64,000 bases of DNA, taken from positions 2,176,001 through 2,240,000 of the forward strand of contig OY970342.1 in NCBI GenBank assembly GCA_963717505.1, read 5' to 3'. How positions within the stretch are numbered: position 1 is the first letter of the stretch; each line of letters begins with the position of its first letter. This document shows positions 1 through 64,000 of this stretch, piece after piece. A model generated the notes under the pieces. It was not told where the DNA came from. It did not search any database and was given only the letters and a program-made list of their open reading frames with translations. Source of the stretch: Candidatus Eiseniibacteriota bacterium. GTDB lineage: Bacteria > Eisenbacteria > RBG-16-71-46. The position numbers were made by a program, and so were the translations under genes.

Positions 1-1541
1 ACGCGTGCCCGGGTCGTGTCGTCGCGCGACGCCGGTAGCGCGACAAGTCCGGCGCAGTCGAGTCCGTAGGAATCTATCCGTATAAAGCTGGTCATGTAGG
101 GAATGACTTCGGCGGCGGTGATCGCGAGCGTGTCGCTCGGCAGCGAGAGCTTTCGAACGCGCCGCCGACACGCGCCCAGTCGGCCGCGTTCTGGCGGGTA
201 AGTCCAATTGATTCTATGTCAGCCATGTGTCCACGGTGCTTGCTCGCGGCGCGATGAACTTAGGTTGAGGACAGCGAAGGCCCCCACCAGGAGGCCGCCC
301 AGCAAGACATAGGAGGCGTTCTTGAGTCTTAGTCTGCGGGCCAGCGCGTCGATCGCAGCACCTGCAGCGAGCGCAATCAAAGGCAGCATAGGAGTCACAA
401 ATCTAAATAGCGGCATGAAGTCGCCGCCGGTCGTCATGACGTAAGCAAAGTAAGGAAAGACAATGGCGCCGAGCAGCGCCCACGCCTCGCGCTCGGTGTT
501 GGTCCGCGGCGTCGACGGGCCGCTACGCGCGGTTATCAGAGCGAGCACTGGAATTGCCAGCATGTACAGGTGCAATCGAAAGACTGACTCGGCAACGTAC
601 GCGGCGCCACTTGCGATCGCCACGAATCCAGGGGTCTTGATGGCGAACGTGTTCGGCAGCGCCTGTCCGTAGTACCAGAGCCGCCACACAGCATGGCCTG
701 CCGCGAACACGGCCCACGACAGTGGCGCCGGTCAACACCCCACGCCGCGTGAGTCCGAGCTGGGCGCCGCGGAGTCCCAAGTAAGTGAGAACTAGGAAGC
801 TTATTAATAAGCCTTCGGGTCGCGTCAGACTTGCGAGGCCCAAAGCGAAACCCGACAAAAATTACTCGGCCCGGTACCGGCACCGCGAGATACGCCAGTG
901 TCACGAGCATCGTGAACAAAGCAGTCTCGAGGCCGCTCGTGGCCCACGCGGCGAACGCTGCGCTCCCGGCCAGCAGGAAGCCCGCCCACGGCAGGGCTGT
1001 CGCTCAGCGGCCGGTCCGTCGGCTCTTCAAGGGCGCTGGCGCGTCGGTCAGGCTGGGGAGCCCCGAGAACATCACGGCGGCTACGGTGGCCAAGGACAGG
1101 CCGCACTGATCACCGGCATCACGTTCTCGGGCGCGCCACCGACCTTCAGGACCAAGCAGACAGCACCATCCAGAGAAAAATTGGTGTTGCCCTCGAGTTT
1201 TTCTCCGGGATTGAAGATTGGCCGGTAGTCCAGCAGCCAGGTTCGCGTCGTAGCGAAATGAAATAAAAGATCGTCGCAGACCAACCGGAGATAGCGGAGT
1301 GGGCGAGGCTCAGGATCAGCGCGATCGCGACCCATACCGGCTTCCACGGCCGCGGTGGTGACGCAGCGCCGCAGGGCTCGGGCTCGATGATGGGGTCCAC
1401 CGGGCGGTGTCCCGGGCGAGGGCGATCCAGGCGACATCGCGACCGGGCGGTGCCCGGGCGAGGGCGATCCAGGCGACATCGCGGCATCCGAGGCGTGGGC
1501 CACCACCGGCGATACCGCGATCGTGGTCGGTACGGGCTCAT
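1..1541 (-). CDS. GT-C/arabinofuranosyltransferase-like polytopic membrane protein (frameshifted, runs off the window start; start codon uncertain)
   Basis: Pieces in several frames join into a typical motif series: IFNPGEKLEGNTNFLW, SGLETALF, LASLTRPEG, WRLWYYGQALPNTF.IK, GGDFMPLFRF..P. Confidence 0.6.
1399..1483. repeat. two tandem copies of a 42-43 bp unit
   Basis: ACCGGGCGGTG(T)CCCGGGCGAGGGCGATCCAGGCGACATCGCG at 1399-1441 and 1442-1483; encodes AMSPGSPSPG on the minus strand. Confidence 0.9.
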
Positions 1542-1779
1542 CGGTCCAATCTGCCCTAGGCCCGCTCCCTTGAGCCAGTCGCCCGGATTTCGGTCCGGGC
1601 GTAGGGCCATCTGCTGACTGTCTGACATTGCGGCAGGGGATAGTGACAAAAGGGCGCGGGGGCCACTCGTACAGGCCCCACGCGACGCGCCGCCACTGCC
1701 TGTTGCGCCTCCTGCCGAAGGACTGAGACTTGCAGGGAGTGCATGGGGGCTGCTTTTTACCTACGCGGAGGCCCGCGCG

Positions 1780-2284
1780 ATGAAGTGGTGATCAACCTCG
1801 CCGTCCTGGTGGCAGCCCTTGCCGGGGCCGCGTTCTACTTTCAGTCCCTGCCGGCGCAGGAGAAGGTCGAGCAGCCGATCGCTTTCAACCAGAAGCCCAC
1901 GTCAAGGGCGAAGAGATGGACTGCACGGATTTCCACGACGCCGACGAATCGTCCGCGCCGGGTTCGCCGATTCGCAGCTGCTACGAGTGCACAAAGAAGT
2001 CCAAGGCGATGAGGACACGCGCTCCAGCAGTCGGTGCGTGAGTAGGGCAGGCCCGGTCGCCAGATCCCATGGGTTCAGGTGACCCACAATCGCGGCCACG
2101 TGTACTTCTCGCATCGCGCGCACGTCACCTTCGGCGGCATGAAGTGCGAGGACTGCCATGGCGACATGGGCGCCCGCACGACGCCGCCGACCCGCCCGAC
2201 CGCCGTCTGAAATCGATGGACCGTTGCATCTCGTGCCACCGCGAGCGCAACGCGTCGCTCGAGTGCACCAGCTGTCATGGCTGA
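1780..2284 (+). CDS. multiheme (about 5 heme) cytochrome c3-family protein, QrcA/ActA-like (frameshifted)
   Basis: N-terminal TM helix, VEQPIAFN, VYFSHRAHV; heme motifs CEDCH, CISCH, CTSCH plus damaged CTDFH and CYEC(H); GGAGG RBS before ATG 1780. Confidence 0.75.
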
Positions 2285-4719
2285 CCCAAGAGCTTTCATG
2301 AATTCCGGCGCTCTGGATCGGCGCGGCTTTCTCAAGGCATTGGGCGTGGGCGTGCTTGCCGGGGCCGCAAGCTCGTGCCGACCGGGCGAAGACCCCTACG
2401 CGCTCGAAAAGCCGCCCGTGCCGGGCGCCGACAAGTGGCTCCCGCACGAAGAGCGCTGGATCACCACGGCCTGTGCCCAGTGTGCCGCCGGATGCGGCGT
2501 ACGGGCGCGCGTGGTCGGCGGCCGCGCGGTCAAGCTGGATGGCCAGCCGAGCAATCCGATCAACCAGGGTGGAATCGGTCCGCGCGGGCTCTCGGGCCTC
2601 CAGGTGCTCTACGACCCGGATCGCATCACCGGCCCGATGCGCCGCAAAGGCGCGCGTGGCTCGACGGAATTTGAACCTATTACTTGGGACGCGGCACTCG
2701 ACGAGGTCGCGACGCGGCTGCGCGCGTTGCGTGACGCGGGCAATCCACATCAGCTCGGAGTGCTGTCGGGGCGCGACCGCGGCCGGACGCTCGATCTGCT
2801 GCGCCAGTTCTGCAAGGCCTACGGCACGCCCAACCTGAGCGAGGGGCTGTCGCGCCGGCTGGGCGCCGTCGCCCAGGCCGCGCTGCTCACCCAGGGCATT
2901 CACGAGATCCCCGCCTACGACTGGACCTCGACCCGTTACGTGCTGAGCGTCGGCGCCGGCGTGCTCGAGTCGTCGTGCCAGGCCATCTACTTCACCCGCG
3001 GTGCTGCGTTCATGCGGCAGGGCCGCGGCGGGGCACGCGCCAAGATCGTCCAGGTCGAGCCCGTCCGCTCGCGCACCGGGGCCCAGGCCGACGAATGGAT
3101 CGGCATCGCGCCGGGAACGTACGCCGCGTTCGTGCTCGGCATCGCACACATCCTGGTGCGCGACGACCTGTACGACGCGGCGTTCGTGCGCGACCACACG
3201 TTCGGGTTCGACGCCTGGAACACTCCCGACGGCCGCTCGATTCCAGGCTTTGCCGACATGCTCATGGCCGACTACGGCCCCGAGCAGGTCGCGGCCACCT
3301 GCGGCGTGCCGGCCGAGACCCTCGAGCGCATCGCGAGCGAGATCGGCCAAGAGCGCCCGGCGTTCGCGGTGGTCGACGAACGCGCCACGCTCGCGAGCAA
3401 CGGACTGCAGGTGGCGGTCTCGCGGTGGCGGCACTCAACGCGCTCCTCGGAGCCATCGATCGTCCGGGTGGCGTGCTGACCCAGCGGCCCGCACCCGTGG
3501 AGCCCTTGCCGCCGCCCGAGCTGGACGCCACGGCCCGCGGCGGACTCGCGCGCCCGAGGCTCGACGGCGCCGGAAGCGCGCGATTCCCGCTGGCGCCGAC
3601 CGTGACCGAGGCGCTCCCCGAAGCGCTGCTCGAAGGCGCGCCCTACGGACTGGAGATGCTGTTACTTCACTACTCGAATCCGTTGTACGCAGGCATGAAC
3701 ACCGTGCGCTGGGCCGGCGCCCTCGCCAAGGTTCCCTACGTCGTTTCGTTCACGCCGTTCATGGACGAGACGAGTGTTCAAATCGCCGACCTGATACTTC
3801 CAGACCACACCTATCTCGAGCGCTGGGAGGACGCGGCCTCGGCGCCGAGCGTCGGCTATCCGGTGTACGGCGTGCGGCAGCCGGTGGTCGAGCCGCTGTA
3901 CGACACGCGCTCGAGCGGCGACGTCGTGCTCCAGATCGCGGCCAGGATCGGCGGCCCGGTGGCGGCCGCTCTGCCCTGGGAGAAGTTCGAGGCGGTCCTC
4001 GACCGGGACATCGAAGCCCTGATGGCGACCGGCCGCGGCACGATCGACGAGGACGAATTCAAACCCTACAAGCGCAAGCTGGCTCAGGAAGGATTCTGGG
4101 CCGAGCCCGGCTACACCTACGAACGCTGGGCAGAAGTCCTGCGCACACCGTCCGGCAAGTTCGAGTTCTTCTCGCAGGCGCTGTGGCGCAAGTTGTCCGA
4201 GATCGCGGCCGCCGAGGGGCGAAGCGTCGAGGACGTGCTGGAGGTTGCGGGTCACGAGGGGCCCGCCCACCTGGCGTGCATGGCGCACCACGTGGCTCTG
4301 CGCTGGATCGGAGACCCCGCGCAGTTCCCGCTGGCCCTCGAGCCGTACGAGCCCGGCACCTACGCCGAAGGCAGCGGGGCCAACCTGCCCCTGCTCCAGG
4401 AACTGACGACGGTGCGCGGCCAGAAGCCGTGGACGACGCTGGTCGAGATCGGGGAAGAGACGGCACACGCCCACCACATCGACTCGGGAGACCTGGTCGA
4501 GATCCGGAGCCTGGTCGGTTCCGCGCGCGTGCGGGTGCGCGTCAAGAAGGGCCAACGCCCGGACGTGATTCGCGTCGCGCGCGGTGGCGGACATTCGGCA
4601 TTCGGTCGCTGGGCGGCGGGTGGGGCATCAACGTGATGTCCTTGCTGGCCCCCACCACCGCAACGCTCGCGGGCGTGCCGGCGCTGACCGCCACGCGCGT
4701 TTCGGTCGAGAAGGTCTAG
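2277..4719 (+). CDS. Tat-exported molybdopterin-oxidoreductase-family subunit, QrcB/ActB1-like (frameshifts near 3420 and 4620)
   Basis: DRRGFLK twin-arginine motif, CAQCAAGCG, YDPDRITGPM, ITWDAALDEVA, DETS..ADLILPDHTYLERW, LRTPSGKFEF; joins ORFs 2277-3479, 2975-4636 and the end of 3001-4719. Confidence 0.85.
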
Positions 4720-4721
4720 CG

Positions 4722-5646
4722 ATGAGCGCGATCGACGTGCATCAGATCGCCGAGCCGAGCACGCCGCGGGTCGATGGCCACGACTCGGGCCGCCGGGGGT
4801 TCATGGCGCTGCTTGCCGGTGCGGTGTCGGCGCTCGCGGCACCCATGCTCTTGCCTCGCCTATTGCGCGCGCAGGATGAGAGCGCCGTGCCCGACACCAC
4901 CGAGGCCGAGGAAGCTCCCAAGTACCCCAAGGGACCCCAGCGCCGCTGGGGCATGGCGATCGATCTCGACACCTGCACCGCCTGCGGCGCCTGCGTGATC
5001 GCGTGTCGCACCGAGAACAACGTGCCGTGCTCCGGCCCCGACCACGAGCGCGCCGGCACCGGCGGCTACTGGATGAACATCCTCCCGGCCGACGAAGACG
5101 CCGAGATGGGCGAGCGCGCCGCCGAGACGCTCCCGGTTCCGTGCATGCAGTGCGACGACCCGCCCTGCGTGAAGGTGTGCCCGGTCGGGGCCACATACGC
5201 CACCGACGATGGCATCGTCGCGCAGATCTACGACCGCTGCATCGGCTGTCGCTACTGTCAGGTCGCCTGCCCGTACTCGGTGCGTCAGTTCAACTGGGGT
5301 GAGCCGCAGTGGCCCGCGAGCTACCGCAACTACATCAACCCGGACGTGCCGACTCGGCCGCACGGGATCATGGAAAAGTGCACGTTCTGCCACCACCGGA
5401 TCCGCCGGCGCGAGGAGGAAGCGCGCCTCGCCGGCGAGCCGCTGGGTGACGGAGTCGCTGCAGCGGCTGACCGCGTGCGCCGAGGCGTGCCCGGCCCAGG
5501 CCATCACCTTCGGCGACCTGAACGACCCGGAGAGCAAGGTGTCGCGGCTGCATCGCAGCCCGCGCGCCTTCCGGCTGCTCGAGCACCTGGGGACCAAGCC
5601 CAAGGTCGTCTATCTGGCGCGCGATCGCCGGGAGGGCTCGGCATGA
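4722..5646 (+). CDS. 4Fe-4S dicluster protein, NrfC/QrcC-like (frameshift near 5450)
   Basis: [85 protein letters not shown]. Confidence 0.9.
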
Positions 5647-7221
5647 CCACCATGTCGAGCCGCCTCGGCCGCGCCGGAACCGTGTGGCTCACTCTCGTCG
5701 TGTTGTCTCTCACGCTGCTCGGCGTGGGGATCTCGGGCTATCTCGTCCAGCACCACCACGGCGAGATTGCCACCGGCCTGCGCACCATCGGACAGGGTGG
5801 GGTGGCCTGGGGGCTGTATATTATTTTTGTAATTTATTTCATAGGCATCAGCTTCGCCGGGATCTCGACCGCCGTGCTCGTGCGTCTGTTCAATCTCGAG
5901 GAGCTGCGCCCGCTCACGCGCATCGCCGAGCTGCTGACGCTGGTCACGCTGCCCATGGGCGCGCTGTGCGTCCTGGCCGACCTCGGCCGACCGCTCCACG
6001 GCATGATGCTGCTCCCGCGCTACGCGCGCCCGTTCTCGCCCTTCTTCGGCACGTTCACGCTGGTCGTGTCGGGCTACCTGTTCGCGAGCCTCGTCTACTT
6101 CTATCTGGCCGGGCGGGCCGACGCCGCCCACTGCGCCGAGCACGGCCCGCGGTGGCTCAGGCCGTTCTACGTGCTGTGGGCCTCGGGCTGGCGCAACACG
6201 CCGGCCGAGCGGCAGCGCCACCACAAAGTCGAGTTCTGGCTGGGACTGTTCGTGCTGCCGCTGCTCGTGATCGCGCACTCGACGCTCGGCTTCGTGTTCG
6301 GCATTCAGGGCGGCCGGCCCGGCTGGTACGGATCGCTCCAGGCGCCGGCCTTCGTGGTCCTCGCCGGTGCTTCGGGCATTGGCATGCTGGTCGCGGTCGC
6401 CGCCGCCGTGCGCCGCGCCTTTGGGCTCTACAAGGAGATCCCCGACAAGGCCTTCGGCGTGCTCGGCAACTTCGTGTGGGTGCTGTCGCTCGTCTATCTC
6501 TACTTCATGATCGTCGAAGAGCTGACCGCCAACTACGCCGCAGGTCACGCCGAAAGCCATACCGCCCACGCCATCGTCGCCGGCCGCTACGCGCCCCTGT
6601 TCTGGACCGCCATCGCCGGGCTCGCGATTCCGGTGGCGATCGGATTCCTGCAGTTCGCGACGCGGCGCGTTCACGTGGGCTGGCTGGTGGTCGCCGGACT
6701 GCTGGTCAACGTGTCGGCCGTGCTCAAGCGGTTCCTGCTGGTGGTGCCGTCGCAGACCGAGGGCATGCTGCTCTCGTATTCCCGCGGCACCTACATCCCG
6801 ACCTCGGTCGAGCTGAGAGTGGTGCTCGGTCTGTTCGCGTTGGCCGTCGCTCATGTATCTGGTCTTCGTAAAAGTCTTTCCGATCATGCCGCTCCCGGAA
6901 GCCGAAGGCCCTGATGAGCCGCTGCCGGCCCCGGCGGGTGGCCGAGACCTGCGCTCGGTGTTGTTCGCCCTGACGTTGGGCCTCGGCCTCACCATGGTCG
7001 TGGCCGGCTTCCTGCTGTGTCTCAGGTTTGGCACGCTGCCGTTCCTCGACCCCATCGTTCCGTTCAGCCCGGTCGTGTTCATCATCGGCGTCATGCTGAC
7101 CTTCTACTCGGCGGCGGTCTACGAGACCGTGCCGGACCGGCACTCGGTCGTACCGCCGCCCTATCGATTCACCGAAATCCACCCTTACCGCCCATCGGAA
7201 AGGAGAAACCCAACACCATGA
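5643..7221 (+). CDS. NrfD/PsrC-family membrane quinol-interacting subunit, QrcD-like (frameshift near 6850)
   Basis: [36 protein letters not shown]...[13 protein letters not shown]; continues into ORF 6853-7221. Confidence 0.85.
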
Positions 7222-7646
7222 GTTCCAGCGCGCGCATCTCTGCCCTGTTCGGCAGCGTGTTGGTCGCCGTCGCCTTGATGGCCGTCGGCGCCCACACCGA
7301 AGAAGCCAAGAAGGAGGCCAAGCAGGAGATTCCTGCCGGCCAGCAGGTGTTCCTCAAGTACAAGTGCAACTCGTGCCACACACTCGAGGCGGCCAAGATC
7401 GCGAAGGTCGAAGTCGAGGAGGAGGAAGGCGAAGAAGCCCCCAAGAAGGACCAGAAGCCCCCCGATCTGTCGGGCACCGGCAAGAAGCACACGGCCGCAT
7501 GGATCGAGAAGTGGCTGACGAAGAAGGAGATGATCGAAGGCGAGCGGCACCCCAAGAAGTTCCGGGGCACGCCGGAAGAGCTGAAGACCGTCTCGGCCTG
7601 GCTCGAGACCTTCAAGGTGGAAGCCAAGAAGGCGAAGAAGAGCTAG
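7218..7646 (+). CDS. monoheme cytochrome c
   Basis: AGGAG RBS, signal peptide, GQQVF..YKCNSCH, PPDLSG. Confidence 0.85.
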   Translation: MSSSARISALFGSVLVAVALMAVGAHTEEAKKEAKQEIPAGQQVFLKYKCNSCHTLEAAKIAKVEVEEEEGEEAPKKDQKPPDLSGTGKKHTAAWIEKWLTKKEMIEGERHPKKFRGTPEELKTVSAWLETFKVEAKKAKKS

Positions 7647-7786
7647 GTGACGAAGCCGTCAGGGCGCGGGTGGCTCGTGGCAACGGGTCACCCGCGTCTT
7701 TGCTGGAGGTGCCAGTTCGCTCGAGGCCAACGCCGAGGTGCACGAACGGCGCGACCAGCCTACTCGTTAGACTGCTGGAGGTCTTC

Positions 7787-8116
7787 ATGGCCTTTGACGA
7801 AAAGCTCGCCGAGCGTATCCGCCGGGCGCTGGCCAGCCAACGCGGGCTTGCTGAGAAGCGAATGTTCGGCGGTTTGGCCTTCATGCTGCGCGGCAACATG
7901 TGCTGCGGCGTACTGGGAGACGATCTGGTGGTGCGCGTGGGGCCGATTGCCCATGAGGCCGAGCTGAAGCGTCCGCACGCGCGGGTAATGGATTTCACCC
8001 ACCGACCCATGAAGGGCTATCTGTACATTGCCCCAAAGGGCGTTGCCACTGCGGCATCGCTACGGTCCCGCTTGAAGCCCGCACTTGCCTTCGTCGCCAC
8101 GTTGCCGCAAAAGTAG
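7787..8116 (+). CDS. TfoX/Sxy N-terminal-domain protein
   Basis: MAFDEKLAERIR...EKRMFGGLAFMLRGNMCCGV...LVVRVG...MDFT.RPMKGY; GGAGG RBS. Confidence 0.85.
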   Translation: MAFDEKLAERIRRALASQRGLAEKRMFGGLAFMLRGNMCCGVLGDDLVVRVGPIAHEAELKRPHARVMDFTHRPMKGYLYIAPKGVATAASLRSRLKPALAFVATLPQK

Positions 8117-8144
8117 GTCTTGGATTTCAATCACGGAGGACAAC

Positions 8145-8378
8145 ATGAAGATGATGACCTGCAAACAACTCGGCGGGGCTTGTGACAAAGCATTTCATGC
8201 CAACTCGTTTGAAGAGATTTCTGGAATGAGCAAACAACACGCCATGGAAATGCTTCAGAAAAAGGATGCTGCGCATCTTCGGGCAATGAATGAAATGCAA
8301 GAGCTGATGAAGAAACCAGAAGCGATGAAACAATGGTTTGAGAACAAGAAGAAGGAGTTTGAGGCGTTACCCGGGTAA
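8145..8378 (+). CDS. DUF1059-like small protein
   Basis: MMTCKQLGGACD..FHA..FEEI...SKQH; GGAGG RBS; visibly AT-richer than flanks. Confidence 0.75.
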   Translation: MKMMTCKQLGGACDKAFHANSFEEISGMSKQHAMEMLQKKDAAHLRAMNEMQELMKKPEAMKQWFENKKKEFEALPG

Positions 8379-8867
8379 CAATGATTTCGCGGCGCATGGC
8401 CACGTCGGGCTTCAGCCCGAGGTAGATCCGGAAGAGTTCCAGACCTTCGAGGCGCCCGTCCGCCATGATCCGCTTGGTGAGGTCTAGGACGTCCTCAGCG
8501 GTCGGGAATCGACCAAGCAACCCCCTGAGCTTCACCTTCACGAATCCGCTCATCGAGCAACAGTGCCACCCGGGCTGACATCGGCGTCTCTTTCCCAGGG
8601 GCAAAAGGCGGCCTCCCAGTCACGCGAGGCTTTCGCCTACTTGGATAGGAGCGTAACTAGGAGGCCTTGTAATGCCCGACTAGTATCGGCGCCGGCCAGG
8701 GGGCAGTCAAGCCCCGGCGCCGTCCCGGGCGGCCTGGCGCCGGCCCCGGAAGCGCCAGAAAACAAAGCGCTTGCCGCGCGCGGGCCCCCCGTGATAACTC
8801 TCCCGGCTGGAACACGGACGTGCCACAGAGTTCCGGGGGATGGTTTGTGCATCTCCGCGGGGGATCC

Positions 8868-9368
8868 ATGCCACAGTGGACTCTGTTCGAAAATGACTTT
8901 CGAACGATCGACCAGGTGCTCAACGAACTCCTCGAGCGCACCAACGCGCTCTCGGTGCACCTCGTGGATCGCTCCGGCCAGCTGATCACCTCGGCCGGAC
9001 GCACCGGCGATTTCGACGCGACTTCGTTTGCCAGCCTGATTGCCGCCGACTTCACCGCCAACGCCGAGATTGCCCAGCTCTTGGGCGAAGAAGGCGTGAA
9101 TGCCGTGGTGAGCGAGGGGGCCAAGCGCTCGGTGTACTCGGTGATGCTCGCCGGACGCGTGATTCTCGGCACCGTCTACGACCGGCGCAGCACGCTCGGC
9201 CTGGTGCGGTTTCGCGCCAATCGGGCGATCGGGGCACTCGAGCCCGTGTTCGAGGCCCTGTTCGTGAAGGCGGGCATCGGCCAGCCGGCGCTGCAGTCGC
9301 CGGAGTTCGCGCCCGAGGAATTCGCGGACGCTGCGTCCAACCAGGTAGACGCGCTGTTCGGCGACTGA
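8868..9368 (+). CDS. mglB: Roadblock/LC7 GTPase-activating protein MglB
   Basis: LVDRSGQLI..AG...DATSFASL.AADFTA...IAQLLGE...STLGLVR; directly upstream of mglA. Confidence 0.85.
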   Translation: MPQWTLFENDFRTIDQVLNELLERTNALSVHLVDRSGQLITSAGRTGDFDATSFASLIAADFTANAEIAQLLGEEGVNAVVSEGAKRSVYSVMLAGRVILGTVYDRRSTLGLVRFRANRAIGALEPVFEALFVKAGIGQPALQSPEFAPEEFADAASNQVDALFGD

Positions 9369-9391
9369 CGCGCCGGGCTCGGGGGGCGATT

Positions 9392-10081
9392 GTGGCACTG
9401 ATCAACCACCGGGCACGCGAGATCCATTTCAAGATCGTCTACTACGGCCCGAGCCTGGGCGGTAAGACGACGAACTTGAAAGTCTTGCATGAGCGCCTCC
9501 CGGCCGACCGCCGCGGCCGGTTGATGTCGATTGCCACCGACAACGAGCGAACTTTGTTCTTTGATTTCCTGCCGTTCTCGCTCGGGCTGATCCATGGCTA
9601 CACGACGCGCATTCACTTGTACACGACGCCCGGGCAGAGCTACTACCGGCTGTCGCGGCGGGCGGTCTTGCAGGGTGTCGATGGTTTGGTGTTCGTCGCC
9701 GACTCGCACCCCGCGCGGGAGTCGGCGAACGTCGAGTCGCTGCGGGATCTCGAGGAGCACCTGAAGGCCATTGGCGTGCATGGGGCCGAGCGCGCGCGGC
9801 TGGCGTGGGTGGTGCAGTACAACAAGCGGGACTTGGCGTCGGCGGTGGGTTTGGAGCGCATGCGGCGCGTGCTGGGCGTTGGGGGCGCTGTGGAGTTCGA
9901 AGCTGCGGCGGTTCAGGGCCGTGGCGTGGCCGAGACGCTGCGCGCGGTGTGCAAGGGCGTGATTGCGGCGGCGACCGGAGTCGGCGGCGTGGCGGGTTCG
10001 CTGGGGGCTGCGCCGGCGGCGAGCGGGCCCGTGGCGCCGCACGGGGTCGCGGTGGCGCCCGGCCGGACTGGTCGTGCGTGA
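9392..10081 (+). CDS. mglA: MglA-family small GTPase
   Basis: REIHFKIVYYGPSLGGKTTNL (G1), ERTLFFDFLP, LYTTPGQ, GVDGLVFVADS, QYNKRDL (G4). Confidence 0.92.
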   Translation: MALINHRAREIHFKIVYYGPSLGGKTTNLKVLHERLPADRRGRLMSIATDNERTLFFDFLPFSLGLIHGYTTRIHLYTTPGQSYYRLSRRAVLQGVDGLVFVADSHPARESANVESLRDLEEHLKAIGVHGAERARLAWVVQYNKRDLASAVGLERMRRVLGVGGAVEFEAAAVQGRGVAETLRAVCKGVIAAATGVGGVAGSLGAAPAASGPVAPHGVAVAPGRTGRA

Positions 10082-10537
10082 AGCAGCTCTATCGGTGGAT
10101 CGCGACCCTCGGGCCGATCGGGTACGTGCCCATTGCGCCGGCGACCGCGGCGAGTGCCGTGGTGGTGGCTGGTCGCGTGGTTCCTGCCCGTGCCGCCGCT
10201 GTGGGTGGCGCTGGTGTGCTTGTTCGTGGGCATCGGGCTGGCCGGCTGGATTGCCGGCGAGGCCGAGAAGGAGCTGGGCCACGACGCGCACCCGATCGTG
10301 ATCGACGAGGTGGTGGGGCAGAGCGTGGCGCTGCTCTTTGCGCCGCATGACATGGGGGTGTTCGCCGCGGCGCTGGTGCTGTTCAGGATCTTCGACGTGT
10401 GGAAGCCGCTGGGGGCGAACGAGGCGCAGAAGTTGCCGGGGGGGTGGGGGGTTGTGGCGGATGACGTGATTGCCGGGTTGGCGTCGTGTTTGGTGTTGCA
10501 GGTGGGGTTGTGGGCGGTGTCGATGTGGACGGTGTGA
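10078..10537 (+). CDS. pgpA: phosphatidylglycerophosphatase A (one frameshift near 10170)
   Basis: IGYVPIAPAT, HDAHPIVIDEVVGQ, LFRIFDVWKP, PGGWGVVADDVIAG. Confidence 0.9.
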
Positions 10538-10657
10538 AAGACATGATCCGAATCAACCCACTCGCTCTGCGTCAATGGCTCCGAAAATGATGCTCAGGCA
10601 ACTTCTCTTAGCTGTCTCCAATAAGATACCTGGGTGTAAATCGATCACACTGCACGC

Positions 10658-13600
10658 CTAGCTTGGTGCGCGAAATCGATCAAGCGCCTGGCGCACTTCG
10701 TCGACCTTCCTTGCAACGACGTAATGCCACGTCCCCATGCGGCCGTCGGCGTTCACCGCGGCAACCCAGCGGTGCGCCGCGCCGTCTTGACTTCAGCGAG
10801 GTCGTCGAATCCCTTTGTTTCGACGATCAGATTCGTGTTCAGATCTCCCTCTAGTCGAACGATGAAGTCCGGCACGTAGTCGTGCGGCTGGCCGTTGTGG
10901 ATGTAGGGGATGGCGAAGCCGAGGCCGGCGTTCTTGACGAACGCCTCGACGGACGGGTGCGTGTCGATGATGTAGGCCGCCTGCTGCTCCCACTTCGCTG
11001 GTGTCGGCGACGACGTAGTTCACGTGGCTCTTGACCACCTCGCGCACGTCCTTGCTCGTCCAGAAGTCGACGTCCGCCGTGGAACCAGGTCCGCGGCTGG
11101 TTTCGTAGCGCGGAACCTCGGGCGCTTCGCCCTGCGACGTGTCCGGACGAATGGACTCGACCAGACGCTCGATCGCCCAGCCGTAGTACGGCGACAGGAA
11201 CAGATCCAGACGTTCCGCCGGCTTGATCGGCGTGACCTTCTCTTCGACGTACCGCTCGCACGATGCGGACGAGCTGCGGAAACAGCACGTGCGCGGGCGC
11301 CTCGCACGATCCGCTCTTGACGTACTCGCGCGTGAGGTCGCCGGCCATCTCGAAGACGAGCTCCTGAATTCGCCGACCCGACCGAAATGGGTTGAGGTCG
11401 ACGCGCTGAATCGCTCCCGGGCCGCGTGAGCGATGGGCCGGCCCGGTATTGGTCTGCAGGGAAGCCTTGACCTCGACCTCGGGCGGAATCTTGAACGGAT
11501 CGAGGAACAGCGACGGCACCGACGCCCAGTCCACCGTGACGCGATTGCGGATGGCCTGCGATAGCCTTCGACACGCGGAAAGGTGATCTCGAAATGAGCG
11601 CGCCCAGGCAACGGCGTGCGACATGGTGGCGCTTCTGCGGTCGGCTTCGGTGCGCGGCTGGATTGGCTTTGAATGGAATCACCTGGAACGGCACGCCGAA
11701 GACCTTGGCGACTTCTTCGGTCATCAAGCCGTTGTCGCCGAGCTCGTACGTCCGCCGCCGCAGCCCGCGGCCGACCACCTGCTCGCAGAGCAGCTGCGAC
11801 ATGAACGGCCGCAGCCCGACGATGTGCGTGACGGTGTTGCAGTCCCAGCCTTCGGTGAGCATCCCCACGCAGACGATGCAGCGGATGTCGCGTCCCGGCG
11901 GATGGAGCGGCCGCCCGCGCTTCTCCGCCAGCTCCTCGAATCCCTCCGGATAGATCGGCCGCCCCTGCTGATCGCGTGGCCAGTCGGTTCGGCCAACCGT
12001 GTCGAGCGTGAACCGCATCCACTGCGACCTCGTCGGTCTTCGCGTGTCCGGTGTCGGTCTCGCGCACGACTCGGAGTCCACGCGAATCGTGTTGACGCGA
12101 CCGTCGGCGTTGCGGAAGCCAGCGATCTTCGACGGCGGGATGCCCATCGGCGGCTTGTTCTCGCGCGAGCCACTCGTAGACCACCTTGGCGATCGCGGTG
12201 TTCTTGCAGACGAGGATGAAGACGGGCGGCCGCGGATCGTCCTGTCGACTGCTCCCACACCGCCCGCAACTCTTCCCACAAGCCGCCCAGCATCGTGATG
12301 GGCGTGTTCGCCCACTTCAGGACCGCCTCGGGCTTCGGAGAGCTCTTCTTGCCGCCTCGCTCGGCCGGCGTGAGCTGCGGAAGGATCCAGCGCCAGATGT
12401 TGAAGTAGCCCGGAATCTCCGCGCCGGTCGTGTCGCGCACCGCGAGCTGCGGGATCTTCACGAGGCCCGACTCGATCGCGTCGGTGAGCGCGAAGTCGCT
12501 GACCACCCACGGGAACGGCCGATTCGTTTCCTGACCCACCCTGCCCAGGAAGTACGGCGTCGCCGACAGGTCGACGCAGAAGTTGATGCCGCGCAGCTTC
12601 TGGATGCGATCGAGCCCGTCAATCCAGACGGTCGCCTCCTTGTAGAACTCTTCCGCCTCGTCCTCCTCGCCGAGCAGATCCTCTTCTTCCTCGTCCGGCT
12701 CGTCCTTGCGGATGCGGTAGGCGTGATGCGCCTCGTCGTTCAGGACGAGGATGTTCTGCTTGCCGCCGACCTCGCGACCGAGGATCCGGCTGACGAGCGC
12801 GGTGTCGCTTTCCACGTAGCGATCGCGCGTGACCCGCGCGTGCTTCACGTTGCCGTCGTTGTCCTCTCCTCGTCGATCACCTCAATCAGCCCGAGGCGAT
12901 ACCTGACGACTGTACTCCTCGCTGCGTCAGATAGCGCCGTCCTCGCGCGGTCGTCGTCTTCGGGCCGATGTGGATGATCTCCGGCACCGTCTCGCGGCGG
13001 CCGGCTTTCACGACGCGCCCGCTCACGCCGCCGGCCTGCGACGTCTGCGGCTCGAACACGTGCCAGTTCGTGACGAGCACATGCCCCTGCGTGAGGTCGG
13101 GCATCAGGTGCGGCGGGCACGAGGTCCGCCTTCCGGTAGAGGCTCGCGTCGCCGAGCTCGCGGATCCAGCTCCGCGAGCCGGCTGCGAATCGTCACGTTC
13201 GGGCAGACCACCAGGACCACGTCGGAGAAACGCGCATTCGCTCGGTCGTGGACCTTGTTGAGGATGCTCCACGCCGCGAGCATCCCCATGACGGTCGTCT
13301 TGCCCGAACCCGTCGCCATCTTGCAGGCATAGCGGCGGAAGGCCTTGTAGCCCGCGTTCGGCCTTCTGCTGCTCGCTCGGCTCGTCGAGCGGGATGTCGA
13401 TCCCCTGCGCGAGATCGCGCCGCGCCTCGTTGAGGAAGATGATCGTCTCGACCGCTTCGAGCTGGGCGAAGAAGAACCGGAAGCCGCGACCATCGCGCCG
13501 CCAGTAGTTCAGCAGCTCCAGCGTCGTGCGCGTCACGCCGGGATAACCCGCGGCTCGCCACTCCTTGACGCGGGATCGAATCAGGTTGACGAGCTTCAGC

Positions 13601-13788
13601 TCGATCGCGGTGCCCTTGGGACGCCGCGTGCCGGCGGAATCCTGCGAAAGGGGATCCGGGTAGTAGTAGATCGCGGGCCGGCGACCGGGCCGCTTCTCCG
13701 GCTCGGCTCCCTCTTCGAGACGCCAGTGGTGCGTCGGCTCCTCGAACGGCGAGCAGATGATCGCTTCGGGGACTTCGAAGTCGCTCAT
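10658..13788 (-). CDS. res: type III restriction enzyme Res subunit (helicase plus PD-(D/E)XK nuclease), many frameshifts
   Basis: [19 protein letters not shown] (Walker A), [53 protein letters not shown]...LIVETKG. Confidence 0.88.
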
Positions 13789-15439
13789 CGCCCGAACGCC
13801 CTCACGATCACGTCGAGCGTCTCACGACGTCCGGATGGATCTCCTCCGGCACGCATGACCGCCGCGATCTCGTGGTAGCGGGTGTAGGGCAGCCCGGGCA
13901 GACCCGGCGGCTGACAGGGCCGGCGGCAGGATGCTCCGTTCGCGCCTTCGTGGTGTTGAGATACGCGTGGTTGTCGAGCGGCCGCTCAAGCACTGCCGGC
14001 GGGAGATTCGCCGTCAGGTAGGCGTGCAGGTCGGCGACGTGCGGCGCCGCGGCCGCTTCGCCGACCGTGCGCGCGACGAACCGCGCGAGCGCTTCCGGAT
14101 GGACCAGGTAGCTCTCGATCTCGTACCGCCGCCAGCGCCAGCGCTGAAAGCCGGCACCGGTAATCGGCGCTCGACGGGATCCCTGGATGGCTGTCGCCGT
14201 CGACGAGCTCCAGCGCCGGGATGTCCCGCACCAGCCTCAGCGCGTCGTAGTGATCTCGCGCCTTGATCCCGGGCCTGCCGGGCTGCGTCTCAGCAACGGT
14301 CGGCTTCCAGAACAAGTCGCGGGTCAGCAGGGCCTCGGCCGGGTGCCCGAGCACCCGGGCAAACGCGCGCAGGATCTCCAGATCGGTGTGTCCCTCGAGA
14401 TACGAGCACGCCCGGCGCCTGCAGCGCCCGCATGATGTCATCGTTCGACAGCACCCGCAGCGACTCAATCAGCGCTTCGCGTTCTGCATCGTCGGCCAGC
14501 ATCCGCGGGTCGGTCCAGGAGCACGCACAGCTCGCGCGCATCGACCGAATTGATGATGACTTCGGAATGCGTGGCGATGACGAGCTGCGCGCCTGTCCGC
14601 GCGGCGGTCGACCGCAGCTCGCCGTAGATCGCGTCCTGCAGGATGACGTGCAGGTGCGCGTCGGGCTCGTCGAGCAGCAGCACAGCACCCGGCCGGGTGT
14701 TCAGCATCGTCAAGCAGCATCAGCACCTGCTGGAACCCGCTGCCGGCGCTGGCGATGTCGAAGCGCGGACCGTCCGCCGTGCTGCGGTACTCGGCCACGA
14801 TGTGCGCGCCGGTCGCATCGGGTGGCTCGAGCTCGTAGCCGAACAGCCGCCGAATCGAATCCTGGAGCCGGTCCCACGCAGTCGGACTGGTGCGCCTCGA
14901 CGAGGAGATTCCGGAGCATGTCGCCCGGCTTGCCCTGCCCGAGCAGCTGATCGAGCTTCGGCCGAGTGTAGACCGGTTCATCGATGCCGAGCCCGCTCAT
15001 CGGCGGCACGAACACCGTCGTGAGCCCGGCGCCGCGAACAATCTGCGGGCTCGACCGGCGCGGGCCGCACGTAGATCTGCTCGGTGCTGTCCGCCTCGAG
15101 CTTCATCGGCAGCGTCCAGCCGTCTGTCGTCGATCGTGATCGTGAAGCTCGCCGGTGTACGTCCGGTTCCGCCACAGCAGGTCGAAGGAGCGCAGCGGCA
15201 CGGCCGAGAACGCCTGTCTCGCGATCGGCGCCTTGCGTGTATCCACCGCCGTGCCGCTGGAAGTCGTTGAGCTCCTTCCACCGCGTCAGCGCCAGACTCC
15301 ACGCCGCGATGGCCTGAAGCAGCGTCGTCTTGCCGGAGTTGTTCGGCCCGGCAACGACGATGTGCCCGGGCAGGACGAACTCGACGTCGTCGAACCGCTT
15401 GAACCCCTCGATACGAACCTTGCGAATGGCGGTCGGCAC
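13785..15439 (-). CDS. ABC/SMC-like ATPase with C-terminal TOPRIM-like region (OLD/AAA_15-like), frameshifted
   Basis: IEGFKRF, GPNNSGKTTLL, ASAGSGFQQ, LLLDEPDAHLH, IATHSE, YLEGHTD, LVDGD, RYEIESYL; stop overlaps res start (ATGA). Confidence 0.8.
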
Positions 15440-15449
15440 AGGTACAGCC

Positions 15450-18237
15450 TCAGGGAAGAGGTTTCACGACCAGCAGCTCGTTGCCGCGGTCGTCGATGAC
15501 CTTGACGGCGACCTGCTTGTGCTCGCCCGCCTCGAACGGCGCGCTGCGCGCGCCGGCGAGGTGATCCCAGACGCTCTCGTCGTAGTCCGCCTTGAGCGCC
15601 TTCTTCAGCGAGTCCCACGCCGCCGTGCGCGGGAAGAAGACCTGCGAGGCGCGGAAGCAGAGGCCGTTGTAGTCGGCGTCGAGCATCCAGCACGGCACGT
15701 CGTCTCCGCGGCCGATGCTCGGTCGCCATCGTCATCGGGTCGAACATGTCCAGGCCGACCAGCTCGACTTCGTAGCGCGGCTGGCCTGCTCCTGGCCGAC
15801 TGCTGGCTTCGCCTCGTGGATCTTGACTTCCGGCAGGCCGCAGACGCTGAAGATCTGGCTCGACCGCATGTTCTTGAGCAGGTCGCCCATCATCAGGTCC
15901 GGCGTCGCCTGCACGTAGGTGGCCGGCACCAGGCCCATCTCGGCCGACTTCTCGATCAGCTGTCGCGCGTGCGGCTGGATGGCGAAGCCGATGACGTAGA
16001 GGTGCGTGTAGCTCTTGAGCTGCGCCTCCTGCAGCGCGGCGTGGACGAGCTTCTCGCTGATCGCGCCGTTCTCCGGCCCGAAGACGAACGCGACCGGCTT
16101 CGGCTCGCCGTTCAACGCCACGCCCTCCGCCGACAGCGACAGCGACTTCGCCGGCGGCCGGACGTTGCCCAGCTCGACGGTCTTGCCGCCGCCAACGTGC
16201 AGCACCGGCGACCGGCGCAGCACCTCGATCATCCGGTCGACGAACGAGCCGTACGACTGGACAGACTCGGCGCCCGAGTCCTCGACGCCGTCGCCCTCCC
16301 AGTCGACCGGCGTCGGAATCGTCGCCTCGACGACGAACGGCCCGGAGACCCGGACGAACTTGCCGTCGAGCTCCGGTCGATCGACGAGGACTTCCTCGTC
16401 AGGCGGCTCATTGTTCGCGATGCTCTTCAGCGTGACGTGCGGGACGATGCCGCCGACCTCCTCGCCCTTGCTGTTCTGCTTGCGCTTGTAGACGAACCCG
16501 CCCGCCGGCCCGCGCGCCGGCTCCTTCAGCTCGTAGTAAGTGAAAGGTCGCGGTCAGCAGCCGCTGGCGGGCGAGCGCCAGCGGCACGCGGCTCGTGTCG
16601 ATCGTGATCCAGCGCCGGCCCCACTGCTCGGCGACGTAGGCCGTCGTCCCGCTGCCGCAGGTCGGATCGAGCACGAGATCGCCGGGGTCGGTGGTCATCA
16701 GCAGGCAGCGCTGCGACGACTTCGCGCGATGTCTGAACGACGTACAGCTTGGTCCGTTGACGCACTCGCCTGTGTCAGTCCACATGTTGTTCAGCGTCCG
16801 CGACTGGAAAATCGTCGAAGTATCGCTTGAACATCGAGTCGTGAGTTCGCCCGATCGAAACGATTCTAGCTGCTCGCAGCCGTTGCAGCATCCTTCGGGT
16901 TTGGTCTTCCAATGCTGTTGTCTCCGGGGTGCATACTGATCCCGTCACCGAAGTCGATCGCAACAGGTCAGCTGTCTCGGACGCCGTCCGGCGACAGCGC
17001 GGATGTCTGTCGAAACACGCTCGCGCCCTCTGGCAAGCAGCCGTGGCCAGTCGTCTCATCGCTCGGTCAGTTTCTGCGCACGTAGCCGTTCGCGAGCTCA
17101 GCCACAGATACTCGTCGACACTCGCCGCCGAGCTGCCTTCTCGACGTAGAGCTGGCCGGAACTTCACGTCGGTCCGTGTCTCGCGCGTACCAGAGGAGGT
17201 AGTCGCAATCGCTAGGCAGCGTCAGTCGCTGGCTGGCCGCAGTCGTCTTGCTGAAGGTGATCTGACGCAACGAAATTCTCCGCCCCGAACACCTCGTCCA
17301 TCAACTCCCGCACGTGATGCAGGTTCTCATCGCTGATCTGCACGAAGACGCTGCCGCTCGGCGTGAGCAGCTCGCGCGCGAGGAGCAGCCGGTCGCGCAT
17401 GTACGTGAGGTACGAGTGCAGGCCCAGCTCCCACGTGTCGCGGTAGGCCTTCACCATCTCCGGCTCGCGCGTCAGGTCCTCGTCGTCGCCGTGCGAGACG
17501 TCGCGCTTGCGCACGAACGGCTGGAAGTTGCTGCCGAACTTCACGCCGTACGGCGGGTCGATGTAGATCATCTGCACCTGGCCGCCGAGGCGCTCGTAGT
17601 GCAGGAGCGAGTTCATCACGACGAGCGAGTCGCCGAGGATCAGGCGGTTCACCCACTTGTCCGGATACTCGTAGGCCTTGAGCACCTGGTCGGTGATCGA
17701 GTGCCGCGGGATCGCCGAGCAGCTCCCAGAAGTCGGTCTGCTTGTCGCGCTTGTGGCCGACGAGCGTTTCGACGATGGCCTTGGTCGAGAGGCGCTCGTG
17801 CACGAAGAGCGGCAGCGTCGGCACGTCGAAGGACAGGCGCTCGGCCTTGCCGGTCCAGTTGAGGAACGGGCGGCCCAGGCGCTTGAGCTGATCGACCGCC
17901 TCCTGGAGCGAGCGCACCGAGACGACGCACGCGGCCGTCGGCGTGTCTTGAACTCGGCGGGAGAGGGAAGCACGTGCGGCGCCGGCAGCGCGGCGGCCCG
18001 CTCGATCACGCCGAGCAGCCATTCGCCCAACTCGCGGGCGCCGTTGCCGCCGTCCCAGTCGAGCGCGGGCGAGAGCGACGAGTCGTAGCGGTAGGTCTGT
18101 GGCGGCTTCTTCTTTCGGAACTGCGCCTGCGTGCCCACCTCGGGCCGCATGAGCAGCGTCTGATCCGGATGCGTGTAGCCTTCGGCGACTTTGCCGGCAC
18201 CGCTCTTCGCTGGCTTCCTTCCCTTGGATTTCGCCAT
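15450..18237 (-). CDS. mod: type III R-M Mod subunit, N6-adenine DNA methyltransferase (frameshifted)
   Basis: [78 protein letters not shown]. Confidence 0.9.
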
Positions 18238-18650
18238 CTGGCGCGCGATCTTAGCAGACGGAGCGACACGCTCGCCCTAGTCCTCCAAGTCGCGGTCTAG
18301 AGAAGCTCGTTCCGCTCGTCGCCGAGATCAGCCGACGGTGGCTACACCGGATCGGCCCCCGCCCCGCGGCGTCGATGCCCAGCCGGCGCTCGGACCGGTT
18401 GGCGGCAGATCCAGTAACCGAGATGGCCACTCCACGATCTACGACCGGATTCGCGATCAAATGGCGTTGACGCGGGTGCGGGTCTCGAACTCTCGGGATT
18501 ACACCGGGTGCAGCCTGAGCGACACATGGCGGGACGGAACGCTGCCAGCTACTTTGATCCGGCGCTGAGGAGTGCGCGAGGGCGAGCATCAAGGGCTGGA
18601 TCATGGGGATCAGGTAGTAGAGCCACTTCAGTTGAGGGCCAGGATCGTGA

Positions 18651-18759
18651 GGCCTCTTCATTTATCCCCGCCTACGCTAGTAATGCGCCCGGTTGCGCCC
18701 CCGCAAACAAAGGAGCCCTAATGACGCCAGAATGCCCAACCTCTCAAGGTCCTCCTTCG
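18651..18759 (+). pseudogene. chimeric remnant: Fic upstream region/start fused to the first ~9 codons of the DUF2779-like gene
   Basis: 18651-18731 resembles 27968-28051 (CTACGCTA.TAATGC...GCGCCCCCGC.AAC.AAGGAGCCCT.ATGACGCCAGA); 18730-18759 matches 30065-30094 at 26/30 nt. Confidence 0.7.
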
Positions 18760-18807
18760 CAGCATTCACGGCGTGAATAGCGCTCGGCGGCGCCCCAAAA
18801 TCCGGGA

Positions 18808-18848
18808 TTGACTGGCCCTTCGCCCATGTGCTAAATATCCAGCACATG
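18808..18848 (+). promoter_or_regulatory. putative promoter with BlaI-type operator
   Basis: TTGACT at 18808; inverted repeat CATGTGCT-N8-AGCACATG at 18825-18848, upstream of AGGAGG and the blaI-like gene. Confidence 0.6.
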
Positions 18849-18873
18849 CAGGAATTCTAGCAGGAGGCGCGTC

Positions 18874-19257
18874 GTGAAAATTCTCCGATCCCTGAGCCGT
18901 CGCGAGCGGGAGATGATGGACATCGTCTTCGCCGCGGGCCGCGTGACCGCCGGCGAGGTGCGCGAGCGCATGGCCGCCCCGCCCAGCTACTCCGCAGTGC
19001 GCGCGACGTTGAGCATCCTCGAGCGCAAGGGCATTCTGACCCATGACCACGAGGGCAAGCGCTACGTCTACCGTGCCACCGTCGGGCGCGAGCAAGCGAG
19101 GCGCCGCGCGCTCGACCACCTGCTGGCGACGTTCTTCGATGGTTCCGCCGCCGGGGCGGTAGTGACCTTGCTCGAGCGGCGCGGGGCTTCTCTTTCGGAC
19201 GAGGACCTCGACCGCATGGAGCGCATGATCGCGCGCGCGCGCCGGGAGGGCCGGTAA
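18874..19257 (+). CDS. BlaI/MecI/CopY-family repressor
   Basis: LSRREREMMDIVF...PSYSAVRATL.ILERKG...GKRYVY...TFFDGS. Confidence 0.92.
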   Translation: MKILRSLSRREREMMDIVFAAGRVTAGEVRERMAAPPSYSAVRATLSILERKGILTHDHEGKRYVYRATVGREQARRRALDHLLATFFDGSAAGAVVTLLERRGASLSDEDLDRMERMIARARREGR

Positions 19258-21650
19258 TGGAACCCCTGGCAACCGCCGTCTGGACCTGGGTCCTGCAACT
19301 CACCTGGGTCGATCTTGCGTGGTTCTTGATTCGGGTGACGCTGGTCGCGCTTCTCGCGCACCTGGCACTCGCTCTCGCCGCACGCGCCTCGTCCGCGACG
19401 CGGCACCACATCGCCTCGACTGCGCTGCTGGTGCTCGTCCTGTTGCCGGCGGCAACCGTGATTCTGCCGACGTGGCCGCTTCCGATCCTGCCGCCTGAGC
19501 GGCGTTTGGCTGTGTTGGCGCAAGCGGCGACGAGCCCTGTGTCGTCGGTCGAGCCCGTGAACGGAGCGGCCGAGGCACCGGCTGCCATCGAGTCGGTCAC
19601 CCCGAAGTCGAGGAGTGCTGCTCCCGGCGCGACTCCACGTCTCATCCTGGACGAATCCCTTGCGCCGCTGCCCGTGATTTCCCCGATGCCTCGGTCAGCG
19701 CACCCGCTCGATGGCGCCCGTCCGCGCAGCACCCCACCGATACCGGCGCCAGCCGCAGTTCTGCTGGCGGTGCTGCTCGTGACGGCCGGTTTGCTGCTCC
19801 GCTCCGCGATTTGCTTTGGCCTGGCCGCCAGGCTGGCTCGGCGCGCCACCGTCGTCGCCGACCCGGCGCTTCGGCGCGAGTTCGAGCGAGCCCGCGAGAT
19901 GCTCGCCGTGCGGCGTCCGGTCGAGCTCAAGATGAGCGCTGGCGTCGCGGTCCCGGCGATCATCGGCTTCGCCCGGCCGTCGCTCGTGCTGCCGGTTTCG
20001 GCATCGACCTGGGATCTCGAGCAACTGCACGCCGTATTTCTCCATGAGCTGGCACATGTTCGACGCCAGGATGCGCTCGCCGTGATGTTGGCGTCCGTCG
20101 CGACTGCGATCTATTGGCTCCATCCGTTGGTGCGTTCCCTGGCGCGCGAGGCTCGGCGCGAGGCCGAGCGCGCTTGCGACGATGAGGTGCTCGAATGCGG
20201 CGTCCGCCCGTCGGCCTATGCGGGGCACTTGCTCCAAATCGCTCGCGTCGCGACCGCGCGCGACCCGCTGGACGGCGTGATGCTGGCGGTCGCCCAACGG
20301 TCGAGCCTCGAGAAACGGCTGCTGTCGATCCTCGAGCCCGGCTTCAAGCGCGAGCGCCTCACTGCCCGCACGTTGGCGGCGGTGGTCGCCGTTGCCGTGG
20401 CCTGTCTGGTGCCGATCGCCGCGGTCCAGGTCATCGCGGGGCCATCCGCGAAACACGAGACGCAGGCGGCGCCACCCGCTAATCAAGAGACGCCGGCGGC
20501 GCCATCCGCGAAACACAAGACGCAACCGTCGCCCGTTGCCGAACGATTCGACGACTCGGAGGGCGCAGCGCGGTCTGGAGAAGAGTGGTACTCAGAAGCG
20601 CGCTCGCACTACAACGGCGAGAGCTACAATGCGGCCGGCAACGCCTACGAAAACGCCGCGGAGGCCGGCTACCGGCGCCCGATGGCGCTCTACAATGCGG
20701 CCTGCAGCTATGCGCTCGATGGCCAGCGCCTGCGGGCGATCGGGGCGATCGAGGCTGCCATCTCGGCGGGCTTCCGGGATGTGGGACTGCTATCGCGGGA
20801 CTCGGACCTGGAGAGCATTCGTTCGGACCCGAGGTTCGTGCTGATGATGCGGGGTCTCGAGTACATGGAATCCGATGTCGAGTACGCGGAGCGCACGCCC
20901 GCGCCGGTGGCCCCCGCGCCGATGTCGCCCACGCCGGTGCCGCCCACTCCGATGTCGCCCGCGCCGGTGCCGCCCGCGCCCGTGGCGCCCGCGCCGGTGG
21001 CCGCCAAGGCGGTCGAGGCCGAGCTGGTGCACGAGCCCAGTGCGAGCGGGCTCTACAACCTGGCCTGCGCCCGAGCGCTGTCCGGCGATGTACCTGGCGC
21101 CCTTTCCGCGCTCGAGAAATCCGTTCATGCCGGATTCGGCAGCGCCGACCACATGGTCGAGGACGACGATTTGGCGTCGCTCCGCGGTGAGCCGGAATTC
21201 CGGCGACTCGTGCAGCTCACTCGCGACCTCCAATACTACGAACCCGGCACCAAAGACGAGGATCCGTCTTCCTGGCGCAAGTCGGTGACGCGCCTCGAGC
21301 GTGTTGCCCGCGAGCATCCGGACCTTGGACGCGCCTGGTTCAGCCTTGGCTTCGCCCGGCTCCGCGCGGGCGATGCGCAAGGCAGTGGCCAGGCATTCGC
21401 GCGCGCGCTCGAACTGGGCCACCGTCCGCCGACCACGATGTACAACCTGGGCTGCGCCGCGGCGCAGGCCGGCGATCGGGACGCGGCCATCGACTGGCTC
21501 GAGCGTGCCGAGGTGGCCGGCTTCGATCTCGAGATCGCGTTGAAAGACGGCGACCTCGATCCGCTCCGCTCGGACCCGCGGTTCAAGGCACTGCTCGATC
21601 GTGTGCGGCAGCAGAATGAGAAAGAGAAGCTGAGCGCCAAGAAGCACTAG
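19257..21650 (+). CDS. M56 (BlaR1-like) metallopeptidase with C-terminal TPR-like repeats
   Basis: N-terminal TM helices, HELAHVRR, YWLHPL, ERACDDEVL, YAGHLL; three YN(A/L)(A/G)C...D.DL..(I/L)R..P.F units. Confidence 0.9.
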   Translation: MEPLATAVWTWVLQLTWVDLAWFLIRVTLVALLAHLALALAARASSATRHHIASTALLVLVLLPAATVILPTWPLPILPPERRLAVLAQAATSPVSSVEPVNGAAEAPAAIESVTPKSRSAAPGATPRLILDESLAPLPVISPMPRSAHPLDGARPRSTPPIPAPAAVLLAVLLVTAGLLLRSAICFGLAARLARRATVVADPALRREFERAREMLAVRRPVELKMSAGVAVPAIIGFARPSLVLPVSASTWDLEQLHAVFLHELAHVRRQDALAVMLASVATAIYWLHPLVRSLAREARREAERACDDEVLECGVRPSAYAGHLLQIARVATARDPLDGVMLAVAQRSSLEKRLLSILEPGFKRERLTARTLAAVVAVAVACLVPIAAVQVIAGPSAKHETQAAPPANQETPAAPSAKHKTQPSPVAERFDDSEGAARSGEEWYSEARSHYNGESYNAAGNAYENAAEAGYRRPMALYNAACSYALDGQRLRAIGAIEAAISAGFRDVGLLSRDSDLESIRSDPRFVLMMRGLEYMESDVEYAERTPAPVAPAPMSPTPVPPTPMSPAPVPPAPVAPAPVAAKAVEAELVHEPSASGLYNLACARALSGDVPGALSALEKSVHAGFGSADHMVEDDDLASLRGEPEFRRLVQLTRDLQYYEPGTKDEDPSSWRKSVTRLERVAREHPDLGRAWFSLGFARLRAGDAQGSGQAFARALELGHRPPTTMYNLGCAAAQAGDRDAAIDWLERAEVAGFDLEIALKDGDLDPLRSDPRFKALLDRVRQQNEKEKLSAKKH
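20441..20530 (+). repeat. three imperfect in-frame 30-nt repeats
   Basis: GCCATCCGCGAAACACGAGACGCAGGCGGC-like units encoding PSAKHETQAA/PPANQETPAA/PSAKHKTQPS. Confidence 0.8.
20898..21000 (+). repeat. 15-nt Pro-rich linker repeats
   Basis: encodes PAPVA PAPMS PTPVP PTPMS PAPVP PAPVA PAPVA. Confidence 0.8.
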
Positions 21651-21684
21651 GTGTGGCTGGCGGGGCACTAATAAGAAGAGAGCC

Positions 21685-21727
21685 TTGACCGTACCCAGAA
21701 TGGGTACTATCGTACCCAATATGGGAA
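21685..21727 (+). promoter_or_regulatory. sigma70-type, probably leaderless promoter with tandem palindromic operators
   Basis: TTGACC-17 bp-TATCGT-7 bp-ATG(21721); GTACCCA-N3-TGGGTAC and GTACCCA-N3-TGGGAAC overlap it. Confidence 0.7.
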
Positions 21728-22365
21728 CGAAGTTCGCGGCCCCGAAAACCGCCAAGAGGCCAGCCCGCAAACGAAAGCAGCTACGCCTCGCGGACGCACT
21801 GTTCTCGAAGGTCCAGCAGCGCGTGCTCGGCGTCCTCTTCGGGAACCCCGGCCGGAGCTTCTTCGCGAAGCAGATCATCCGCCTGGCGGAATCGGGGACC
21901 GGCGCGGTGCAGCGCGAACTCACCAGCCTCTCTGGCTCCGGCCTGGTCACCGTCAAAGAGCTAGGCAAGCAGAAGCACTACCAGGCCAACCCGGATTCTC
22001 CTCTGTTCGAGGAACTGTGCCGGCTCGCACTCAAGACATTCGGGCTGGCCGACGTCTTGCGGGAAGCGCTCGAGCCCATGGCTCCCGAGATTCGTGTGGC
22101 GTTCGTCTACGGCTCGATCGCCAAGGGCACCAACACGGCCTCGAGCGACGTCGACGTCCTGGTGATCAGCGAAACCATTGCCCATGCCGATCTCGTCGCG
22201 GCGCTCGAAGGCGCTTCCAAGCGCCTCGGGCGTAAGCTTGCTCCGACCGTCTATTCGTCGAAGGAGTTCAAGACGCGACTGAGTCAGGGGAACGTCTTCG
22301 TCAAGAGCATCCTGGCTCAGCCCAAGTTTTGGCTGATCGGCGACGAGAGTGTCCTCGCCGCTTGA
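21721..22365 (+). CDS. wHTH-MNT nucleotidyltransferase (antitoxin-type), copy 1, no intact HEPN partner
   Basis: ADALFSKVQQRVL, GAVQREL, HYQAN, FVYGSIAKG...SSDVDVLVI (GS..DxD). Confidence 0.85.
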   Translation: MGTKFAAPKTAKRPARKRKQLRLADALFSKVQQRVLGVLFGNPGRSFFAKQIIRLAESGTGAVQRELTSLSGSGLVTVKELGKQKHYQANPDSPLFEELCRLALKTFGLADVLREALEPMAPEIRVAFVYGSIAKGTNTASSDVDVLVISETIAHADLVAALEGASKRLGRKLAPTVYSSKEFKTRLSQGNVFVKSILAQPKFWLIGDESVLAA

Positions 22366-22392
22366 GGGGAGCCAGAAGCGCCCTCGCTAGCC

Positions 22393-22435
22393 TTGACCAT
22401 ACCCATATTGGGTATTATCCTACCCAACATGGGTA
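22393..22435 (+). promoter_or_regulatory. sigma70-type, probably leaderless promoter with tandem palindromic operators
   Basis: TTGACC-17 bp-TATCCT-7 bp-ATG(22429); ATACCCA-N3-TGGGTAT and TACCCA-N3-TGGGTA. Confidence 0.7.
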
Positions 22436-23064
22436 TGAAGAAACGAGCCCCTAAGAGAGGTCCCCGGAAGCCGCCGACGGCCGGACTCGCCGATGCCCTG
22501 TTTTCAAAGGTCCAGCAGCGAGTGCTGGGTGTTCTCTTCGGAAACCCTGGCCGAAGCTTTTTTGCCACCGAGATCATCAACCTCGCCAAGTCGGGCAGCG
22601 GGGCGGTTCAGCGGGAGTTGGCCAGCCTCGAAGCTTCTGGCCTCGTCACAGTGACCATGAGAGGGAAGCAGAAGCATTACCAGGCCAACGCCGAGTCGCC
22701 GTTGTTCAAGGAGCTTCGTGGGCTGTCCCTGAAAACCTTCGGACTGACTGACGTTCTGCGCTCGGCACTCGAACCTCTCGCCCGCGAAATCCAAGGGGCT
22801 TTCGTCTACGGGTCCATCGCCAAAGGCACCGACACCGCCTCGAGCGACGTAGACGTCATGGTGGTCAGTGACACGCTCGCCTACGCCGACCTGTTCGCGG
22901 CGCTGGAACCTGCATCCGCACAACTGGGGCGCAACGTCGCTCCGACCGTCTACTCGCTGAAGGAACTCCAGGAACGAGTGCGACAGAAGAACTCGTTCGT
23001 TACGCGCATTCTGGAGCAACCCAAGATGTGGGTGATTGGGGATGAACGTGTCCTCGGAGCTTGA
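22429..23064 (+). CDS. wHTH-MNT nucleotidyltransferase (antitoxin-type), copy 2
   Basis: clear paralog of 21721-22365; FVYGSIAKGTDTASSDVDVMVV. Confidence 0.85.
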   Translation: MGMKKRAPKRGPRKPPTAGLADALFSKVQQRVLGVLFGNPGRSFFATEIINLAKSGSGAVQRELASLEASGLVTVTMRGKQKHYQANAESPLFKELRGLSLKTFGLTDVLRSALEPLAREIQGAFVYGSIAKGTDTASSDVDVMVVSDTLAYADLFAALEPASAQLGRNVAPTVYSLKELQERVRQKNSFVTRILEQPKMWVIGDERVLGA

Positions 23065-23470
23065 GGGTCTCACGGGTCCGACGGGGTCCCTAACTCGCGA
23101 ACCACCTGACGCGATGGAGTTCGCCGGATTGGTCAGGTCCGGTGAGGCACGCCTCGTGGATGCCGAGCGGGCAGTGAACTCTCTGGATAGCCGCTTCGAT
23201 CTCGCCTACAACGCGGCCCATGCTCTATGCCTCGCGGCCTTGAGACACAAGGGGTATCGGCCCAACAAGCAACGCTACGTGGTCTTCCAGGCGCTTCCCC
23301 ACACTCTTGGACTTGGTCCCGAGGTGTGGCGAGTACTCAATCGCGCACACAGCGAGCGCAACCGAACCGAGTACGAAGGCGACCGGACATTGGATGAGCG
23401 CCTGCTTGCCGATGTCATCGCTGCCTGCAAGACCGTGCTGGCGGCCATCCGCAAGCTTCCATCCCTCTGA
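23042..23470 (+). CDS. HEPN-like toxin paired with the MNT
   Basis: overlaps MNT stop; SRFDLAYNAAHAL..AALR..GYR, H..RN..EYEG; predicted all-helical. Confidence 0.7.
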   Translation: MNVSSELEGLTGPTGSLTREPPDAMEFAGLVRSGEARLVDAERAVNSLDSRFDLAYNAAHALCLAALRHKGYRPNKQRYVVFQALPHTLGLGPEVWRVLNRAHSERNRTEYEGDRTLDERLLADVIAACKTVLAAIRKLPSL

Positions 23471-23515
23471 GTGGATCGCCCCGTCAGGGTATCGAGGAGC
23501 CGCCATGCGGTTCCG

Positions 23516-23557
23516 AAACGTCGGGGATTGCGCTCAACCCCCGACGTTTTGTATCAT
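23516..23557 (+). promoter_or_regulatory. AbiE promoter with 11-bp inverted repeat operator
   Basis: AAACGTCGGGG (23516-23526) / CCCCGACGTTT (23539-23549); TTGCGC...TATCAT. Confidence 0.65.
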
Positions 23558-23566
23558 CCCGACGCC

Positions 23567-24170
23567 ATGCCGAAACCCAGCAAGGACCAGACGCTCCGGC
23601 TGATCGAAACGCTGGGCCTCGCGCGCCCGCGGGATCTCGAGGCGCACGGAGTCTCGCGCGCGCAGCTCTCTCGTCTCGTGAACGAAGGACTGGTGCTCCG
23701 GCAGGCGCGGGGGATCTACGTTGCGGCCCGCCACGCGCCGACGCGAAGCTCACACGCTCGCGCAGGTCGCCAAGCGTGTGCCGGAAGCCGTGTTCTGCCT
23801 GTTCACGGCGCTGCGGTTCCACGACCTGACGACCCAATCGGCGGCCGAGGTCTGGATCGCGCTGCCCGAGAAGGCGCGTCGTCCGCGGCTCGACTATCCC
23901 CGCCTCCGCGTGGCCCGCTTCTCCGGACCTGCCCTGACCGAAGGCGTCGAGGAGCACCGCGTGGAGGGCGTGGTCATCCGCGTGTACTCCGCGGCGAAGA
24001 CCGTCGCCGACTGCTTCAAGTATCGGAACAAGGTCGGCATCGACGTCGCGGTCGAAGCGCTGCGCGACTTCAGCCGGAAGCACCGCGGCGGCGCCAACGA
24101 ACTGGCTCGGTTCGCGCGCATCTGCCGGGTCTCGCGCGTCATGCAGCCCTACCTGGACGCGATCGCATGA
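23567..24170 (+). CDS. abiEi: AbiEi-family type IV TA antitoxin (frameshift near 23745)
   Basis: RPRDL...LSRLV..G...RGIY, CLFTALRFHDLTTQ...VWIA, KTVADCFKYRNKVGIDVAVEAL, VMQPYL. Confidence 0.85.
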
Positions 24171-25079
24171 CCGGCAAGGCCAATCTCGCCGCCTCCGTCG
24201 CCGCGCGCCTGCTCAACCGGGCGAAAGAGACCGGCGACGACCACCAGACCCTGCTGACGAGCTACTGCCTCGAACGGTTCCTCTACCGCCTCGGCGTCTC
24301 GGACCGCCGCGACCGCTTCGTGCTGAAGGGTGCGATGCTCCTGCGGCTCTGGTCGGATCGGCCCTATCGCGCGACCCGCGATCTCGATCTGCTGCGCCGC
24401 GGCGACGGCGCGTTCGAGGCGATCCGCGACGACCTCCGTGCGATCGTCGCCACGCCGGTCCCGCCGGATGCCGTCAGCTTCGACGGCGAGCGCATCGGCA
24501 TCGAGGCGATTCGCGCCGAGGACGAGTACGCCGGCACGCGCGCCACGCTGCTCGCTCGATGCGGCAAGGCGCGCCTGACGCTGCAGATCGACATGGGACT
24601 TGGCGATGCCGTCTGGCCAGCGCCGCAGGCCTGCACGTATCCGACGCTGCTCGATTTCCCCGCGCCGGACCTGCTCGCCTATCCGCGCGAGGCGGTGGTC
24701 GCGGAGAAGCTCGAGGCGATGGTGGTGCTCGGCGACCGGAACAGCCGCATCAAGGACTTCTTCGACCTCCACCATCTCGCGAGCCGCTTCGAGTTCGATC
24801 GCGCGACCCTGGCCGAGGCCGTGCGACGGACGTTCGAGCGCCGCCACACGCCCGTCCCCGCCGAGGACCCGATCGGGCTCACACGCCGCGTACTGGGAGA
24901 ACCCGTCGCGGCCGGCGCAGGTGCGGGCGTTTGCGCGCCGGGCCGGGCTCGAGGTCCCGGCGAAGCCGGCAGAGGAGTTCACGCGCCTGCTGCACGCGTT
25001 CCTCGCGCCGGTGCTGGAGGATCTGCGCACGAAAGAAGCGGGGGAAGGGACTTGGCGTCCGGGTGGACCATGGAAGTGA
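24167..25079 (+). CDS. abiEii: AbiEii/AbiGii nucleotidyltransferase toxin (frameshift near 24885)
   Basis: ERFLYRL, FVLKGAMLL, RATRDLDL, YPTLLD, AEKLEAMV.LG..NSRIKDFFDL. Confidence 0.88.
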
Positions 25080-25158
25080 GCGCGCGGCGGTTTAGAGAGT
25101 AACCGGCGTACAGGGACTTCGGCTGCTTTGCGCCCCCGAAAGCCAAAGCCATGTAGTT

Positions 25159-25188
25159 TTGCTCAGGATATTGAGTAAAAATACTCAA
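25159..25188 (+). promoter_or_regulatory. palindromic operator/promoter of the AAA gene; second copy at 28801-28829
   Basis: TTGAGTA-N4-TACTCAA; 26/29 nt match to 28801-28829. Confidence 0.55.
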
Positions 25189-25192
25189 CGTC

Positions 25193-26036
25193 ATGAGCAA
25201 ACGTGCAACAGCTTATAGGCGCCCGCAGGCCGACCTGCTCGCCCGGCGGCTGGCAGAACCGCGCCGATTCGTCCAGGTCGTCGCCGGTGCGCGGCAGGTG
25301 GGCAAGACGACCCTCGTCCAGCAGGTGGTCGAAACCGCCGAACTGCCGGTTCGCTTCGCGAGCGCCGACGAGCCGACGCTGCGGGGGCGCGACTGGATCG
25401 GCCAGCAGTGGGAGGCCGCGCGGCTGCCGCAGGCCCCGACGGCGCGATCCTGGTGCTCGACGAGGTGCAGAAGGCCCAGGGTTGGTCCGAGTCGGTGAAG
25501 CGCCTGTGGGACGAAGACACCCGCGCAAGCGACAGCTCCGAGTCGTGCTGCTCGGCTCGGCGCCGCTCCTCGTGCAGCAGGGTCTGACTGAGAGCCTGGC
25601 CGGGCGTTTCGAGATTCTCCGGCTGCCGCACTGGTCGCTCGCCGAGATGCGTGCTGCCTTCGGGTTCTCGCTGGACCAGTTCCTCTACTTCGGGGGCTAT
25701 CCCGGCGCGGCGCCGCTGGTCGGCGAGCCCGAGCGCTGGCGACGCTACATCCTGGACGCGCTGGTCGAGACCACGATCTCGCGCGACGTGCTGCTGCTCA
25801 CCCGGGTCGACAAGCCGGCGCTGCTGCGGCGGTTTTTCGAGCTGGGCTGCCGGTACTCCGGACAGGTGCTCTCGTACACCAAGATGCTGGGCCAGCTCCA
25901 CGACGCCGGGAACACCACGACTCTCGCGCACTACCTGGAGCTGCTGAGCGGCGCCGGGCTGCTCACCGGGCTCGCAAGTACTCGGGCGGTGCCGTTCGCC
26001 GGCGGGCTCGAGTCCGAAGCTCCAGGTCACACGTGA
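25193..26036 (+). pseudogene. AAA_14/DUF4143-type ATPase, frameshifted and 3'-truncated
   Basis: GARQVGKTT, LVLDEVQK, LLGSAPL...ESLAGRFE, YFGGYPG, GNTTTLAHYLELL; homology stops at SSPKLQV. Confidence 0.75.
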
Positions 26037-26169
26037 CGGCTCTCGGCCATTGGCTCCACGGCCATGGCGATCTCGGCTGGTCGACATCGCGAGGCTCGGC
26101 AGCGCGAAGCCGCGCGACATGCCGAGCGACTCGGAGCGCGCACGGCCGACCGGAACTCGGTACGAATCG

Positions 26170-27737
26170 CTGAATGACCAGGGGCCGCTCGCGCGCGCAG
26201 CGATCGCCAGGGCCACCGCGACCGCCACGTGATAGCCCGTCGAGCGCGTGGCCTCGGCGCGCAGGTAGGCGGGATGCGCGGTGTTGATCCACACCGTGTT
26301 CTCGATCAGCCGGCCCAGCTCGATATCGTCGGGGCGCTCCTCGAACTGAAGCGAGAGCCCGTAGCGCTGGGCACGGGCGCGACGCGCTCGGGCTTCCTCG
26401 GCGCCCTCGCGTTCCGGGTCGGCGCCCCGTTCGGCATCGGCGGCCGAAGCCTGCAGCGGTTGGGCCTCGAGCCCGGTGTCGGGTTCGGCGGCCGCGCGGG
26501 TCTGCCGCGGCCGTGCTGGCGCCGTCCGTCGGCGGTTCTTGGGACAGCGTTGCGGTCCCGGCGATCGAGCCGCCCTCGGTCATCGCGGCGGCCATCTCGC
26601 CGCGCCCGTCGCCTCCGCCACGGGCGAGCGGAATGCGGCGCTGCCCTCCCTGCTGGCGCTCGACGAGCGAGGCGAGGAGCGGGAAGTCGGCCGTCAGCTC
26701 TTCGAGCACGCGTTCCAGGTCGCGCTCCAGGGGACGAGCAATGCGCCGCCTCTCGTCCTGGACCACGTCGCGCGCGTCGCCCCAGCGCGTGAGCTGCGTC
26801 TGCACCGCCTCCTGAATGGCGCGGCGGTACGAGAGGTAGAGGGCGCCGCGCGGGCCGGTGCGCACGAAGTCGCCCTTGTTGAGGGTGAGCGACTGGGCGA
26901 GCGAGGGTATCTCGAGAATGCCGGTGATGCGGTCCGGCGCGGTCGGGAGGATGCCGAGCCAATCCCAGCCGCGGCGAATCACTTTGCCGTACGTGCTGAC
27001 CGCGATGCCTCGCAGAGATTCGGGAAGCGGCAGGGCGTGGCGTTCCACGTAGCCCCGGCCCGAAGGCTTGCGCTGTCGCTCGATGCGGACCTCGAGCTGG
27101 GCGCGCTCGACCGCCGAACGGCGATTCGCCTCGAGCGTGCGGCCGTTGATTTCGAAACGGATCCCGCTTGGGTAGATCGGGGCGAGCGCCGCCGAGAACT
27201 CCGGCTCCAGCAGCGGCGGGTAGTGCGTGCGTACCACGTGCTCGATGAAGTCGGCGTCGAGCAGCGGCGAGAGGCCGTGCTGCAGCGCGAGCGAGACGGA
27301 GGTTCCGTTCGCCTGAATTCGACCGGGCGGCGCGATGGGTTCGTACGGCGCAACTCGCGCGAGGCCAGGTGCCATCGCGACGCCGCGTGCGATTTGCCGC
27401 GACGCGACTCGGTGACCACCTCGTGTGCCGCGAGCAGCGCGAGCTTGATGCCGACGCCCGCGAACCCGATGCCGTCGCCGCGCGTCTTGGTGCTGGCCGC
27501 TAGGTTGTGGAACTGGCGAAGCTCCTTCCAAACCATGCCGCGGCCGTCGTCCTCGAACCGGAACATCGCGCCCGCCGGCTCGGCCGAGATCTTGATCACG
27601 GTCGCGCCGGCGTCGAGGGAGTTCGCCACCAGCTCGGTGAGGATGGTTTCCTCGAGCCCTGCGGGATAGGCGTCGCGCAGGTCCTCGAGCAGGTGCCGCA
27701 GGTCCACCTTGGTGAATCCGCGGCCACGAGGCGGCAT
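26170..27737 (-). CDS. GHKL (HATPase_c/MORC-like) ATPase, frameshifted, 3' end uncertain
   Basis: ELVANSLDAGA, FEDDGRGM, GIGFAGVGIK (Bergerat motifs), LTLNKGDF, C-terminal WINTAHPAY. Confidence 0.75.
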
Positions 27738-27870
27738 GGAGGGGCTCCGGGTTGGGTCCGGGAGTATAGTGCGTCCGAGGCTTCGAGCATGATTCCCGAC
27801 ATCCGTGCAATGAAGGTGATCCCCGAGCCCGTGCCGAACACGCGGACCGTCCTGGAGCCAACGAGCCGAG

Positions 27871-28931
27871 CAGCTAAAGACAAGCTCTGCTGGTCTTACT
27901 TAGGGTCTCCGCAACTAAAGCCAATTCAGCAGGGCAGGAACCGTTCAGGCCGACTCCGGGGCCCCGTGGCCTCTTTTCATTTGGCCCCATCTACGCTAAT
28001 AATGCTCCTGGTTATTTGCGCCCCCGCGAACAAGGAGCCCTATGACGCCAGAGCGCAGGCCCCACGGGCGCAACCTCCGCGCGTCCGGCGGGTACCGAGC
28101 CTACGTGCCGGAGCCGCTCCCGCCAGCGATCGCGTGGAGCGGGGAGATGGCGGCCGCGCTCTCGGCGGCGGATCGGGCGGTGGGCCGACTGGCGGGCGAA
28201 GGCCGCGGTCTCCCGAACCCCCATTTGCTCATTCGTCCATTCGTCCGACGCGAGGCGGTGCTCTCGAGCCGAATCGAGGGCACTCAAGCGACGCTCGGTG
28301 AGTTGCTGGCAGCCGAGGCGGGTGCTGCGGTCGAGCGCAGTCCGGCGGATCTTCGCGAGGTCGGCAACTACGTTGTCGCCTCGAACACGGCATCGATCGC
28401 CTGGCACGCCTGCCACTCTCGCTGCGGCTGGTGCGCGAGCTTCACGACAAGCTCATGCGCGACGTGCGTGGCAACACGGCGACGCCCGGGGAGTTCAGGC
28501 GCAGCCAGAACTGGATTGGTCCGCCGGGCTCAACGCTGGCGACGCGACCTACGTTCCACCGCCCCCTGATCGGTTGGCGGAGTGTCTAGGCGCCTGGGAG
28601 CGGTTCCTGCACGACGATTCCATGCCGCCGCTGGTCCAGGCGGCCCTGATGCGTTCGCAGTTCGAGGCGATCCACCCGTTCCTCGACGGCAATGGGCGGG
28701 TGGGCCGGCTGCTGATCACGCTGCTATTGATCACCAGGGCGTGCTGCCGTCGCCGCTCCTCTACCTGAGCGCGTCGTGGGGAAGATTCTCGGACCGACGA
28801 TTGCTCAGGACATTGAGTGAGAATACTCAGAGCCTTGAGTACCCAGCCTTCTTCCCCATCAGCGGGGCCACAGGCCGGCCAACTAAAGCGAAGGTCTCTT
28901 GGCTTTAGTTAGCGCCTCCGCAACTAAAGCC
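27871..28931. repeat. 52-bp imperfect direct repeats flanking the Fic remnant
   Basis: 27871-27922 vs 28880-28931, 41/52 identical, both ending CTCCGCAACTAAAGCC. Confidence 0.75.
28042..28775 (+). pseudogene. Fic-family protein, frameshifted and 3'-truncated
   Basis: AYVPEPLPP, REAVLSSRIEGTQ, PGEFRRSQNWIG, QFEAIHPFLDGNGRVGR (canonical Fic motif); ends at PLLYLS. Confidence 0.85.
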
Positions 28932-29060
28932 CCTTGTTCGGAGCCTGAGGCTCAGGGAGCCGCGGATCCCAGCAAGAATACCGTGGACGAGCAATAGATA
29001 GCATCTATTGACTATGACTGCTGACCGGCCGATAATTCTCAGCGTGGGAGGGCCAACATC

Positions 29061-29336
29061 ATGGTCAATCTGAACGTGTCGCTTACAGAGTCGCAGCGCG
29101 ACTGGGTGGAGGCGCAGGTCAAAGCCGGGCGCTACGGGAACCTGAGCGAATACGTGCGAGATCTCATTCGCATCGACCAAAGTCGGGCCGCCGAGCGTCG
29201 GCTTGAAGAACTATTGCTTCAGGGAATTGAGTCGGGGCCGGCGCGGGAGGTCACTCCCGAGTTCTGGGACGAACTGAAGAGTCGTGTCGAGGACCGCCTC
29301 CGGGTCAGGAAAGGCGGTGCCCGGAAAGCGCGTTAG
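29061..29336 (+). CDS. parD: ParD-family ribbon-helix-helix antitoxin
   Basis: LNVSL...WVEAQV..GRYGNLSEYVRDLIR...LLQGIESG; TTGACT-17-GATAAT upstream (29008-29036). Confidence 0.88.
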   Translation: MVNLNVSLTESQRDWVEAQVKAGRYGNLSEYVRDLIRIDQSRAAERRLEELLLQGIESGPAREVTPEFWDELKSRVEDRLRVRKGGARKAR

Positions 29337-29637
29337 GTGGAAGCCTGAGGCGGAACGGGATCTCGAAGAGCATGTTGTCTATCTGGGCCAAGAGGCCGGT
29401 CTCCAACTAGCCTTGCGATTTATTCGAGCGGCCGAGCAGGCAATCGCGCGCCTCGTCGAATTACCTGAACTCGGAGCGCCGCGCGTATTCGAGATCCAGA
29501 AGTTGGAGAGGGTCCGCATGTGGCCGATTCCGGACTTCCCGAACCACCTCATTTTCTACCGGCCGATTGCGACCGGAGTGGAGATCGTGAGAGTGCTTCA
29601 CGCCGCGCGGGACATACCGCCAGTCCTCGAGGAGTGA
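29317..29637 (+). CDS. parE: RelE/ParE-family toxin
   Basis: AERDLEE, PELG, FPNHLIFYR....VEIVRVLHAARD. Confidence 0.88.
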   Translation: MPGKRVRWKPEAERDLEEHVVYLGQEAGLQLALRFIRAAEQAIARLVELPELGAPRVFEIQKLERVRMWPIPDFPNHLIFYRPIATGVEIVRVLHAARDIPPVLEE

Positions 29638-29672
29638 TCACGGGGTCGCAGCGGGTGAGGCAAGCGCAAGAG

Positions 29673-29701
29673 TTGACAGTATGTCCGATCCGACATACTG
29701 T
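29673..29701 (+). promoter_or_regulatory. promoter with perfect 10-bp inverted repeat operator
   Basis: TTGACA-17-TACTGT; ACAGTATGTC-N6-GACATACTGT; ATG at 29710. Confidence 0.75.
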
Positions 29702-29709
29702 GTCCTGCC

Positions 29710-30039
29710 ATGAACACGGCGAAGAGAAAGAGACTCGAATCGGCCGGATGGAAGGTCGGGACCGCGGGTGAGTTCCTTGGCCTTTCGCGCGAAGAGGCGC
29801 AGATCGTCGAGATGAGACTTGCCTTGGGCGAGAGCCTGAGGCGTCATCGCATGAAGCGGCGGCTAACGCAGATCGAGCTAGCCAGGAGGATTGGATCCAG
29901 CCAATCCCGGATCGCGAAGCTCGAGTCAGGCGCGACCGGAGTTTCTCTGGATCTTCTGTTCCGCGCGCTATTCGCAATCGGAGCCACCACGGCGGAAATC
30001 GCCCGAGAGATGCGTCCGAGGAAGCGCTCCGCGGCTTAG
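29710..30039 (+). CDS. XRE-family HTH protein (antitoxin-like, orphan)
   Basis: KRLESAGWKVG...EFLGLS, LTQIELARRIGSSQSRIAKLE.G...SLDLL. Confidence 0.85.
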   Translation: MNTAKRKRLESAGWKVGTAGEFLGLSREEAQIVEMRLALGESLRRHRMKRRLTQIELARRIGSSQSRIAKLESGATGVSLDLLFRALFAIGATTAEIAREMRPRKRSAA

Positions 30040-30066
30040 ACGAGCGCGGGAATACGAGGCAACGGA

Positions 30067-31527
30067 ATGCCCAACCTCTCGAAATCATCCTTCGTCACCG
30101 GCTGCCAGTGCCCCAAGCTCCTCTGGTGGACGGTCCACGAACCGCTCGCCGAGGAACTCCAGCCCGACAAGGTCCTGCTCGATCGCTTCGACCAGGGGCG
30201 CATCGTCGGCGAACTCGCTCGCCAGCGGTTTCCCGGCGGCGTGCTGGTCGCCGAGCCGCACCAGATCCGTGACGTGCGCCTTGCCGCCACGCGCGCCGCA
30301 CTCGATTCCGACGCCCCTGCCATCTTCGAAGGCGGCTTCCAGGCGAACGGCGTCTACGTCGGCGTCGACGCGCTGGTCCGCGGCAACGACGGCCTCACGC
30401 TGATCGAGGCCAAGTCGACCACCTCGCTCAAGGACGAGCACATTCCCGACGCCGCGATCCAGGCCTGGGTGCTGCGCGAGGCCGGCGTTCCGCCCGCGCG
30501 TGTCGAGGTTATGCACCTGAACAAGGACTACCGGCACCCGGACCAGGGCGATCTGTTCGTTCGCACCGACGTCACCGAGGCGGTCGCGGCGTTCATGCCC
30601 TCGGTGCCGGGGAAGGTGGCGGAGTTTGCGGAAGTGCTCGCGGGCGCGCTGCCGCGAGCACGAGATCGGCGCTCACTGCTTCGAGCCGCGCGACTGTCCG
30701 TTTCTCAAACGCTGCTGGCCCGATGATCCCAACCACATCTCGACCCTCTACAACACCGGCCCCAAGAAGACGGTCGCGTTCATGGCCGCCGGGATCCATT
30801 CGATCTGGGATCTCCCCGCCGGACCAGAAGCTCCCCGACGCCGCCCAGCGCCAGCTCAGGTCGCTGCGCGAGAACCGGCTGATCGTCGAGCCCGGGCTCG
30901 CGCGCGCGCTCGAGCCGTTCGAGAGCCCGCTCGGCTACCTGGACTTCGAGACCGTCGCCCGCGCGGTGCCGGTGTGGGAGGGGCTCGCGCCGTGGGGCCA
31001 GGCCACCGCGCAGTTCAGTTATCACGAGGAGCAGGCTGACGGGACGTTCACCCACGTCGGCTGGCTGGCCGAGGGGCCGGGTGATCCGCGTCGCGAGCTG
31101 GCGGAGGCGATGATTGAGGCGACGCGGGGGGCGCGGAAGATCGTGACCTACTCGGCGTTCGAGAAGACGCGGATCGCCGAGCTACAGCGTCTGGTGCCGG
31201 AGTTGGCTTCGCCTTTGGAAGAGCTGTTGGGGAAGCTCGTGGACTTGCTGCCGGTGGTGCGGGAGCATGTGTACCACCCCGGACTTCAAGGGCAGCTTCA
31301 GCATCAAGTACGTCCTGAATCCGCTGGTGCCGGACCTGACGTACAACGACCTGGTGATCGTCGACGGGCTGGTGGCGAGTGTCGAGATCGCGCGGCTGTT
31401 GTTCGTGGCGCACAAGATACCGGTCGAGGAGCGGGACCGGCTGCGGGCGGATCTGCTGGCGTATTGCGAGCGGGATACGTGGGCGATGGTGAGGTTGATG
31501 GGGAGGCTGAGGGAGTTGGGCGCCTAG
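30067..31527 (+). CDS. DUF2779-like protein: Cas4/RecB-type nuclease fused to an RNase H-fold 3'-5' exonuclease (frameshifts near 30655, 30820, 31280)
   Basis: LSKS...GCQCPK, VDAL...LIEAKST...DAAIQ, C..P.DCPF...C, YLDFET, QFSYH, GSFSIK.V, LLAYCERDT. Confidence 0.8.
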
Positions 31528-31777
31528 GGTCTGAATTCAGACCCTACGAAGGAGATAACCCCATGGCCATTCGAGCTGGCCAAGAGGGGCGGACTTAGCC
31601 ACTCCCGCCATGCCAAGGTGGAATCGGGCCTGCGTCCCCCTCCGAGTCTGATTTCTCTGGACTCCGACTTCCGGCAGGCGTTCAATTGCGCCGGGCCGTC
31701 GGCCGCCCCTCGGCTCCAGCCCTCCCGAACCTGTGCTGTCGTTCAATTCGCGAACGTAGTCCCGTCGCGCACGGAAA

Positions 31778-34700
31778 GTGGAGGTTGTCATGCGAGTTCA
31801 CTCTCTTGCACTCGCCCCCCGCGCCTGGGCACTTGCTCTTCTGGCATTGGGCTTCAGCCCACCGGTCACAGCGACGGGATCCGATCGCACGGAGCCGGGC
31901 GCAATGGCTGATGAGGTCCTCGTTCGGCTGAAAACATCACCCAACGGAAGCGTCCAAGGAAGCGCCGCTGTTGCGACGGAGCACGCACGGACAGTCGAGG
32001 CGTTCGCCGCACAGCACGGTCTTGTGCTCATGCGCGACTACCCACGTATCGGCGTGACCCGTTTTCGACTGCCGGCGGGAATCTCCACCGAGCAATCAAT
32101 CCAGCAATTCCGCGGCGACGATCGTGTCGTGTTCGCGCAGCCGAACTTCATCTACACCGCGAGTTCCTACCCTTCCGACACAGAACTCATTCCCCAGCAA
32201 TGGGGCGTGTTCTCCACCTTCCTTCCGTCCCTGTGGCGCCCCGGAACCGGGGCCAGCGGGAAGGTGATTGCCTTCTTGGACTCTGGTGTGGAGTCGGCTC
32301 ACGACGAGCTGCTAGGCGGACTCTGGACGAACGGGGCAGAGGTCGCTGGCAACAACATCGATGACGATGACAATGGATACATCGACGACATCCACGGCTG
32401 GAACTTCGTTGCCGAGACGGCGAACACCGCCGACGACAACGGTCACGGCACACACGTGGTGGGCATTGCCTGCGCTCGCGCTCACAATGAAGGCATCGTC
32501 GGTGTGGCACACGCAGCGACCTACCTACCGCTCAAGATTCTGAATCAATTCGGGACTGGCGTGAGCAGCGATATCGCCGCGGCCCTCGAATACGCCGCTG
32601 GGGAGCAGCCCAACGTCATCAACATGAGCTTCAACGTCGCAGCCACGCCGTTGGAGCCCGATGCGGACTGCATCGTGCGCGAGCAGATCGCGACGGCCCT
32701 CGAGGCTGGCTGCGTGCTAGTGGGGGCGGCGGGAAATTCGGGTGGTCTAGTGCAATTGCCGGCAGCTTTTCCGGGTGTCATTTCGGTCGGAGCTTCTACC
32801 CGTTTTGGAGGCGTGTGGAGTCACTCCAGCCACGGCTTCGACCTCGATGTCGTGGCGCCGGGAGTGGACATCTACAGCACATGGCTCGGCAACACGTTCA
32901 AGGCCGACAGTGGTACGTCGGAGGCCGCACCGTTCGTGAGTGGAATATGTGCACTCCTGCTGGAGCAATTCCCCGAAACAAAACCATGGGAGATGGAGCG
33001 CTACATTCGGACGCTGACTCGCAACTTGGACGGCAAGCTTCCAAGCGTCACCGGGAATCTCGACGGGTACGGGCTGGTCTCTTTCGGAACGATCTCGGAC
33101 TTCAGCAATGGCCCGCTACCCGACGCCTGGAGCCTCGACGATTTTTTCGAGTTCCTTGGTTCGGACTGGAGCGGAGAGTCGGAGGTGGCCGATGACGGGA
33201 CGACCGAGAAGCCGGATTGCGCAGACCAGATTCGGGACCTCGATGGACTTATGAATTCCTCCGGGCACGATGCCTTCGACGATGGCATGTTCAACGCGTC
33301 GGTGCCCAATCTTCCGCTGCTCCATGCGCATCTCTACGCCGGCCCGCCCCCTCCGATGAAAGTCAGGGTCGGCGTCGGCGACGTAAGCGGGAACCGCTGG
33401 GACAACGACACGCAGGTCGGGTTGCGCAGTTGGGTCGACTGGAACAGCGACAACACATTCACCGACCCGGCGGAGCGCATCTTGAGCGCGGTCTCGACTC
33501 CGCGAACATGGGGCGGAGACGACACGACGCTCGCGAGACCGTGGACGCCGAGCAATGAACACCCTCGCGGCAATCCGCTGCGCGTGCGCACACGGCTGTT
33601 CGGCCCTGGTACTACCTCGGCCCTCCCGGGCGGCATGCAAGAGTTTGGCGAGGTCGAGGACCAAGCCGTACTCAATTTCGTCGAAGATTTCGACGTGCCG
33701 GTTCCGCACCCGGTGGCGTACGCCACGTTGGGCGGGGCGTGGGGCCTGGTCAACGACAACGCGCCCAGCGCCTGCCCAGCCGTGGCCCCGCCGGTCATGC
33801 CGGATCCTCCAGTGAATCGCGGTGTGTTCAAGACGGCATTCGTGCACAAGACGTTTTGCCCGGGAAGCCAGATCGATAACCTGACTCTCCCGGAGTTGCC
33901 GGCGCCCGCGTTGGACCTACGCGAGTTGACCAAATGCTACGCGCGCGTCTGGTACGCGCACGCAATCGATCAAACTTGCATGCCCGGCGCACACGACGAC
34001 TGCAAGATCGTCCTCAAGTGCTTCGACGCCAACATGAATCCCTTACCCGACGTGACGCTGTTCGACTTTCCGGATCCGTTTTGCCCCACCGCGGGATATG
34101 CCACTGGCGAGACGCCACTGCTCGATCTTTCCCCCTACGTCGGCGGATACGCGCGGCTCGACGTCGTCCACGACGCCACCGACCTCTACGACGCACTGGC
34201 GATCGACGACGTGCGCATCTGGGGCTGGGACGACGAGGTCCCGAAACCAACGAAGATTGACGCGGCGAGCATGAACAAAGTTCGCGTAGCAACGATGTCG
34301 TGGAAACATCCACTGGAGAACGGGGCGCCGATGCCATCCGACCCGAACATTGAGCTGTATGGGGCGCGCCTCTGGACTGGCGACGATAACTGGGACACCG
34401 CCTATCGACTGACGCCGCGCGACTTCGTGCCCGGCTCGAGCTTCCCGGAAGCCGGTCCTCCAGGAGGCATGGCGACCGAATCGTTCCGGGTCCCCTCGAT
34501 CTTCGTCAACTACAAGGTCGGGTTGCGCGCCCAAGACGAGGAGGCTCTCGAGGGTTCGGACCTGCCGAAGCCATTCGCGACCGGAGGCACATTCAACCCC
34601 CTCGCCATCGCACTCAGTCCCGTGGTGGGTGGACAACCTGGCGACACGGTCAAGGTTGCCGTCATGCTCGTGAACGCCGGCAACGCCCTCGATGCGATCC

Positions 34701-37276
34701 TAGCCGATGCTTTCGACCGGCGCAGTTGGGCGCTGTGCCCTCATCGCTGGGCTGACGTTCTGGATCCGGGCGGTGTTTCAGTGGAGTCGCTTGAAGTGGC
34801 GATTCCTATGAGTGCGACGCCCGCGGACACCGACACTGTCTTCATCGCCACAACAAGTCTATCGGACGAGACCAAGACCGGTGGCGCGTTCGCGCTGGTG
34901 ATTGTTGGCTCAGGTGGGCCGTTGCCTAGTCCGCCTGACACTGTCGCCACGCCCGTGCCGTGCGCCAACATGTACGTGACCAACGGCATCGTGTACGACA
35001 CGGTTCGCAAGGGGAGCAGGATCTATGTCGGTGGTTTCTTTGAATACGTCGGCCCCCCAACGGGGAACGCCGCCGCGCTGGACGCCACGACCGCTGACCT
35101 CCTCTTCCCGAGCATGATCTCCGGCCAGGTGTACGCGGTAGAGCCGGATGGAGTGGGAGGTTGGTACATCGGCGGCATCTTCCATCATGTGGCGGGATTG
35201 CCTCGTGAAAACCTCGTGCACATCCTGGCGAACAGTACGATTGACGAATGGAATCCCGGGACGAACGGAGTCGTCAACGCCTTGAAAGTCAGTGGCGGCA
35301 GGCTCTACGTGGGAGGCAACTTCTCTCAGGTCGGCGGTCAGAATCACGCTGGTCTGGCAGCGATCGAGCTTGCGACCGGCCAGGTGACGTCGTGGGGTCC
35401 GACAACGCTAACAGGAGGCGGCATCAAAGCCATTCTCGTGCTCGGATCGAGAGTGTACGTAGGTGGCTCGTTCACAAGTATCGGCGGACGGCCATCGCAA
35501 AACCTCGCCTGGGTCGACGCAACCAGTGGCGCCGTTAACCCATGGATGCCTAATCCAAACGCTGAAGTCAATCACTTGGCATTCGGAACAAGTGGTGGCG
35601 CCACCATCTATGTATCAGGCTCATTCACTATGATCGATGGTCAGCCTCGCAACTATGTCGCAGCCTTCGCTTTTGCATCACAAAACCTAACGACCTGGAA
35701 TCCCAACCCAAATGCGATCGTCGCGACAGTACTCGTGAGTGGCTCCACGGTCTACGTCGGCGGCAATTTCGGCATTATCGGCGGCCAGCCACGGGCGGGC
35801 ATCGCCGCCCTCGATGCCGGAACGGGTGCCGCTACATCTTGGAACCCAGGCACCGACGGCACGGTGTTCGCGCTGGCGTTGAATGGAGCAACTATCTTTG
35901 CTGGCGGCCTGTTCACGACCGCCGGTGGGCAGCCCCGTCGCGGGCTTGCGGCGCTCGATGCGACTACCGGGAATGCCGAAGCGTGGGTCGCCCATGCCTC
36001 GGACGAGGTCGGCTGCCTCGCCACGGCCGGGAATTCCGTCTACGTGGGAGGTCTTTTCGGCAGCATCGGAGGCGAGAACCGGAAGAACCTCATCTCCCTT
36101 GACGCGAACACCGGACGAGTGACCAGCTGGAACCCCGATGTTAGCGGTCAGGTCGCCGCGATCGTTGTCAACGACAACACCGTCTACATCGGTGGCTTGT
36201 TCGGTTTCGTGGGCTCACAGCCCCGCAACCGCATTGCATCGATCGACGCCACGACGGGAGCGGTCAACCCCTGGAACCCGAGTGCGAACGGAGCGGTGAA
36301 CACGCTGGCGCTTGGCGGTACGACGCTCTATGCGGGCGGACTCTTCACCAGCATTGGCGGGCAGGCGCGCAACCGTCTCGCTGCGCTCAACATCGGAAGC
36401 GGGCTTGCAACGCCTTGGAACCCAAACGCCAACCTCTTCGTCAACAAGATCCAGTTGGAGGGTGAAAAGCTTTATGTCTGCGGAGCATTCACGACCATCG
36501 GCGGCCAACCCCGAAATCGCATTGCGGCGCTCATCACCAGTTCCGGAAACCCCACAGCGTGGAATCCGAACGCTAACGGCACAATCTCCACGCTAAGCAC
36601 CCTCGACGGCGATGTTTACGCTGGCGGGAGCTTCACGACCATCGGCGGCGCCGCTCGCAGATACCTGGCGGCGCTGGACAGCGCGTCCGGGAATGCACTC
36701 GTTTGGAACCCTGACCCCGACGGCCCCGTCCGTTCTCTTGCGATGCGGCCCGGGATTGTAGATGTCGGTGGAAACTTCACACAAATTGCTGGCCAAGCCC
36801 GAACTTATTTCGCCGAGCTCACTGCAAGTTCTGGACTCCCCACAGAGCGGAACCCAATCCTAGACGGACCCGTGTACGCATTGGCTGCCGATCCCTATAA
36901 CATTTTCATCGGCGGCGATTTCTACACGGTGTCCGACCTCTCCCGCAGATGCTATGCGTGCCTCAACCTCTTTCCACCTCCGGTTGGTGTCCCCCGACAG
37001 ACGTCAAAGTTCGTGCAGGCCCTCTTCAGTCGTGTTTCACCGAACCCAAGCACTAGGGGAACACGAATCGAATACGCACTGCCGCTTGCCGCCGATGTCC
37101 GTATTTGCATCTTCGACATCCAGGGCCGCACGGTGGCTCGGCTAGTCGATGAGAGGAAACAGGCGGGATCGCATTCGCTGACCTGGGATGACCCGCGATG
37201 CGGCCCGGGAGTCTATCTGGTTCACTTAGAGGCTGCGGGCATGAAGTCGACGCAGCGGCTGGTGAAGATTCGCTAG
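31778..37276 (+). CDS. secreted S8 (subtilisin-like) peptidase with GEVED-like domain, beta-propeller repeats and FlgD-Ig/T9SS-like C-terminal domain
   Basis: signal peptide; IAFLDSG, NGHGTHVVG, AAGNSG, SGTSEAAP; WVDWN...FGEVED; many YVGG.F..IGG..R...AA.D..TG...WNP repeats; PNP...IFDIQGR...GVY. Confidence 0.9.
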   Translation: MEVVMRVHSLALAPRAWALALLALGFSPPVTATGSDRTEPGAMADEVLVRLKTSPNGSVQGSAAVATEHARTVEAFAAQHGLVLMRDYPRIGVTRFRLPAGISTEQSIQQFRGDDRVVFAQPNFIYTASSYPSDTELIPQQWGVFSTFLPSLWRPGTGASGKVIAFLDSGVESAHDELLGGLWTNGAEVAGNNIDDDDNGYIDDIHGWNFVAETANTADDNGHGTHVVGIACARAHNEGIVGVAHAATYLPLKILNQFGTGVSSDIAAALEYAAGEQPNVINMSFNVAATPLEPDADCIVREQIATALEAGCVLVGAAGNSGGLVQLPAAFPGVISVGASTRFGGVWSHSSHGFDLDVVAPGVDIYSTWLGNTFKADSGTSEAAPFVSGICALLLEQFPETKPWEMERYIRTLTRNLDGKLPSVTGNLDGYGLVSFGTISDFSNGPLPDAWSLDDFFEFLGSDWSGESEVADDGTTEKPDCADQIRDLDGLMNSSGHDAFDDGMFNASVPNLPLLHAHLYAGPPPPMKVRVGVGDVSGNRWDNDTQVGLRSWVDWNSDNTFTDPAERILSAVSTPRTWGGDDTTLARPWTPSNEHPRGNPLRVRTRLFGPGTTSALPGGMQEFGEVEDQAVLNFVEDFDVPVPHPVAYATLGGAWGLVNDNAPSACPAVAPPVMPDPPVNRGVFKTAFVHKTFCPGSQIDNLTLPELPAPALDLRELTKCYARVWYAHAIDQTCMPGAHDDCKIVLKCFDANMNPLPDVTLFDFPDPFCPTAGYATGETPLLDLSPYVGGYARLDVVHDATDLYDALAIDDVRIWGWDDEVPKPTKIDAASMNKVRVATMSWKHPLENGAPMPSDPNIELYGARLWTGDDNWDTAYRLTPRDFVPGSSFPEAGPPGGMATESFRVPSIFVNYKVGLRAQDEEALEGSDLPKPFATGGTFNPLAIALSPVVGGQPGDTVKVAVMLVNAGNALDAILADAFDRRSWALCPHRWADVLDPGGVSVESLEVAIPMSATPADTDTVFIATTSLSDETKTGGAFALVIVGSGGPLPSPPDTVATPVPCANMYVTNGIVYDTVRKGSRIYVGGFFEYVGPPTGNAAALDATTADLLFPSMISGQVYAVEPDGVGGWYIGGIFHHVAGLPRENLVHILANSTIDEWNPGTNGVVNALKVSGGRLYVGGNFSQVGGQNHAGLAAIELATGQVTSWGPTTLTGGGIKAILVLGSRVYVGGSFTSIGGRPSQNLAWVDATSGAVNPWMPNPNAEVNHLAFGTSGGATIYVSGSFTMIDGQPRNYVAAFAFASQNLTTWNPNPNAIVATVLVSGSTVYVGGNFGIIGGQPRAGIAALDAGTGAATSWNPGTDGTVFALALNGATIFAGGLFTTAGGQPRRGLAALDATTGNAEAWVAHASDEVGCLATAGNSVYVGGLFGSIGGENRKNLISLDANTGRVTSWNPDVSGQVAAIVVNDNTVYIGGLFGFVGSQPRNRIASIDATTGAVNPWNPSANGAVNTLALGGTTLYAGGLFTSIGGQARNRLAALNIGSGLATPWNPNANLFVNKIQLEGEKLYVCGAFTTIGGQPRNRIAALITSSGNPTAWNPNANGTISTLSTLDGDVYAGGSFTTIGGAARRYLAALDSASGNALVWNPDPDGPVRSLAMRPGIVDVGGNFTQIAGQARTYFAELTASSGLPTERNPILDGPVYALAADPYNIFIGGDFYTVSDLSRRCYACLNLFPPPVGVPRQTSKFVQALFSRVSPNPSTRGTRIEYALPLAADVRICIFDIQGRTVARLVDERKQAGSHSLTWDDPRCGPGVYLVHLEAAGMKSTQRLVKIR

Positions 37277-37310
37277 GGGACTGAGGGAGTTGGCGGTGTA
37301 GCGCCCCACT

Positions 37311-37539
37311 GGCAGCTTCAGCATTAAGCACGTGCTCAACCCCCTGGTGCCCGACCTGACGTACAACGACCTGGTGATCGTCGACGGGCTGGTGGCGAGC
37401 GTCGAGATCGCGCGGCTGTTGTTCGTGGCGCACAAGATACCGGTCGAGGAGCGGGACCGGTTGCGGGCGGATCTGCTGGCGTATTGCGAGCGGGACACGT
37501 GGGCGATGGTGAGGTTGATGGGGAGGCTGAGGGAGTTGG
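37311..37539 (+). repeat. 229-bp copy of the DUF2779-like gene 3' end
   Basis: ungapped match to 31291-31519 with 10 substitutions, 9 synonymous; a 13-bp mini-copy CTGAGGGAGTTGG lies at 37281-37293. Confidence 0.95.
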
Positions 37540-37861
37540 CCGGGATTTCTCAGGATTGAGCTTCACCTGCAAGTCTGCGAGCAGGTCACCGAAATCCAGA
37601 CAACAAACCGGCGGCCGCAGTGGCCTATCTTTGACTTGACCTCCAACGATGGCAGGCCTAGCGTCCTATGCGGCAGGGATGGGCCGCCCCCACCTTTCGT
37701 CTCCTGCCTTTGGCTCCATCGCAGATCAGTCGCGCATGGCTGATTACGACGACGGGCAGAGTGGCGCTGGCGCTCAGATGCTTGGACGCGAGCTCAAGCC
37801 AATCGTGTCGTGCATGTCTTATTGCCGCCCGGCATCTGCAGTACGCAAAGGAGTGTGACCA

Positions 37862-38731
37862 ATGTGGCCTCGTACGCGAGCAAGTTGCATGTTCCTTTTC
37901 TCACTGCTGGCCATTTCGGTGAGCCCATGTGTGAGTCAGGGAGCGGAAAAACACCGGCAATCCATCAAGAACAACACTGGCGGCGACGTGAACGACCTCA
38001 AGTTGAGGTTCACAGACGACTTGAGCAGTAAGCCGAAGTTGTGGCATACGGGTGGCGCGGTCGACGTGAACGACAACGATAGGAACGATGCCAGCGAGCG
38101 AGTGGATGCGAGTTCGCAGTCCGCCAGCAACTTTCAGGCCGATTGGGCGCAAAGCACATTTGGCCGAATTCCGAACGGCGGAATAGCAGAAGTTGACTTT
38201 GAGGGAGCGCCGGAGATAGACGCGGATCACGCCAATTCCCAGTGGACACTAGACGGCGTGAACAAGGGAGCGCCTGTGGTTGTCGGCGAGCCCATGCATA
38301 TTGCGTTCAACCTAGGTACGAGCGAAGCATCCGTGACATTTGTAAACAACGGAGCGACGGCCATTACTTACTCGGACATTCAACTGTTCAAGAACAACAG
38401 CGTTGCACAGTTTGACTTGTTGCAGTTCATGGAAGCAACTGGCACGGCTGTGTCAGCGCCGAGCACGATCGTGCTCAATCCCGGCCAAGTATCGACCATC
38501 TCGCTCGGCATTGTTCAGATTGGCTCGACCTACCAACTCGCCATCGCTCGGGTTTCCGAGAACGCCAATCCGAGTGTCTTGTACAGTCTTGTTACCGGAG
38601 CGACACCGCTCGAAGCAATGCCTGCAACGTCACGATGGGGCGTAGGTGCCCTGATGGTTCTTCTCTTGTCGTCGGGCGTTTGGATGGTTGTCATGGTGCG
38701 GAAGGCGGCTACTGATACCACGACGACGTAA
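37862..38731 (+). CDS. secreted protein with IPTL-CTERM-like C-terminal anchor
   Basis: signal peptide; ends MPATSRWG + hydrophobic helix + RK; AT-richer than host genes. Confidence 0.65.
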   Translation: MWPRTRASCMFLFSLLAISVSPCVSQGAEKHRQSIKNNTGGDVNDLKLRFTDDLSSKPKLWHTGGAVDVNDNDRNDASERVDASSQSASNFQADWAQSTFGRIPNGGIAEVDFEGAPEIDADHANSQWTLDGVNKGAPVVVGEPMHIAFNLGTSEASVTFVNNGATAITYSDIQLFKNNSVAQFDLLQFMEATGTAVSAPSTIVLNPGQVSTISLGIVQIGSTYQLAIARVSENANPSVLYSLVTGATPLEAMPATSRWGVGALMVLLLSSGVWMVVMVRKAATDTTTT

Positions 38732-38772
38732 CTCGTAAGCGTCTGTAGTTCAGTGTCGGTGCACAATTGCTT

Positions 38773-39227
38773 GCCGAGGGGCCGGCCGGCCGCGTCGCAA
38801 GCTGGCGGAGGCGCTGATTGCGGCGACGCGCGAGGCGCGGAAGATCGTCACCTACTCGGCGTTCGAGAAGACGCGGATTGCCGAGCTACAGCATCTGGTG
38901 CCGGAGTTGGCTGGGCCCTTGGAAGAACTGCTGGCGAAGCTCGTGGACTTGCTGCCGGTGGTGCGGGGGCATGTGTACCACCCCGGCTTCAAGGGGAGCT
39001 TCAGCATCAAGGACGTGCTGAATCCGCTGGTGCCGGACCTGACGTACAACGACCTGGTGATTGTCGACGGGCTGGTGGCGAGTGTCGAGATCGCGCGGCT
39101 GTTGTTCGTGGCGCACAAGATACCGGTCGAGGAGCGGGACCGGCTGCGGGCGGATCTGCTGGCGTATTGCGAGCGGGATACGTGGGCGATGGTGAGGCTG
39201 ATGGGGAGGCTGAGGGAGTTGGGGGCC
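38773..39227 (+). repeat. about 455-bp copy of the DUF2779-like gene 3' end (gene fragment)
   Basis: matches about 31068-31524; encodes KIVTYSAFEKTRIAEL...LLAYCERDTWAMVRLMGRLRELG. Confidence 0.95.
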
Positions 39228-39250
39228 AATTTAGCGGGGCCGGCGAGCCC

Positions 39251-39289
39251 TTGACGGATGGACCCTTCCTGCGTACACATGTACGCATG
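39251..39289 (+). promoter_or_regulatory. putative leaderless promoter with 8-bp inverted repeat
   Basis: TTGACG begins 36 nt before ATG 39287 (same offset as the two other MNT genes); TGCGTACA-CA-TGTACGCA; -10 box weak. Confidence 0.6.
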
Positions 39290-39976
39290 AAGCGTACGCG
39301 ACGTGGCGCCGACGCCCTGTTCCCAAAGGTGAGGAAGCAGATTCTGTCTGCCCTCCTCATGAGCCCCAAGCGGTCGTGGTTCCTTAGCGACCTGGCCCGC
39401 CACCTTCGAACCCCCAAGACGAGCCTCCAACGAGAGCTCGCCAATCTCGAGGGGGCCGGCATCATCGTACGCGACGTGCAGGGTCGACAGGTTTACTACC
39501 GGGCAAATCCTTCCTGTCCGTTCCTTCCGGAACTCCAGGGGCTCTTCGCCAAGACCGCGGGGCTGGTCGACGTGATCCGGGACTCTCTCGCCAAGCTCGA
39601 TGGGCGTATCCAACTCGCCTTCTTGTACGGTTCAGTTGCCAAAGGCGAGGAAGTGACGGAGAGCGACGTCGATCTCATGGTGATCGGAAAGGTCGGTCTC
39701 GCGGATCTGGCCATGCCCATGCGGGCGGCACGCGAGCAACTGTCGCGTGATGTCTACCCAACGGTGTTCTCGCTGCAGGAATTCGTTTCGAAGGCAGGGG
39801 AGGCCGGTTTCGTTAGGACCGTGCTGGATGGCCCGAAGCTCTTCATCGTGGGAAGCGAAGATGTCCTGGAAAAAGCTCTTGGAACAGCGGCGCGTGGCTC
39901 GGCAGAAGGTCACACCGTCCGAGATAAGAACGCAGCGGGAAATCGCCGCTCGCGCACTCGCCGACGCCGTAATTGA
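39287..39976 (+). CDS. wHTH-MNT nucleotidyltransferase, copy 3
   Basis: ADALFPKVR, SLQRELANL, VYYRAN, FLYGSVAKG....SDVDLMVIG. Confidence 0.85.
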   Translation: MKRTRRGADALFPKVRKQILSALLMSPKRSWFLSDLARHLRTPKTSLQRELANLEGAGIIVRDVQGRQVYYRANPSCPFLPELQGLFAKTAGLVDVIRDSLAKLDGRIQLAFLYGSVAKGEEVTESDVDLMVIGKVGLADLAMPMRAAREQLSRDVYPTVFSLQEFVSKAGEAGFVRTVLDGPKLFIVGSEDVLEKALGTAARGSAEGHTVRDKNAAGNRRSRTRRRRN

Positions 39977-40307
39977 GGCAGTGTCCGACGACGGGCGATT
40001 CGACCGGGCCTACGATGCAGCCAGGGCTCTGGCGACCCTGGCCATCCGCGCGTCGGGTTACCGCGTGAAGGGAACGGGCGGAGGCCACTACAATACGTTC
40101 CTGGCACTCGAGGCTGTGGATCCGGCACGATTCTCCCCGTTTTCCGCCTACTTCAACCTGTGCCGTGAGAAGCGCAATGAGCTGAACTACGTGCATGCAG
40201 GAGTGGTTTCGCGCAGCGAGCTCGACGAAATCCTGGAGCAGACGCCGCTGTTCCGGGAGGCTGTCGAGGATTGGCTCCGGGAGAAGCATCCGGAATTGGC
40301 CTCATAG
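39861..40307 (+). CDS. HEPN-like toxin
   Basis: RFDRAYDAAR...IRASGYRV...GGH..TF, REKRNELNY; overlaps MNT. Confidence 0.7.
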   Translation: MSWKKLLEQRRVARQKVTPSEIRTQREIAARALADAVIEAVSDDGRFDRAYDAARALATLAIRASGYRVKGTGGGHYNTFLALEAVDPARFSPFSAYFNLCREKRNELNYVHAGVVSRSELDEILEQTPLFREAVEDWLREKHPELAS

Positions 40308-40382
40308 CCCGGCGTTCGGTCGTCGGCATCGAGGTTCTTGCAGGTCCGCCAGATCACGCAGTAAGCAGGGAAAGAGGAAGAC

Positions 40383-40760
40383 ATGACCACCCAGACCGAC
40401 CTCAAACTCACGCGTGTCGGCTACCTCATGATCCCCGTCCGCGACCTCGCCCGCGCGCTCGCCTTCTACCGCGACTCGCTCGGCCTGCCGGTCCACTTCG
40501 CCAACGACGAGTTCGCGTTCCTGAATGGCGGCGGCGTGGCGCTCGCGCTCCGGCACGCGAAGGACTTCAAGGCCGAGCCCGAAACCTCGGCGATCGAGGT
40601 GGTATTCGAGGTCGAGAACATCGATGCGGCCTACGAGTCGCTACGCGCCCGCGGCGTCTCGTTCCGCATTGCTCCGAAAGAGGCGACCGGCGACAAGTTC
40701 GTTGCCGACTTCCGCGACCCGGACGGGCACGTGCTCAGCATCTTTGGGCCAAAGGCTTGA
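40383..40760 (+). CDS. VOC/glyoxalase-family protein
   Basis: PVRDLARALAFYRDSLGL, FEVENIDAAYESL, FRDPDGH. Confidence 0.9.
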   Translation: MTTQTDLKLTRVGYLMIPVRDLARALAFYRDSLGLPVHFANDEFAFLNGGGVALALRHAKDFKAEPETSAIEVVFEVENIDAAYESLRARGVSFRIAPKEATGDKFVADFRDPDGHVLSIFGPKA

Positions 40761-40808
40761 TCCGCGCGAGCTAATGAAAGTGCCGCGCGGGATCCGGCGC
40801 CCCGCCGT

Positions 40809-41780
40809 TCACTTCCCCAGCAGGGCGCGGGCGCGCGCCTCGCAAAACGGCCGCATCGGGCAGCGCACGCGGATCGAGGCGTTGTCGTCGAGCCCGACCG
40901 ATGCGTATCGATCGGCCGAATCGGCCCACACCGTGGCGACGGTCGCCCCGAGCGCGTGGAGCCTGAGTGCTGCGGCCATGTTGGCGCCCGAGCTGATGCC
41001 CACGCAGTAGCCGAAGTGAGCGCGGATGCGCGCGGCCGTAGCGCGTGCCTCAGCGCTGCTCACGGCGAGGATCTCGTCGACGGCCCCGAGATCCACGAGG
41101 TCGGGCACGAATCCGTCGCCGATCCCCATGATGTCGTGATCTCCGGCCGGGCCGCCGCGCATGACCTGCGACTCCTCGGGCTCGACGGCAACCAGTCGCA
41201 CGTTCGGCATGGCCGCGCGCAGCGCCTGGCCCACGCCCATCAGCGTGCCGCCGGTGCCCACGCCCGCGACGAAGTAGGCCAGCCGATCACACCCGTTCTC
41301 GCGCAGCTGTGCCACCAGCTCGACGCCCGTCGTCGTCGCATGGCACCGGGTGTTGTCGGGGTTGCCGAACTGATCGGGAACGTAGTACCCGCGCCGGCCG
41401 CGGTATTCGTCGCGCAGGCGCACCGCTCCTTCGAACCCGGATGCTTTGGGCGTGAGTCGCACTTCGGCGCCGAGTCGCTCGAGCATGCGCCGGCGCTCGA
41501 CGCTCATGTGCTCGGGCATGAAGATCATCACGCGGTGCCCGAGCGTGCGCCCGACCCAGGCGAGCGCGATGCCGGTGTTGCCCGACGTGGTTTCGACGAT
41601 GACGTCACGGGGCTTGAGATCACCGCGCGCCGCGGCTTCGATCAGCATGAACTTGGCGATGCGATCCTTGACGCTGCCCCCCGGGTTGGCGCACTCGAGC
41701 TTGGCGTAGACGCCGTCGGCGACGACCAGCGGCGTGTGGCCGATCCGGCTCAGCTCGGTCGAGGCTTCAGGAGTCGACAT
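40809..41780 (-). CDS. PLP-dependent cysteine synthase-family protein
   Basis: YAKLECANPGGSVKDR, ETTSGNTG, DQFGNPDN, GVGTGGT, VGISSGAN. Confidence 0.9.
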   Translation of the reverse strand: MSTPEASTELSRIGHTPLVVADGVYAKLECANPGGSVKDRIAKFMLIEAAARGDLKPRDVIVETTSGNTGIALAWVGRTLGHRVMIFMPEHMSVERRRMLERLGAEVRLTPKASGFEGAVRLRDEYRGRRGYYVPDQFGNPDNTRCHATTTGVELVAQLRENGCDRLAYFVAGVGTGGTLMGVGQALRAAMPNVRLVAVEPEESQVMRGGPAGDHDIMGIGDGFVPDLVDLGAVDEILAVSSAEARATAARIRAHFGYCVGISSGANMAAALRLHALGATVATVWADSADRYASVGLDDNASIRVRCPMRPFCEARARALLGK

Positions 41781-43188
41781 GGATCACGTCCTTTGCTCCA
41801 GAAGTGCGGTTCGCCGCGCCCAGAGGAGCGAGGCGCGCCGTGAAGTGGCGGAGGTGGGGCATCTCTTCGACGATCGCGAAGCCGCGGAGCGAGTCCTTGC
41901 GCCGGACGACGTCCTCGGCGACCTCGATCACGTAGTCCATGTGGCTCTGCGTGTAGACGCGCCTCGGGATCGCGAGACGCAGCAGCTCGAGCGGCGCCAG
42001 GCGCTCGCGCCGCGTGACCGGGTCCAGGCCGCCGAACATGAGCGACCCGACCTCGACGCCGCGGATCCCGCCCTCTTCATAGAAGGCGCACGCCAGCGCC
42101 TGGGCCGGGAACTCGGCCGGCGGGATGTGCGGGAGAAACGCTCCGGCATCGATGAAGATCGCATGGCCGCCCGGCGGCCGGACGATTGGCAAGCCCGCCG
42201 CCATCAGCCCTTCTCCCAGGTAGCGGATCGAAGCGATGCGATATCTAAGGTAGTCCTCGTCGACCACCTCCCTGAGCCCGACGGCGATCGCCTCGAGGTC
42301 GCGGCCCGCCAGGCCGCCATAGGTCGGGAAGCCTTCGGTGAGGATGAGCAACTCTTCCTCCTGGCGGGAGAGCCGGTCGTCGTTCGAAGCCAGGAAGCCG
42401 CCAATGTTGGCGAGACCGTCCTTCTTGGCGCTGAACGTGGCGCCGTCGGCGAGCGAGAACATCTCCTGCGCGATCGATTCCACGCTGCGGTTCTCGTACC
42501 CGGGTTCGCGCAGCTTGATGAAGTAGGCGTTCTCGGCGAACCGGCAGGCGTCGAGATAGAAGGGCACGCCGCGCGCGCGACTCAGGGCGCTCGCCGCGCG
42601 CAGGTTCTCGAGTGAAGCCGGCTGGCCGCCGCCCGAGTTGTTGGTGACGGTCGCGAGCACGCACGCGACGTTGCTGGTTCGATCGCCGAGGATCCGCTCG
42701 AGCGCCACGAGATCGAGGTTGCCCTTGAACGGGTGCTCCTCTGCGGTGCGCATCACCTCGGGGATCGGGATGTCGATGGCGCGCCCGCCCAGCGCTTCGA
42801 CGTTGGCGCGCGTGGTATCGAAGTGCGTGTTGGCGACCACGCTCCGGCCCGAGACGCCGAGACAGGAGAACAGGATGCGCTCCGCGGCGCGCCCCTGGTG
42901 CGTCGGAATGATGTGGCGAAACCCGGTCAGCTCCCGCACGCGCCGCTCGAACACGAACCACGATCGGGCGCCGGCGTACGACTCGTCGCCGCGCATGATC
43001 CCTGCCCATTGCTCCGACGACATGGCGCCGGTCCCCGAGTCGGTCAGGAGGTCGATCAGGATCGCCTCGGCCGGGATGCGGAACAGGTTCCAATCCGCGC
43101 GCGCGAGCAAATCGCGGCGTTCCGCCGGCGTGGTCATGCGCAGCGGCTCGACCGACTTGATGCGGAAGGGCTCGATGATGGTCTTCAT
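41767..43188 (-). CDS. tnaA: tryptophanase (beta-eliminating lyase)
   Basis: EPFRIKSVE, IDLLTDSGT, GDESYAG, PTHQGR.AE, SAKKDG (PLP Lys), LRHFTARL (His as in TnaA; tyrosine phenol-lyase has LRFF). Confidence 0.85.
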   Translation of the reverse strand: MKTIIEPFRIKSVEPLRMTTPAERRDLLARADWNLFRIPAEAILIDLLTDSGTGAMSSEQWAGIMRGDESYAGARSWFVFERRVRELTGFRHIIPTHQGRAAERILFSCLGVSGRSVVANTHFDTTRANVEALGGRAIDIPIPEVMRTAEEHPFKGNLDLVALERILGDRTSNVACVLATVTNNSGGGQPASLENLRAASALSRARGVPFYLDACRFAENAYFIKLREPGYENRSVESIAQEMFSLADGATFSAKKDGLANIGGFLASNDDRLSRQEEELLILTEGFPTYGGLAGRDLEAIAVGLREVVDEDYLRYRIASIRYLGEGLMAAGLPIVRPPGGHAIFIDAGAFLPHIPPAEFPAQALACAFYEEGGIRGVEVGSLMFGGLDPVTRRERLAPLELLRLAIPRRVYTQSHMDYVIEVAEDVVRRKDSLRGFAIVEEMPHLRHFTARLAPLGAANRTSGAKDVIHVDS

Positions 43189-43609
43189 GCCGGGTTCCCG
43201 AGGCGATGTGTCCGCAAGAGTGGTGCCATGGGAGCACAGCCACCCTGGCGTCGGAACCCTATGTGCCAGGCCCTCGGAGTGGCTGCGGGGACGGTCGTCG
43301 TGGCAGCCGGTTCTGCCACGATGTCAGACCCAGCCCCCGCATCGCGTCGGCGGCCGAGATGTTCGGCTACGGCCGTAGCGCCCGACATGGCCACACCGGC
43401 GGATCAGGCGCTGGAGAAGGCCCTTGCGGCGGCACGCGCGCATTGAGGGGCCGAAGAGCGTTGGGCCCGAGGCACATTCCTCTTCTGAGTCCCCTGGATT
43501 CGCAGTAGCCTTATGGGGCTCCCGGCCGCGAGCCCGGAGCCTCGAATCGCAGCAGGCCCAACCGCGAACCCTCCGCGCTGCTCCCCGCGCGGCTGGCCTG
43601 GAGGCGCCA

Positions 43610-46390
43610 ATGAACAGACTTCTCTGTTCCCTCGGAGCGTCGCTGAGTGCAGCCATCCTTCTCTGCAGTGCGGCGCAAGCACAGTGTCCCTGGGACGATC
43701 CCGCCACATATCCCGGCGACGGGAGTCCGTTCCATGTCGTGATTGCCGATATCAACAACGACGGCATCCAGGACGTAGTCCGGACGAACAATGGGGCCAG
43801 AACGGTTAGCGTGTACTACGGGAATGGGGTCGGATCTTTCACCGGCCCGAACAATCGTCCGGTCCGCCCGGGGAATGGCCCTCTGACTGTCGCCGATTTC
43901 AACCGCGACGGTCATCTCGACATCGTGACCAACAGCACCATCGGCGACGTCGTTTCGGTGGTCTACGGGCTGGGCAACAACGCGTTCCAGGACGCGGTCT
44001 TCTACGCGACGGGGGATGCGCCCTTTGGCGTCACCCACGGAGACTTCCACGGGGATGGCATCCTCGATCTTGCCGTGACCAGTCTTGGCGAGGACGGGAT
44101 CACGATCCTCAGGGGAATCGCGACCGGCGGCTTCATTGCCGTGTTGAGTTATTCCACGGGAATGGATCCCTACGACATCAAGGTGGGCGACTTCAACGAG
44201 GACGGCATTTCCGACTTGGTCGTGACGAACTCGCAGAGCCACGACATCTCGATCCTCCGCGGGCGGGGAGCCGGTGGCGTGGGGAACGGCACGTTCGATC
44301 CTGAAGTCCGCATTGCCGCCGGTATGTTCCCCTACAGCGTCTCGATCGCAGACTTCGACGGCGACGGGATCTCCGATCTCGCGGTGGCGAATGGTGGGAG
44401 CGGGTCGGTCACGTTGTTCAAGGGTGGCGGTTCCGGTGGGGTCGGTGACGGCACCTTCCAGGAGGCGAATGTCATTGGGGGCTTGGGACAGCCTCGGTCC
44501 GTCGCTGCCGGCGACCTCAATGGCGACACGATCCCTGATCTCGCAGTCGCGGACTACTTCGGTTCGATGCATATCCTGATCGGGAATGGCAACGGAACGT
44601 TCCAGGGTCCAACGGTCGTTCCGGCCGGCCAGAACCCAACCGACGTCGCCCTCGGGGACTTCAACCTGGATGGCACGCTGGACGCCGTCGTCGCCAACTA
44701 CATGACCGACTACATGACGGTCTTCATGAGCTTCTGCCCGACGGGGCCACCGCCCGAGGTGCACTCGCTATCACCGGCGGCCGGCCTGCCGGGCGCCCAG
44801 GTGACCATCGCCGGATCGAACTTCGTGAACGTCGCGTCCGTCCGGTTCAATGGCCTGGAGGCCGCATACACGGTTCTGTCCGACTCGGAGATCCGGGCGA
44901 CCGTTCCTCCCCTGGCTCTCTCGGGGCCTGTACGGGTGCATACGGCGAACGGAACCGACCTGGGCCCCGTTTTCACTGTGGCCCCGCGGATCACGGGTTT
45001 CGCGCCTTCCCAGGCGCCAGCGGGCACCATCGTCAGCATCAACGGAGTCAACTTCATCGGGACGACGGCCGTCGAGTTCAACGGCACTCCCGCGTCGTTC
45101 GAGGTCAGCTCCGAGCTGTTGCTCAACGCCGTGGTTCCGAGCGGTGCCACGAGCGGCCCGATTTCCGTGACGAATCCTGGTGGCACGGCGCTGTCGACGC
45201 AGTCGTTCACCGTCGGGATTTCCGTCAGCGGCGGAATCAACTTGTCGTGGGACGACTGCGGGCCTGCGGGGACTTCGAACAAGAACTTCGCGTGTGATGT
45301 CAGTACCGGCGCCCCGTTCACTGCCGTCGGCTCGTTCATGCCTGCGACGCTGTTGCCGGAGTTCCTGGGCGCGTCCATCGACATCCGGATCGAAGCCGAG
45401 GGATCGGAGCTGCCCGACTGGTGGAAGCATGGGACGGGAGAGTGCCGGGGCACCACCGGACTCGCCACCAACTTCGACTTCACTACGGGCCCGTTCACTT
45501 GCGCGGACTTCAACGTCGGCCAGGCCGCCGGCGGTTTCGCGTACGACGTCGGTTTCGGCGGTCCCAACCGTGCGCGGCTCCGCATCCAGTACGCCGTACC
45601 GTTTGAGAATCGTAGCGAGGTCCTGACGGGCGTGGAGTACTACGCGTTCAAGGTCAACTTCCTGCGTTCGAAGACCACTGGGACGGGTGCGTGCTCCGGC
45701 TGCGGAGCCGCGCTGTGTATTCGCCTGGTCGAGATCCAGCTCTTCCAGCCGCCCGACCAACTCAACGATCCCAGATATTTTGATCCGATCAACAACAGCG
45801 TCGTCAGCTGGCAGAGCCCGACGGTCAACTGCGCGCTCGCGACCCCGGTCCTGGTCTCGGTGGTGACTGCCGAAGCGACCTCGGATGGCGTGCGACTCGT
45901 CTGGCAGACCGAGGATGTCGAGCACGCGACCGTCCAGCGCCGCGAGGCCGAGGGTCCGTGGCGGCAGATCGCTTCGCTCTACCCCGACGGTCAGCAGCGT
46001 GTGACCTACGAGGACACCGACGTCACGCCGGGTGCCACCTACGAATACCGACTCGGAATCCCGGCGCCGACCGGCGAGTTCTACGTGGGTGAAACCCGAG
46101 TCACGGTACCGTTGGCTGCGCCTGCGGCGCTTTCGCTGGCGCGGGTGGCGTGGAACGGCTCGGCCGGAGCGCTGACGGTGTCGTTGTCGCTGCCGCGCGC
46201 GGGCTCGGCGTCGTTCGAGGTGTTCGACATCAACGGCCGGCGAGTGGGCGAGCAGCGCCTCGAAGGGCTGGGCGCCGGGGAGCACGAACTCAGCGTGCGA
46301 CCCTCGCGAACTCTTGATCCCGGCGTGTTCTTCGCTCGGGTGACGCAGGACGGAAAGGGTGCGAGCCGGCGGTTCATCGTCGTGAAGTGA
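43610..46390 (+). CDS. secreted FG-GAP/VCBS-repeat protein with two IPT/TIG domains and C-terminal sorting-like domain
   Basis: GGAGG RBS, signal peptide, seven (A/G)D(F/I/L)N.DG..D-type repeats, SP.AG..G..VTI.G.NF, VFDINGRRV...PGVFF. Confidence 0.88.
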   Translation: MNRLLCSLGASLSAAILLCSAAQAQCPWDDPATYPGDGSPFHVVIADINNDGIQDVVRTNNGARTVSVYYGNGVGSFTGPNNRPVRPGNGPLTVADFNRDGHLDIVTNSTIGDVVSVVYGLGNNAFQDAVFYATGDAPFGVTHGDFHGDGILDLAVTSLGEDGITILRGIATGGFIAVLSYSTGMDPYDIKVGDFNEDGISDLVVTNSQSHDISILRGRGAGGVGNGTFDPEVRIAAGMFPYSVSIADFDGDGISDLAVANGGSGSVTLFKGGGSGGVGDGTFQEANVIGGLGQPRSVAAGDLNGDTIPDLAVADYFGSMHILIGNGNGTFQGPTVVPAGQNPTDVALGDFNLDGTLDAVVANYMTDYMTVFMSFCPTGPPPEVHSLSPAAGLPGAQVTIAGSNFVNVASVRFNGLEAAYTVLSDSEIRATVPPLALSGPVRVHTANGTDLGPVFTVAPRITGFAPSQAPAGTIVSINGVNFIGTTAVEFNGTPASFEVSSELLLNAVVPSGATSGPISVTNPGGTALSTQSFTVGISVSGGINLSWDDCGPAGTSNKNFACDVSTGAPFTAVGSFMPATLLPEFLGASIDIRIEAEGSELPDWWKHGTGECRGTTGLATNFDFTTGPFTCADFNVGQAAGGFAYDVGFGGPNRARLRIQYAVPFENRSEVLTGVEYYAFKVNFLRSKTTGTGACSGCGAALCIRLVEIQLFQPPDQLNDPRYFDPINNSVVSWQSPTVNCALATPVLVSVVTAEATSDGVRLVWQTEDVEHATVQRREAEGPWRQIASLYPDGQQRVTYEDTDVTPGATYEYRLGIPAPTGEFYVGETRVTVPLAAPAALSLARVAWNGSAGALTVSLSLPRAGSASFEVFDINGRRVGEQRLEGLGAGEHELSVRPSRTLDPGVFFARVTQDGKGASRRFIVVK

Positions 46391-46434
46391 GTCAGGGAGG
46401 GGGCAGGGGCGCCGGAGGTGCTAGGGTCTTCGTT

Positions 46435-48042
46435 ATGCACCGCGCCCCGCCTGCCTTCCTCGCGCTGCTCTCCCTTGCGCTAATTGGCTACTCCGGCCCC
46501 GCGGACGCGGGTACGCTGTCCGCCCGTGATTCCGCGGTCATCGTCCTCAACCGCCTGGCCCACGGACCGCGCCCCGGTGACGTCGAGCGCGTCGCCTCGG
46601 CCGGCGTGATGCGCTGGGTCCATGCCCAGCTCGCCCCGCGCCAGGACGTCGCGCGTGAGCGGGTCGAAGCCGACTTCGAGATCCTGAAGCTCGATCGCGA
46701 GGAGCTGGCGGAGCGCTTCGTCGATGCGCGTAAGGCCCGTCGCGAGCAGCGCGCGGATTCGACTCGCAACCAGGCCAACGACCCCGCGATGCGCGAGATG
46801 CGCGACCTCGCCGGCCAGTTCCAGCAGCTCGCGGTCGCGCGGGCGGTGGTCGCTGAATCTCAACTCCAGGAAGTGCTGGCCGACTTCTGGATCAACCACT
46901 TCAATATCTTCCTCGGCAAGGACGCCGAGCGTTATCTGCTGCCGTCGTACGTCGAGGAGACGATTCGTCCGCGCGTGCTCGGGAGGTTCGAGGACCTGCT
47001 GATCGCGACCGCCGAGAGTCCGGCGATGATGGTCTACCTCGACAATACGTTGAGCGTGGCGTCGGGGGCCGTGCCGCCGCAGCTCGCCCGGGCGCGCGCC
47101 CGCACGCTCAGGCGGCGCTCCGCACGCGCCGACTCGATGCTGGCGCGGCTCGAGTCGCGCATGCCGGTCGGCGTCAACGAGAACTACGCCCGCGAGCTGT
47201 TCGAGCTGCACACGCTGGGCGTCGACGGCGGTTACACGCAGAACGACATCGAGGAGGCGGCGCGCGTGCTGACCGGATGGGGCGTCGAGCCGGCGGCGCG
47301 CGGCGGCGGCTTCGTGTTTCGCGACTGGGCGCACGACCGCGGCGAGAAGACCATCCTCGGCGTTCGCTTTCGCGCGGGGCGCGGCCGCGAGGAGGGCGTC
47401 GAGCTGCTGCGCATGCTGGCGCGGCATCCGTCGACCATGCTCCACGTCACCACGCGGTTGTGCCAGCGCCTGGTGAGTGATGATCCGCCGGCCGGCGCCA
47501 TCGAAGCCGGGGTTCAGGCGTGGAAGCAGAGCGACGGATCGATCCGCGAAGTGGTGCGGGCGATCGTGATGAGCCCCGAGTTCTGGGCCGAGGCCGGAGC
47601 GCGATCCAAGTTCAAGACGCCGCTCGAATTCGTGGTCAGCTCGGTGCGTGCGGTCGGCGGTTCGGTCGGCGTCGAGCCCGCACCCGCGCGGGCTGTGGCT
47701 CGGCTCGGGCAGCCTCTCTATATGCAGCCGGTGCCCACCGGCTACCAGGAGACCGAGGCCGCGTGGGCGAACAGTTCGGCCCTCTTCGAACGTATGAACG
47801 TCGCGGTCACGCTCGCGGCCGGCAAACAGCCGGGGGTCACCGTCGATCTCGATTCGGTGATTCCCCTGACGGATGACTTCAACGCGCTGGTCGATCGAGT
47901 CGATCGTGCGCTGCTGGCCGGGGCGATGTCGGAGCGCACCAGGAACGTGATCCGCCGCGAGATCGAGGGGCTCGGGCCGCGTCATGCCCGCGCGCTGGCG
48001 GTCGGCCTGAGTCTCGGCGGCCCCGAGTTCCAGGTTCAGTAG
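46435..48042 (+). CDS. DUF1800-family protein
   Basis: QLQEVLADFWINHFN, SPAMMVYLDN, NENYARELFELHTLGVDGGYTQ.D, KFKTPLEF, PTGY, PEFQ. Confidence 0.9.
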   Translation: MHRAPPAFLALLSLALIGYSGPADAGTLSARDSAVIVLNRLAHGPRPGDVERVASAGVMRWVHAQLAPRQDVARERVEADFEILKLDREELAERFVDARKARREQRADSTRNQANDPAMREMRDLAGQFQQLAVARAVVAESQLQEVLADFWINHFNIFLGKDAERYLLPSYVEETIRPRVLGRFEDLLIATAESPAMMVYLDNTLSVASGAVPPQLARARARTLRRRSARADSMLARLESRMPVGVNENYARELFELHTLGVDGGYTQNDIEEAARVLTGWGVEPAARGGGFVFRDWAHDRGEKTILGVRFRAGRGREEGVELLRMLARHPSTMLHVTTRLCQRLVSDDPPAGAIEAGVQAWKQSDGSIREVVRAIVMSPEFWAEAGARSKFKTPLEFVVSSVRAVGGSVGVEPAPARAVARLGQPLYMQPVPTGYQETEAAWANSSALFERMNVAVTLAAGKQPGVTVDLDSVIPLTDDFNALVDRVDRALLAGAMSERTRNVIRREIEGLGPRHARALAVGLSLGGPEFQVQ

Positions 48043-48050
48043 GAGGGCGC

Positions 48051-49322
48051 GTGCGCGACGAGTCTTTCGCCACGGTCACGCGAAGGGCGTTCCTGCGCTC
48101 GGGCGGTCTGGCGCTCGTCAGCTTCGGCCTCGATCCGCTGTTCGTCGCGCGCGCGGCGTTCGCGCGCGATCAGGTCCAAGCGCCACGGGCCGGCCGGGTG
48201 CTGGTGTGCCTTTTCCAGCGCGGGGCGGTGGACGGACTCAGCATGATCGTCCCGCACGGTGACGCCGACTACTATCGCGAGCGCCCGCGGATCGCGATCC
48301 CACGGGGCGACGTCGTGGACCTCGACGGCCACTTCGGACTCCATCCGGCTCTCGCGAACCTGGCGCCGCACTGGCGCGAGAAGACGCTGGCGATCGTTCA
48401 CGCCGTGGGTTCCCCCGACGCGACGCGCAGCCACTTCGAGGCCCAGGACTACATGGAGAGCGGCACTCCGGGGGTCAAGAATACGCGCGACGGCTGGCTC
48501 AACCGCCACGCCCAGCACGCGCGCGAGCACAAAGAGACACCGTTCCACTCGGTGGCATTCGGCCCGCAGCTGCCACGCATCCTTGCCGGCAGCGCACCAG
48601 CGCTCGCGATCTCGGACCTGCGCGCGTTCGGGCTCCGCCCGCCACAGCCCGAAGCGCGCGACCGGCTGACGCGTGCGTTCGAAGAACTCTACGAAGCCTC
48701 GGCCACCGGGATCGTCGCGTCCTCCGCGGCGGAGGGCTTCGATGCCGTCGAGACGCTCAAGCGCGTCAAGCCGGCGGAGTACAAGCCCGAGCATGGCGCC
48801 GTGTATCCGCCCGGCCGGCTCGGGCAATCGTTGCTGCAGATCGCGCAGCTGATCAAGGCCGACATCGGGCTCGAGAACGCTTTCGCCGACGTCGGCGGTT
48901 GGGACACGCACATCGCGCAGGGTGCCGGCGAGGGGCAACTCGCCACGCGGTTGCGCCAACTAGGCGACGGGCTCGCGGCGTTTGCGCGCGATCTCGGCGA
49001 TCGCATGCAGAACGTGGTGGTGCTGACCATGTCCGAGTTCGGCCGCACGGTGGCCGAGAACGGCAGCAACGGCACCGACCACGGCCACGGCACGGCGATG
49101 TTGGTGATGGGCGGCGGCGTGCGCGGCGGACGGATGGTCGGTCGCTGGCCGGGGCTGGCGCCCGGCGATCGCTTCCAGGGTCGCGACCTCGCGGTGACCA
49201 CCGACTTTCGCGATCTGTTCGGCGAGGTCCTGGTGCGCCACGGCGGTGCTGCCAAGCTGCAGGCGGTATTCCCCGGCCACGAGTGCGACGAGCGCCGGTT
49301 CCCCGGGGTGATGAGGGCGTAG
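48051..49322 (+). CDS. DUF1501-family Tat protein
   Basis: TRRAFL, FQRGAVDGLS, RSHFEAQ, GGWDTH, SEFGRT..ENG..GTDHG, TDFR. Confidence 0.9.
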   Translation: MRDESFATVTRRAFLRSGGLALVSFGLDPLFVARAAFARDQVQAPRAGRVLVCLFQRGAVDGLSMIVPHGDADYYRERPRIAIPRGDVVDLDGHFGLHPALANLAPHWREKTLAIVHAVGSPDATRSHFEAQDYMESGTPGVKNTRDGWLNRHAQHAREHKETPFHSVAFGPQLPRILAGSAPALAISDLRAFGLRPPQPEARDRLTRAFEELYEASATGIVASSAAEGFDAVETLKRVKPAEYKPEHGAVYPPGRLGQSLLQIAQLIKADIGLENAFADVGGWDTHIAQGAGEGQLATRLRQLGDGLAAFARDLGDRMQNVVVLTMSEFGRTVAENGSNGTDHGHGTAMLVMGGGVRGGRMVGRWPGLAPGDRFQGRDLAVTTDFRDLFGEVLVRHGGAAKLQAVFPGHECDERRFPGVMRA

Positions 49323-49451
49323 GCAGATTCTCGCGACCGACTTGCGATTGCGCGGGACGCTTGGCGTGACAATAGAAGAGCTCCCTTTTTCTGGTGCCTC
49401 GGCCATTTCGAGGCGGTAGGCTTCTGGGGCCGCGGAGAAGGAGATCCCCCA

Positions 49452-50765
49452 ATGATGCGTTTTTGTTCTTCGCTTGCGGTCGCGCTTCTCGCGACGACCT
49501 TGGTTGGCTCTGCAGGTGCGGATTGGGTCAGCACCAACGGACCCTCCGGCTCGGTCACTCAGGCACTTACGTTCGGCGACGGCGGAACGAGACTCGTCGC
49601 CGGTACCTTCGGCGGTGGAATTCGGCTCGCCTCCGCCGACTTCACCAGCTGGACTGCGGCGAGCGACGGGCCATCGGGCTCGGTGCTTTCGCTCGCAACG
49701 GGAACGAATGAATTCGGCGGCGAGGTCGCGATCGCGGGCACCCAGGACGCCGGCGTCTACGCGTCGTGGAATGGCGGTACAACGTGGTTGGCGGTGAACA
49801 CCGGGCTGACCGAGCCCACGGTTCCTGCGCTGATTGCCATCCGCGACGCCTACTTCGGCTTCGGAATGGTGCTCCTTGCGGGATCCGAGGCGGGCGCCTT
49901 TCGTTCCAATGGTGGGGCGAACATTCAGTGGACGCCGCGCAACGGCGGATTGACGAGCCCGGTCATGCAAGCCCTGGTCTCGGTTCCAGGCGGCGACGAG
50001 AACGACGGGATCGGCGCGCGCGACGTGTTTGCCGGGACCACCGGCGGCGTGTTCTTCACCACCGACGGCGTGACCTGGCAGTCGAAGAGCAGCTCCGGCC
50101 TTACGAGCACGAATGTGGTGTCACTCGCGACCACCTCGACCGGACCGTTCGATTGGACGCTCTATGCCGGAACCTCGACCGGCGTGTTCCGCTCCACCAA
50201 TCTCTATGGCGCCTGGAGCGCCACCGGCAGCGGACTCTCGGGCGCGGTGCAGGCGATGCTGGGTGTCGGCAGCCGACTGTTCGTCGGTACGTCGAGTGGC
50301 GGTGTGTTCACGTCGACTGACGCGGGCGACACTTGGACCGCGGTCAACAGCGGACTGCCCGACCTCGAGATCACGGCACTCGCCAGCAATGGCGTCGATC
50401 TGTTTGCAGCGACTGGCGACGGAGTCTTCCGGCGTCCGCTCGCCGAGTTCGACGCGACGACGTCGGTGGAGAGCGGCGTCGCCCCGGGCGTGGCTCTCGG
50501 CGTGCCGAGCCCCAATCCGTTCACATCGTCGCTGCTGGTGAACTTCAACTTGGAATCGGCGGGCAACGTGAGCCTCGCAGTCCTCGATGCGCAGGGCCGA
50601 AGCGTGGCGCGGTTGTCCACGGGCGTCCACGCCGCGGGAACACATCAGGCGACGTGGAATGGCCGCGACGACTCCGGGGCGCCGGTCCGAGCCGGCGTGT
50701 ATTTCCTCAGGCTCGAGAGCCGGGGACAGATCGCGGCAAGCACGCGGATTGCGCTGATTCGATAG
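49452..50765 (+). CDS. secreted beta-propeller (BNR/Asp-box-like) protein with FlgD-Ig C-terminal domain
   Basis: signal peptide; repeats AGT..GV..S..GG.TW...N.GL; PNPF...DAQGR...WNGRD..G..V.AGVYF. Confidence 0.85.
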   Translation: MMRFCSSLAVALLATTLVGSAGADWVSTNGPSGSVTQALTFGDGGTRLVAGTFGGGIRLASADFTSWTAASDGPSGSVLSLATGTNEFGGEVAIAGTQDAGVYASWNGGTTWLAVNTGLTEPTVPALIAIRDAYFGFGMVLLAGSEAGAFRSNGGANIQWTPRNGGLTSPVMQALVSVPGGDENDGIGARDVFAGTTGGVFFTTDGVTWQSKSSSGLTSTNVVSLATTSTGPFDWTLYAGTSTGVFRSTNLYGAWSATGSGLSGAVQAMLGVGSRLFVGTSSGGVFTSTDAGDTWTAVNSGLPDLEITALASNGVDLFAATGDGVFRRPLAEFDATTSVESGVAPGVALGVPSPNPFTSSLLVNFNLESAGNVSLAVLDAQGRSVARLSTGVHAAGTHQATWNGRDDSGAPVRAGVYFLRLESRGQIAASTRIALIR

Positions 50766-50960
50766 AGGTCCCTGGACGGGGCCCGGCAACGAGCAATAGT
50801 GGCATTCTGGCCGGAAACAGTGCTCCCTGAGAGCGAGAATTGACTCGGGCCAGGGCCGAAAACCCGCGATTACGCTAGGGTTCGCGGGTCTCCGGGGCGT
50901 AGCCTCAATCCGTCCACAACCTCCTCATAGCGCACCGCGCTCTTCCCCGGAGGGGCCGCC

Positions 50961-53900
50961 ATGAAGTCTCGTGTTCGTATAGCGCTCGCTTGTTTCCTCG
51001 TATTCGCCGCGTCGATGACACACGCCGATACCACACCACTCCCGATCCTCTCGTGGGGAAGTTTCGGCAACGCCCCCGGGCAGTTCTACAACGCGCAGGG
51101 ACTCGCGGTCGACGGCACGGGCCGCGTCTACGTGGTCGACGTGAACCTCAATCGCGTCCAGGTATTCAGCCGCACCGGCTTCTTCCTCTTTCAGTGGGGT
51201 GTTTCCGGCTCGGGGAACGGTCAGTTCCAGGGCCCGATCGGTGTTGCAGTCGATCCCGCCGGCAACGTCTACATCACCGATGGCTCCAATCAACGCGTGC
51301 AGAAGTTCACCGGCGAAGGCGAGTACATCACGCAATGGGGTGTGTCGGGGTCCGGACCGGGAGAGTTCTCTCAGCCGACCGGAATCGCGACTGACGACGA
51401 TGGCCACGTCTTCGTGGCCGACATGTACAACTACCGCATCCAGAAATTCACCGACACCGGCGACTTCCTCGCGCAATGGGGCGCCTACGGCGGCGGTCCG
51501 GGCGAGTTCGCCAATCCCAACGGCATTGCCACCGACCCCGATGGCAACGTCTATGTCACCGATACATACAGCTATCGCGTCCAGAAATTCGACAACGCGG
51601 GAACATTCCTGACTCAGTGGGGGTCGTACGGCGCGGGCGAGGGGCAGTTCTCCTCGCCGATTGGCATTGCGGCTGACGACAGCGCCGTCTACGTCGTGGA
51701 GCAACAAAACCAACGAGCCCAGAAGTTCTCGCACGACGGGGAGTTCATTCTCAAATGGGGATCGCCGGGCAGCTCCCTGGGCCGCTTCAACTATCCCTAC
51801 GGCCTGGCACTTGACGACTCGAGCAACGTGTACATCACCGATTCGGGCTACCGCATACAGAAGTTCGGTCGACGGGTGACCGCGCGGATTTCCGTCCCCG
51901 GCGATTTCAGCACTATTGGCCAGGCGATTCTTGCCGCGGGCTTTGGGGACACCATCGTGGTCGATCCGGGCGTCTACTACGAGCAGGTCAATACCCAGGG
52001 TAAGGCGATGGTGCTCGCGAGTCGGTTCGTCGATACGGGCGATCCGGCCGACATCGACAACACCGTAATCGACGGCCAGGGCTACGGGACGCCGCTGACC
52101 TGTTCTTCAAACGAAGACCTGGGAACGCACGTCGTCGGCTTCACGCTTCGCAATGGCCAGGGCTACTACGGAGGCGGAATCGCGTGCAATTCGGGCAGCC
52201 CGCGGCTCGAGCATCTGATCGTCCGAGGCAACGGAGCCTATCTCGGGGGTGGGGTCTTCATCGGGTTCAGCAGCGCTCCGGAGTTTCTGTCGTGCACCAT
52301 CGCCGGCAATCGGGCGAACACCGGAGGCGGAATCTTCAACTTCAGTTCGTCCGTCGTGGGCACTCCGACCCAGCGCTGCAACATCTACGACAACCGGAAT
52401 ATCTCCGGTCCGGACCTGGGCGCCGACCTCTACGGTCAGGGCTATCCCTCGACCGTGTACGTCGACACGTTCACGACCACGCGCTTCGACGAGGCTCAGG
52501 TCCATCCGACCGGGATCACCACCATCGACGCGTTGCACTCCCACTATCCCGAGATCTCGGCGCACGACATCTATGTCTCGCCCTCGGGCGACAACGGCAA
52601 CGACGGGCTCACGCCGGGATCCGCCCTCAGGAACATCTTCGCCGCGATCTTGCGCGCCGCGCCACTTCCAGGTGATTCGATCACCATCCACGTGGCGGCC
52701 GGACTCTACAGCCCATCTGCGAACGAGGAAAGGACGTTACATCCACGCAGCTTCGTGTCGGTGGCCGGCGAGGACAGCGGCACGACCATCGTCGACGGCG
52801 ACTCGCAGATCGGGATGGTCTACTGCGATCGGGACAGCGTCTTCGATCTGTCGAATCTCACGTTCCGAAACGGCATCATGGCCGGCGGCGCGATTCACGT
52901 CGAGCGGTCGAGCCCACGCATCACGCGCTGCGTCATCCGGGCGCACATCTCCTATTCGACGAACCCAGGCGACGCCGGGATCTACTGCGTGAACGCGTCG
53001 AATCCCACCATCCAGGAATGCACGTTCGCCGAAAACTATGGCCCCGGCATCTGGTGCGAGCAGTCGAGTCATCCCACGATCCGAGACAACCTGTTCGTGG
53101 CCAATGCCCGCGGCGGCGTGATGTGTGGTTCGGGGTCGTCCCCCGTGATCGAAGGGAACACGATCATTGGCGCACCCGGGGGGTATGGTAGCGGCATCGA
53201 GGTCAGGGACTTTTCCAACGCGTGGATCTACGGCAACACCATCGTCGGGAACAGCGCCGCGCGTGGTGGCGGTATTGCGGTCAACTATGCCGACCCGGTG
53301 ATTCGCGGCAACACGCTCGTGGGGAACGTGGCCTCCAGCGGGTTCGGCGACCACGGCGGGGGCGGGATCTGGTGCCAGGATTCGCACGCGGTCATCGACT
53401 CGAATCGATTCGAGGGGAATCGCGCGACCGGGTCGCTGCCCGAGGGCGGGGCCGTGTTCTGCAAGTACCAGGGTCCGACGATCACGCGCAACACCTTCGT
53501 CGACAACGTGGCGCAGGACACGGTGGGATATCTGTTCGCGATTGGCCGTGGCGGCGCGATCTTCATCCAGTTGTCGAACCCGGTGATCGGTGGCGGGCCG
53601 GGCCTGGGAAACACGTTCTCCGGAAACTTCGCCGTCGTCGGCGCCGACCTCTATTGGACCTCGAGCTTCGCCGAAGCGCAGCACGCTCCAATCGCAAGCG
53701 AAGCCCATCACCCGTCGGAGTTCGTCACGGCGGCGCCCGTCGCGGCGTCGGCGCTGAACGGGGTTTCGATCGATGCGACCTTCAACCACTTCCGCGTCTA
53801 CCCCGTCACGGCCTACTACGCAACACCGCTCTCGGCCTTCAACCTGAGCGACGGTACCGGCGACGTGGCTCCATTCGCAGAAGATGCCTATGTCTCGCCG

Positions 53901-55454
53901 ACCGGGGACGATGGCAATACGGGAACCAGCCCCGACTCTCCCCTCCGAACGATCCAATCGGCGTTGAGTCGCATGCTGACGACGTCGGGCACGCCGCACG
54001 CCGTCCACGTGGCGGCCGGAACGTACTCGCCGTCGTTGACCGGTGAGCGATTCCCGGTGCCGATGCCGAGCTATGCCTCATTGCGCGGCGCAGGCTCGCG
54101 GGAGTCGATCCTGGATGCCGAGGGCACCGCCACCGTCGTCGTGCTGGACGGGGTCACCGACGTCACGATCTCAGGCCTGCGTATGCAAGGTGGCAGGGCC
54201 GGTGCGGGCGGCGGAGTCTTCTGCCGCGCCAGCGCGTGCAGCCTGCTCGACAACGCGATTCGCGGGAACACGGCGAGCCTGGGCGGCGGCATCTACTGCA
54301 CTCAGGGCGGAGCCGCGATCGTCGCCAACAATCAAATCGTCATGAATCGGGCCAGCGGCCCGAGCGGCTATGCGCGAGTCGGCGGTGGGCTCACGGCCAA
54401 CGACCACGCGAATGTCGAGCTGACCAACAATGTGATCGCGCTCAACATCGCGGGCGAACAGGGCGGCGGGCTGGTGATCTGGAACCAGTCGACCGCCAGG
54501 ATGGTGAACAACACGGTCGCGTTCAATCTGGCCAATGTCAACGGCGGCGCCCTCAACATCTTCGATTCACCGGTCGAGATCCGGAACAGCATCCTGCACA
54601 GCAATGTGTCGGGGGTCGGCGGTCAGATCTCGGGAGCAGCACCGAACGTTACCTATTCGAACGTGGAAGGCGGTTGGCCCGGCACCGGCAACTTGAATGT
54701 CGATCCGCTGTTCGACGAGGCGGCGTTCCTGCATCTCGGGCCCGGCTCGCCGTGCATCGACGCCGGCGACCCCACGGCCACCGAGAACGATCCGGAGGAT
54801 CCATCGCTGCCGGGCATGGCGCGACTTCCGGCACTCGGCACGGTGTGCAACGACATGGGCGCCTTCGGCGGACCTGGAGCGGGAGGGAATCGAGGGGACG
54901 TCCCGACCGCGACGCTGCTTTCGCTGACTTCGGCTTCGGCCGGGCCCGAAGGGGTGAGCCTCACGTGGTATGGCGCCTTCGGGATGTTCTCCGACGTCGT
55001 TGTTCAGCGCCGCGCGCTCGACTCCGAGTGGATCGAGTTGGGACCGGCCACGGTCGAAGGCACAGGCGCGATCCGCTTCGTCGACACCGACGTCGAGGTC
55101 GGTGCGACGTTCCTCTATCGCCTCGAATACCAGATGGGCGGATACCGGCAAGTCACGGACGAAGTGTTGATCCGGATTCCGGCGGCTTCGACTTTCGCGC
55201 TGCGAGGGCTACGTCCCAATCCCGCGGTGGATGGGTTGGTGGTCGACTTCACGTTGCCGACGCGCGAGTCGGCGCGCATCGAGCTGCTCGATATCACGGG
55301 CCGGCGCGTGTTGTCGCGTGACGTGGGCCAGCTGGGCGCCGGGCGCCATTTGGTCGAGATCGGCAGGGTGGACCGTATGGCGCCGGGACTCTACTTCCTG
55401 CGCCTGCAGCAGGGGGGACGCTTCAAGACGGCGAAGGCGATTGTGGCTCGTTAG
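50961..55454 (+). CDS. secreted NHL-repeat plus parallel beta-helix (DUF1565/NosD-like) protein with C-terminal sorting-like domain
   Basis: six WG..G...G.F..P.G.A.D repeats; YVSP.G.DGN.G twice; N.A..GGG repeats; SPCIDAGDP; PNP...LDITGR...GLYF. Confidence 0.88.
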   Translation: MKSRVRIALACFLVFAASMTHADTTPLPILSWGSFGNAPGQFYNAQGLAVDGTGRVYVVDVNLNRVQVFSRTGFFLFQWGVSGSGNGQFQGPIGVAVDPAGNVYITDGSNQRVQKFTGEGEYITQWGVSGSGPGEFSQPTGIATDDDGHVFVADMYNYRIQKFTDTGDFLAQWGAYGGGPGEFANPNGIATDPDGNVYVTDTYSYRVQKFDNAGTFLTQWGSYGAGEGQFSSPIGIAADDSAVYVVEQQNQRAQKFSHDGEFILKWGSPGSSLGRFNYPYGLALDDSSNVYITDSGYRIQKFGRRVTARISVPGDFSTIGQAILAAGFGDTIVVDPGVYYEQVNTQGKAMVLASRFVDTGDPADIDNTVIDGQGYGTPLTCSSNEDLGTHVVGFTLRNGQGYYGGGIACNSGSPRLEHLIVRGNGAYLGGGVFIGFSSAPEFLSCTIAGNRANTGGGIFNFSSSVVGTPTQRCNIYDNRNISGPDLGADLYGQGYPSTVYVDTFTTTRFDEAQVHPTGITTIDALHSHYPEISAHDIYVSPSGDNGNDGLTPGSALRNIFAAILRAAPLPGDSITIHVAAGLYSPSANEERTLHPRSFVSVAGEDSGTTIVDGDSQIGMVYCDRDSVFDLSNLTFRNGIMAGGAIHVERSSPRITRCVIRAHISYSTNPGDAGIYCVNASNPTIQECTFAENYGPGIWCEQSSHPTIRDNLFVANARGGVMCGSGSSPVIEGNTIIGAPGGYGSGIEVRDFSNAWIYGNTIVGNSAARGGGIAVNYADPVIRGNTLVGNVASSGFGDHGGGGIWCQDSHAVIDSNRFEGNRATGSLPEGGAVFCKYQGPTITRNTFVDNVAQDTVGYLFAIGRGGAIFIQLSNPVIGGGPGLGNTFSGNFAVVGADLYWTSSFAEAQHAPIASEAHHPSEFVTAAPVAASALNGVSIDATFNHFRVYPVTAYYATPLSAFNLSDGTGDVAPFAEDAYVSPTGDDGNTGTSPDSPLRTIQSALSRMLTTSGTPHAVHVAAGTYSPSLTGERFPVPMPSYASLRGAGSRESILDAEGTATVVVLDGVTDVTISGLRMQGGRAGAGGGVFCRASACSLLDNAIRGNTASLGGGIYCTQGGAAIVANNQIVMNRASGPSGYARVGGGLTANDHANVELTNNVIALNIAGEQGGGLVIWNQSTARMVNNTVAFNLANVNGGALNIFDSPVEIRNSILHSNVSGVGGQISGAAPNVTYSNVEGGWPGTGNLNVDPLFDEAAFLHLGPGSPCIDAGDPTATENDPEDPSLPGMARLPALGTVCNDMGAFGGPGAGGNRGDVPTATLLSLTSASAGPEGVSLTWYGAFGMFSDVVVQRRALDSEWIELGPATVEGTGAIRFVDTDVEVGATFLYRLEYQMGGYRQVTDEVLIRIPAASTFALRGLRPNPAVDGLVVDFTLPTRESARIELLDITGRRVLSRDVGQLGAGRHLVEIGRVDRMAPGLYFLRLQQGGRFKTAKAIVAR

Positions 55455-56388
55455 CCTGTTCCGCGAAGAACTCGACGTGAACCGGCTTTCCGTCCACGAG
55501 TAGCGCCGCGCCCTTGAGGTTATCGGCCGTGAGGCGGACGTCCTCGCCGGTGCCTGGCGACTGGAATTGCTCCGTCTTGGCTTCCTGCAACCTGCGAAGC
55601 CAGTCTGCGATTGCCTGGCGATCGACCGTCTTCGACGAGTCCTGCGGTTCTTCGAGCGCATCGATGGCGTACGAGCGAATCAGCTTGGGCCACAGCTTGA
55701 CCAAGGTCTCGGGCGAGTCGAAGAGATCACCTCCCACGATGCGGTCCCCGATGGCGAACACGACCCCGTAGGCGTCGTCCGGAGCAGAAAACCGATCCTC
55801 GATCTCCTTCAGGAGCTTCTCGTGATCCTCGAAGACCTGGTGCAGAGCCTGGGACGCCGACGGCGACTTCATGGCTAACATCTTGCGCGACACCTCGCTC
55901 CAGACACCGAGCTGGTCAGACTTGGGTGTTCCCCCGACCTTGTACGCCAAAGTCGCGGAGTCATGAACCATGGATCGCAGCTTGCTGTGCGATGAATAGC
56001 CGGATGACTTCAGGTGTCGGGATAGATACGACCAGCGTCCCTGCTCGACGCAACTCACGGGGATCGGCAGCTCCTGTTCCGCCGGCACCATGATGCTGAC
56101 GTTGATGATGCGGTTCTGCTTGGCTCCGATCAGCTCCTCGCCGGCCATGACGAAGATCGGTCGGGGGCTGTTGTTCTTCACCAGCAAGTCGGGGACGCTG
56201 CCGCCGGTCGAGACCTCGGTGATCTCGATCGAATTGGTCTCCAGGGCCTCGTCGAGCGTCATGTAGTCGACGGCCTTCGAGCCCTTCCAACGAATCGCGA
56301 AGCATTGGAGGCCACTGGCCTCTTTCGGGTCGCTGGACTCGAGTGTCGAGAGACTCTCGAGAAGCTGATCGATCTGTGCGGTAGGCAT
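55423..56388 (-). CDS. ARPP-1/DUF6569-like protein
   Basis: ITEVS.GGSVPDL, GEELIGAKQNR, PVSCVEQGRW, DQ..VW, LW.KLIRSYAIDA. Confidence 0.7.
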   Translation of the reverse strand: MPTAQIDQLLESLSTLESSDPKEASGLQCFAIRWKGSKAVDYMTLDEALETNSIEITEVSTGGSVPDLLVKNNSPRPIFVMAGEELIGAKQNRIINVSIMVPAEQELPIPVSCVEQGRWSYLSRHLKSSGYSSHSKLRSMVHDSATLAYKVGGTPKSDQLGVWSEVSRKMLAMKSPSASQALHQVFEDHEKLLKEIEDRFSAPDDAYGVVFAIGDRIVGGDLFDSPETLVKLWPKLIRSYAIDALEEPQDSSKTVDRQAIADWLRRLQEAKTEQFQSPGTGEDVRLTADNLKGAALLVDGKPVHVEFFAEQANEPQSPSPS

Positions 56389-56425
56389 GGGCGGGAGGAT
56401 ACCGCAAGTGGCGTGGTGAAGTCCC

Positions 56426-57310
56426 CTACTTTGGGCCCGCCTCGGGGTGGGTTTCCAGGCCAATGGGCAGCGTGATCGCGAGGGCGACCACCAGCACCGC
56501 ATAGGCCGCCGCGATGATCAGCCGCTGAGTGCCGGAGATCGCGTCGTATCCCGGAATCGGGTTTCGCCAGCGCTGCCAGAGCGTGAAGAGCCCGACGGCG
56601 AGCACGATCAACAGCAGGGCCGACTGAGTCACGACGAACGCGAGCACGCCGAGCGCGTAACCCGCGATCCAGAACGCCCGGCTGAAGGCCCCCGCAATGC
56701 GGCCGCCGTCGAGTGGCGAGACCGGAATCAGGTTGAACAGATTGAGCATGATGCCCGCATGGCCGAGCGTGACGAGCATCGGCTGTTGCGCCACGAGTCC
56801 GGCCGCGAGCACCGCCCATGCGCCGAGCGAACCCAGAATGGGCCCGCCGATTGCGACCTTGGCTTCGACGTACGCATCGCGCGGCTGCCCGCGCATCGCG
56901 ATGAACGCCCCGAGGAAGGGAATGAACACCGGCGCACCGGCGGGAATGCCCTCTCGACGAAGCACGATCCAGTGCCCGAGTTCGTGAACGAAGATCAGGA
57001 GGACGATGCCGACCGCAAACGGCCAGCCCCATTCGAGTCCGTAAAGACCGATGCTCAGCAGCATCGTCCCCAGGGTCTTGAGTTTCAGGACCCCGGCGAG
57101 AATCCCGAGGAACTTGAACTTCGAGAGCAGGAACACGAGTGCCGCGCCGGCGCCGCCGAGCAGGGTGTTGCGGGTGCGATGGTGGGCGTCTGCCTTGGGC
57201 TGCTCGGCGCTCGCGGGTCGACCTGGCGCCTTGGCGCTCGACGCCGCGAGCAATGCGCGGAGGTTCTCGATGCGCTTCTGTTGTTCCGCTTCCGTGTTCG
57301 GGTCGCTCAT
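56426..57310 (-). CDS. site-2 protease (M50) family
   Basis: FVHELGH, FIPFLGA, GGP, NLFNLIPVSPLDGGR. Confidence 0.9.
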   Translation of the reverse strand: MSDPNTEAEQQKRIENLRALLAASSAKAPGRPASAEQPKADAHHRTRNTLLGGAGAALVFLLSKFKFLGILAGVLKLKTLGTMLLSIGLYGLEWGWPFAVGIVLLIFVHELGHWIVLRREGIPAGAPVFIPFLGAFIAMRGQPRDAYVEAKVAIGGPILGSLGAWAVLAAGLVAQQPMLVTLGHAGIMLNLFNLIPVSPLDGGRIAGAFSRAFWIAGYALGVLAFVVTQSALLLIVLAVGLFTLWQRWRNPIPGYDAISGTQRLIIAAAYAVLVVALAITLPIGLETHPEAGPK

Positions 57311-57921
57311 GCCGCGGGGCTGGGCGGAAGCTTGAAGGGCTTGGGAATCTTCCAGGCTTCGTAGACCACGATCGCGAGGAACACCAGGTCCATCACCCCG
57401 AATCCGACCCCGATCACGCGAATCAACTGGTCGAGGCTCTGGGGTGGGAAGCCGATGCGGTACGCCTCGCCTTCTGCAGCAAACGCCCGGTTGACGAACG
57501 TGGCATTCACGAAATAGGTCGCGCCGGCGTAGCTGGCGAGCGCGACGATGATGGAGAGGATCTGCAGTCCGCCCGAGCGCTTGCCACCGGCGAATCGGAC
57601 CGCCCCGTGCCCGACCAGGAACCCGATCACCACCGCCAACAGGCCGACCGACCAGTTGGTGGCCACGGTGAATCCCCACCACGCCGCGCCACCAACGGCG
57701 CCGCCCAGGACGGCTCCGGCCGTGGCGTTGATGTAGTTGATGTCCGAGGATTGGGCGGCAACCGCCTGCTCCAGTTCCGCACGGAGGGACGCATGGCACG
57801 TGCGGCAGAACGCGCGGTCCCCGACGGCGACGCGGTCGTCGGGAGTCAGGGTCTTCGAACATTGCGCGCACGTCGCCAAGCCCGCGTCGGGCACGCTGGT
57901 TTCGTTCACCTGTTCGCTCAC
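57307..57921 (-). CDS. membrane protein with N-terminal Zn-ribbon
   Basis: CAQC...CRTC followed by several Gly-rich TM helices; translationally coupled to the M50 gene. Confidence 0.65.
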   Translation of the reverse strand: MSEQVNETSVPDAGLATCAQCSKTLTPDDRVAVGDRAFCRTCHASLRAELEQAVAAQSSDINYINATAGAVLGGAVGGAAWWGFTVATNWSVGLLAVVIGFLVGHGAVRFAGGKRSGGLQILSIIVALASYAGATYFVNATFVNRAFAAEGEAYRIGFPPQSLDQLIRVIGVGFGVMDLVFLAIVVYEAWKIPKPFKLPPSPAA

Positions 57922-58086
57922 GAGGAACTCCCTTCCGTGGGGCCGCGATCGAGCGGTTCGCTGCACTGCCGATCCGCGCGGCCGGGGTCGCAGTGTCGTT
58001 CAGGGCGAGCGAGAGGGTATTCGCCGGACGCGCGCGGTACAATCGAATTCGCGAGGCCGGTCGTAGGGGTAAATAGGAGGCGCTTC

Positions 58087-58383
58087 ATGACGTCCACCAT
58101 CGTGATCCAGCATCCAGTAGCCGATTTCCAGACGTGGAAGAAGATGTTCGACAGTGATCCGCTCGGTCGGGCGCAGAACGGTGTCACCGGGCACTCGATC
58201 TATCGGACGGCGGACTCCAACCTGGTCGTCATCCACCTCGAGTTCGCATCGCGCCAGCAGGCGGAGGTCTATCTTCCGAAACTGCGAGAGCTGTGGAAAC
58301 GAGTGGGCGACAAGGTCGGCTTTGCTGACGCCGGAGGTGTTCAGGCGGGGATCTTCGACCAGGTGGAGAGGGTGGCCTACTGA
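58087..58383 (+). CDS. small hypothetical protein (dimeric alpha/beta-barrel-like)
   Basis: AGGAGG RBS; IQHPVADFQTWK..FD, IYR...N.V.I.LEF. Confidence 0.7.
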   Translation: MTSTIVIQHPVADFQTWKKMFDSDPLGRAQNGVTGHSIYRTADSNLVVIHLEFASRQQAEVYLPKLRELWKRVGDKVGFADAGGVQAGIFDQVERVAY

Positions 58384-58443
58384 ATGACGCGGTCATCCTC
58401 CGTCTGGGGGATGGCCGCGCCAGTCCTACGACGTCACCTCGTC

Positions 58444-60852
58444 CTAAGGCACCGCTACGACGTTCCCCGACGTTCCCGTGACGCCACTCGGCGCAGCACC
58501 CGATCCGCCCACGCCGCCCGGTCCGCCGATCCCCGGTCCGCCGATCAGATAGGTCGGACCCACGATTGACGGGGCCGAGGCGATGGCGCGCGCGATTCCA
58601 GCGCTCCAGCCGCCGGCTCCGCCCGATCCGCCGCCGCCCGTGCCACCGTTCCCTCCGCGTCCACCCGCGCCACCGGCCCCAGAATCACCGGCACCCAGGC
58701 CACCGGGTCCGCCATTGCCGCCGGCGCCGCCTGCACCGCCGGCTCCACCACCGCCGCCAGTTCCGCCGGTCCCCGTCGCAAACGAGCACGCGTTGAAGAT
58801 GGGTGAGGAGCTGACGAGGAAGACCGCGAATGACGCACCGCCACCAGTGCCGCCCGATCCGCCCGTGCCGTACCCGCCGCCGCCGCCGCCACCGCCACCA
58901 CCGCCGCCCATATCTGGCAGGCAGGGTCCTGCGCCGCTGTTGAGGCCGCCGCCACCACCGCCGCCGCCCGAAGCACCCTGGCCGCCGGTGCCTGAGCCAC
59001 CGATATTTCCAGCACCCGGAGTCCAGTTGCCGCCCATCACCGAGCCGGCTGCTCCAACCGGGCCGGCCGATCCGGGGCTCCCCGCGCAACCTGCCATGCC
59101 GACTCCGCCGTTACCGGCGACCACGAAGCACGCGCTCGATTTGGCGCCTCCCGCGCCGCCAGTGCCGCAACCGAGGGGGGGGTGCAGGACGACCGCACTC
59201 TCTCCGGGAAGACCCGCATTGTTGTAACCACCCTGGCCGCCCTGTACGCCCCTGGTTCCCCCGGGAGAACCAAGGTCGCCGCCACCCGCGGGGCCACCGC
59301 CGCTAGGGCTATCCGAGGCCCCGTTTCCTCCCGCGGGCGCGTTTGGTGCCGCGCCGCCTGGGATTCCGGCTGCGCCGACAGTGCCTGGTGCGCCGTTGCC
59401 CGCCACGAACTTGCAGTCGACGAATCGCAGGGCGTTGGAGCTGTTCTGTGTACGCAGCGCGATCGAGTTTGCGCCCGGCGCCACCGCGTTCGCGGCGCGC
59501 ACGTCGAGCCCGCTGATGATGGTCTGCACCACGATGTTGTTTGCGGCCGCCGGCACGCTGCCGACGTTGACGATGCTGTACGCACCGGGCGTTCGCACCC
59601 AGGTCGCCGGGTTGAAGCCGCCGTGCACCTCGATGCCGCCGGTGAAGGTCGGCACCTCGCCATACGAGTCGTTGGAAACCAGAACCTTGGGGGCGCACGA
59701 TGAGCTCACCGCCGCGGTGGCGGCATTGATTCCCGCCGCGATGGTCAGGAACGGGGAGGCCTTGCTGCCGTTGCCCACGGCCGAGCCGGTCGACGCCGAC
59801 ACATAGAAGGTGTCGGGGTCGTAGATCGTGAAGTTCACGACCGCGAAGCCGAATCCGCCGTCGTCGTCCCGCACGGTGAGCCGCGCACGGTAGGCGCCCG
59901 CCGAATAGAGATGGGTCGTGTTGCCGCTGACGGCGCTGCTGTAGTCGTTGATACCGTCGTCCTCGAAATCCCAGTCGTAGCGGACGATCGATCCGTCGGG
60001 ATCGCTACCCGTTCCGTTGAGCGAGACCGGGTCGAGCGCGCACGAGCCGACGACGTTTGCGCTCGCCGTCGGCGGGATGTTGCGGTTGAGCAGTAGTTCC
60101 ATGGAGCCGACGTCCACCGAGTCGCCGGCGAAGCTCAGCGTGCCACCGCTCGTGGCGTCGAGGAATCCGCCGTGTATGCCGGTGAGAACATGCGTTCCAA
60201 TCGGCACGTCGGTCATCACCCAATCGCCCGCGGCGTCGGTCACCGCCAGGAACGAGGTGCCATCCACATAGACCACGATTCCGGAATGGGACGCTTCGCC
60301 TTCGAGTGTCGCGACGCCCGAAAACGTGCCGGTCGGGAGCAGGCTGATGTTGACGAACGTGGTGTCGGCGGTGATCGTCGGAATGCCGATGCGCTCGAAG
60401 CCCGCCTGATGGTGGCGCGTGGTGCCGGTGACCAGGTAGTCGCCGACCGGCACGTCGTTGAAGGCGAACCGGCCCTGGCCGTCGGACACGGTCACGCGGA
60501 GGTTCTCGGAGTCGACGCCGGGGTCGAGGCCGGGCTTGCCGGCCGACAACGCGCTCGAGCCTGTGCCCACGACCTGCGGCCGCACGCTGAACGGCGCGTC
60601 GATCGTGCGACGCACCGCCGCCGATAGGCCGTTCACGACCGGCTCGAGAGTCACCACCACGCCCGCGCCGGGAGCATTGTTCTGGAGCCGGATGACCCCC
60701 GCGACCACGGCGCCGTTCGGCGTTTCGGCGATCGGTTCCAGAACACTCTGGCGACCGCAACCCGCGGCGAAGAACAGCGCCGCGATCAGGAGCGATCCGG
60801 CAGCTCCCCACGAAACCAGCAACGATGTCGAGCGGCGATGCGCGTGCGTCAT
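58444..60852 (-). CDS. lipoprotein with carboxypeptidase-regulatory-like and PKD domains and a PE-PGRS-like Gly-rich tail
   Basis: lipobox-like FAAGC; SDGQGRFAF..VP.GDY; SDPDGSIV.YDWDF..H.YS.G.Y...LTV.D; long GGxGG repeats. Confidence 0.8.
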   Translation of the reverse strand: MTHAHRRSTSLLVSWGAAGSLLIAALFFAAGCGRQSVLEPIAETPNGAVVAGVIRLQNNAPGAGVVVTLEPVVNGLSAAVRRTIDAPFSVRPQVVGTGSSALSAGKPGLDPGVDSENLRVTVSDGQGRFAFNDVPVGDYLVTGTTRHHQAGFERIGIPTITADTTFVNISLLPTGTFSGVATLEGEASHSGIVVYVDGTSFLAVTDAAGDWVMTDVPIGTHVLTGIHGGFLDATSGGTLSFAGDSVDVGSMELLLNRNIPPTASANVVGSCALDPVSLNGTGSDPDGSIVRYDWDFEDDGINDYSSAVSGNTTHLYSAGAYRARLTVRDDDGGFGFAVVNFTIYDPDTFYVSASTGSAVGNGSKASPFLTIAAGINAATAAVSSSCAPKVLVSNDSYGEVPTFTGGIEVHGGFNPATWVRTPGAYSIVNVGSVPAAANNIVVQTIISGLDVRAANAVAPGANSIALRTQNSSNALRFVDCKFVAGNGAPGTVGAAGIPGGAAPNAPAGGNGASDSPSGGGPAGGGDLGSPGGTRGVQGGQGGYNNAGLPGESAVVLHPPLGCGTGGAGGAKSSACFVVAGNGGVGMAGCAGSPGSAGPVGAAGSVMGGNWTPGAGNIGGSGTGGQGASGGGGGGGGLNSGAGPCLPDMGGGGGGGGGGGGYGTGGSGGTGGGASFAVFLVSSSPIFNACSFATGTGGTGGGGGAGGAGGAGGNGGPGGLGAGDSGAGGAGGRGGNGGTGGGGSGGAGGWSAGIARAIASAPSIVGPTYLIGGPGIGGPGGVGGSGAAPSGVTGTSGNVVAVP

Positions 60853-60880
60853 GACAGTGCCTCCGGCTTAGGCATCGGGG

Positions 60881-61483
60881 TCATTGGGTTCGGACCATTC
60901 GTTGAACGAGGAGCAGGTGGTCGGTTTGGAAACGAATGAAGTAGAGACCAGGCGCGGTCGCCGCACCGGCGGCGTCGAGCAGATTCCATTCGACGCTGTG
61001 TTCGCCGGGTGGCAATGTGGCGCTGCCCCAGCCGCGCACGAACCGACCCTGCAGGTCGTGAATCGAGATCTCGACGCGTGCGGGCGCCAACAGCGTCCAG
61101 CGGATCGTGGTTCGTTCCCGCGCTGGGTTGGGCGATGGCGGCGCCAACTTGAGAAGTCCCGGCGAGGCGCCAACCTCGACGTCGGTCGTGCCGGTCACCA
61201 CCACGCCGCGCAGGTAGGCGACCTGGTAGTCGTCGACGCGCACCTCGAGGTCGTAGGTCGCGGGCGGAACGTTCGCGATGCAGAAGGCGCCGGCCACGTC
61301 GGTTGCCCCGTAGATCCCGGTGTAGACGCCGGACGGAGTGCGCAGGAAGACGCCGGCGTGCGCGACCGGGGCGCTGGTCTGACGGTCGGTGACCGTCCCG
61401 CACAGAGTGCCCGCGGCTCCGACGGCCGGGGTGAGAGCGGCGAACAGGAAGGCGAGAATCGTGTTGCGTCGATGCCGCGGCAT
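60881..61483 (-). CDS. small secreted protein: carboxypeptidase-regulatory-like domain plus FlgD-Ig C-terminal domain
   Basis: signal peptide; GTVTD, TDVAGAF.I.NVPP.TY; PSPNP...HDLQGR...PGLYF. Confidence 0.8.
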   Translation of the reverse strand: MPRHRRNTILAFLFAALTPAVGAAGTLCGTVTDRQTSAPVAHAGVFLRTPSGVYTGIYGATDVAGAFCIANVPPATYDLEVRVDDYQVAYLRGVVVTGTTDVEVGASPGLLKLAPPSPNPARERTTIRWTLLAPARVEISIHDLQGRFVRGWGSATLPPGEHSVEWNLLDAAGAATAPGLYFIRFQTDHLLLVQRMVRTQ

Positions 61484-61579
61484 ACGGTCTCGGAGGTGGT
61501 GCGTCAGGCAGCAGCAACGTCGAATACGAGGTAATAGTTTGAGTTTGGCCGGCGCGCTCGTCAAGCTATCATTCGCGGC

Positions 61580-62677
61580 GTGAATCCCGCCCTGACCCGC
61601 CTTCCCAGGTTTTTCGTGATCGTGCTGTTCGCGCTGCTCGTGCTCGCGAGCGTCGCTCACACGCAACCGGCGCCGCCCCGCGAGGGCGACTTCGTCGCTC
61701 GTGACTTCCGCTTCCAGTCGGGCGAGACGATTCCCGAGCTGCGGCTTCACTACCTGACGCTCGGCAAGCCCGCGCGCGACACGCAGGGCCAGGTCACGAA
61801 CGCGGTACTCGTGCTGCACGGGACCGGCGGTTCGGGCCGTCAGTTCCTGTCGCCTCAGTTCGCCGGCGTGCTCTACGCGCCTGGGGCGCCGCTCGACACC
61901 ACGCGCATGTACATCATCCTGCCCGACGGCATCGGCCATGGACGCTCGAGCAAGCCGAGCGACGGCCTGCGCATGAAGTTCCCGAAGTATGACTACGACG
62001 ACATGGTGCTCGCGCACTATCGGTTGATCACCGAGCACTTGGGCGTTCGCCACCTACGGCTGGTGATGGGCACGTCGATGGGCGGGATGCACTCCTGGGT
62101 GTGGGGTGAGACCTACCCTGAGTTCATGGACGCGTTGATGCCGCTCGCCTGCCAGCCGGTCGCGATCGTCGGTCGCAATCGCCTGTGGCGCAGCATGGTG
62201 ATCGATGCGATCCAGAAGGATCCGGCGTGGCAGGGGGGCGACTACACGACTCAGCCGATGGCCGGGCTGCGCACCGCGACCGATCTATTGATCCTGGCCG
62301 GCTCGGCACCGATGTACATGCAGAAGACGCTCGGCACGCGCGACACGGTCGATCGCTTCCTCGACCGTCAGCTCCAGACGCGCATGGCGACACTCGATGC
62401 CAACGACTTGATCTACCAGGTCGAAGCGTCGCGCAACTACGATCCGTCGCCCAAGCTCGGAGCAATCAAGGCGCCGGTCACGTTCGTGAACTCGGCCGAT
62501 GACTTCATCAACCCGCCCGAGCTGGGGATCGCCGAGCGCGAGATCAAGAAGGTCGCGCGCATCAAGTTCGTGCTGATCCCGGCGAGCGACGAGACGCGCG
62601 GGCACGGGACGCACACCTGGGCCAAGTTCTGGGTGGGGCGTTTGGAGGAGCTGCTGAAGGAGTCGGCCCAGAGGTAG
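61580..62677 (+). CDS. exported alpha/beta hydrolase, homoserine O-acetyltransferase-like
   Basis: VLHGTGG, PDGIGHG.SS, GTSMGG (nucleophile Ser), NSADD, GHGTH. Confidence 0.85.
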   Translation: MNPALTRLPRFFVIVLFALLVLASVAHTQPAPPREGDFVARDFRFQSGETIPELRLHYLTLGKPARDTQGQVTNAVLVLHGTGGSGRQFLSPQFAGVLYAPGAPLDTTRMYIILPDGIGHGRSSKPSDGLRMKFPKYDYDDMVLAHYRLITEHLGVRHLRLVMGTSMGGMHSWVWGETYPEFMDALMPLACQPVAIVGRNRLWRSMVIDAIQKDPAWQGGDYTTQPMAGLRTATDLLILAGSAPMYMQKTLGTRDTVDRFLDRQLQTRMATLDANDLIYQVEASRNYDPSPKLGAIKAPVTFVNSADDFINPPELGIAEREIKKVARIKFVLIPASDETRGHGTHTWAKFWVGRLEELLKESAQR

Positions 62678-62775
62678 CGGTTTCGGTCTCATCGGGCCAT
62701 TGCGTCTTACGGGCGTCAGGCGCAGTATTCATGAACTGCGGAGGCGCACGAACGGCCCCCGCGGCCCAAACCGCC

Positions 62776-64000
62776 ATGGCCGCTTCCCGGTTCTCGCTTG
62801 TTCAGGGCTTGGGGCTTCTTGCGCTGCTGCTCACTTCCCCGGCGGGCGCGCAGGAGGTCGGCGGAGCCATCGAAGGAACCGTCCGTGACCCCTCGGGCGC
62901 GGTCATTCCCCAGGCGCGTGTGGTCGTGACCGCCCGCGCGCTTCAGGGCCAGCGCTCCTCCGTCTCCGACGACCGTGGACGCTTCCATCTGCCGGCTCTA
63001 CCCGTAGGCGTCTATGAAGTCCGCATTTCACGTCTGGGCCTCCGCGAGTTGGTGCTCGAAGGGATCGTCGTTTCGCTTGGGCGCACGACCGAACTGGGTG
63101 ATGTCCAACTCGAATCCGAGGCGATCGAAATCTCGGGCACCACGGTCGTGGCACCGGCTCCAACCCCCACGTCGCGACCGACGACCATGGGTGGGAGTCT
63201 GTCGTCGAGCATGTTTCGCGCCCTGCCAACCGATCGCGACTACCAATCCATCGTCACGCTCCTGCCGCATGCCAGCGTTTCGTACTTTGGCGATCGCGCC
63301 AATCTGTCGGGCACGAGCGGCCCGGAGTCCAACTACTACGTCGACGGGCTCAACGTCGTCGAGCCTCCGGCCAACTCCCGGAGCACGAGCCTGCCGTACA
63401 ACCTGATCGAAGCCGTCGAGGTTCGCGCCGGTGGCTACCAGGCCGAATACGGCGGCGCGGGCGGCGGCATTGTGAACGCGGTGACGGCGTCCGGCGGCAA
63501 TACGTTCAAGAGTCAGCTCTTTGGTTTTTACGCCAACCGGCTCTTCACCACCGGGAGTTCGAGCGTGTCGGCAAAATCGGTGGACCTCGATTCATGGGAT
63601 GTGGGCGGCAGTGTCGAGGGGCCGATCGTGAAGGATCGACTGTGGTTCTTCGTTGCCTACGATCCAGCCCAGGAGCGAGAGTCGCTCGAGATGCCGGGTT
63701 TCGGCACCGTGACCGACGAGAGCTGGTCGCACCGTTTCGCGGCCAAGCTGACGGGCCGCCCCGACGACCGAACGCAGGTGGTGCTCTCGGCGCAGGGCGA
63801 CCCGGGTTCCCACGACCAGGTCGGTGGCCTGGTGCTCACGACCGCGCAGTCGCTCGGCAACCTGGACCCGGTCCTGGTCGAACAGAGCCTTGGCGGCGGC
63901 AGCATTTCGTTGCGACTCACTCGGACGCTGGGTGAGCGAGCGTTTGCCGAAATCGGCGGCGGGTACTTCACGTCGCGCTTTACGTTCGAACCGCGCACCG
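62776..64000 (+). CDS. TonB-dependent receptor (Oar-like) with N-terminal carboxypeptidase-regulatory domain, partial
   Basis: translated by hand: signal peptide, IEGTVRDPSGAVIP, NYYVDGLNV, EVRAGGYQAEYG..GGGIVNAVT.SG, GPIVKDRLWFF; no stop before the window end. Confidence 0.85.
   Translation, partial: MAASRFSLVQGLGLLALLLTSPAGAQEVGGAIEGTVRDPSGAVIPQARVVVTARALQGQRSSVSDDRGRFHLPALPVGVYEVRISRLGLRELVLEGIVVSLGRTTELGDVQLESEAIEISGTTVVAPAPTPTSRPTTMGGSLSSSMFRALPTDRDYQSIVTLLPHASVSYFGDRANLSGTSGPESNYYVDGLNVVEPPANSRSTSLPYNLIEAVEVRAGGYQAEYGGAGGGIVNAVTASGGNTFKSQLFGFYANRLFTTGSSSVSAKSVDLDSWDVGGSVEGPIVKDRLWFFVAYDPAQERESLEMPGFGTVTDESWSHRFAAKLTGRPDDRTQVVLSAQGDPGSHDQVGGLVLTTAQSLGNLDPVLVEQSLGGGSISLRLTRTLGERAFAEIGGGYFTSRFTFEPRT

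Follow-up and report, generated by a model that had tools for sequence, protein, structure and literature searches.

The genes and gene fragments that follow a DUF2779-family nuclease gene in this genome are, as read from the sequence, probably the scars of serial recombination, by homology-facilitated illegitimate recombination (HFIR) or by single crossover, anchored in the conserved end of that gene. This footprint is most likely of a known kind and not that of a new gene-capture machine. The array lies in a window of 64,000 nt (the whole stretch of DNA analyzed) and occupies positions 30067-40307, where the DUF2779 gene is followed by an S8 peptidase gene, a 13-nt copy of the DUF2779 gene's 3' end, a copy of ~232 nt, the gene for a predicted secreted protein, a copy of ~457 nt, and an MNT-HEPN gene pair.

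Organization of the array

A repeat search of the window and a blastn search of the genome confirmed the repeats at the positions given in the initial annotation of this DNA, and the locus comprises the following features:

29061..30039, + strand: upstream context, ParD (29061-29336), ParE (29284-29637) and XRE-type HTH (29710-30039), by Pfam
30067..31527, + strand: anchor gene, DUF2779-family nuclease, by PF11074, tblastx and global alignment to the orthologue L010
31069..31524, + strand: repeat copy 1 (E1), the 3' end now completing the gene, by repeat search, blastn and codon comparison
31778..37276, + strand: cargo 1, S8 subtilase of 1832 aa, by Pfam
37281..37301, + strand: 13-nt copy of the extreme gene end with its own tail and stop codon, by exact match of CTGAGGGAGTTGG
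37311..37559, + strand: copy B, last 76 codons of another allele, stop codon at 37557-37559
37862..38731, + strand: cargo 2, predicted secreted protein of 289 aa, by translation
38771..39254, + strand: copy C, last ~150 codons of a third allele in one frame, stop codon at 39252-39254
39287..40307, + strand: MNT-HEPN pair, MNT 39287-39976 and HEPN 39861-40307, by PADLOC and Pfam

In the repeat search 31278-31524 aligned with both 37298-37544 (91%) and 38981-39227 (97%), and 31086-31282 aligned with 38790-38986 (92%). When the gene was compared with the whole 4.16-Mb genome by blastn, its positions 998-1458 matched copy C (94.1% over 461 nt) and its positions 1225-1456 copy B (95.3% over 232 nt), and no further copies of the gene end were found in the genome. 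The sequence CTGAGGGAGTTGG occurs exactly four times in the window, at 31507, 37281, 37527 and 39210, the count expected by shuffling being 0.04 and four occurrences being reached in none of 100 shuffles; elsewhere in the genome it has no occurrence.

The S8 subtilase, encoded by a gene of 5.5 kb, carries DUF5122/Rax2 beta-propeller repeats and a C-terminal Por_Secre_tail (type IX secretion) domain, and the 13-nt copy begins 4 nt past its stop codon. The 289-aa protein, predicted to be secreted and to have a hydrophobic C-terminal anchor, matched nothing in Pfam, NCBIfam or PADLOC; its C-terminal stretch, MPATSRWG..., presumably resembles an IPTL-CTERM signal, as judged by eye. The MNT-HEPN pair, which is probably the oldest resident neighbour, matched the PADLOC candidate system PDC-M05 (PDC-M05A, E=3.2e-61; PDC-M05B, E=5.5e-38). 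The right ends of the two cargo units lie 4 nt and 40 nt after a stop codon, and such tidy ends, beyond what random breakpoints would give, hint at selection or at cassette-like units. The GC content is 61.9% in the first unit (31528-37280) and 56.3% in the second (37545-38770) versus 67.7% in the genome, and 60.8% in the upstream ParD/ParE/HTH stretch; according to the GC profile the higher-GC core region restarts at the glyoxalase gene at 40383. No tRNA genes were found in the window, and no RNA family was matched in an Rfam search of 27000-42000 with E values up to 1.

Divergence of the copies

Comparison of the gene with copy B over the 76 shared codons yielded 9 synonymous differences and 1 non-synonymous difference, and comparison with copy C over the same codons 4 and 1, reproducing the counts of the initial annotation (9/10 and 4/5). 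Its observation of a single codon reading TAC, CAC or GAC (Y/H/D) was reproduced as well, the other 75 of the 76 residues being equal in all three copies. If random changes were synonymous in about a quarter to a third of cases, the binomial probability of 9 in 10 would be near 1e-4. Going beyond the earlier counts, the upstream 73 codons of copy C differ from the gene by 7 synonymous and 11 non-synonymous changes. Past the shared ...RLREL the reading frames end differently, with GA* in the gene, AV* in the 13-nt copy, AGISQD* in copy B and GANLAGPASP* in copy C; the downstream DNA also differs from copy to copy, each fragment keeping its own tail and flank. Mostly synonymous differences, together with the distinct codons past ...RLREL, mark the copies as ends of different functional alleles, and the synonymous excess (9/1 and 4/1) upholds the earlier claim to this effect. 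Judged by their codons, the copies are shown to be alleles that diverged under purifying selection and not decayed duplicates, and their common 3' boundary simply marks the point at which conserved coding sequence stops.

The divergence between gene and copy B is mosaic: the first 45 nt contain 7 of the differences and the last 183 nt contain 3 (Fisher p=0.0006), whereas 126 distant alleles diverge equally across both parts (21.0% versus 22.2%). At the three junctions the similarity fades and has no sharp end; possible microhomologies of 4-7 nt seen by eye (GGGGA, CCCC, GCTKGCC) are weak or ambiguous.

The anchor gene

The piece of the anchor in frame 0 (window 30813-31283) matched PF11074 with 99.4 bits, the gathering cut-off being 23.3 bits, and copy C also attains 23.3 bits; a search of the genome recovered both places. 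The encoded protein has a C-terminal RNase-H-like exonuclease domain and probably an N-terminal Cas4-like PD-(D/E)XK part. Its N-terminal pieces had no Pfam match, the intact orthologue L010 gave a weak PADLOC match to Cas4 (E=3.5e-5) and stayed below the cut-off for TIGR03491, and cysteine motifs are seen in the translation of the anchor gene. A combination of two nuclease domains is described for DUF2779 proteins (PMC13621843, PMC3985635).

As assembled, the anchor is not one open frame, as it contains three single-base insertions relative to L010, which has 509 aa. They lie near 30655, 30818/30819 and 31277-31283, giving the frame order 1 > 2 > 0 > 1. A short-read contig of run X1 has one base fewer than the assembly at 30819, and copy C lacks the extra base present at ~31283 in the anchor gene. 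The three +1 frameshifts are possibly assembly errors, since one of them is absent from the short-read contig.

In a comparison of 120 intact alleles, conservation of the DUF2779 gene was highest in the last 76 codons, at 75.5% nucleotide and 79% amino acid identity versus 66.0% and 62%, respectively, in the rest of the gene.

The assembly consists of one contig of 4.16 Mb, is 86.7% complete and contains further genes split by frameshifts, namely those for Fic, a BPTD_3080-type restriction enzyme and a molybdopterin oxidoreductase, in addition to the DUF2779 gene. Run X1, the only public run found, provides soil metagenome contigs that contain 8% of the sampled words, their scattered cover leaving 37401-39200 bare. 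Its short-read contigs match 36126-36865 in the S8 gene as well as 39240-39397 without a mismatch, and none of those listed bridges an array junction.

The footprint at other genes of the genome

At the atp locus atpD-atpC is followed by 6.6 kb of cargo and then by a 366-nt 3' fragment of atpD and a second atpC. The homology ends just past the atpC stop codon, and the duplicate differs by 4-8%, with 9 synonymous and 3 non-synonymous differences in one part and 16 and 4 in the other. Likewise, the last 28 aa of LigD are copied 570 nt downstream of their gene, and the last 28 aa of an SNF2 helicase are copied 1.1 kb downstream. In total, a C-terminal remnant nearby, outside other long ORFs, was detected for 7 of 2625 long ORFs, in all 7 cases downstream, a count from which an antisense ORF lying over copy C was left out. 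A scan at DNA level listed 3' ends in 13 rows and 5' ends in 11; as tandem paralogues or repeats account for several rows, the scan shows no more than that both kinds occur. These searches show the footprint, as a sequence pattern, to be generic in this genome and not tied to one gene.

DUF2779 loci in related Gemmatimonadales

We compared the array with 159 related DUF2779 loci, 79 from genomes and 80 from metagenomes. The initial annotation had proposed a survey of such loci for self-fragments interleaved with cargo. The arrangement recurs, as downstream 3' fragments of 20-53 codons with unrelated cargo are present in 5 of the 159 loci (on 4 contigs); fragments are absent from the other 154, which speaks against a dedicated system. 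The cargo in the five loci includes a REC-TIR protein, an MFS sugar transporter and a Transgly_assoc protein. Within about 20 kb of the gene, self-fragments were found in none of 10 loci of relatives from the same family or order.

Two pairs of loci are informative on the origin of the stubs. The stranded 125-nt fragment of L160 together with its flank matches the intact gene end of L185 and its flank, and the fragment of L159 with its flank matches the intact gene end and flank of L160, indicating that stubs are former resident ends in their native context. Furthermore, the flanks of L160 and L151 are 95-96% identical and their genes only 85%, which indicates that whole alleles are exchanged. 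Full DUF2779 genes stand in tandem at L035, the contig with L159 and L151 holds two full genes and two fragments, and at L033 one gene is preceded by a 5' fragment. Several related loci have a tRNA gene and tRNA-like fragments immediately 3' of the DUF2779 gene.

Stubs of the 3' end were counted for 3 of 153 DUF2779 ORFs versus 0 of 662 other long ORFs in the related loci (Fisher p about 0.007), the loci having been chosen around the DUF2779 gene and kin not being independent. This count was restricted to incomplete copies of coding 3' ends and replaced a cruder one: 1.72 Mb of related loci contained 72 repeat pairs, of which about 7 touched the DUF2779 gene, no more than expected from its 13.5% share of the sequence.

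The S8 subtilase, the 289-aa protein, MNT, HEPN, HTH, ParDE, Fic, glyoxalase and PALP had no syntenic match in the 159 loci, where cargo and flank proteins gave three isolated weak matches in all. The beta-eliminating lyase, a core neighbour, has 56-61% identity in relatives, and its neighbours are not conserved, so that these relatives are too distant to serve as empty-site references for the window. No donor genome with any of the three units was found among these loci.

Search for recombinases

The absence of an integrase, claimed in the initial annotation, was borne out, as Pfam searches detected an integrase or transposase in 0 of the 84 ORFs of the window. PF00589 (tyrosine recombinase) has 6 matches in the genome, the nearest ~155 kb from the window, and PF00239 (serine recombinase) has none in the genome. 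Used as tblastn queries, the six integrases of the genome found nothing in the 159 related loci, and no recombinase is encoded by the 130 ORFs that follow the DUF2779 gene in related loci. Paired inverted repeats resembling attC were not evident among the 25 longest inverted repeats of the window.

Discussion

Serial recombination could have built the array as follows. The last ~76 codons of the DUF2779 gene would act as homology anchor beside a hypervariable accessory region of lower GC content, a role suggested by their being the most conserved stretch of the gene among Gemmatimonadales. At least three times, DNA of a related strain carrying the 3' part of the gene and its own downstream genes would have entered and undergone homologous recombination within the gene, its other end joining non-homologously slightly downstream, within the resident gene's own 3' end, as in HFIR; integration of a circular piece by single crossover would be an equivalent route. 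In each event the donor's 3' end would complete the gene, followed by the donor's cargo and then by the stub of the previous end with the previous neighbours. The order would be, oldest first, copy C with MNT-HEPN, copy B with the gene for the 289-aa protein, the 13-nt stub, and the current end with the S8 gene, and later gene conversion between the direct repeats may have evened out the distal 183 nt. We infer route, order of events and gene conversion from the present arrangement. The initial annotation had likewise proposed that each incoming unit of 3' end and cargo restored the gene and pushed the old end downstream; the displacement agrees with the match between L160 and L185, and the restoration is in doubt given the three frameshifts.

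A tandem pattern of replaced ends is known at tRNA genes and with cis-mobilisable elements, and tandem accretion at the 3' ends of tRNA or protein genes needs, as integron arrays do, a tyrosine recombinase and a defined core site. Such arrays share with ours the repeated gene 3' ends (or attC) between co-oriented cargo and the newest unit nearest to the anchor, but here no recombinase was found and the repeats vary in length (13 to 457 nt) and are as diverged as alleles. Tandem site-specific islands with an att site overlapping the DUF2779 3' end, their integrases lost or acting from elsewhere in the genome, are unlikely, even though the geometry equals that of accretion at a tRNA gene, an exact 13-nt stretch marks the boundary common to all four copies, the genome has six tyrosine-recombinase matches, and tRNA genes and tRNA-like fragments follow the DUF2779 gene in several related loci. 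The common 13 nt are the last conserved codons (LRELx), the units are small (0.4-6 kb, one or two genes each), recombinases are missing from the window, the related loci searched by tblastn and the 130 downstream ORFs, and a duplicate spanning the atpD end and all of atpC with 4-8% difference is unlike an att core; the 5' fragment upstream at L033 and the tandem full genes at L035 do not fit either. Rather unlikely, too, is that whole units of gene and cargo were integrated by single crossover and that deletions then trimmed the downstream copies to 3' stubs. Two complete genes in tandem on related contigs (L035; L159/L151) and the exchange of whole alleles between L160 and L151 would agree with it, but one extra deletion per stub is required and blastn revealed no intermediate with two full copies in the genome. 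This course of events is itself a recombination-scar model, differing from the preferred serial recombination in route only.

A quite improbable reading takes the array for a working integrase-free cassette store, in which the gene-end repeats loop out circles and the DUF2779 protein perhaps raises the rate. If it were true, circles of one gene end and its cargo would re-enter related genomes by single crossover at the same gene end, and Gemmatimonadales would trade single-gene cassettes at DUF2779 and other conserved gene ends in an integron-like manner. Chaining of strains with different genes after the same gene end into one assembly path is very unlikely. The single 4.16-Mb contig that is 86.7% complete, several frameshift-split genes, the one-base disagreement with the short-read contig at 30819 and junctions bridged by none of the listed X1 contigs (which contain 8% of the sampled words) would allow for such an artefact, but the stubs begin at different internal points and are joined to unique sequence, and chaining through a repeat could reorder units yet cannot create such junctions. 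In addition, the X1 contigs match 36126-36865 and 39240-39397 without mismatch and the footprint is also present on 4 other metagenome contigs. Highly improbable, finally, is a dedicated integrase-free accretion system in which the anchor's Cas4-like/exonuclease protein processes ends for capture at its own gene, as the initial annotation had speculated. Two nuclease domains in one protein are indeed described for this family (PMC13621843, PMC3985635), and stubs are commoner at DUF2779 (3/153 versus 0/662 ORFs, in loci chosen around the gene and from non-independent kin). Against that idea stand the same footprint at atpD-atpC, LigD and SNF2, the 154 of 159 related loci devoid of fragments, the 0 of 10 relatives' loci with fragments within about 20 kb, the frameshifts in the anchor gene as assembled, and events that show no link to the protein's activity.

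Serial recombination at a conserved gene end has close counterparts. HFIR is described for natural transformation in Acinetobacter, Streptococcus pneumoniae and Pseudomonas stutzeri (PMC5361080) and for conjugation in E. coli (PMC3240628). Common to HFIR and our array are one homologous anchor with one non-homologous join, foreign DNA beside a conserved stretch, the lack of a recombinase gene, and single crossover of circularised DNA as alternative outcome. Here, however, the process is read from scars in the genome of an uncultured member of the Gemmatimonadales and was not observed, and three events are stacked at one anchor with the illegitimate joins all inside the end of the anchor gene. 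In the type VI secretion (T6SS) effector-immunity arrays of Vibrio cholerae, which arise by sequential displacement (Kirchberger et al. 2017, PMC5361080), each new module is added next to a conserved anchor upstream, and older genes, sometimes with an old 3' gene end, are displaced downstream, resulting in ordered arrays in which no integrase takes part; the authors of that work propose an HFIR-like route and liken the result to integrons. As described there, the genes retained in these arrays are immunity genes, which are obviously selected, and the one displaced encodes a toxin, whereas our array is anchored in a nuclease gene and carries unrelated cargo (protease, secreted protein, MNT-HEPN). 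The rhs/cdiA loci resemble the array in that orphaned 3' ends are strung downstream of one full-length gene, each with a partner gene (Jackson et al. 2009, PMC2935791). In rhs/cdiA the 3' tip carries the variable toxin, preceded by the conserved core, whereas here the 3' end is most conserved and variation is found in the DNA beyond the gene. The variable toxin tip with a following immunity gene that marks polymorphic-toxin displacement was not seen here, the 76 residues of the end being equal bar one in the three copies.

The locus thus provides an unusually clear, three-deep record of how an uncultured soil bacterium may have gained accessory genes (a secreted protease, a surface protein and a defence pair) with no enzyme of a mobile element. 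As the ATP synthase operon is followed by the same scar, which several related metagenome contigs also carry, the recombination route is suggested to add regularly to the growth of islands in Gemmatimonadales. It would leave a signature that can be counted across genomes: an intact gene, cargo, and a stub of the gene's end with synonymous divergence.

Genomic setting of the array

The host genome is a single contig of 4.16 Mb with a GC content of 67.7%, and its relatives by gene content are uncultured Gemmatimonadales. GC drops to 55-65% at ~28.6-40.4 kb of the window, compared with 66-71% to the left and right, and the core of higher GC starts again at 40383. The low-GC stretch contains a DUF2779-family nuclease gene followed by cargo genes that alternate with copies of its 3' end.

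Features of the low-GC stretch (window coordinates)
Start of the stretch, before the DUF2779 gene, + strand: ParD, ParE and an XRE-type regulator
30067-31527, + strand: DUF2779-family gene
31778-37276, + strand: S8 subtilase, 1832 aa, with a type-IX-secretion C-terminal domain
37281-37293, + strand: 13-nt copy of the last conserved bases of the gene
37311-37544, + strand: ~232-nt copy of the gene end (copy B)
37862-38731, + strand: gene for a 289-aa secreted protein without family match
38771-39227, + strand: ~457-nt copy of the gene end (copy C)
39287-40307, + strand: MNT-HEPN pair matching the PADLOC candidate system PDC-M05

The stretch at 10.8-40.4 kb reads as a defence and toxin-antitoxin island. 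PDC-M05 genes of the window comprise three nucleotidyltransferase (MNT) and two HEPN genes, at 21685-23470 and 39287-40307, and AbiE, PDC-S01, a type III methylase fragment and ParDE are also present. A perfect 18-nt palindrome, GGGTCTGAATTCAGACCC (31527-31544), lies at the start of the S8 unit, overlaps the end of the gene's stop codon by one base and is not followed by a T-run.

The gene-end copies derive from different alleles

A repeat search of the window recovered the repeats at the positions given in the initial annotation, and they are the sole copies of the gene end in the 4.16-Mb genome. Four copies of the 13-mer CTGAGGGAGTTGG are present in the window (0.04 expected) and none elsewhere in the genome. 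The earlier codon counts were reproduced: across the shared 76 codons copy B shows nine synonymous and one non-synonymous difference, and copy C four and one. The codon reading Y, H or D was also reproduced. The fragment array itself is confirmed. Upstream of the shared 76 codons copy C shows seven synonymous and 11 non-synonymous codon differences, the first few of which fall at the fading boundary of similarity. As the synonymous excess reflects divergence while each copy was part of a working gene, it supports the original claim that the copies are ends of different alleles. The common 3' boundary also exists, but it coincides with the point at which the conserved protein naturally ends, which was missed earlier: the residues after ...RLREL are GA*, AV*, AGISQD* and GANLAGPASP* in the four copies and AIDTSTRL* in an orthologue.

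The gene and copy B differ at seven of the first 45 shared bases and at three of the other 183 (p=0.0006), whereas 126 distant alleles diverge equally across both parts. We interpret this mosaic as post-insertion gene conversion between the repeats, a process that would have spared the edges; the alternative source would be a recombination breakpoint.

The DUF2779 gene, initially described as full, is found at its assigned place, but as assembled it is not one open frame. Relative to the 509-aa orthologue at locus L010, which is intact and comes from a related genus, it contains three single-base insertions, overlooked before, near 30655, 30818/30819 and 31277-31283; the third is absent from copy C, and otherwise the reading is clean and well conserved. 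The insertions may be assembly errors or real gene breaks. In a short-read contig from a soil run a single base is missing at 30819, split DUF2779 genes also occur in four related loci (L044, L059, L065, L103) and the genome, though one contig, is only 86.7% complete by score, all of which favours errors. Real breaks are favoured by the clustering of broken genes in the accessory region (DUF2779, Fic, which is split in two, and a BPTD_3080-type restriction enzyme, split in three) and by the intactness of the 5.5-kb S8 frame and of every long gene at 40-64 kb. Genes split over two or three frames lie at 10793-13788, 28042-28768 and 2277-4636 (BPTD_3080-family restriction enzyme, Fic protein, molybdopterin oxidoreductase), and the accessory region has a higher density of split genes than the core.

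Stranded gene ends in related loci

No self-fragment was found within ~20 kb in 10 loci of same-family or same-order relatives. Another 159 DUF2779 loci, comprising 79 species representatives and 80 metagenome contigs, were compared. Five of the 159 loci (L151, L159, L160, L167, L168) have an intact gene and, downstream of it, an additional 3' fragment 20-53 codons long; L151 and L159 being one contig, they represent four independent metagenome contigs. The fragment ends at the natural gene end in four of the five, and the cargo is different in each. In L160 the intact gene is followed by 2.8 kb encoding a gag-asp-protease-like protein and an MFS sugar transporter, and then by a 125-nt stub. 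Almost every base of this stub and of the DNA beyond it agrees with the intact gene end of L185 and its flank. L159 and L160 form a second such pair, the stub and flank of the former matching the intact end and flank of the latter. These matches provide direct evidence for reading a stub as a former resident gene end, and support the earlier model in which an incoming unit displaces the old end downstream.

Two tandem complete DUF2779 genes were found at one locus (L035) and a 5' fragment upstream of the gene at another (L033). L168 (8675-8966 and 10877-11263) contains an internal stretch of the 3' part of the gene that stops ~18 codons short of the end and runs straight into a copy, 82% identical, of the 300 nt preceding the intact gene. 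This arrangement resembles a junction left by an earlier tandem or circular unit. Between L160:1-4838 and L151:6918-13142 identity is 95-96% in the flanks but falls to 85% across the DUF2779 gene and the beginning of its neighbour; therefore, whole gene alleles have been swapped between close relatives.

The comparison with control genes suggested initially yielded a modest excess: among long ORFs of the related loci a partial copy of the coding 3' end was detectable for 3/153 DUF2779 genes and 0/662 others (p ~0.007 by our arithmetic), a difference weakened by the choice of loci around this gene and the kinship of some of them.

The same footprint at unrelated genes

In the atp operon of the same genome (G000:C1:1577697-1586712, corresponding to L191:1697-10712) atpD-atpC is followed by 6.6 kb, then by a 366-nt piece of the atpD 3' end and another complete atpC. 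The insert encodes two large secreted-type proteins on the opposite strand (a DUF7619 and a Kelch-repeat protein), the atp copies differ by 3.8% (nine synonymous, three non-synonymous codons) and 8.0% (16 and four), and homology stops a few bases past the atpC stop codon. LigD has its final 28 codons repeated 570 nt downstream (G000:C1:707169-710590, L192), and an SNF2 helicase its final 28 codons 1.1 kb downstream, beside an internal piece of the same gene (G000:C1:3389894-3394657, L195). Genome-wide, 7 of 2625 long ORFs have a remnant of their last 60 residues nearby on the same strand and outside any long ORF, leaving out one row, a spurious antisense ORF over copy C. All seven remnants lie downstream of their genes; 5' remnants upstream of genes also occur in a DNA-level scan. 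The footprint at unrelated genes implies that the process is general and that the DUF2779 protein is not needed, so the proposed dedicated, nuclease-driven accretion system is not supported.

Recombinases and gene neighbours

The reported absence of an integrase held, as a Pfam scan of 84 window ORFs yielded no integrase or transposase. The genome has six PF00589 matches, the nearest ~155 kb from the array, and none to PF00239, and the six integrases, used as queries, gave no match in the 159 related loci. Recombinases were likewise not found among the 130 ORFs just downstream of the DUF2779 gene in related loci (0/130), which are very varied (transporters, peptidases, PIN toxins, Uma2, UvrD helicases, chloride channels).

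In related contigs DUF2779 genes are followed, ~150-250 nt downstream, by a tRNA gene of 88 nt that has a long variable arm; the window has none.

88-nt tRNA genes in related loci (all on the - strand)
L160:7193-7280
L184:10642-10729
L167:890-977
L077:3442-3529 and 10610-10697
L176:10602-10689
L098:9754-9841

These genes are ~80% alike, their anticodons differing by locus (ARAGORN: GTC, Asp; CAC, Val; CTC, Glu), and six genes from five loci pass the Rfam tRNA gathering score (52-61 bits), with L176 below it. A class-II-shaped tRNA with varying anticodons is odd. A Lactamase_B-DUF3006 pair in L160 is flanked by a ~130-nt palindromic repeat and a 114-nt direct repeat (5472-5732, 7074-7586), the latter consisting of a hairpin and a tRNA-like 5' piece; relatives of these repeats occur just after, sometimes before, DUF2779 genes (about 36 matches across related loci).

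Gene-end-anchored recombination as a model

Among 120 intact alleles conservation of the gene is highest in the last 76 codons (75.5% nucleotide identity versus 66.0% elsewhere) and next highest in the first 50 codons. A one-sided homologous anchor requires just such a well-conserved stretch adjoining highly variable DNA. The most economical account of the array is recombination anchored in the gene end. Incoming DNA would recombine homologously there, and its far end would be joined non-homologously shortly beyond, within the resident gene's end (homology-facilitated illegitimate recombination, HFIR); equivalently, a circularised piece would integrate by single crossover. Either route would yield donor end, cargo, resident stub and the stub's old neighbours, and the rightmost unit would be the oldest. 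HFIR and single crossover are described as alternative fates of incoming DNA (PMC3240628). Kirchberger et al. propose the same insertion route for the stacked effector-immunity arrays of Vibrio cholerae, which they liken to rhs 'orphan' ends and integrons (PMC5361080).

As a point against this account, neither a donor nor an empty site was found when cargo and flank proteins were compared with the 159 related loci and the core neighbour was followed in relatives; junction microhomology in the window is ambiguous. Both cargo units end close to a stop codon (within 4 and 40 nt), tidier than chance, which leaves room for selection or cassette-like units. The array junctions found no read support in the one public run compared. 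An assembly artefact could have reordered the units, but it cannot produce stubs joined to unique sequence, and the footprint was seen again in the four independent metagenome contigs. With recombination anchored in the gene end as the preferred reading, the array represents a new, unusually deep example of an already known type of recombination scar.
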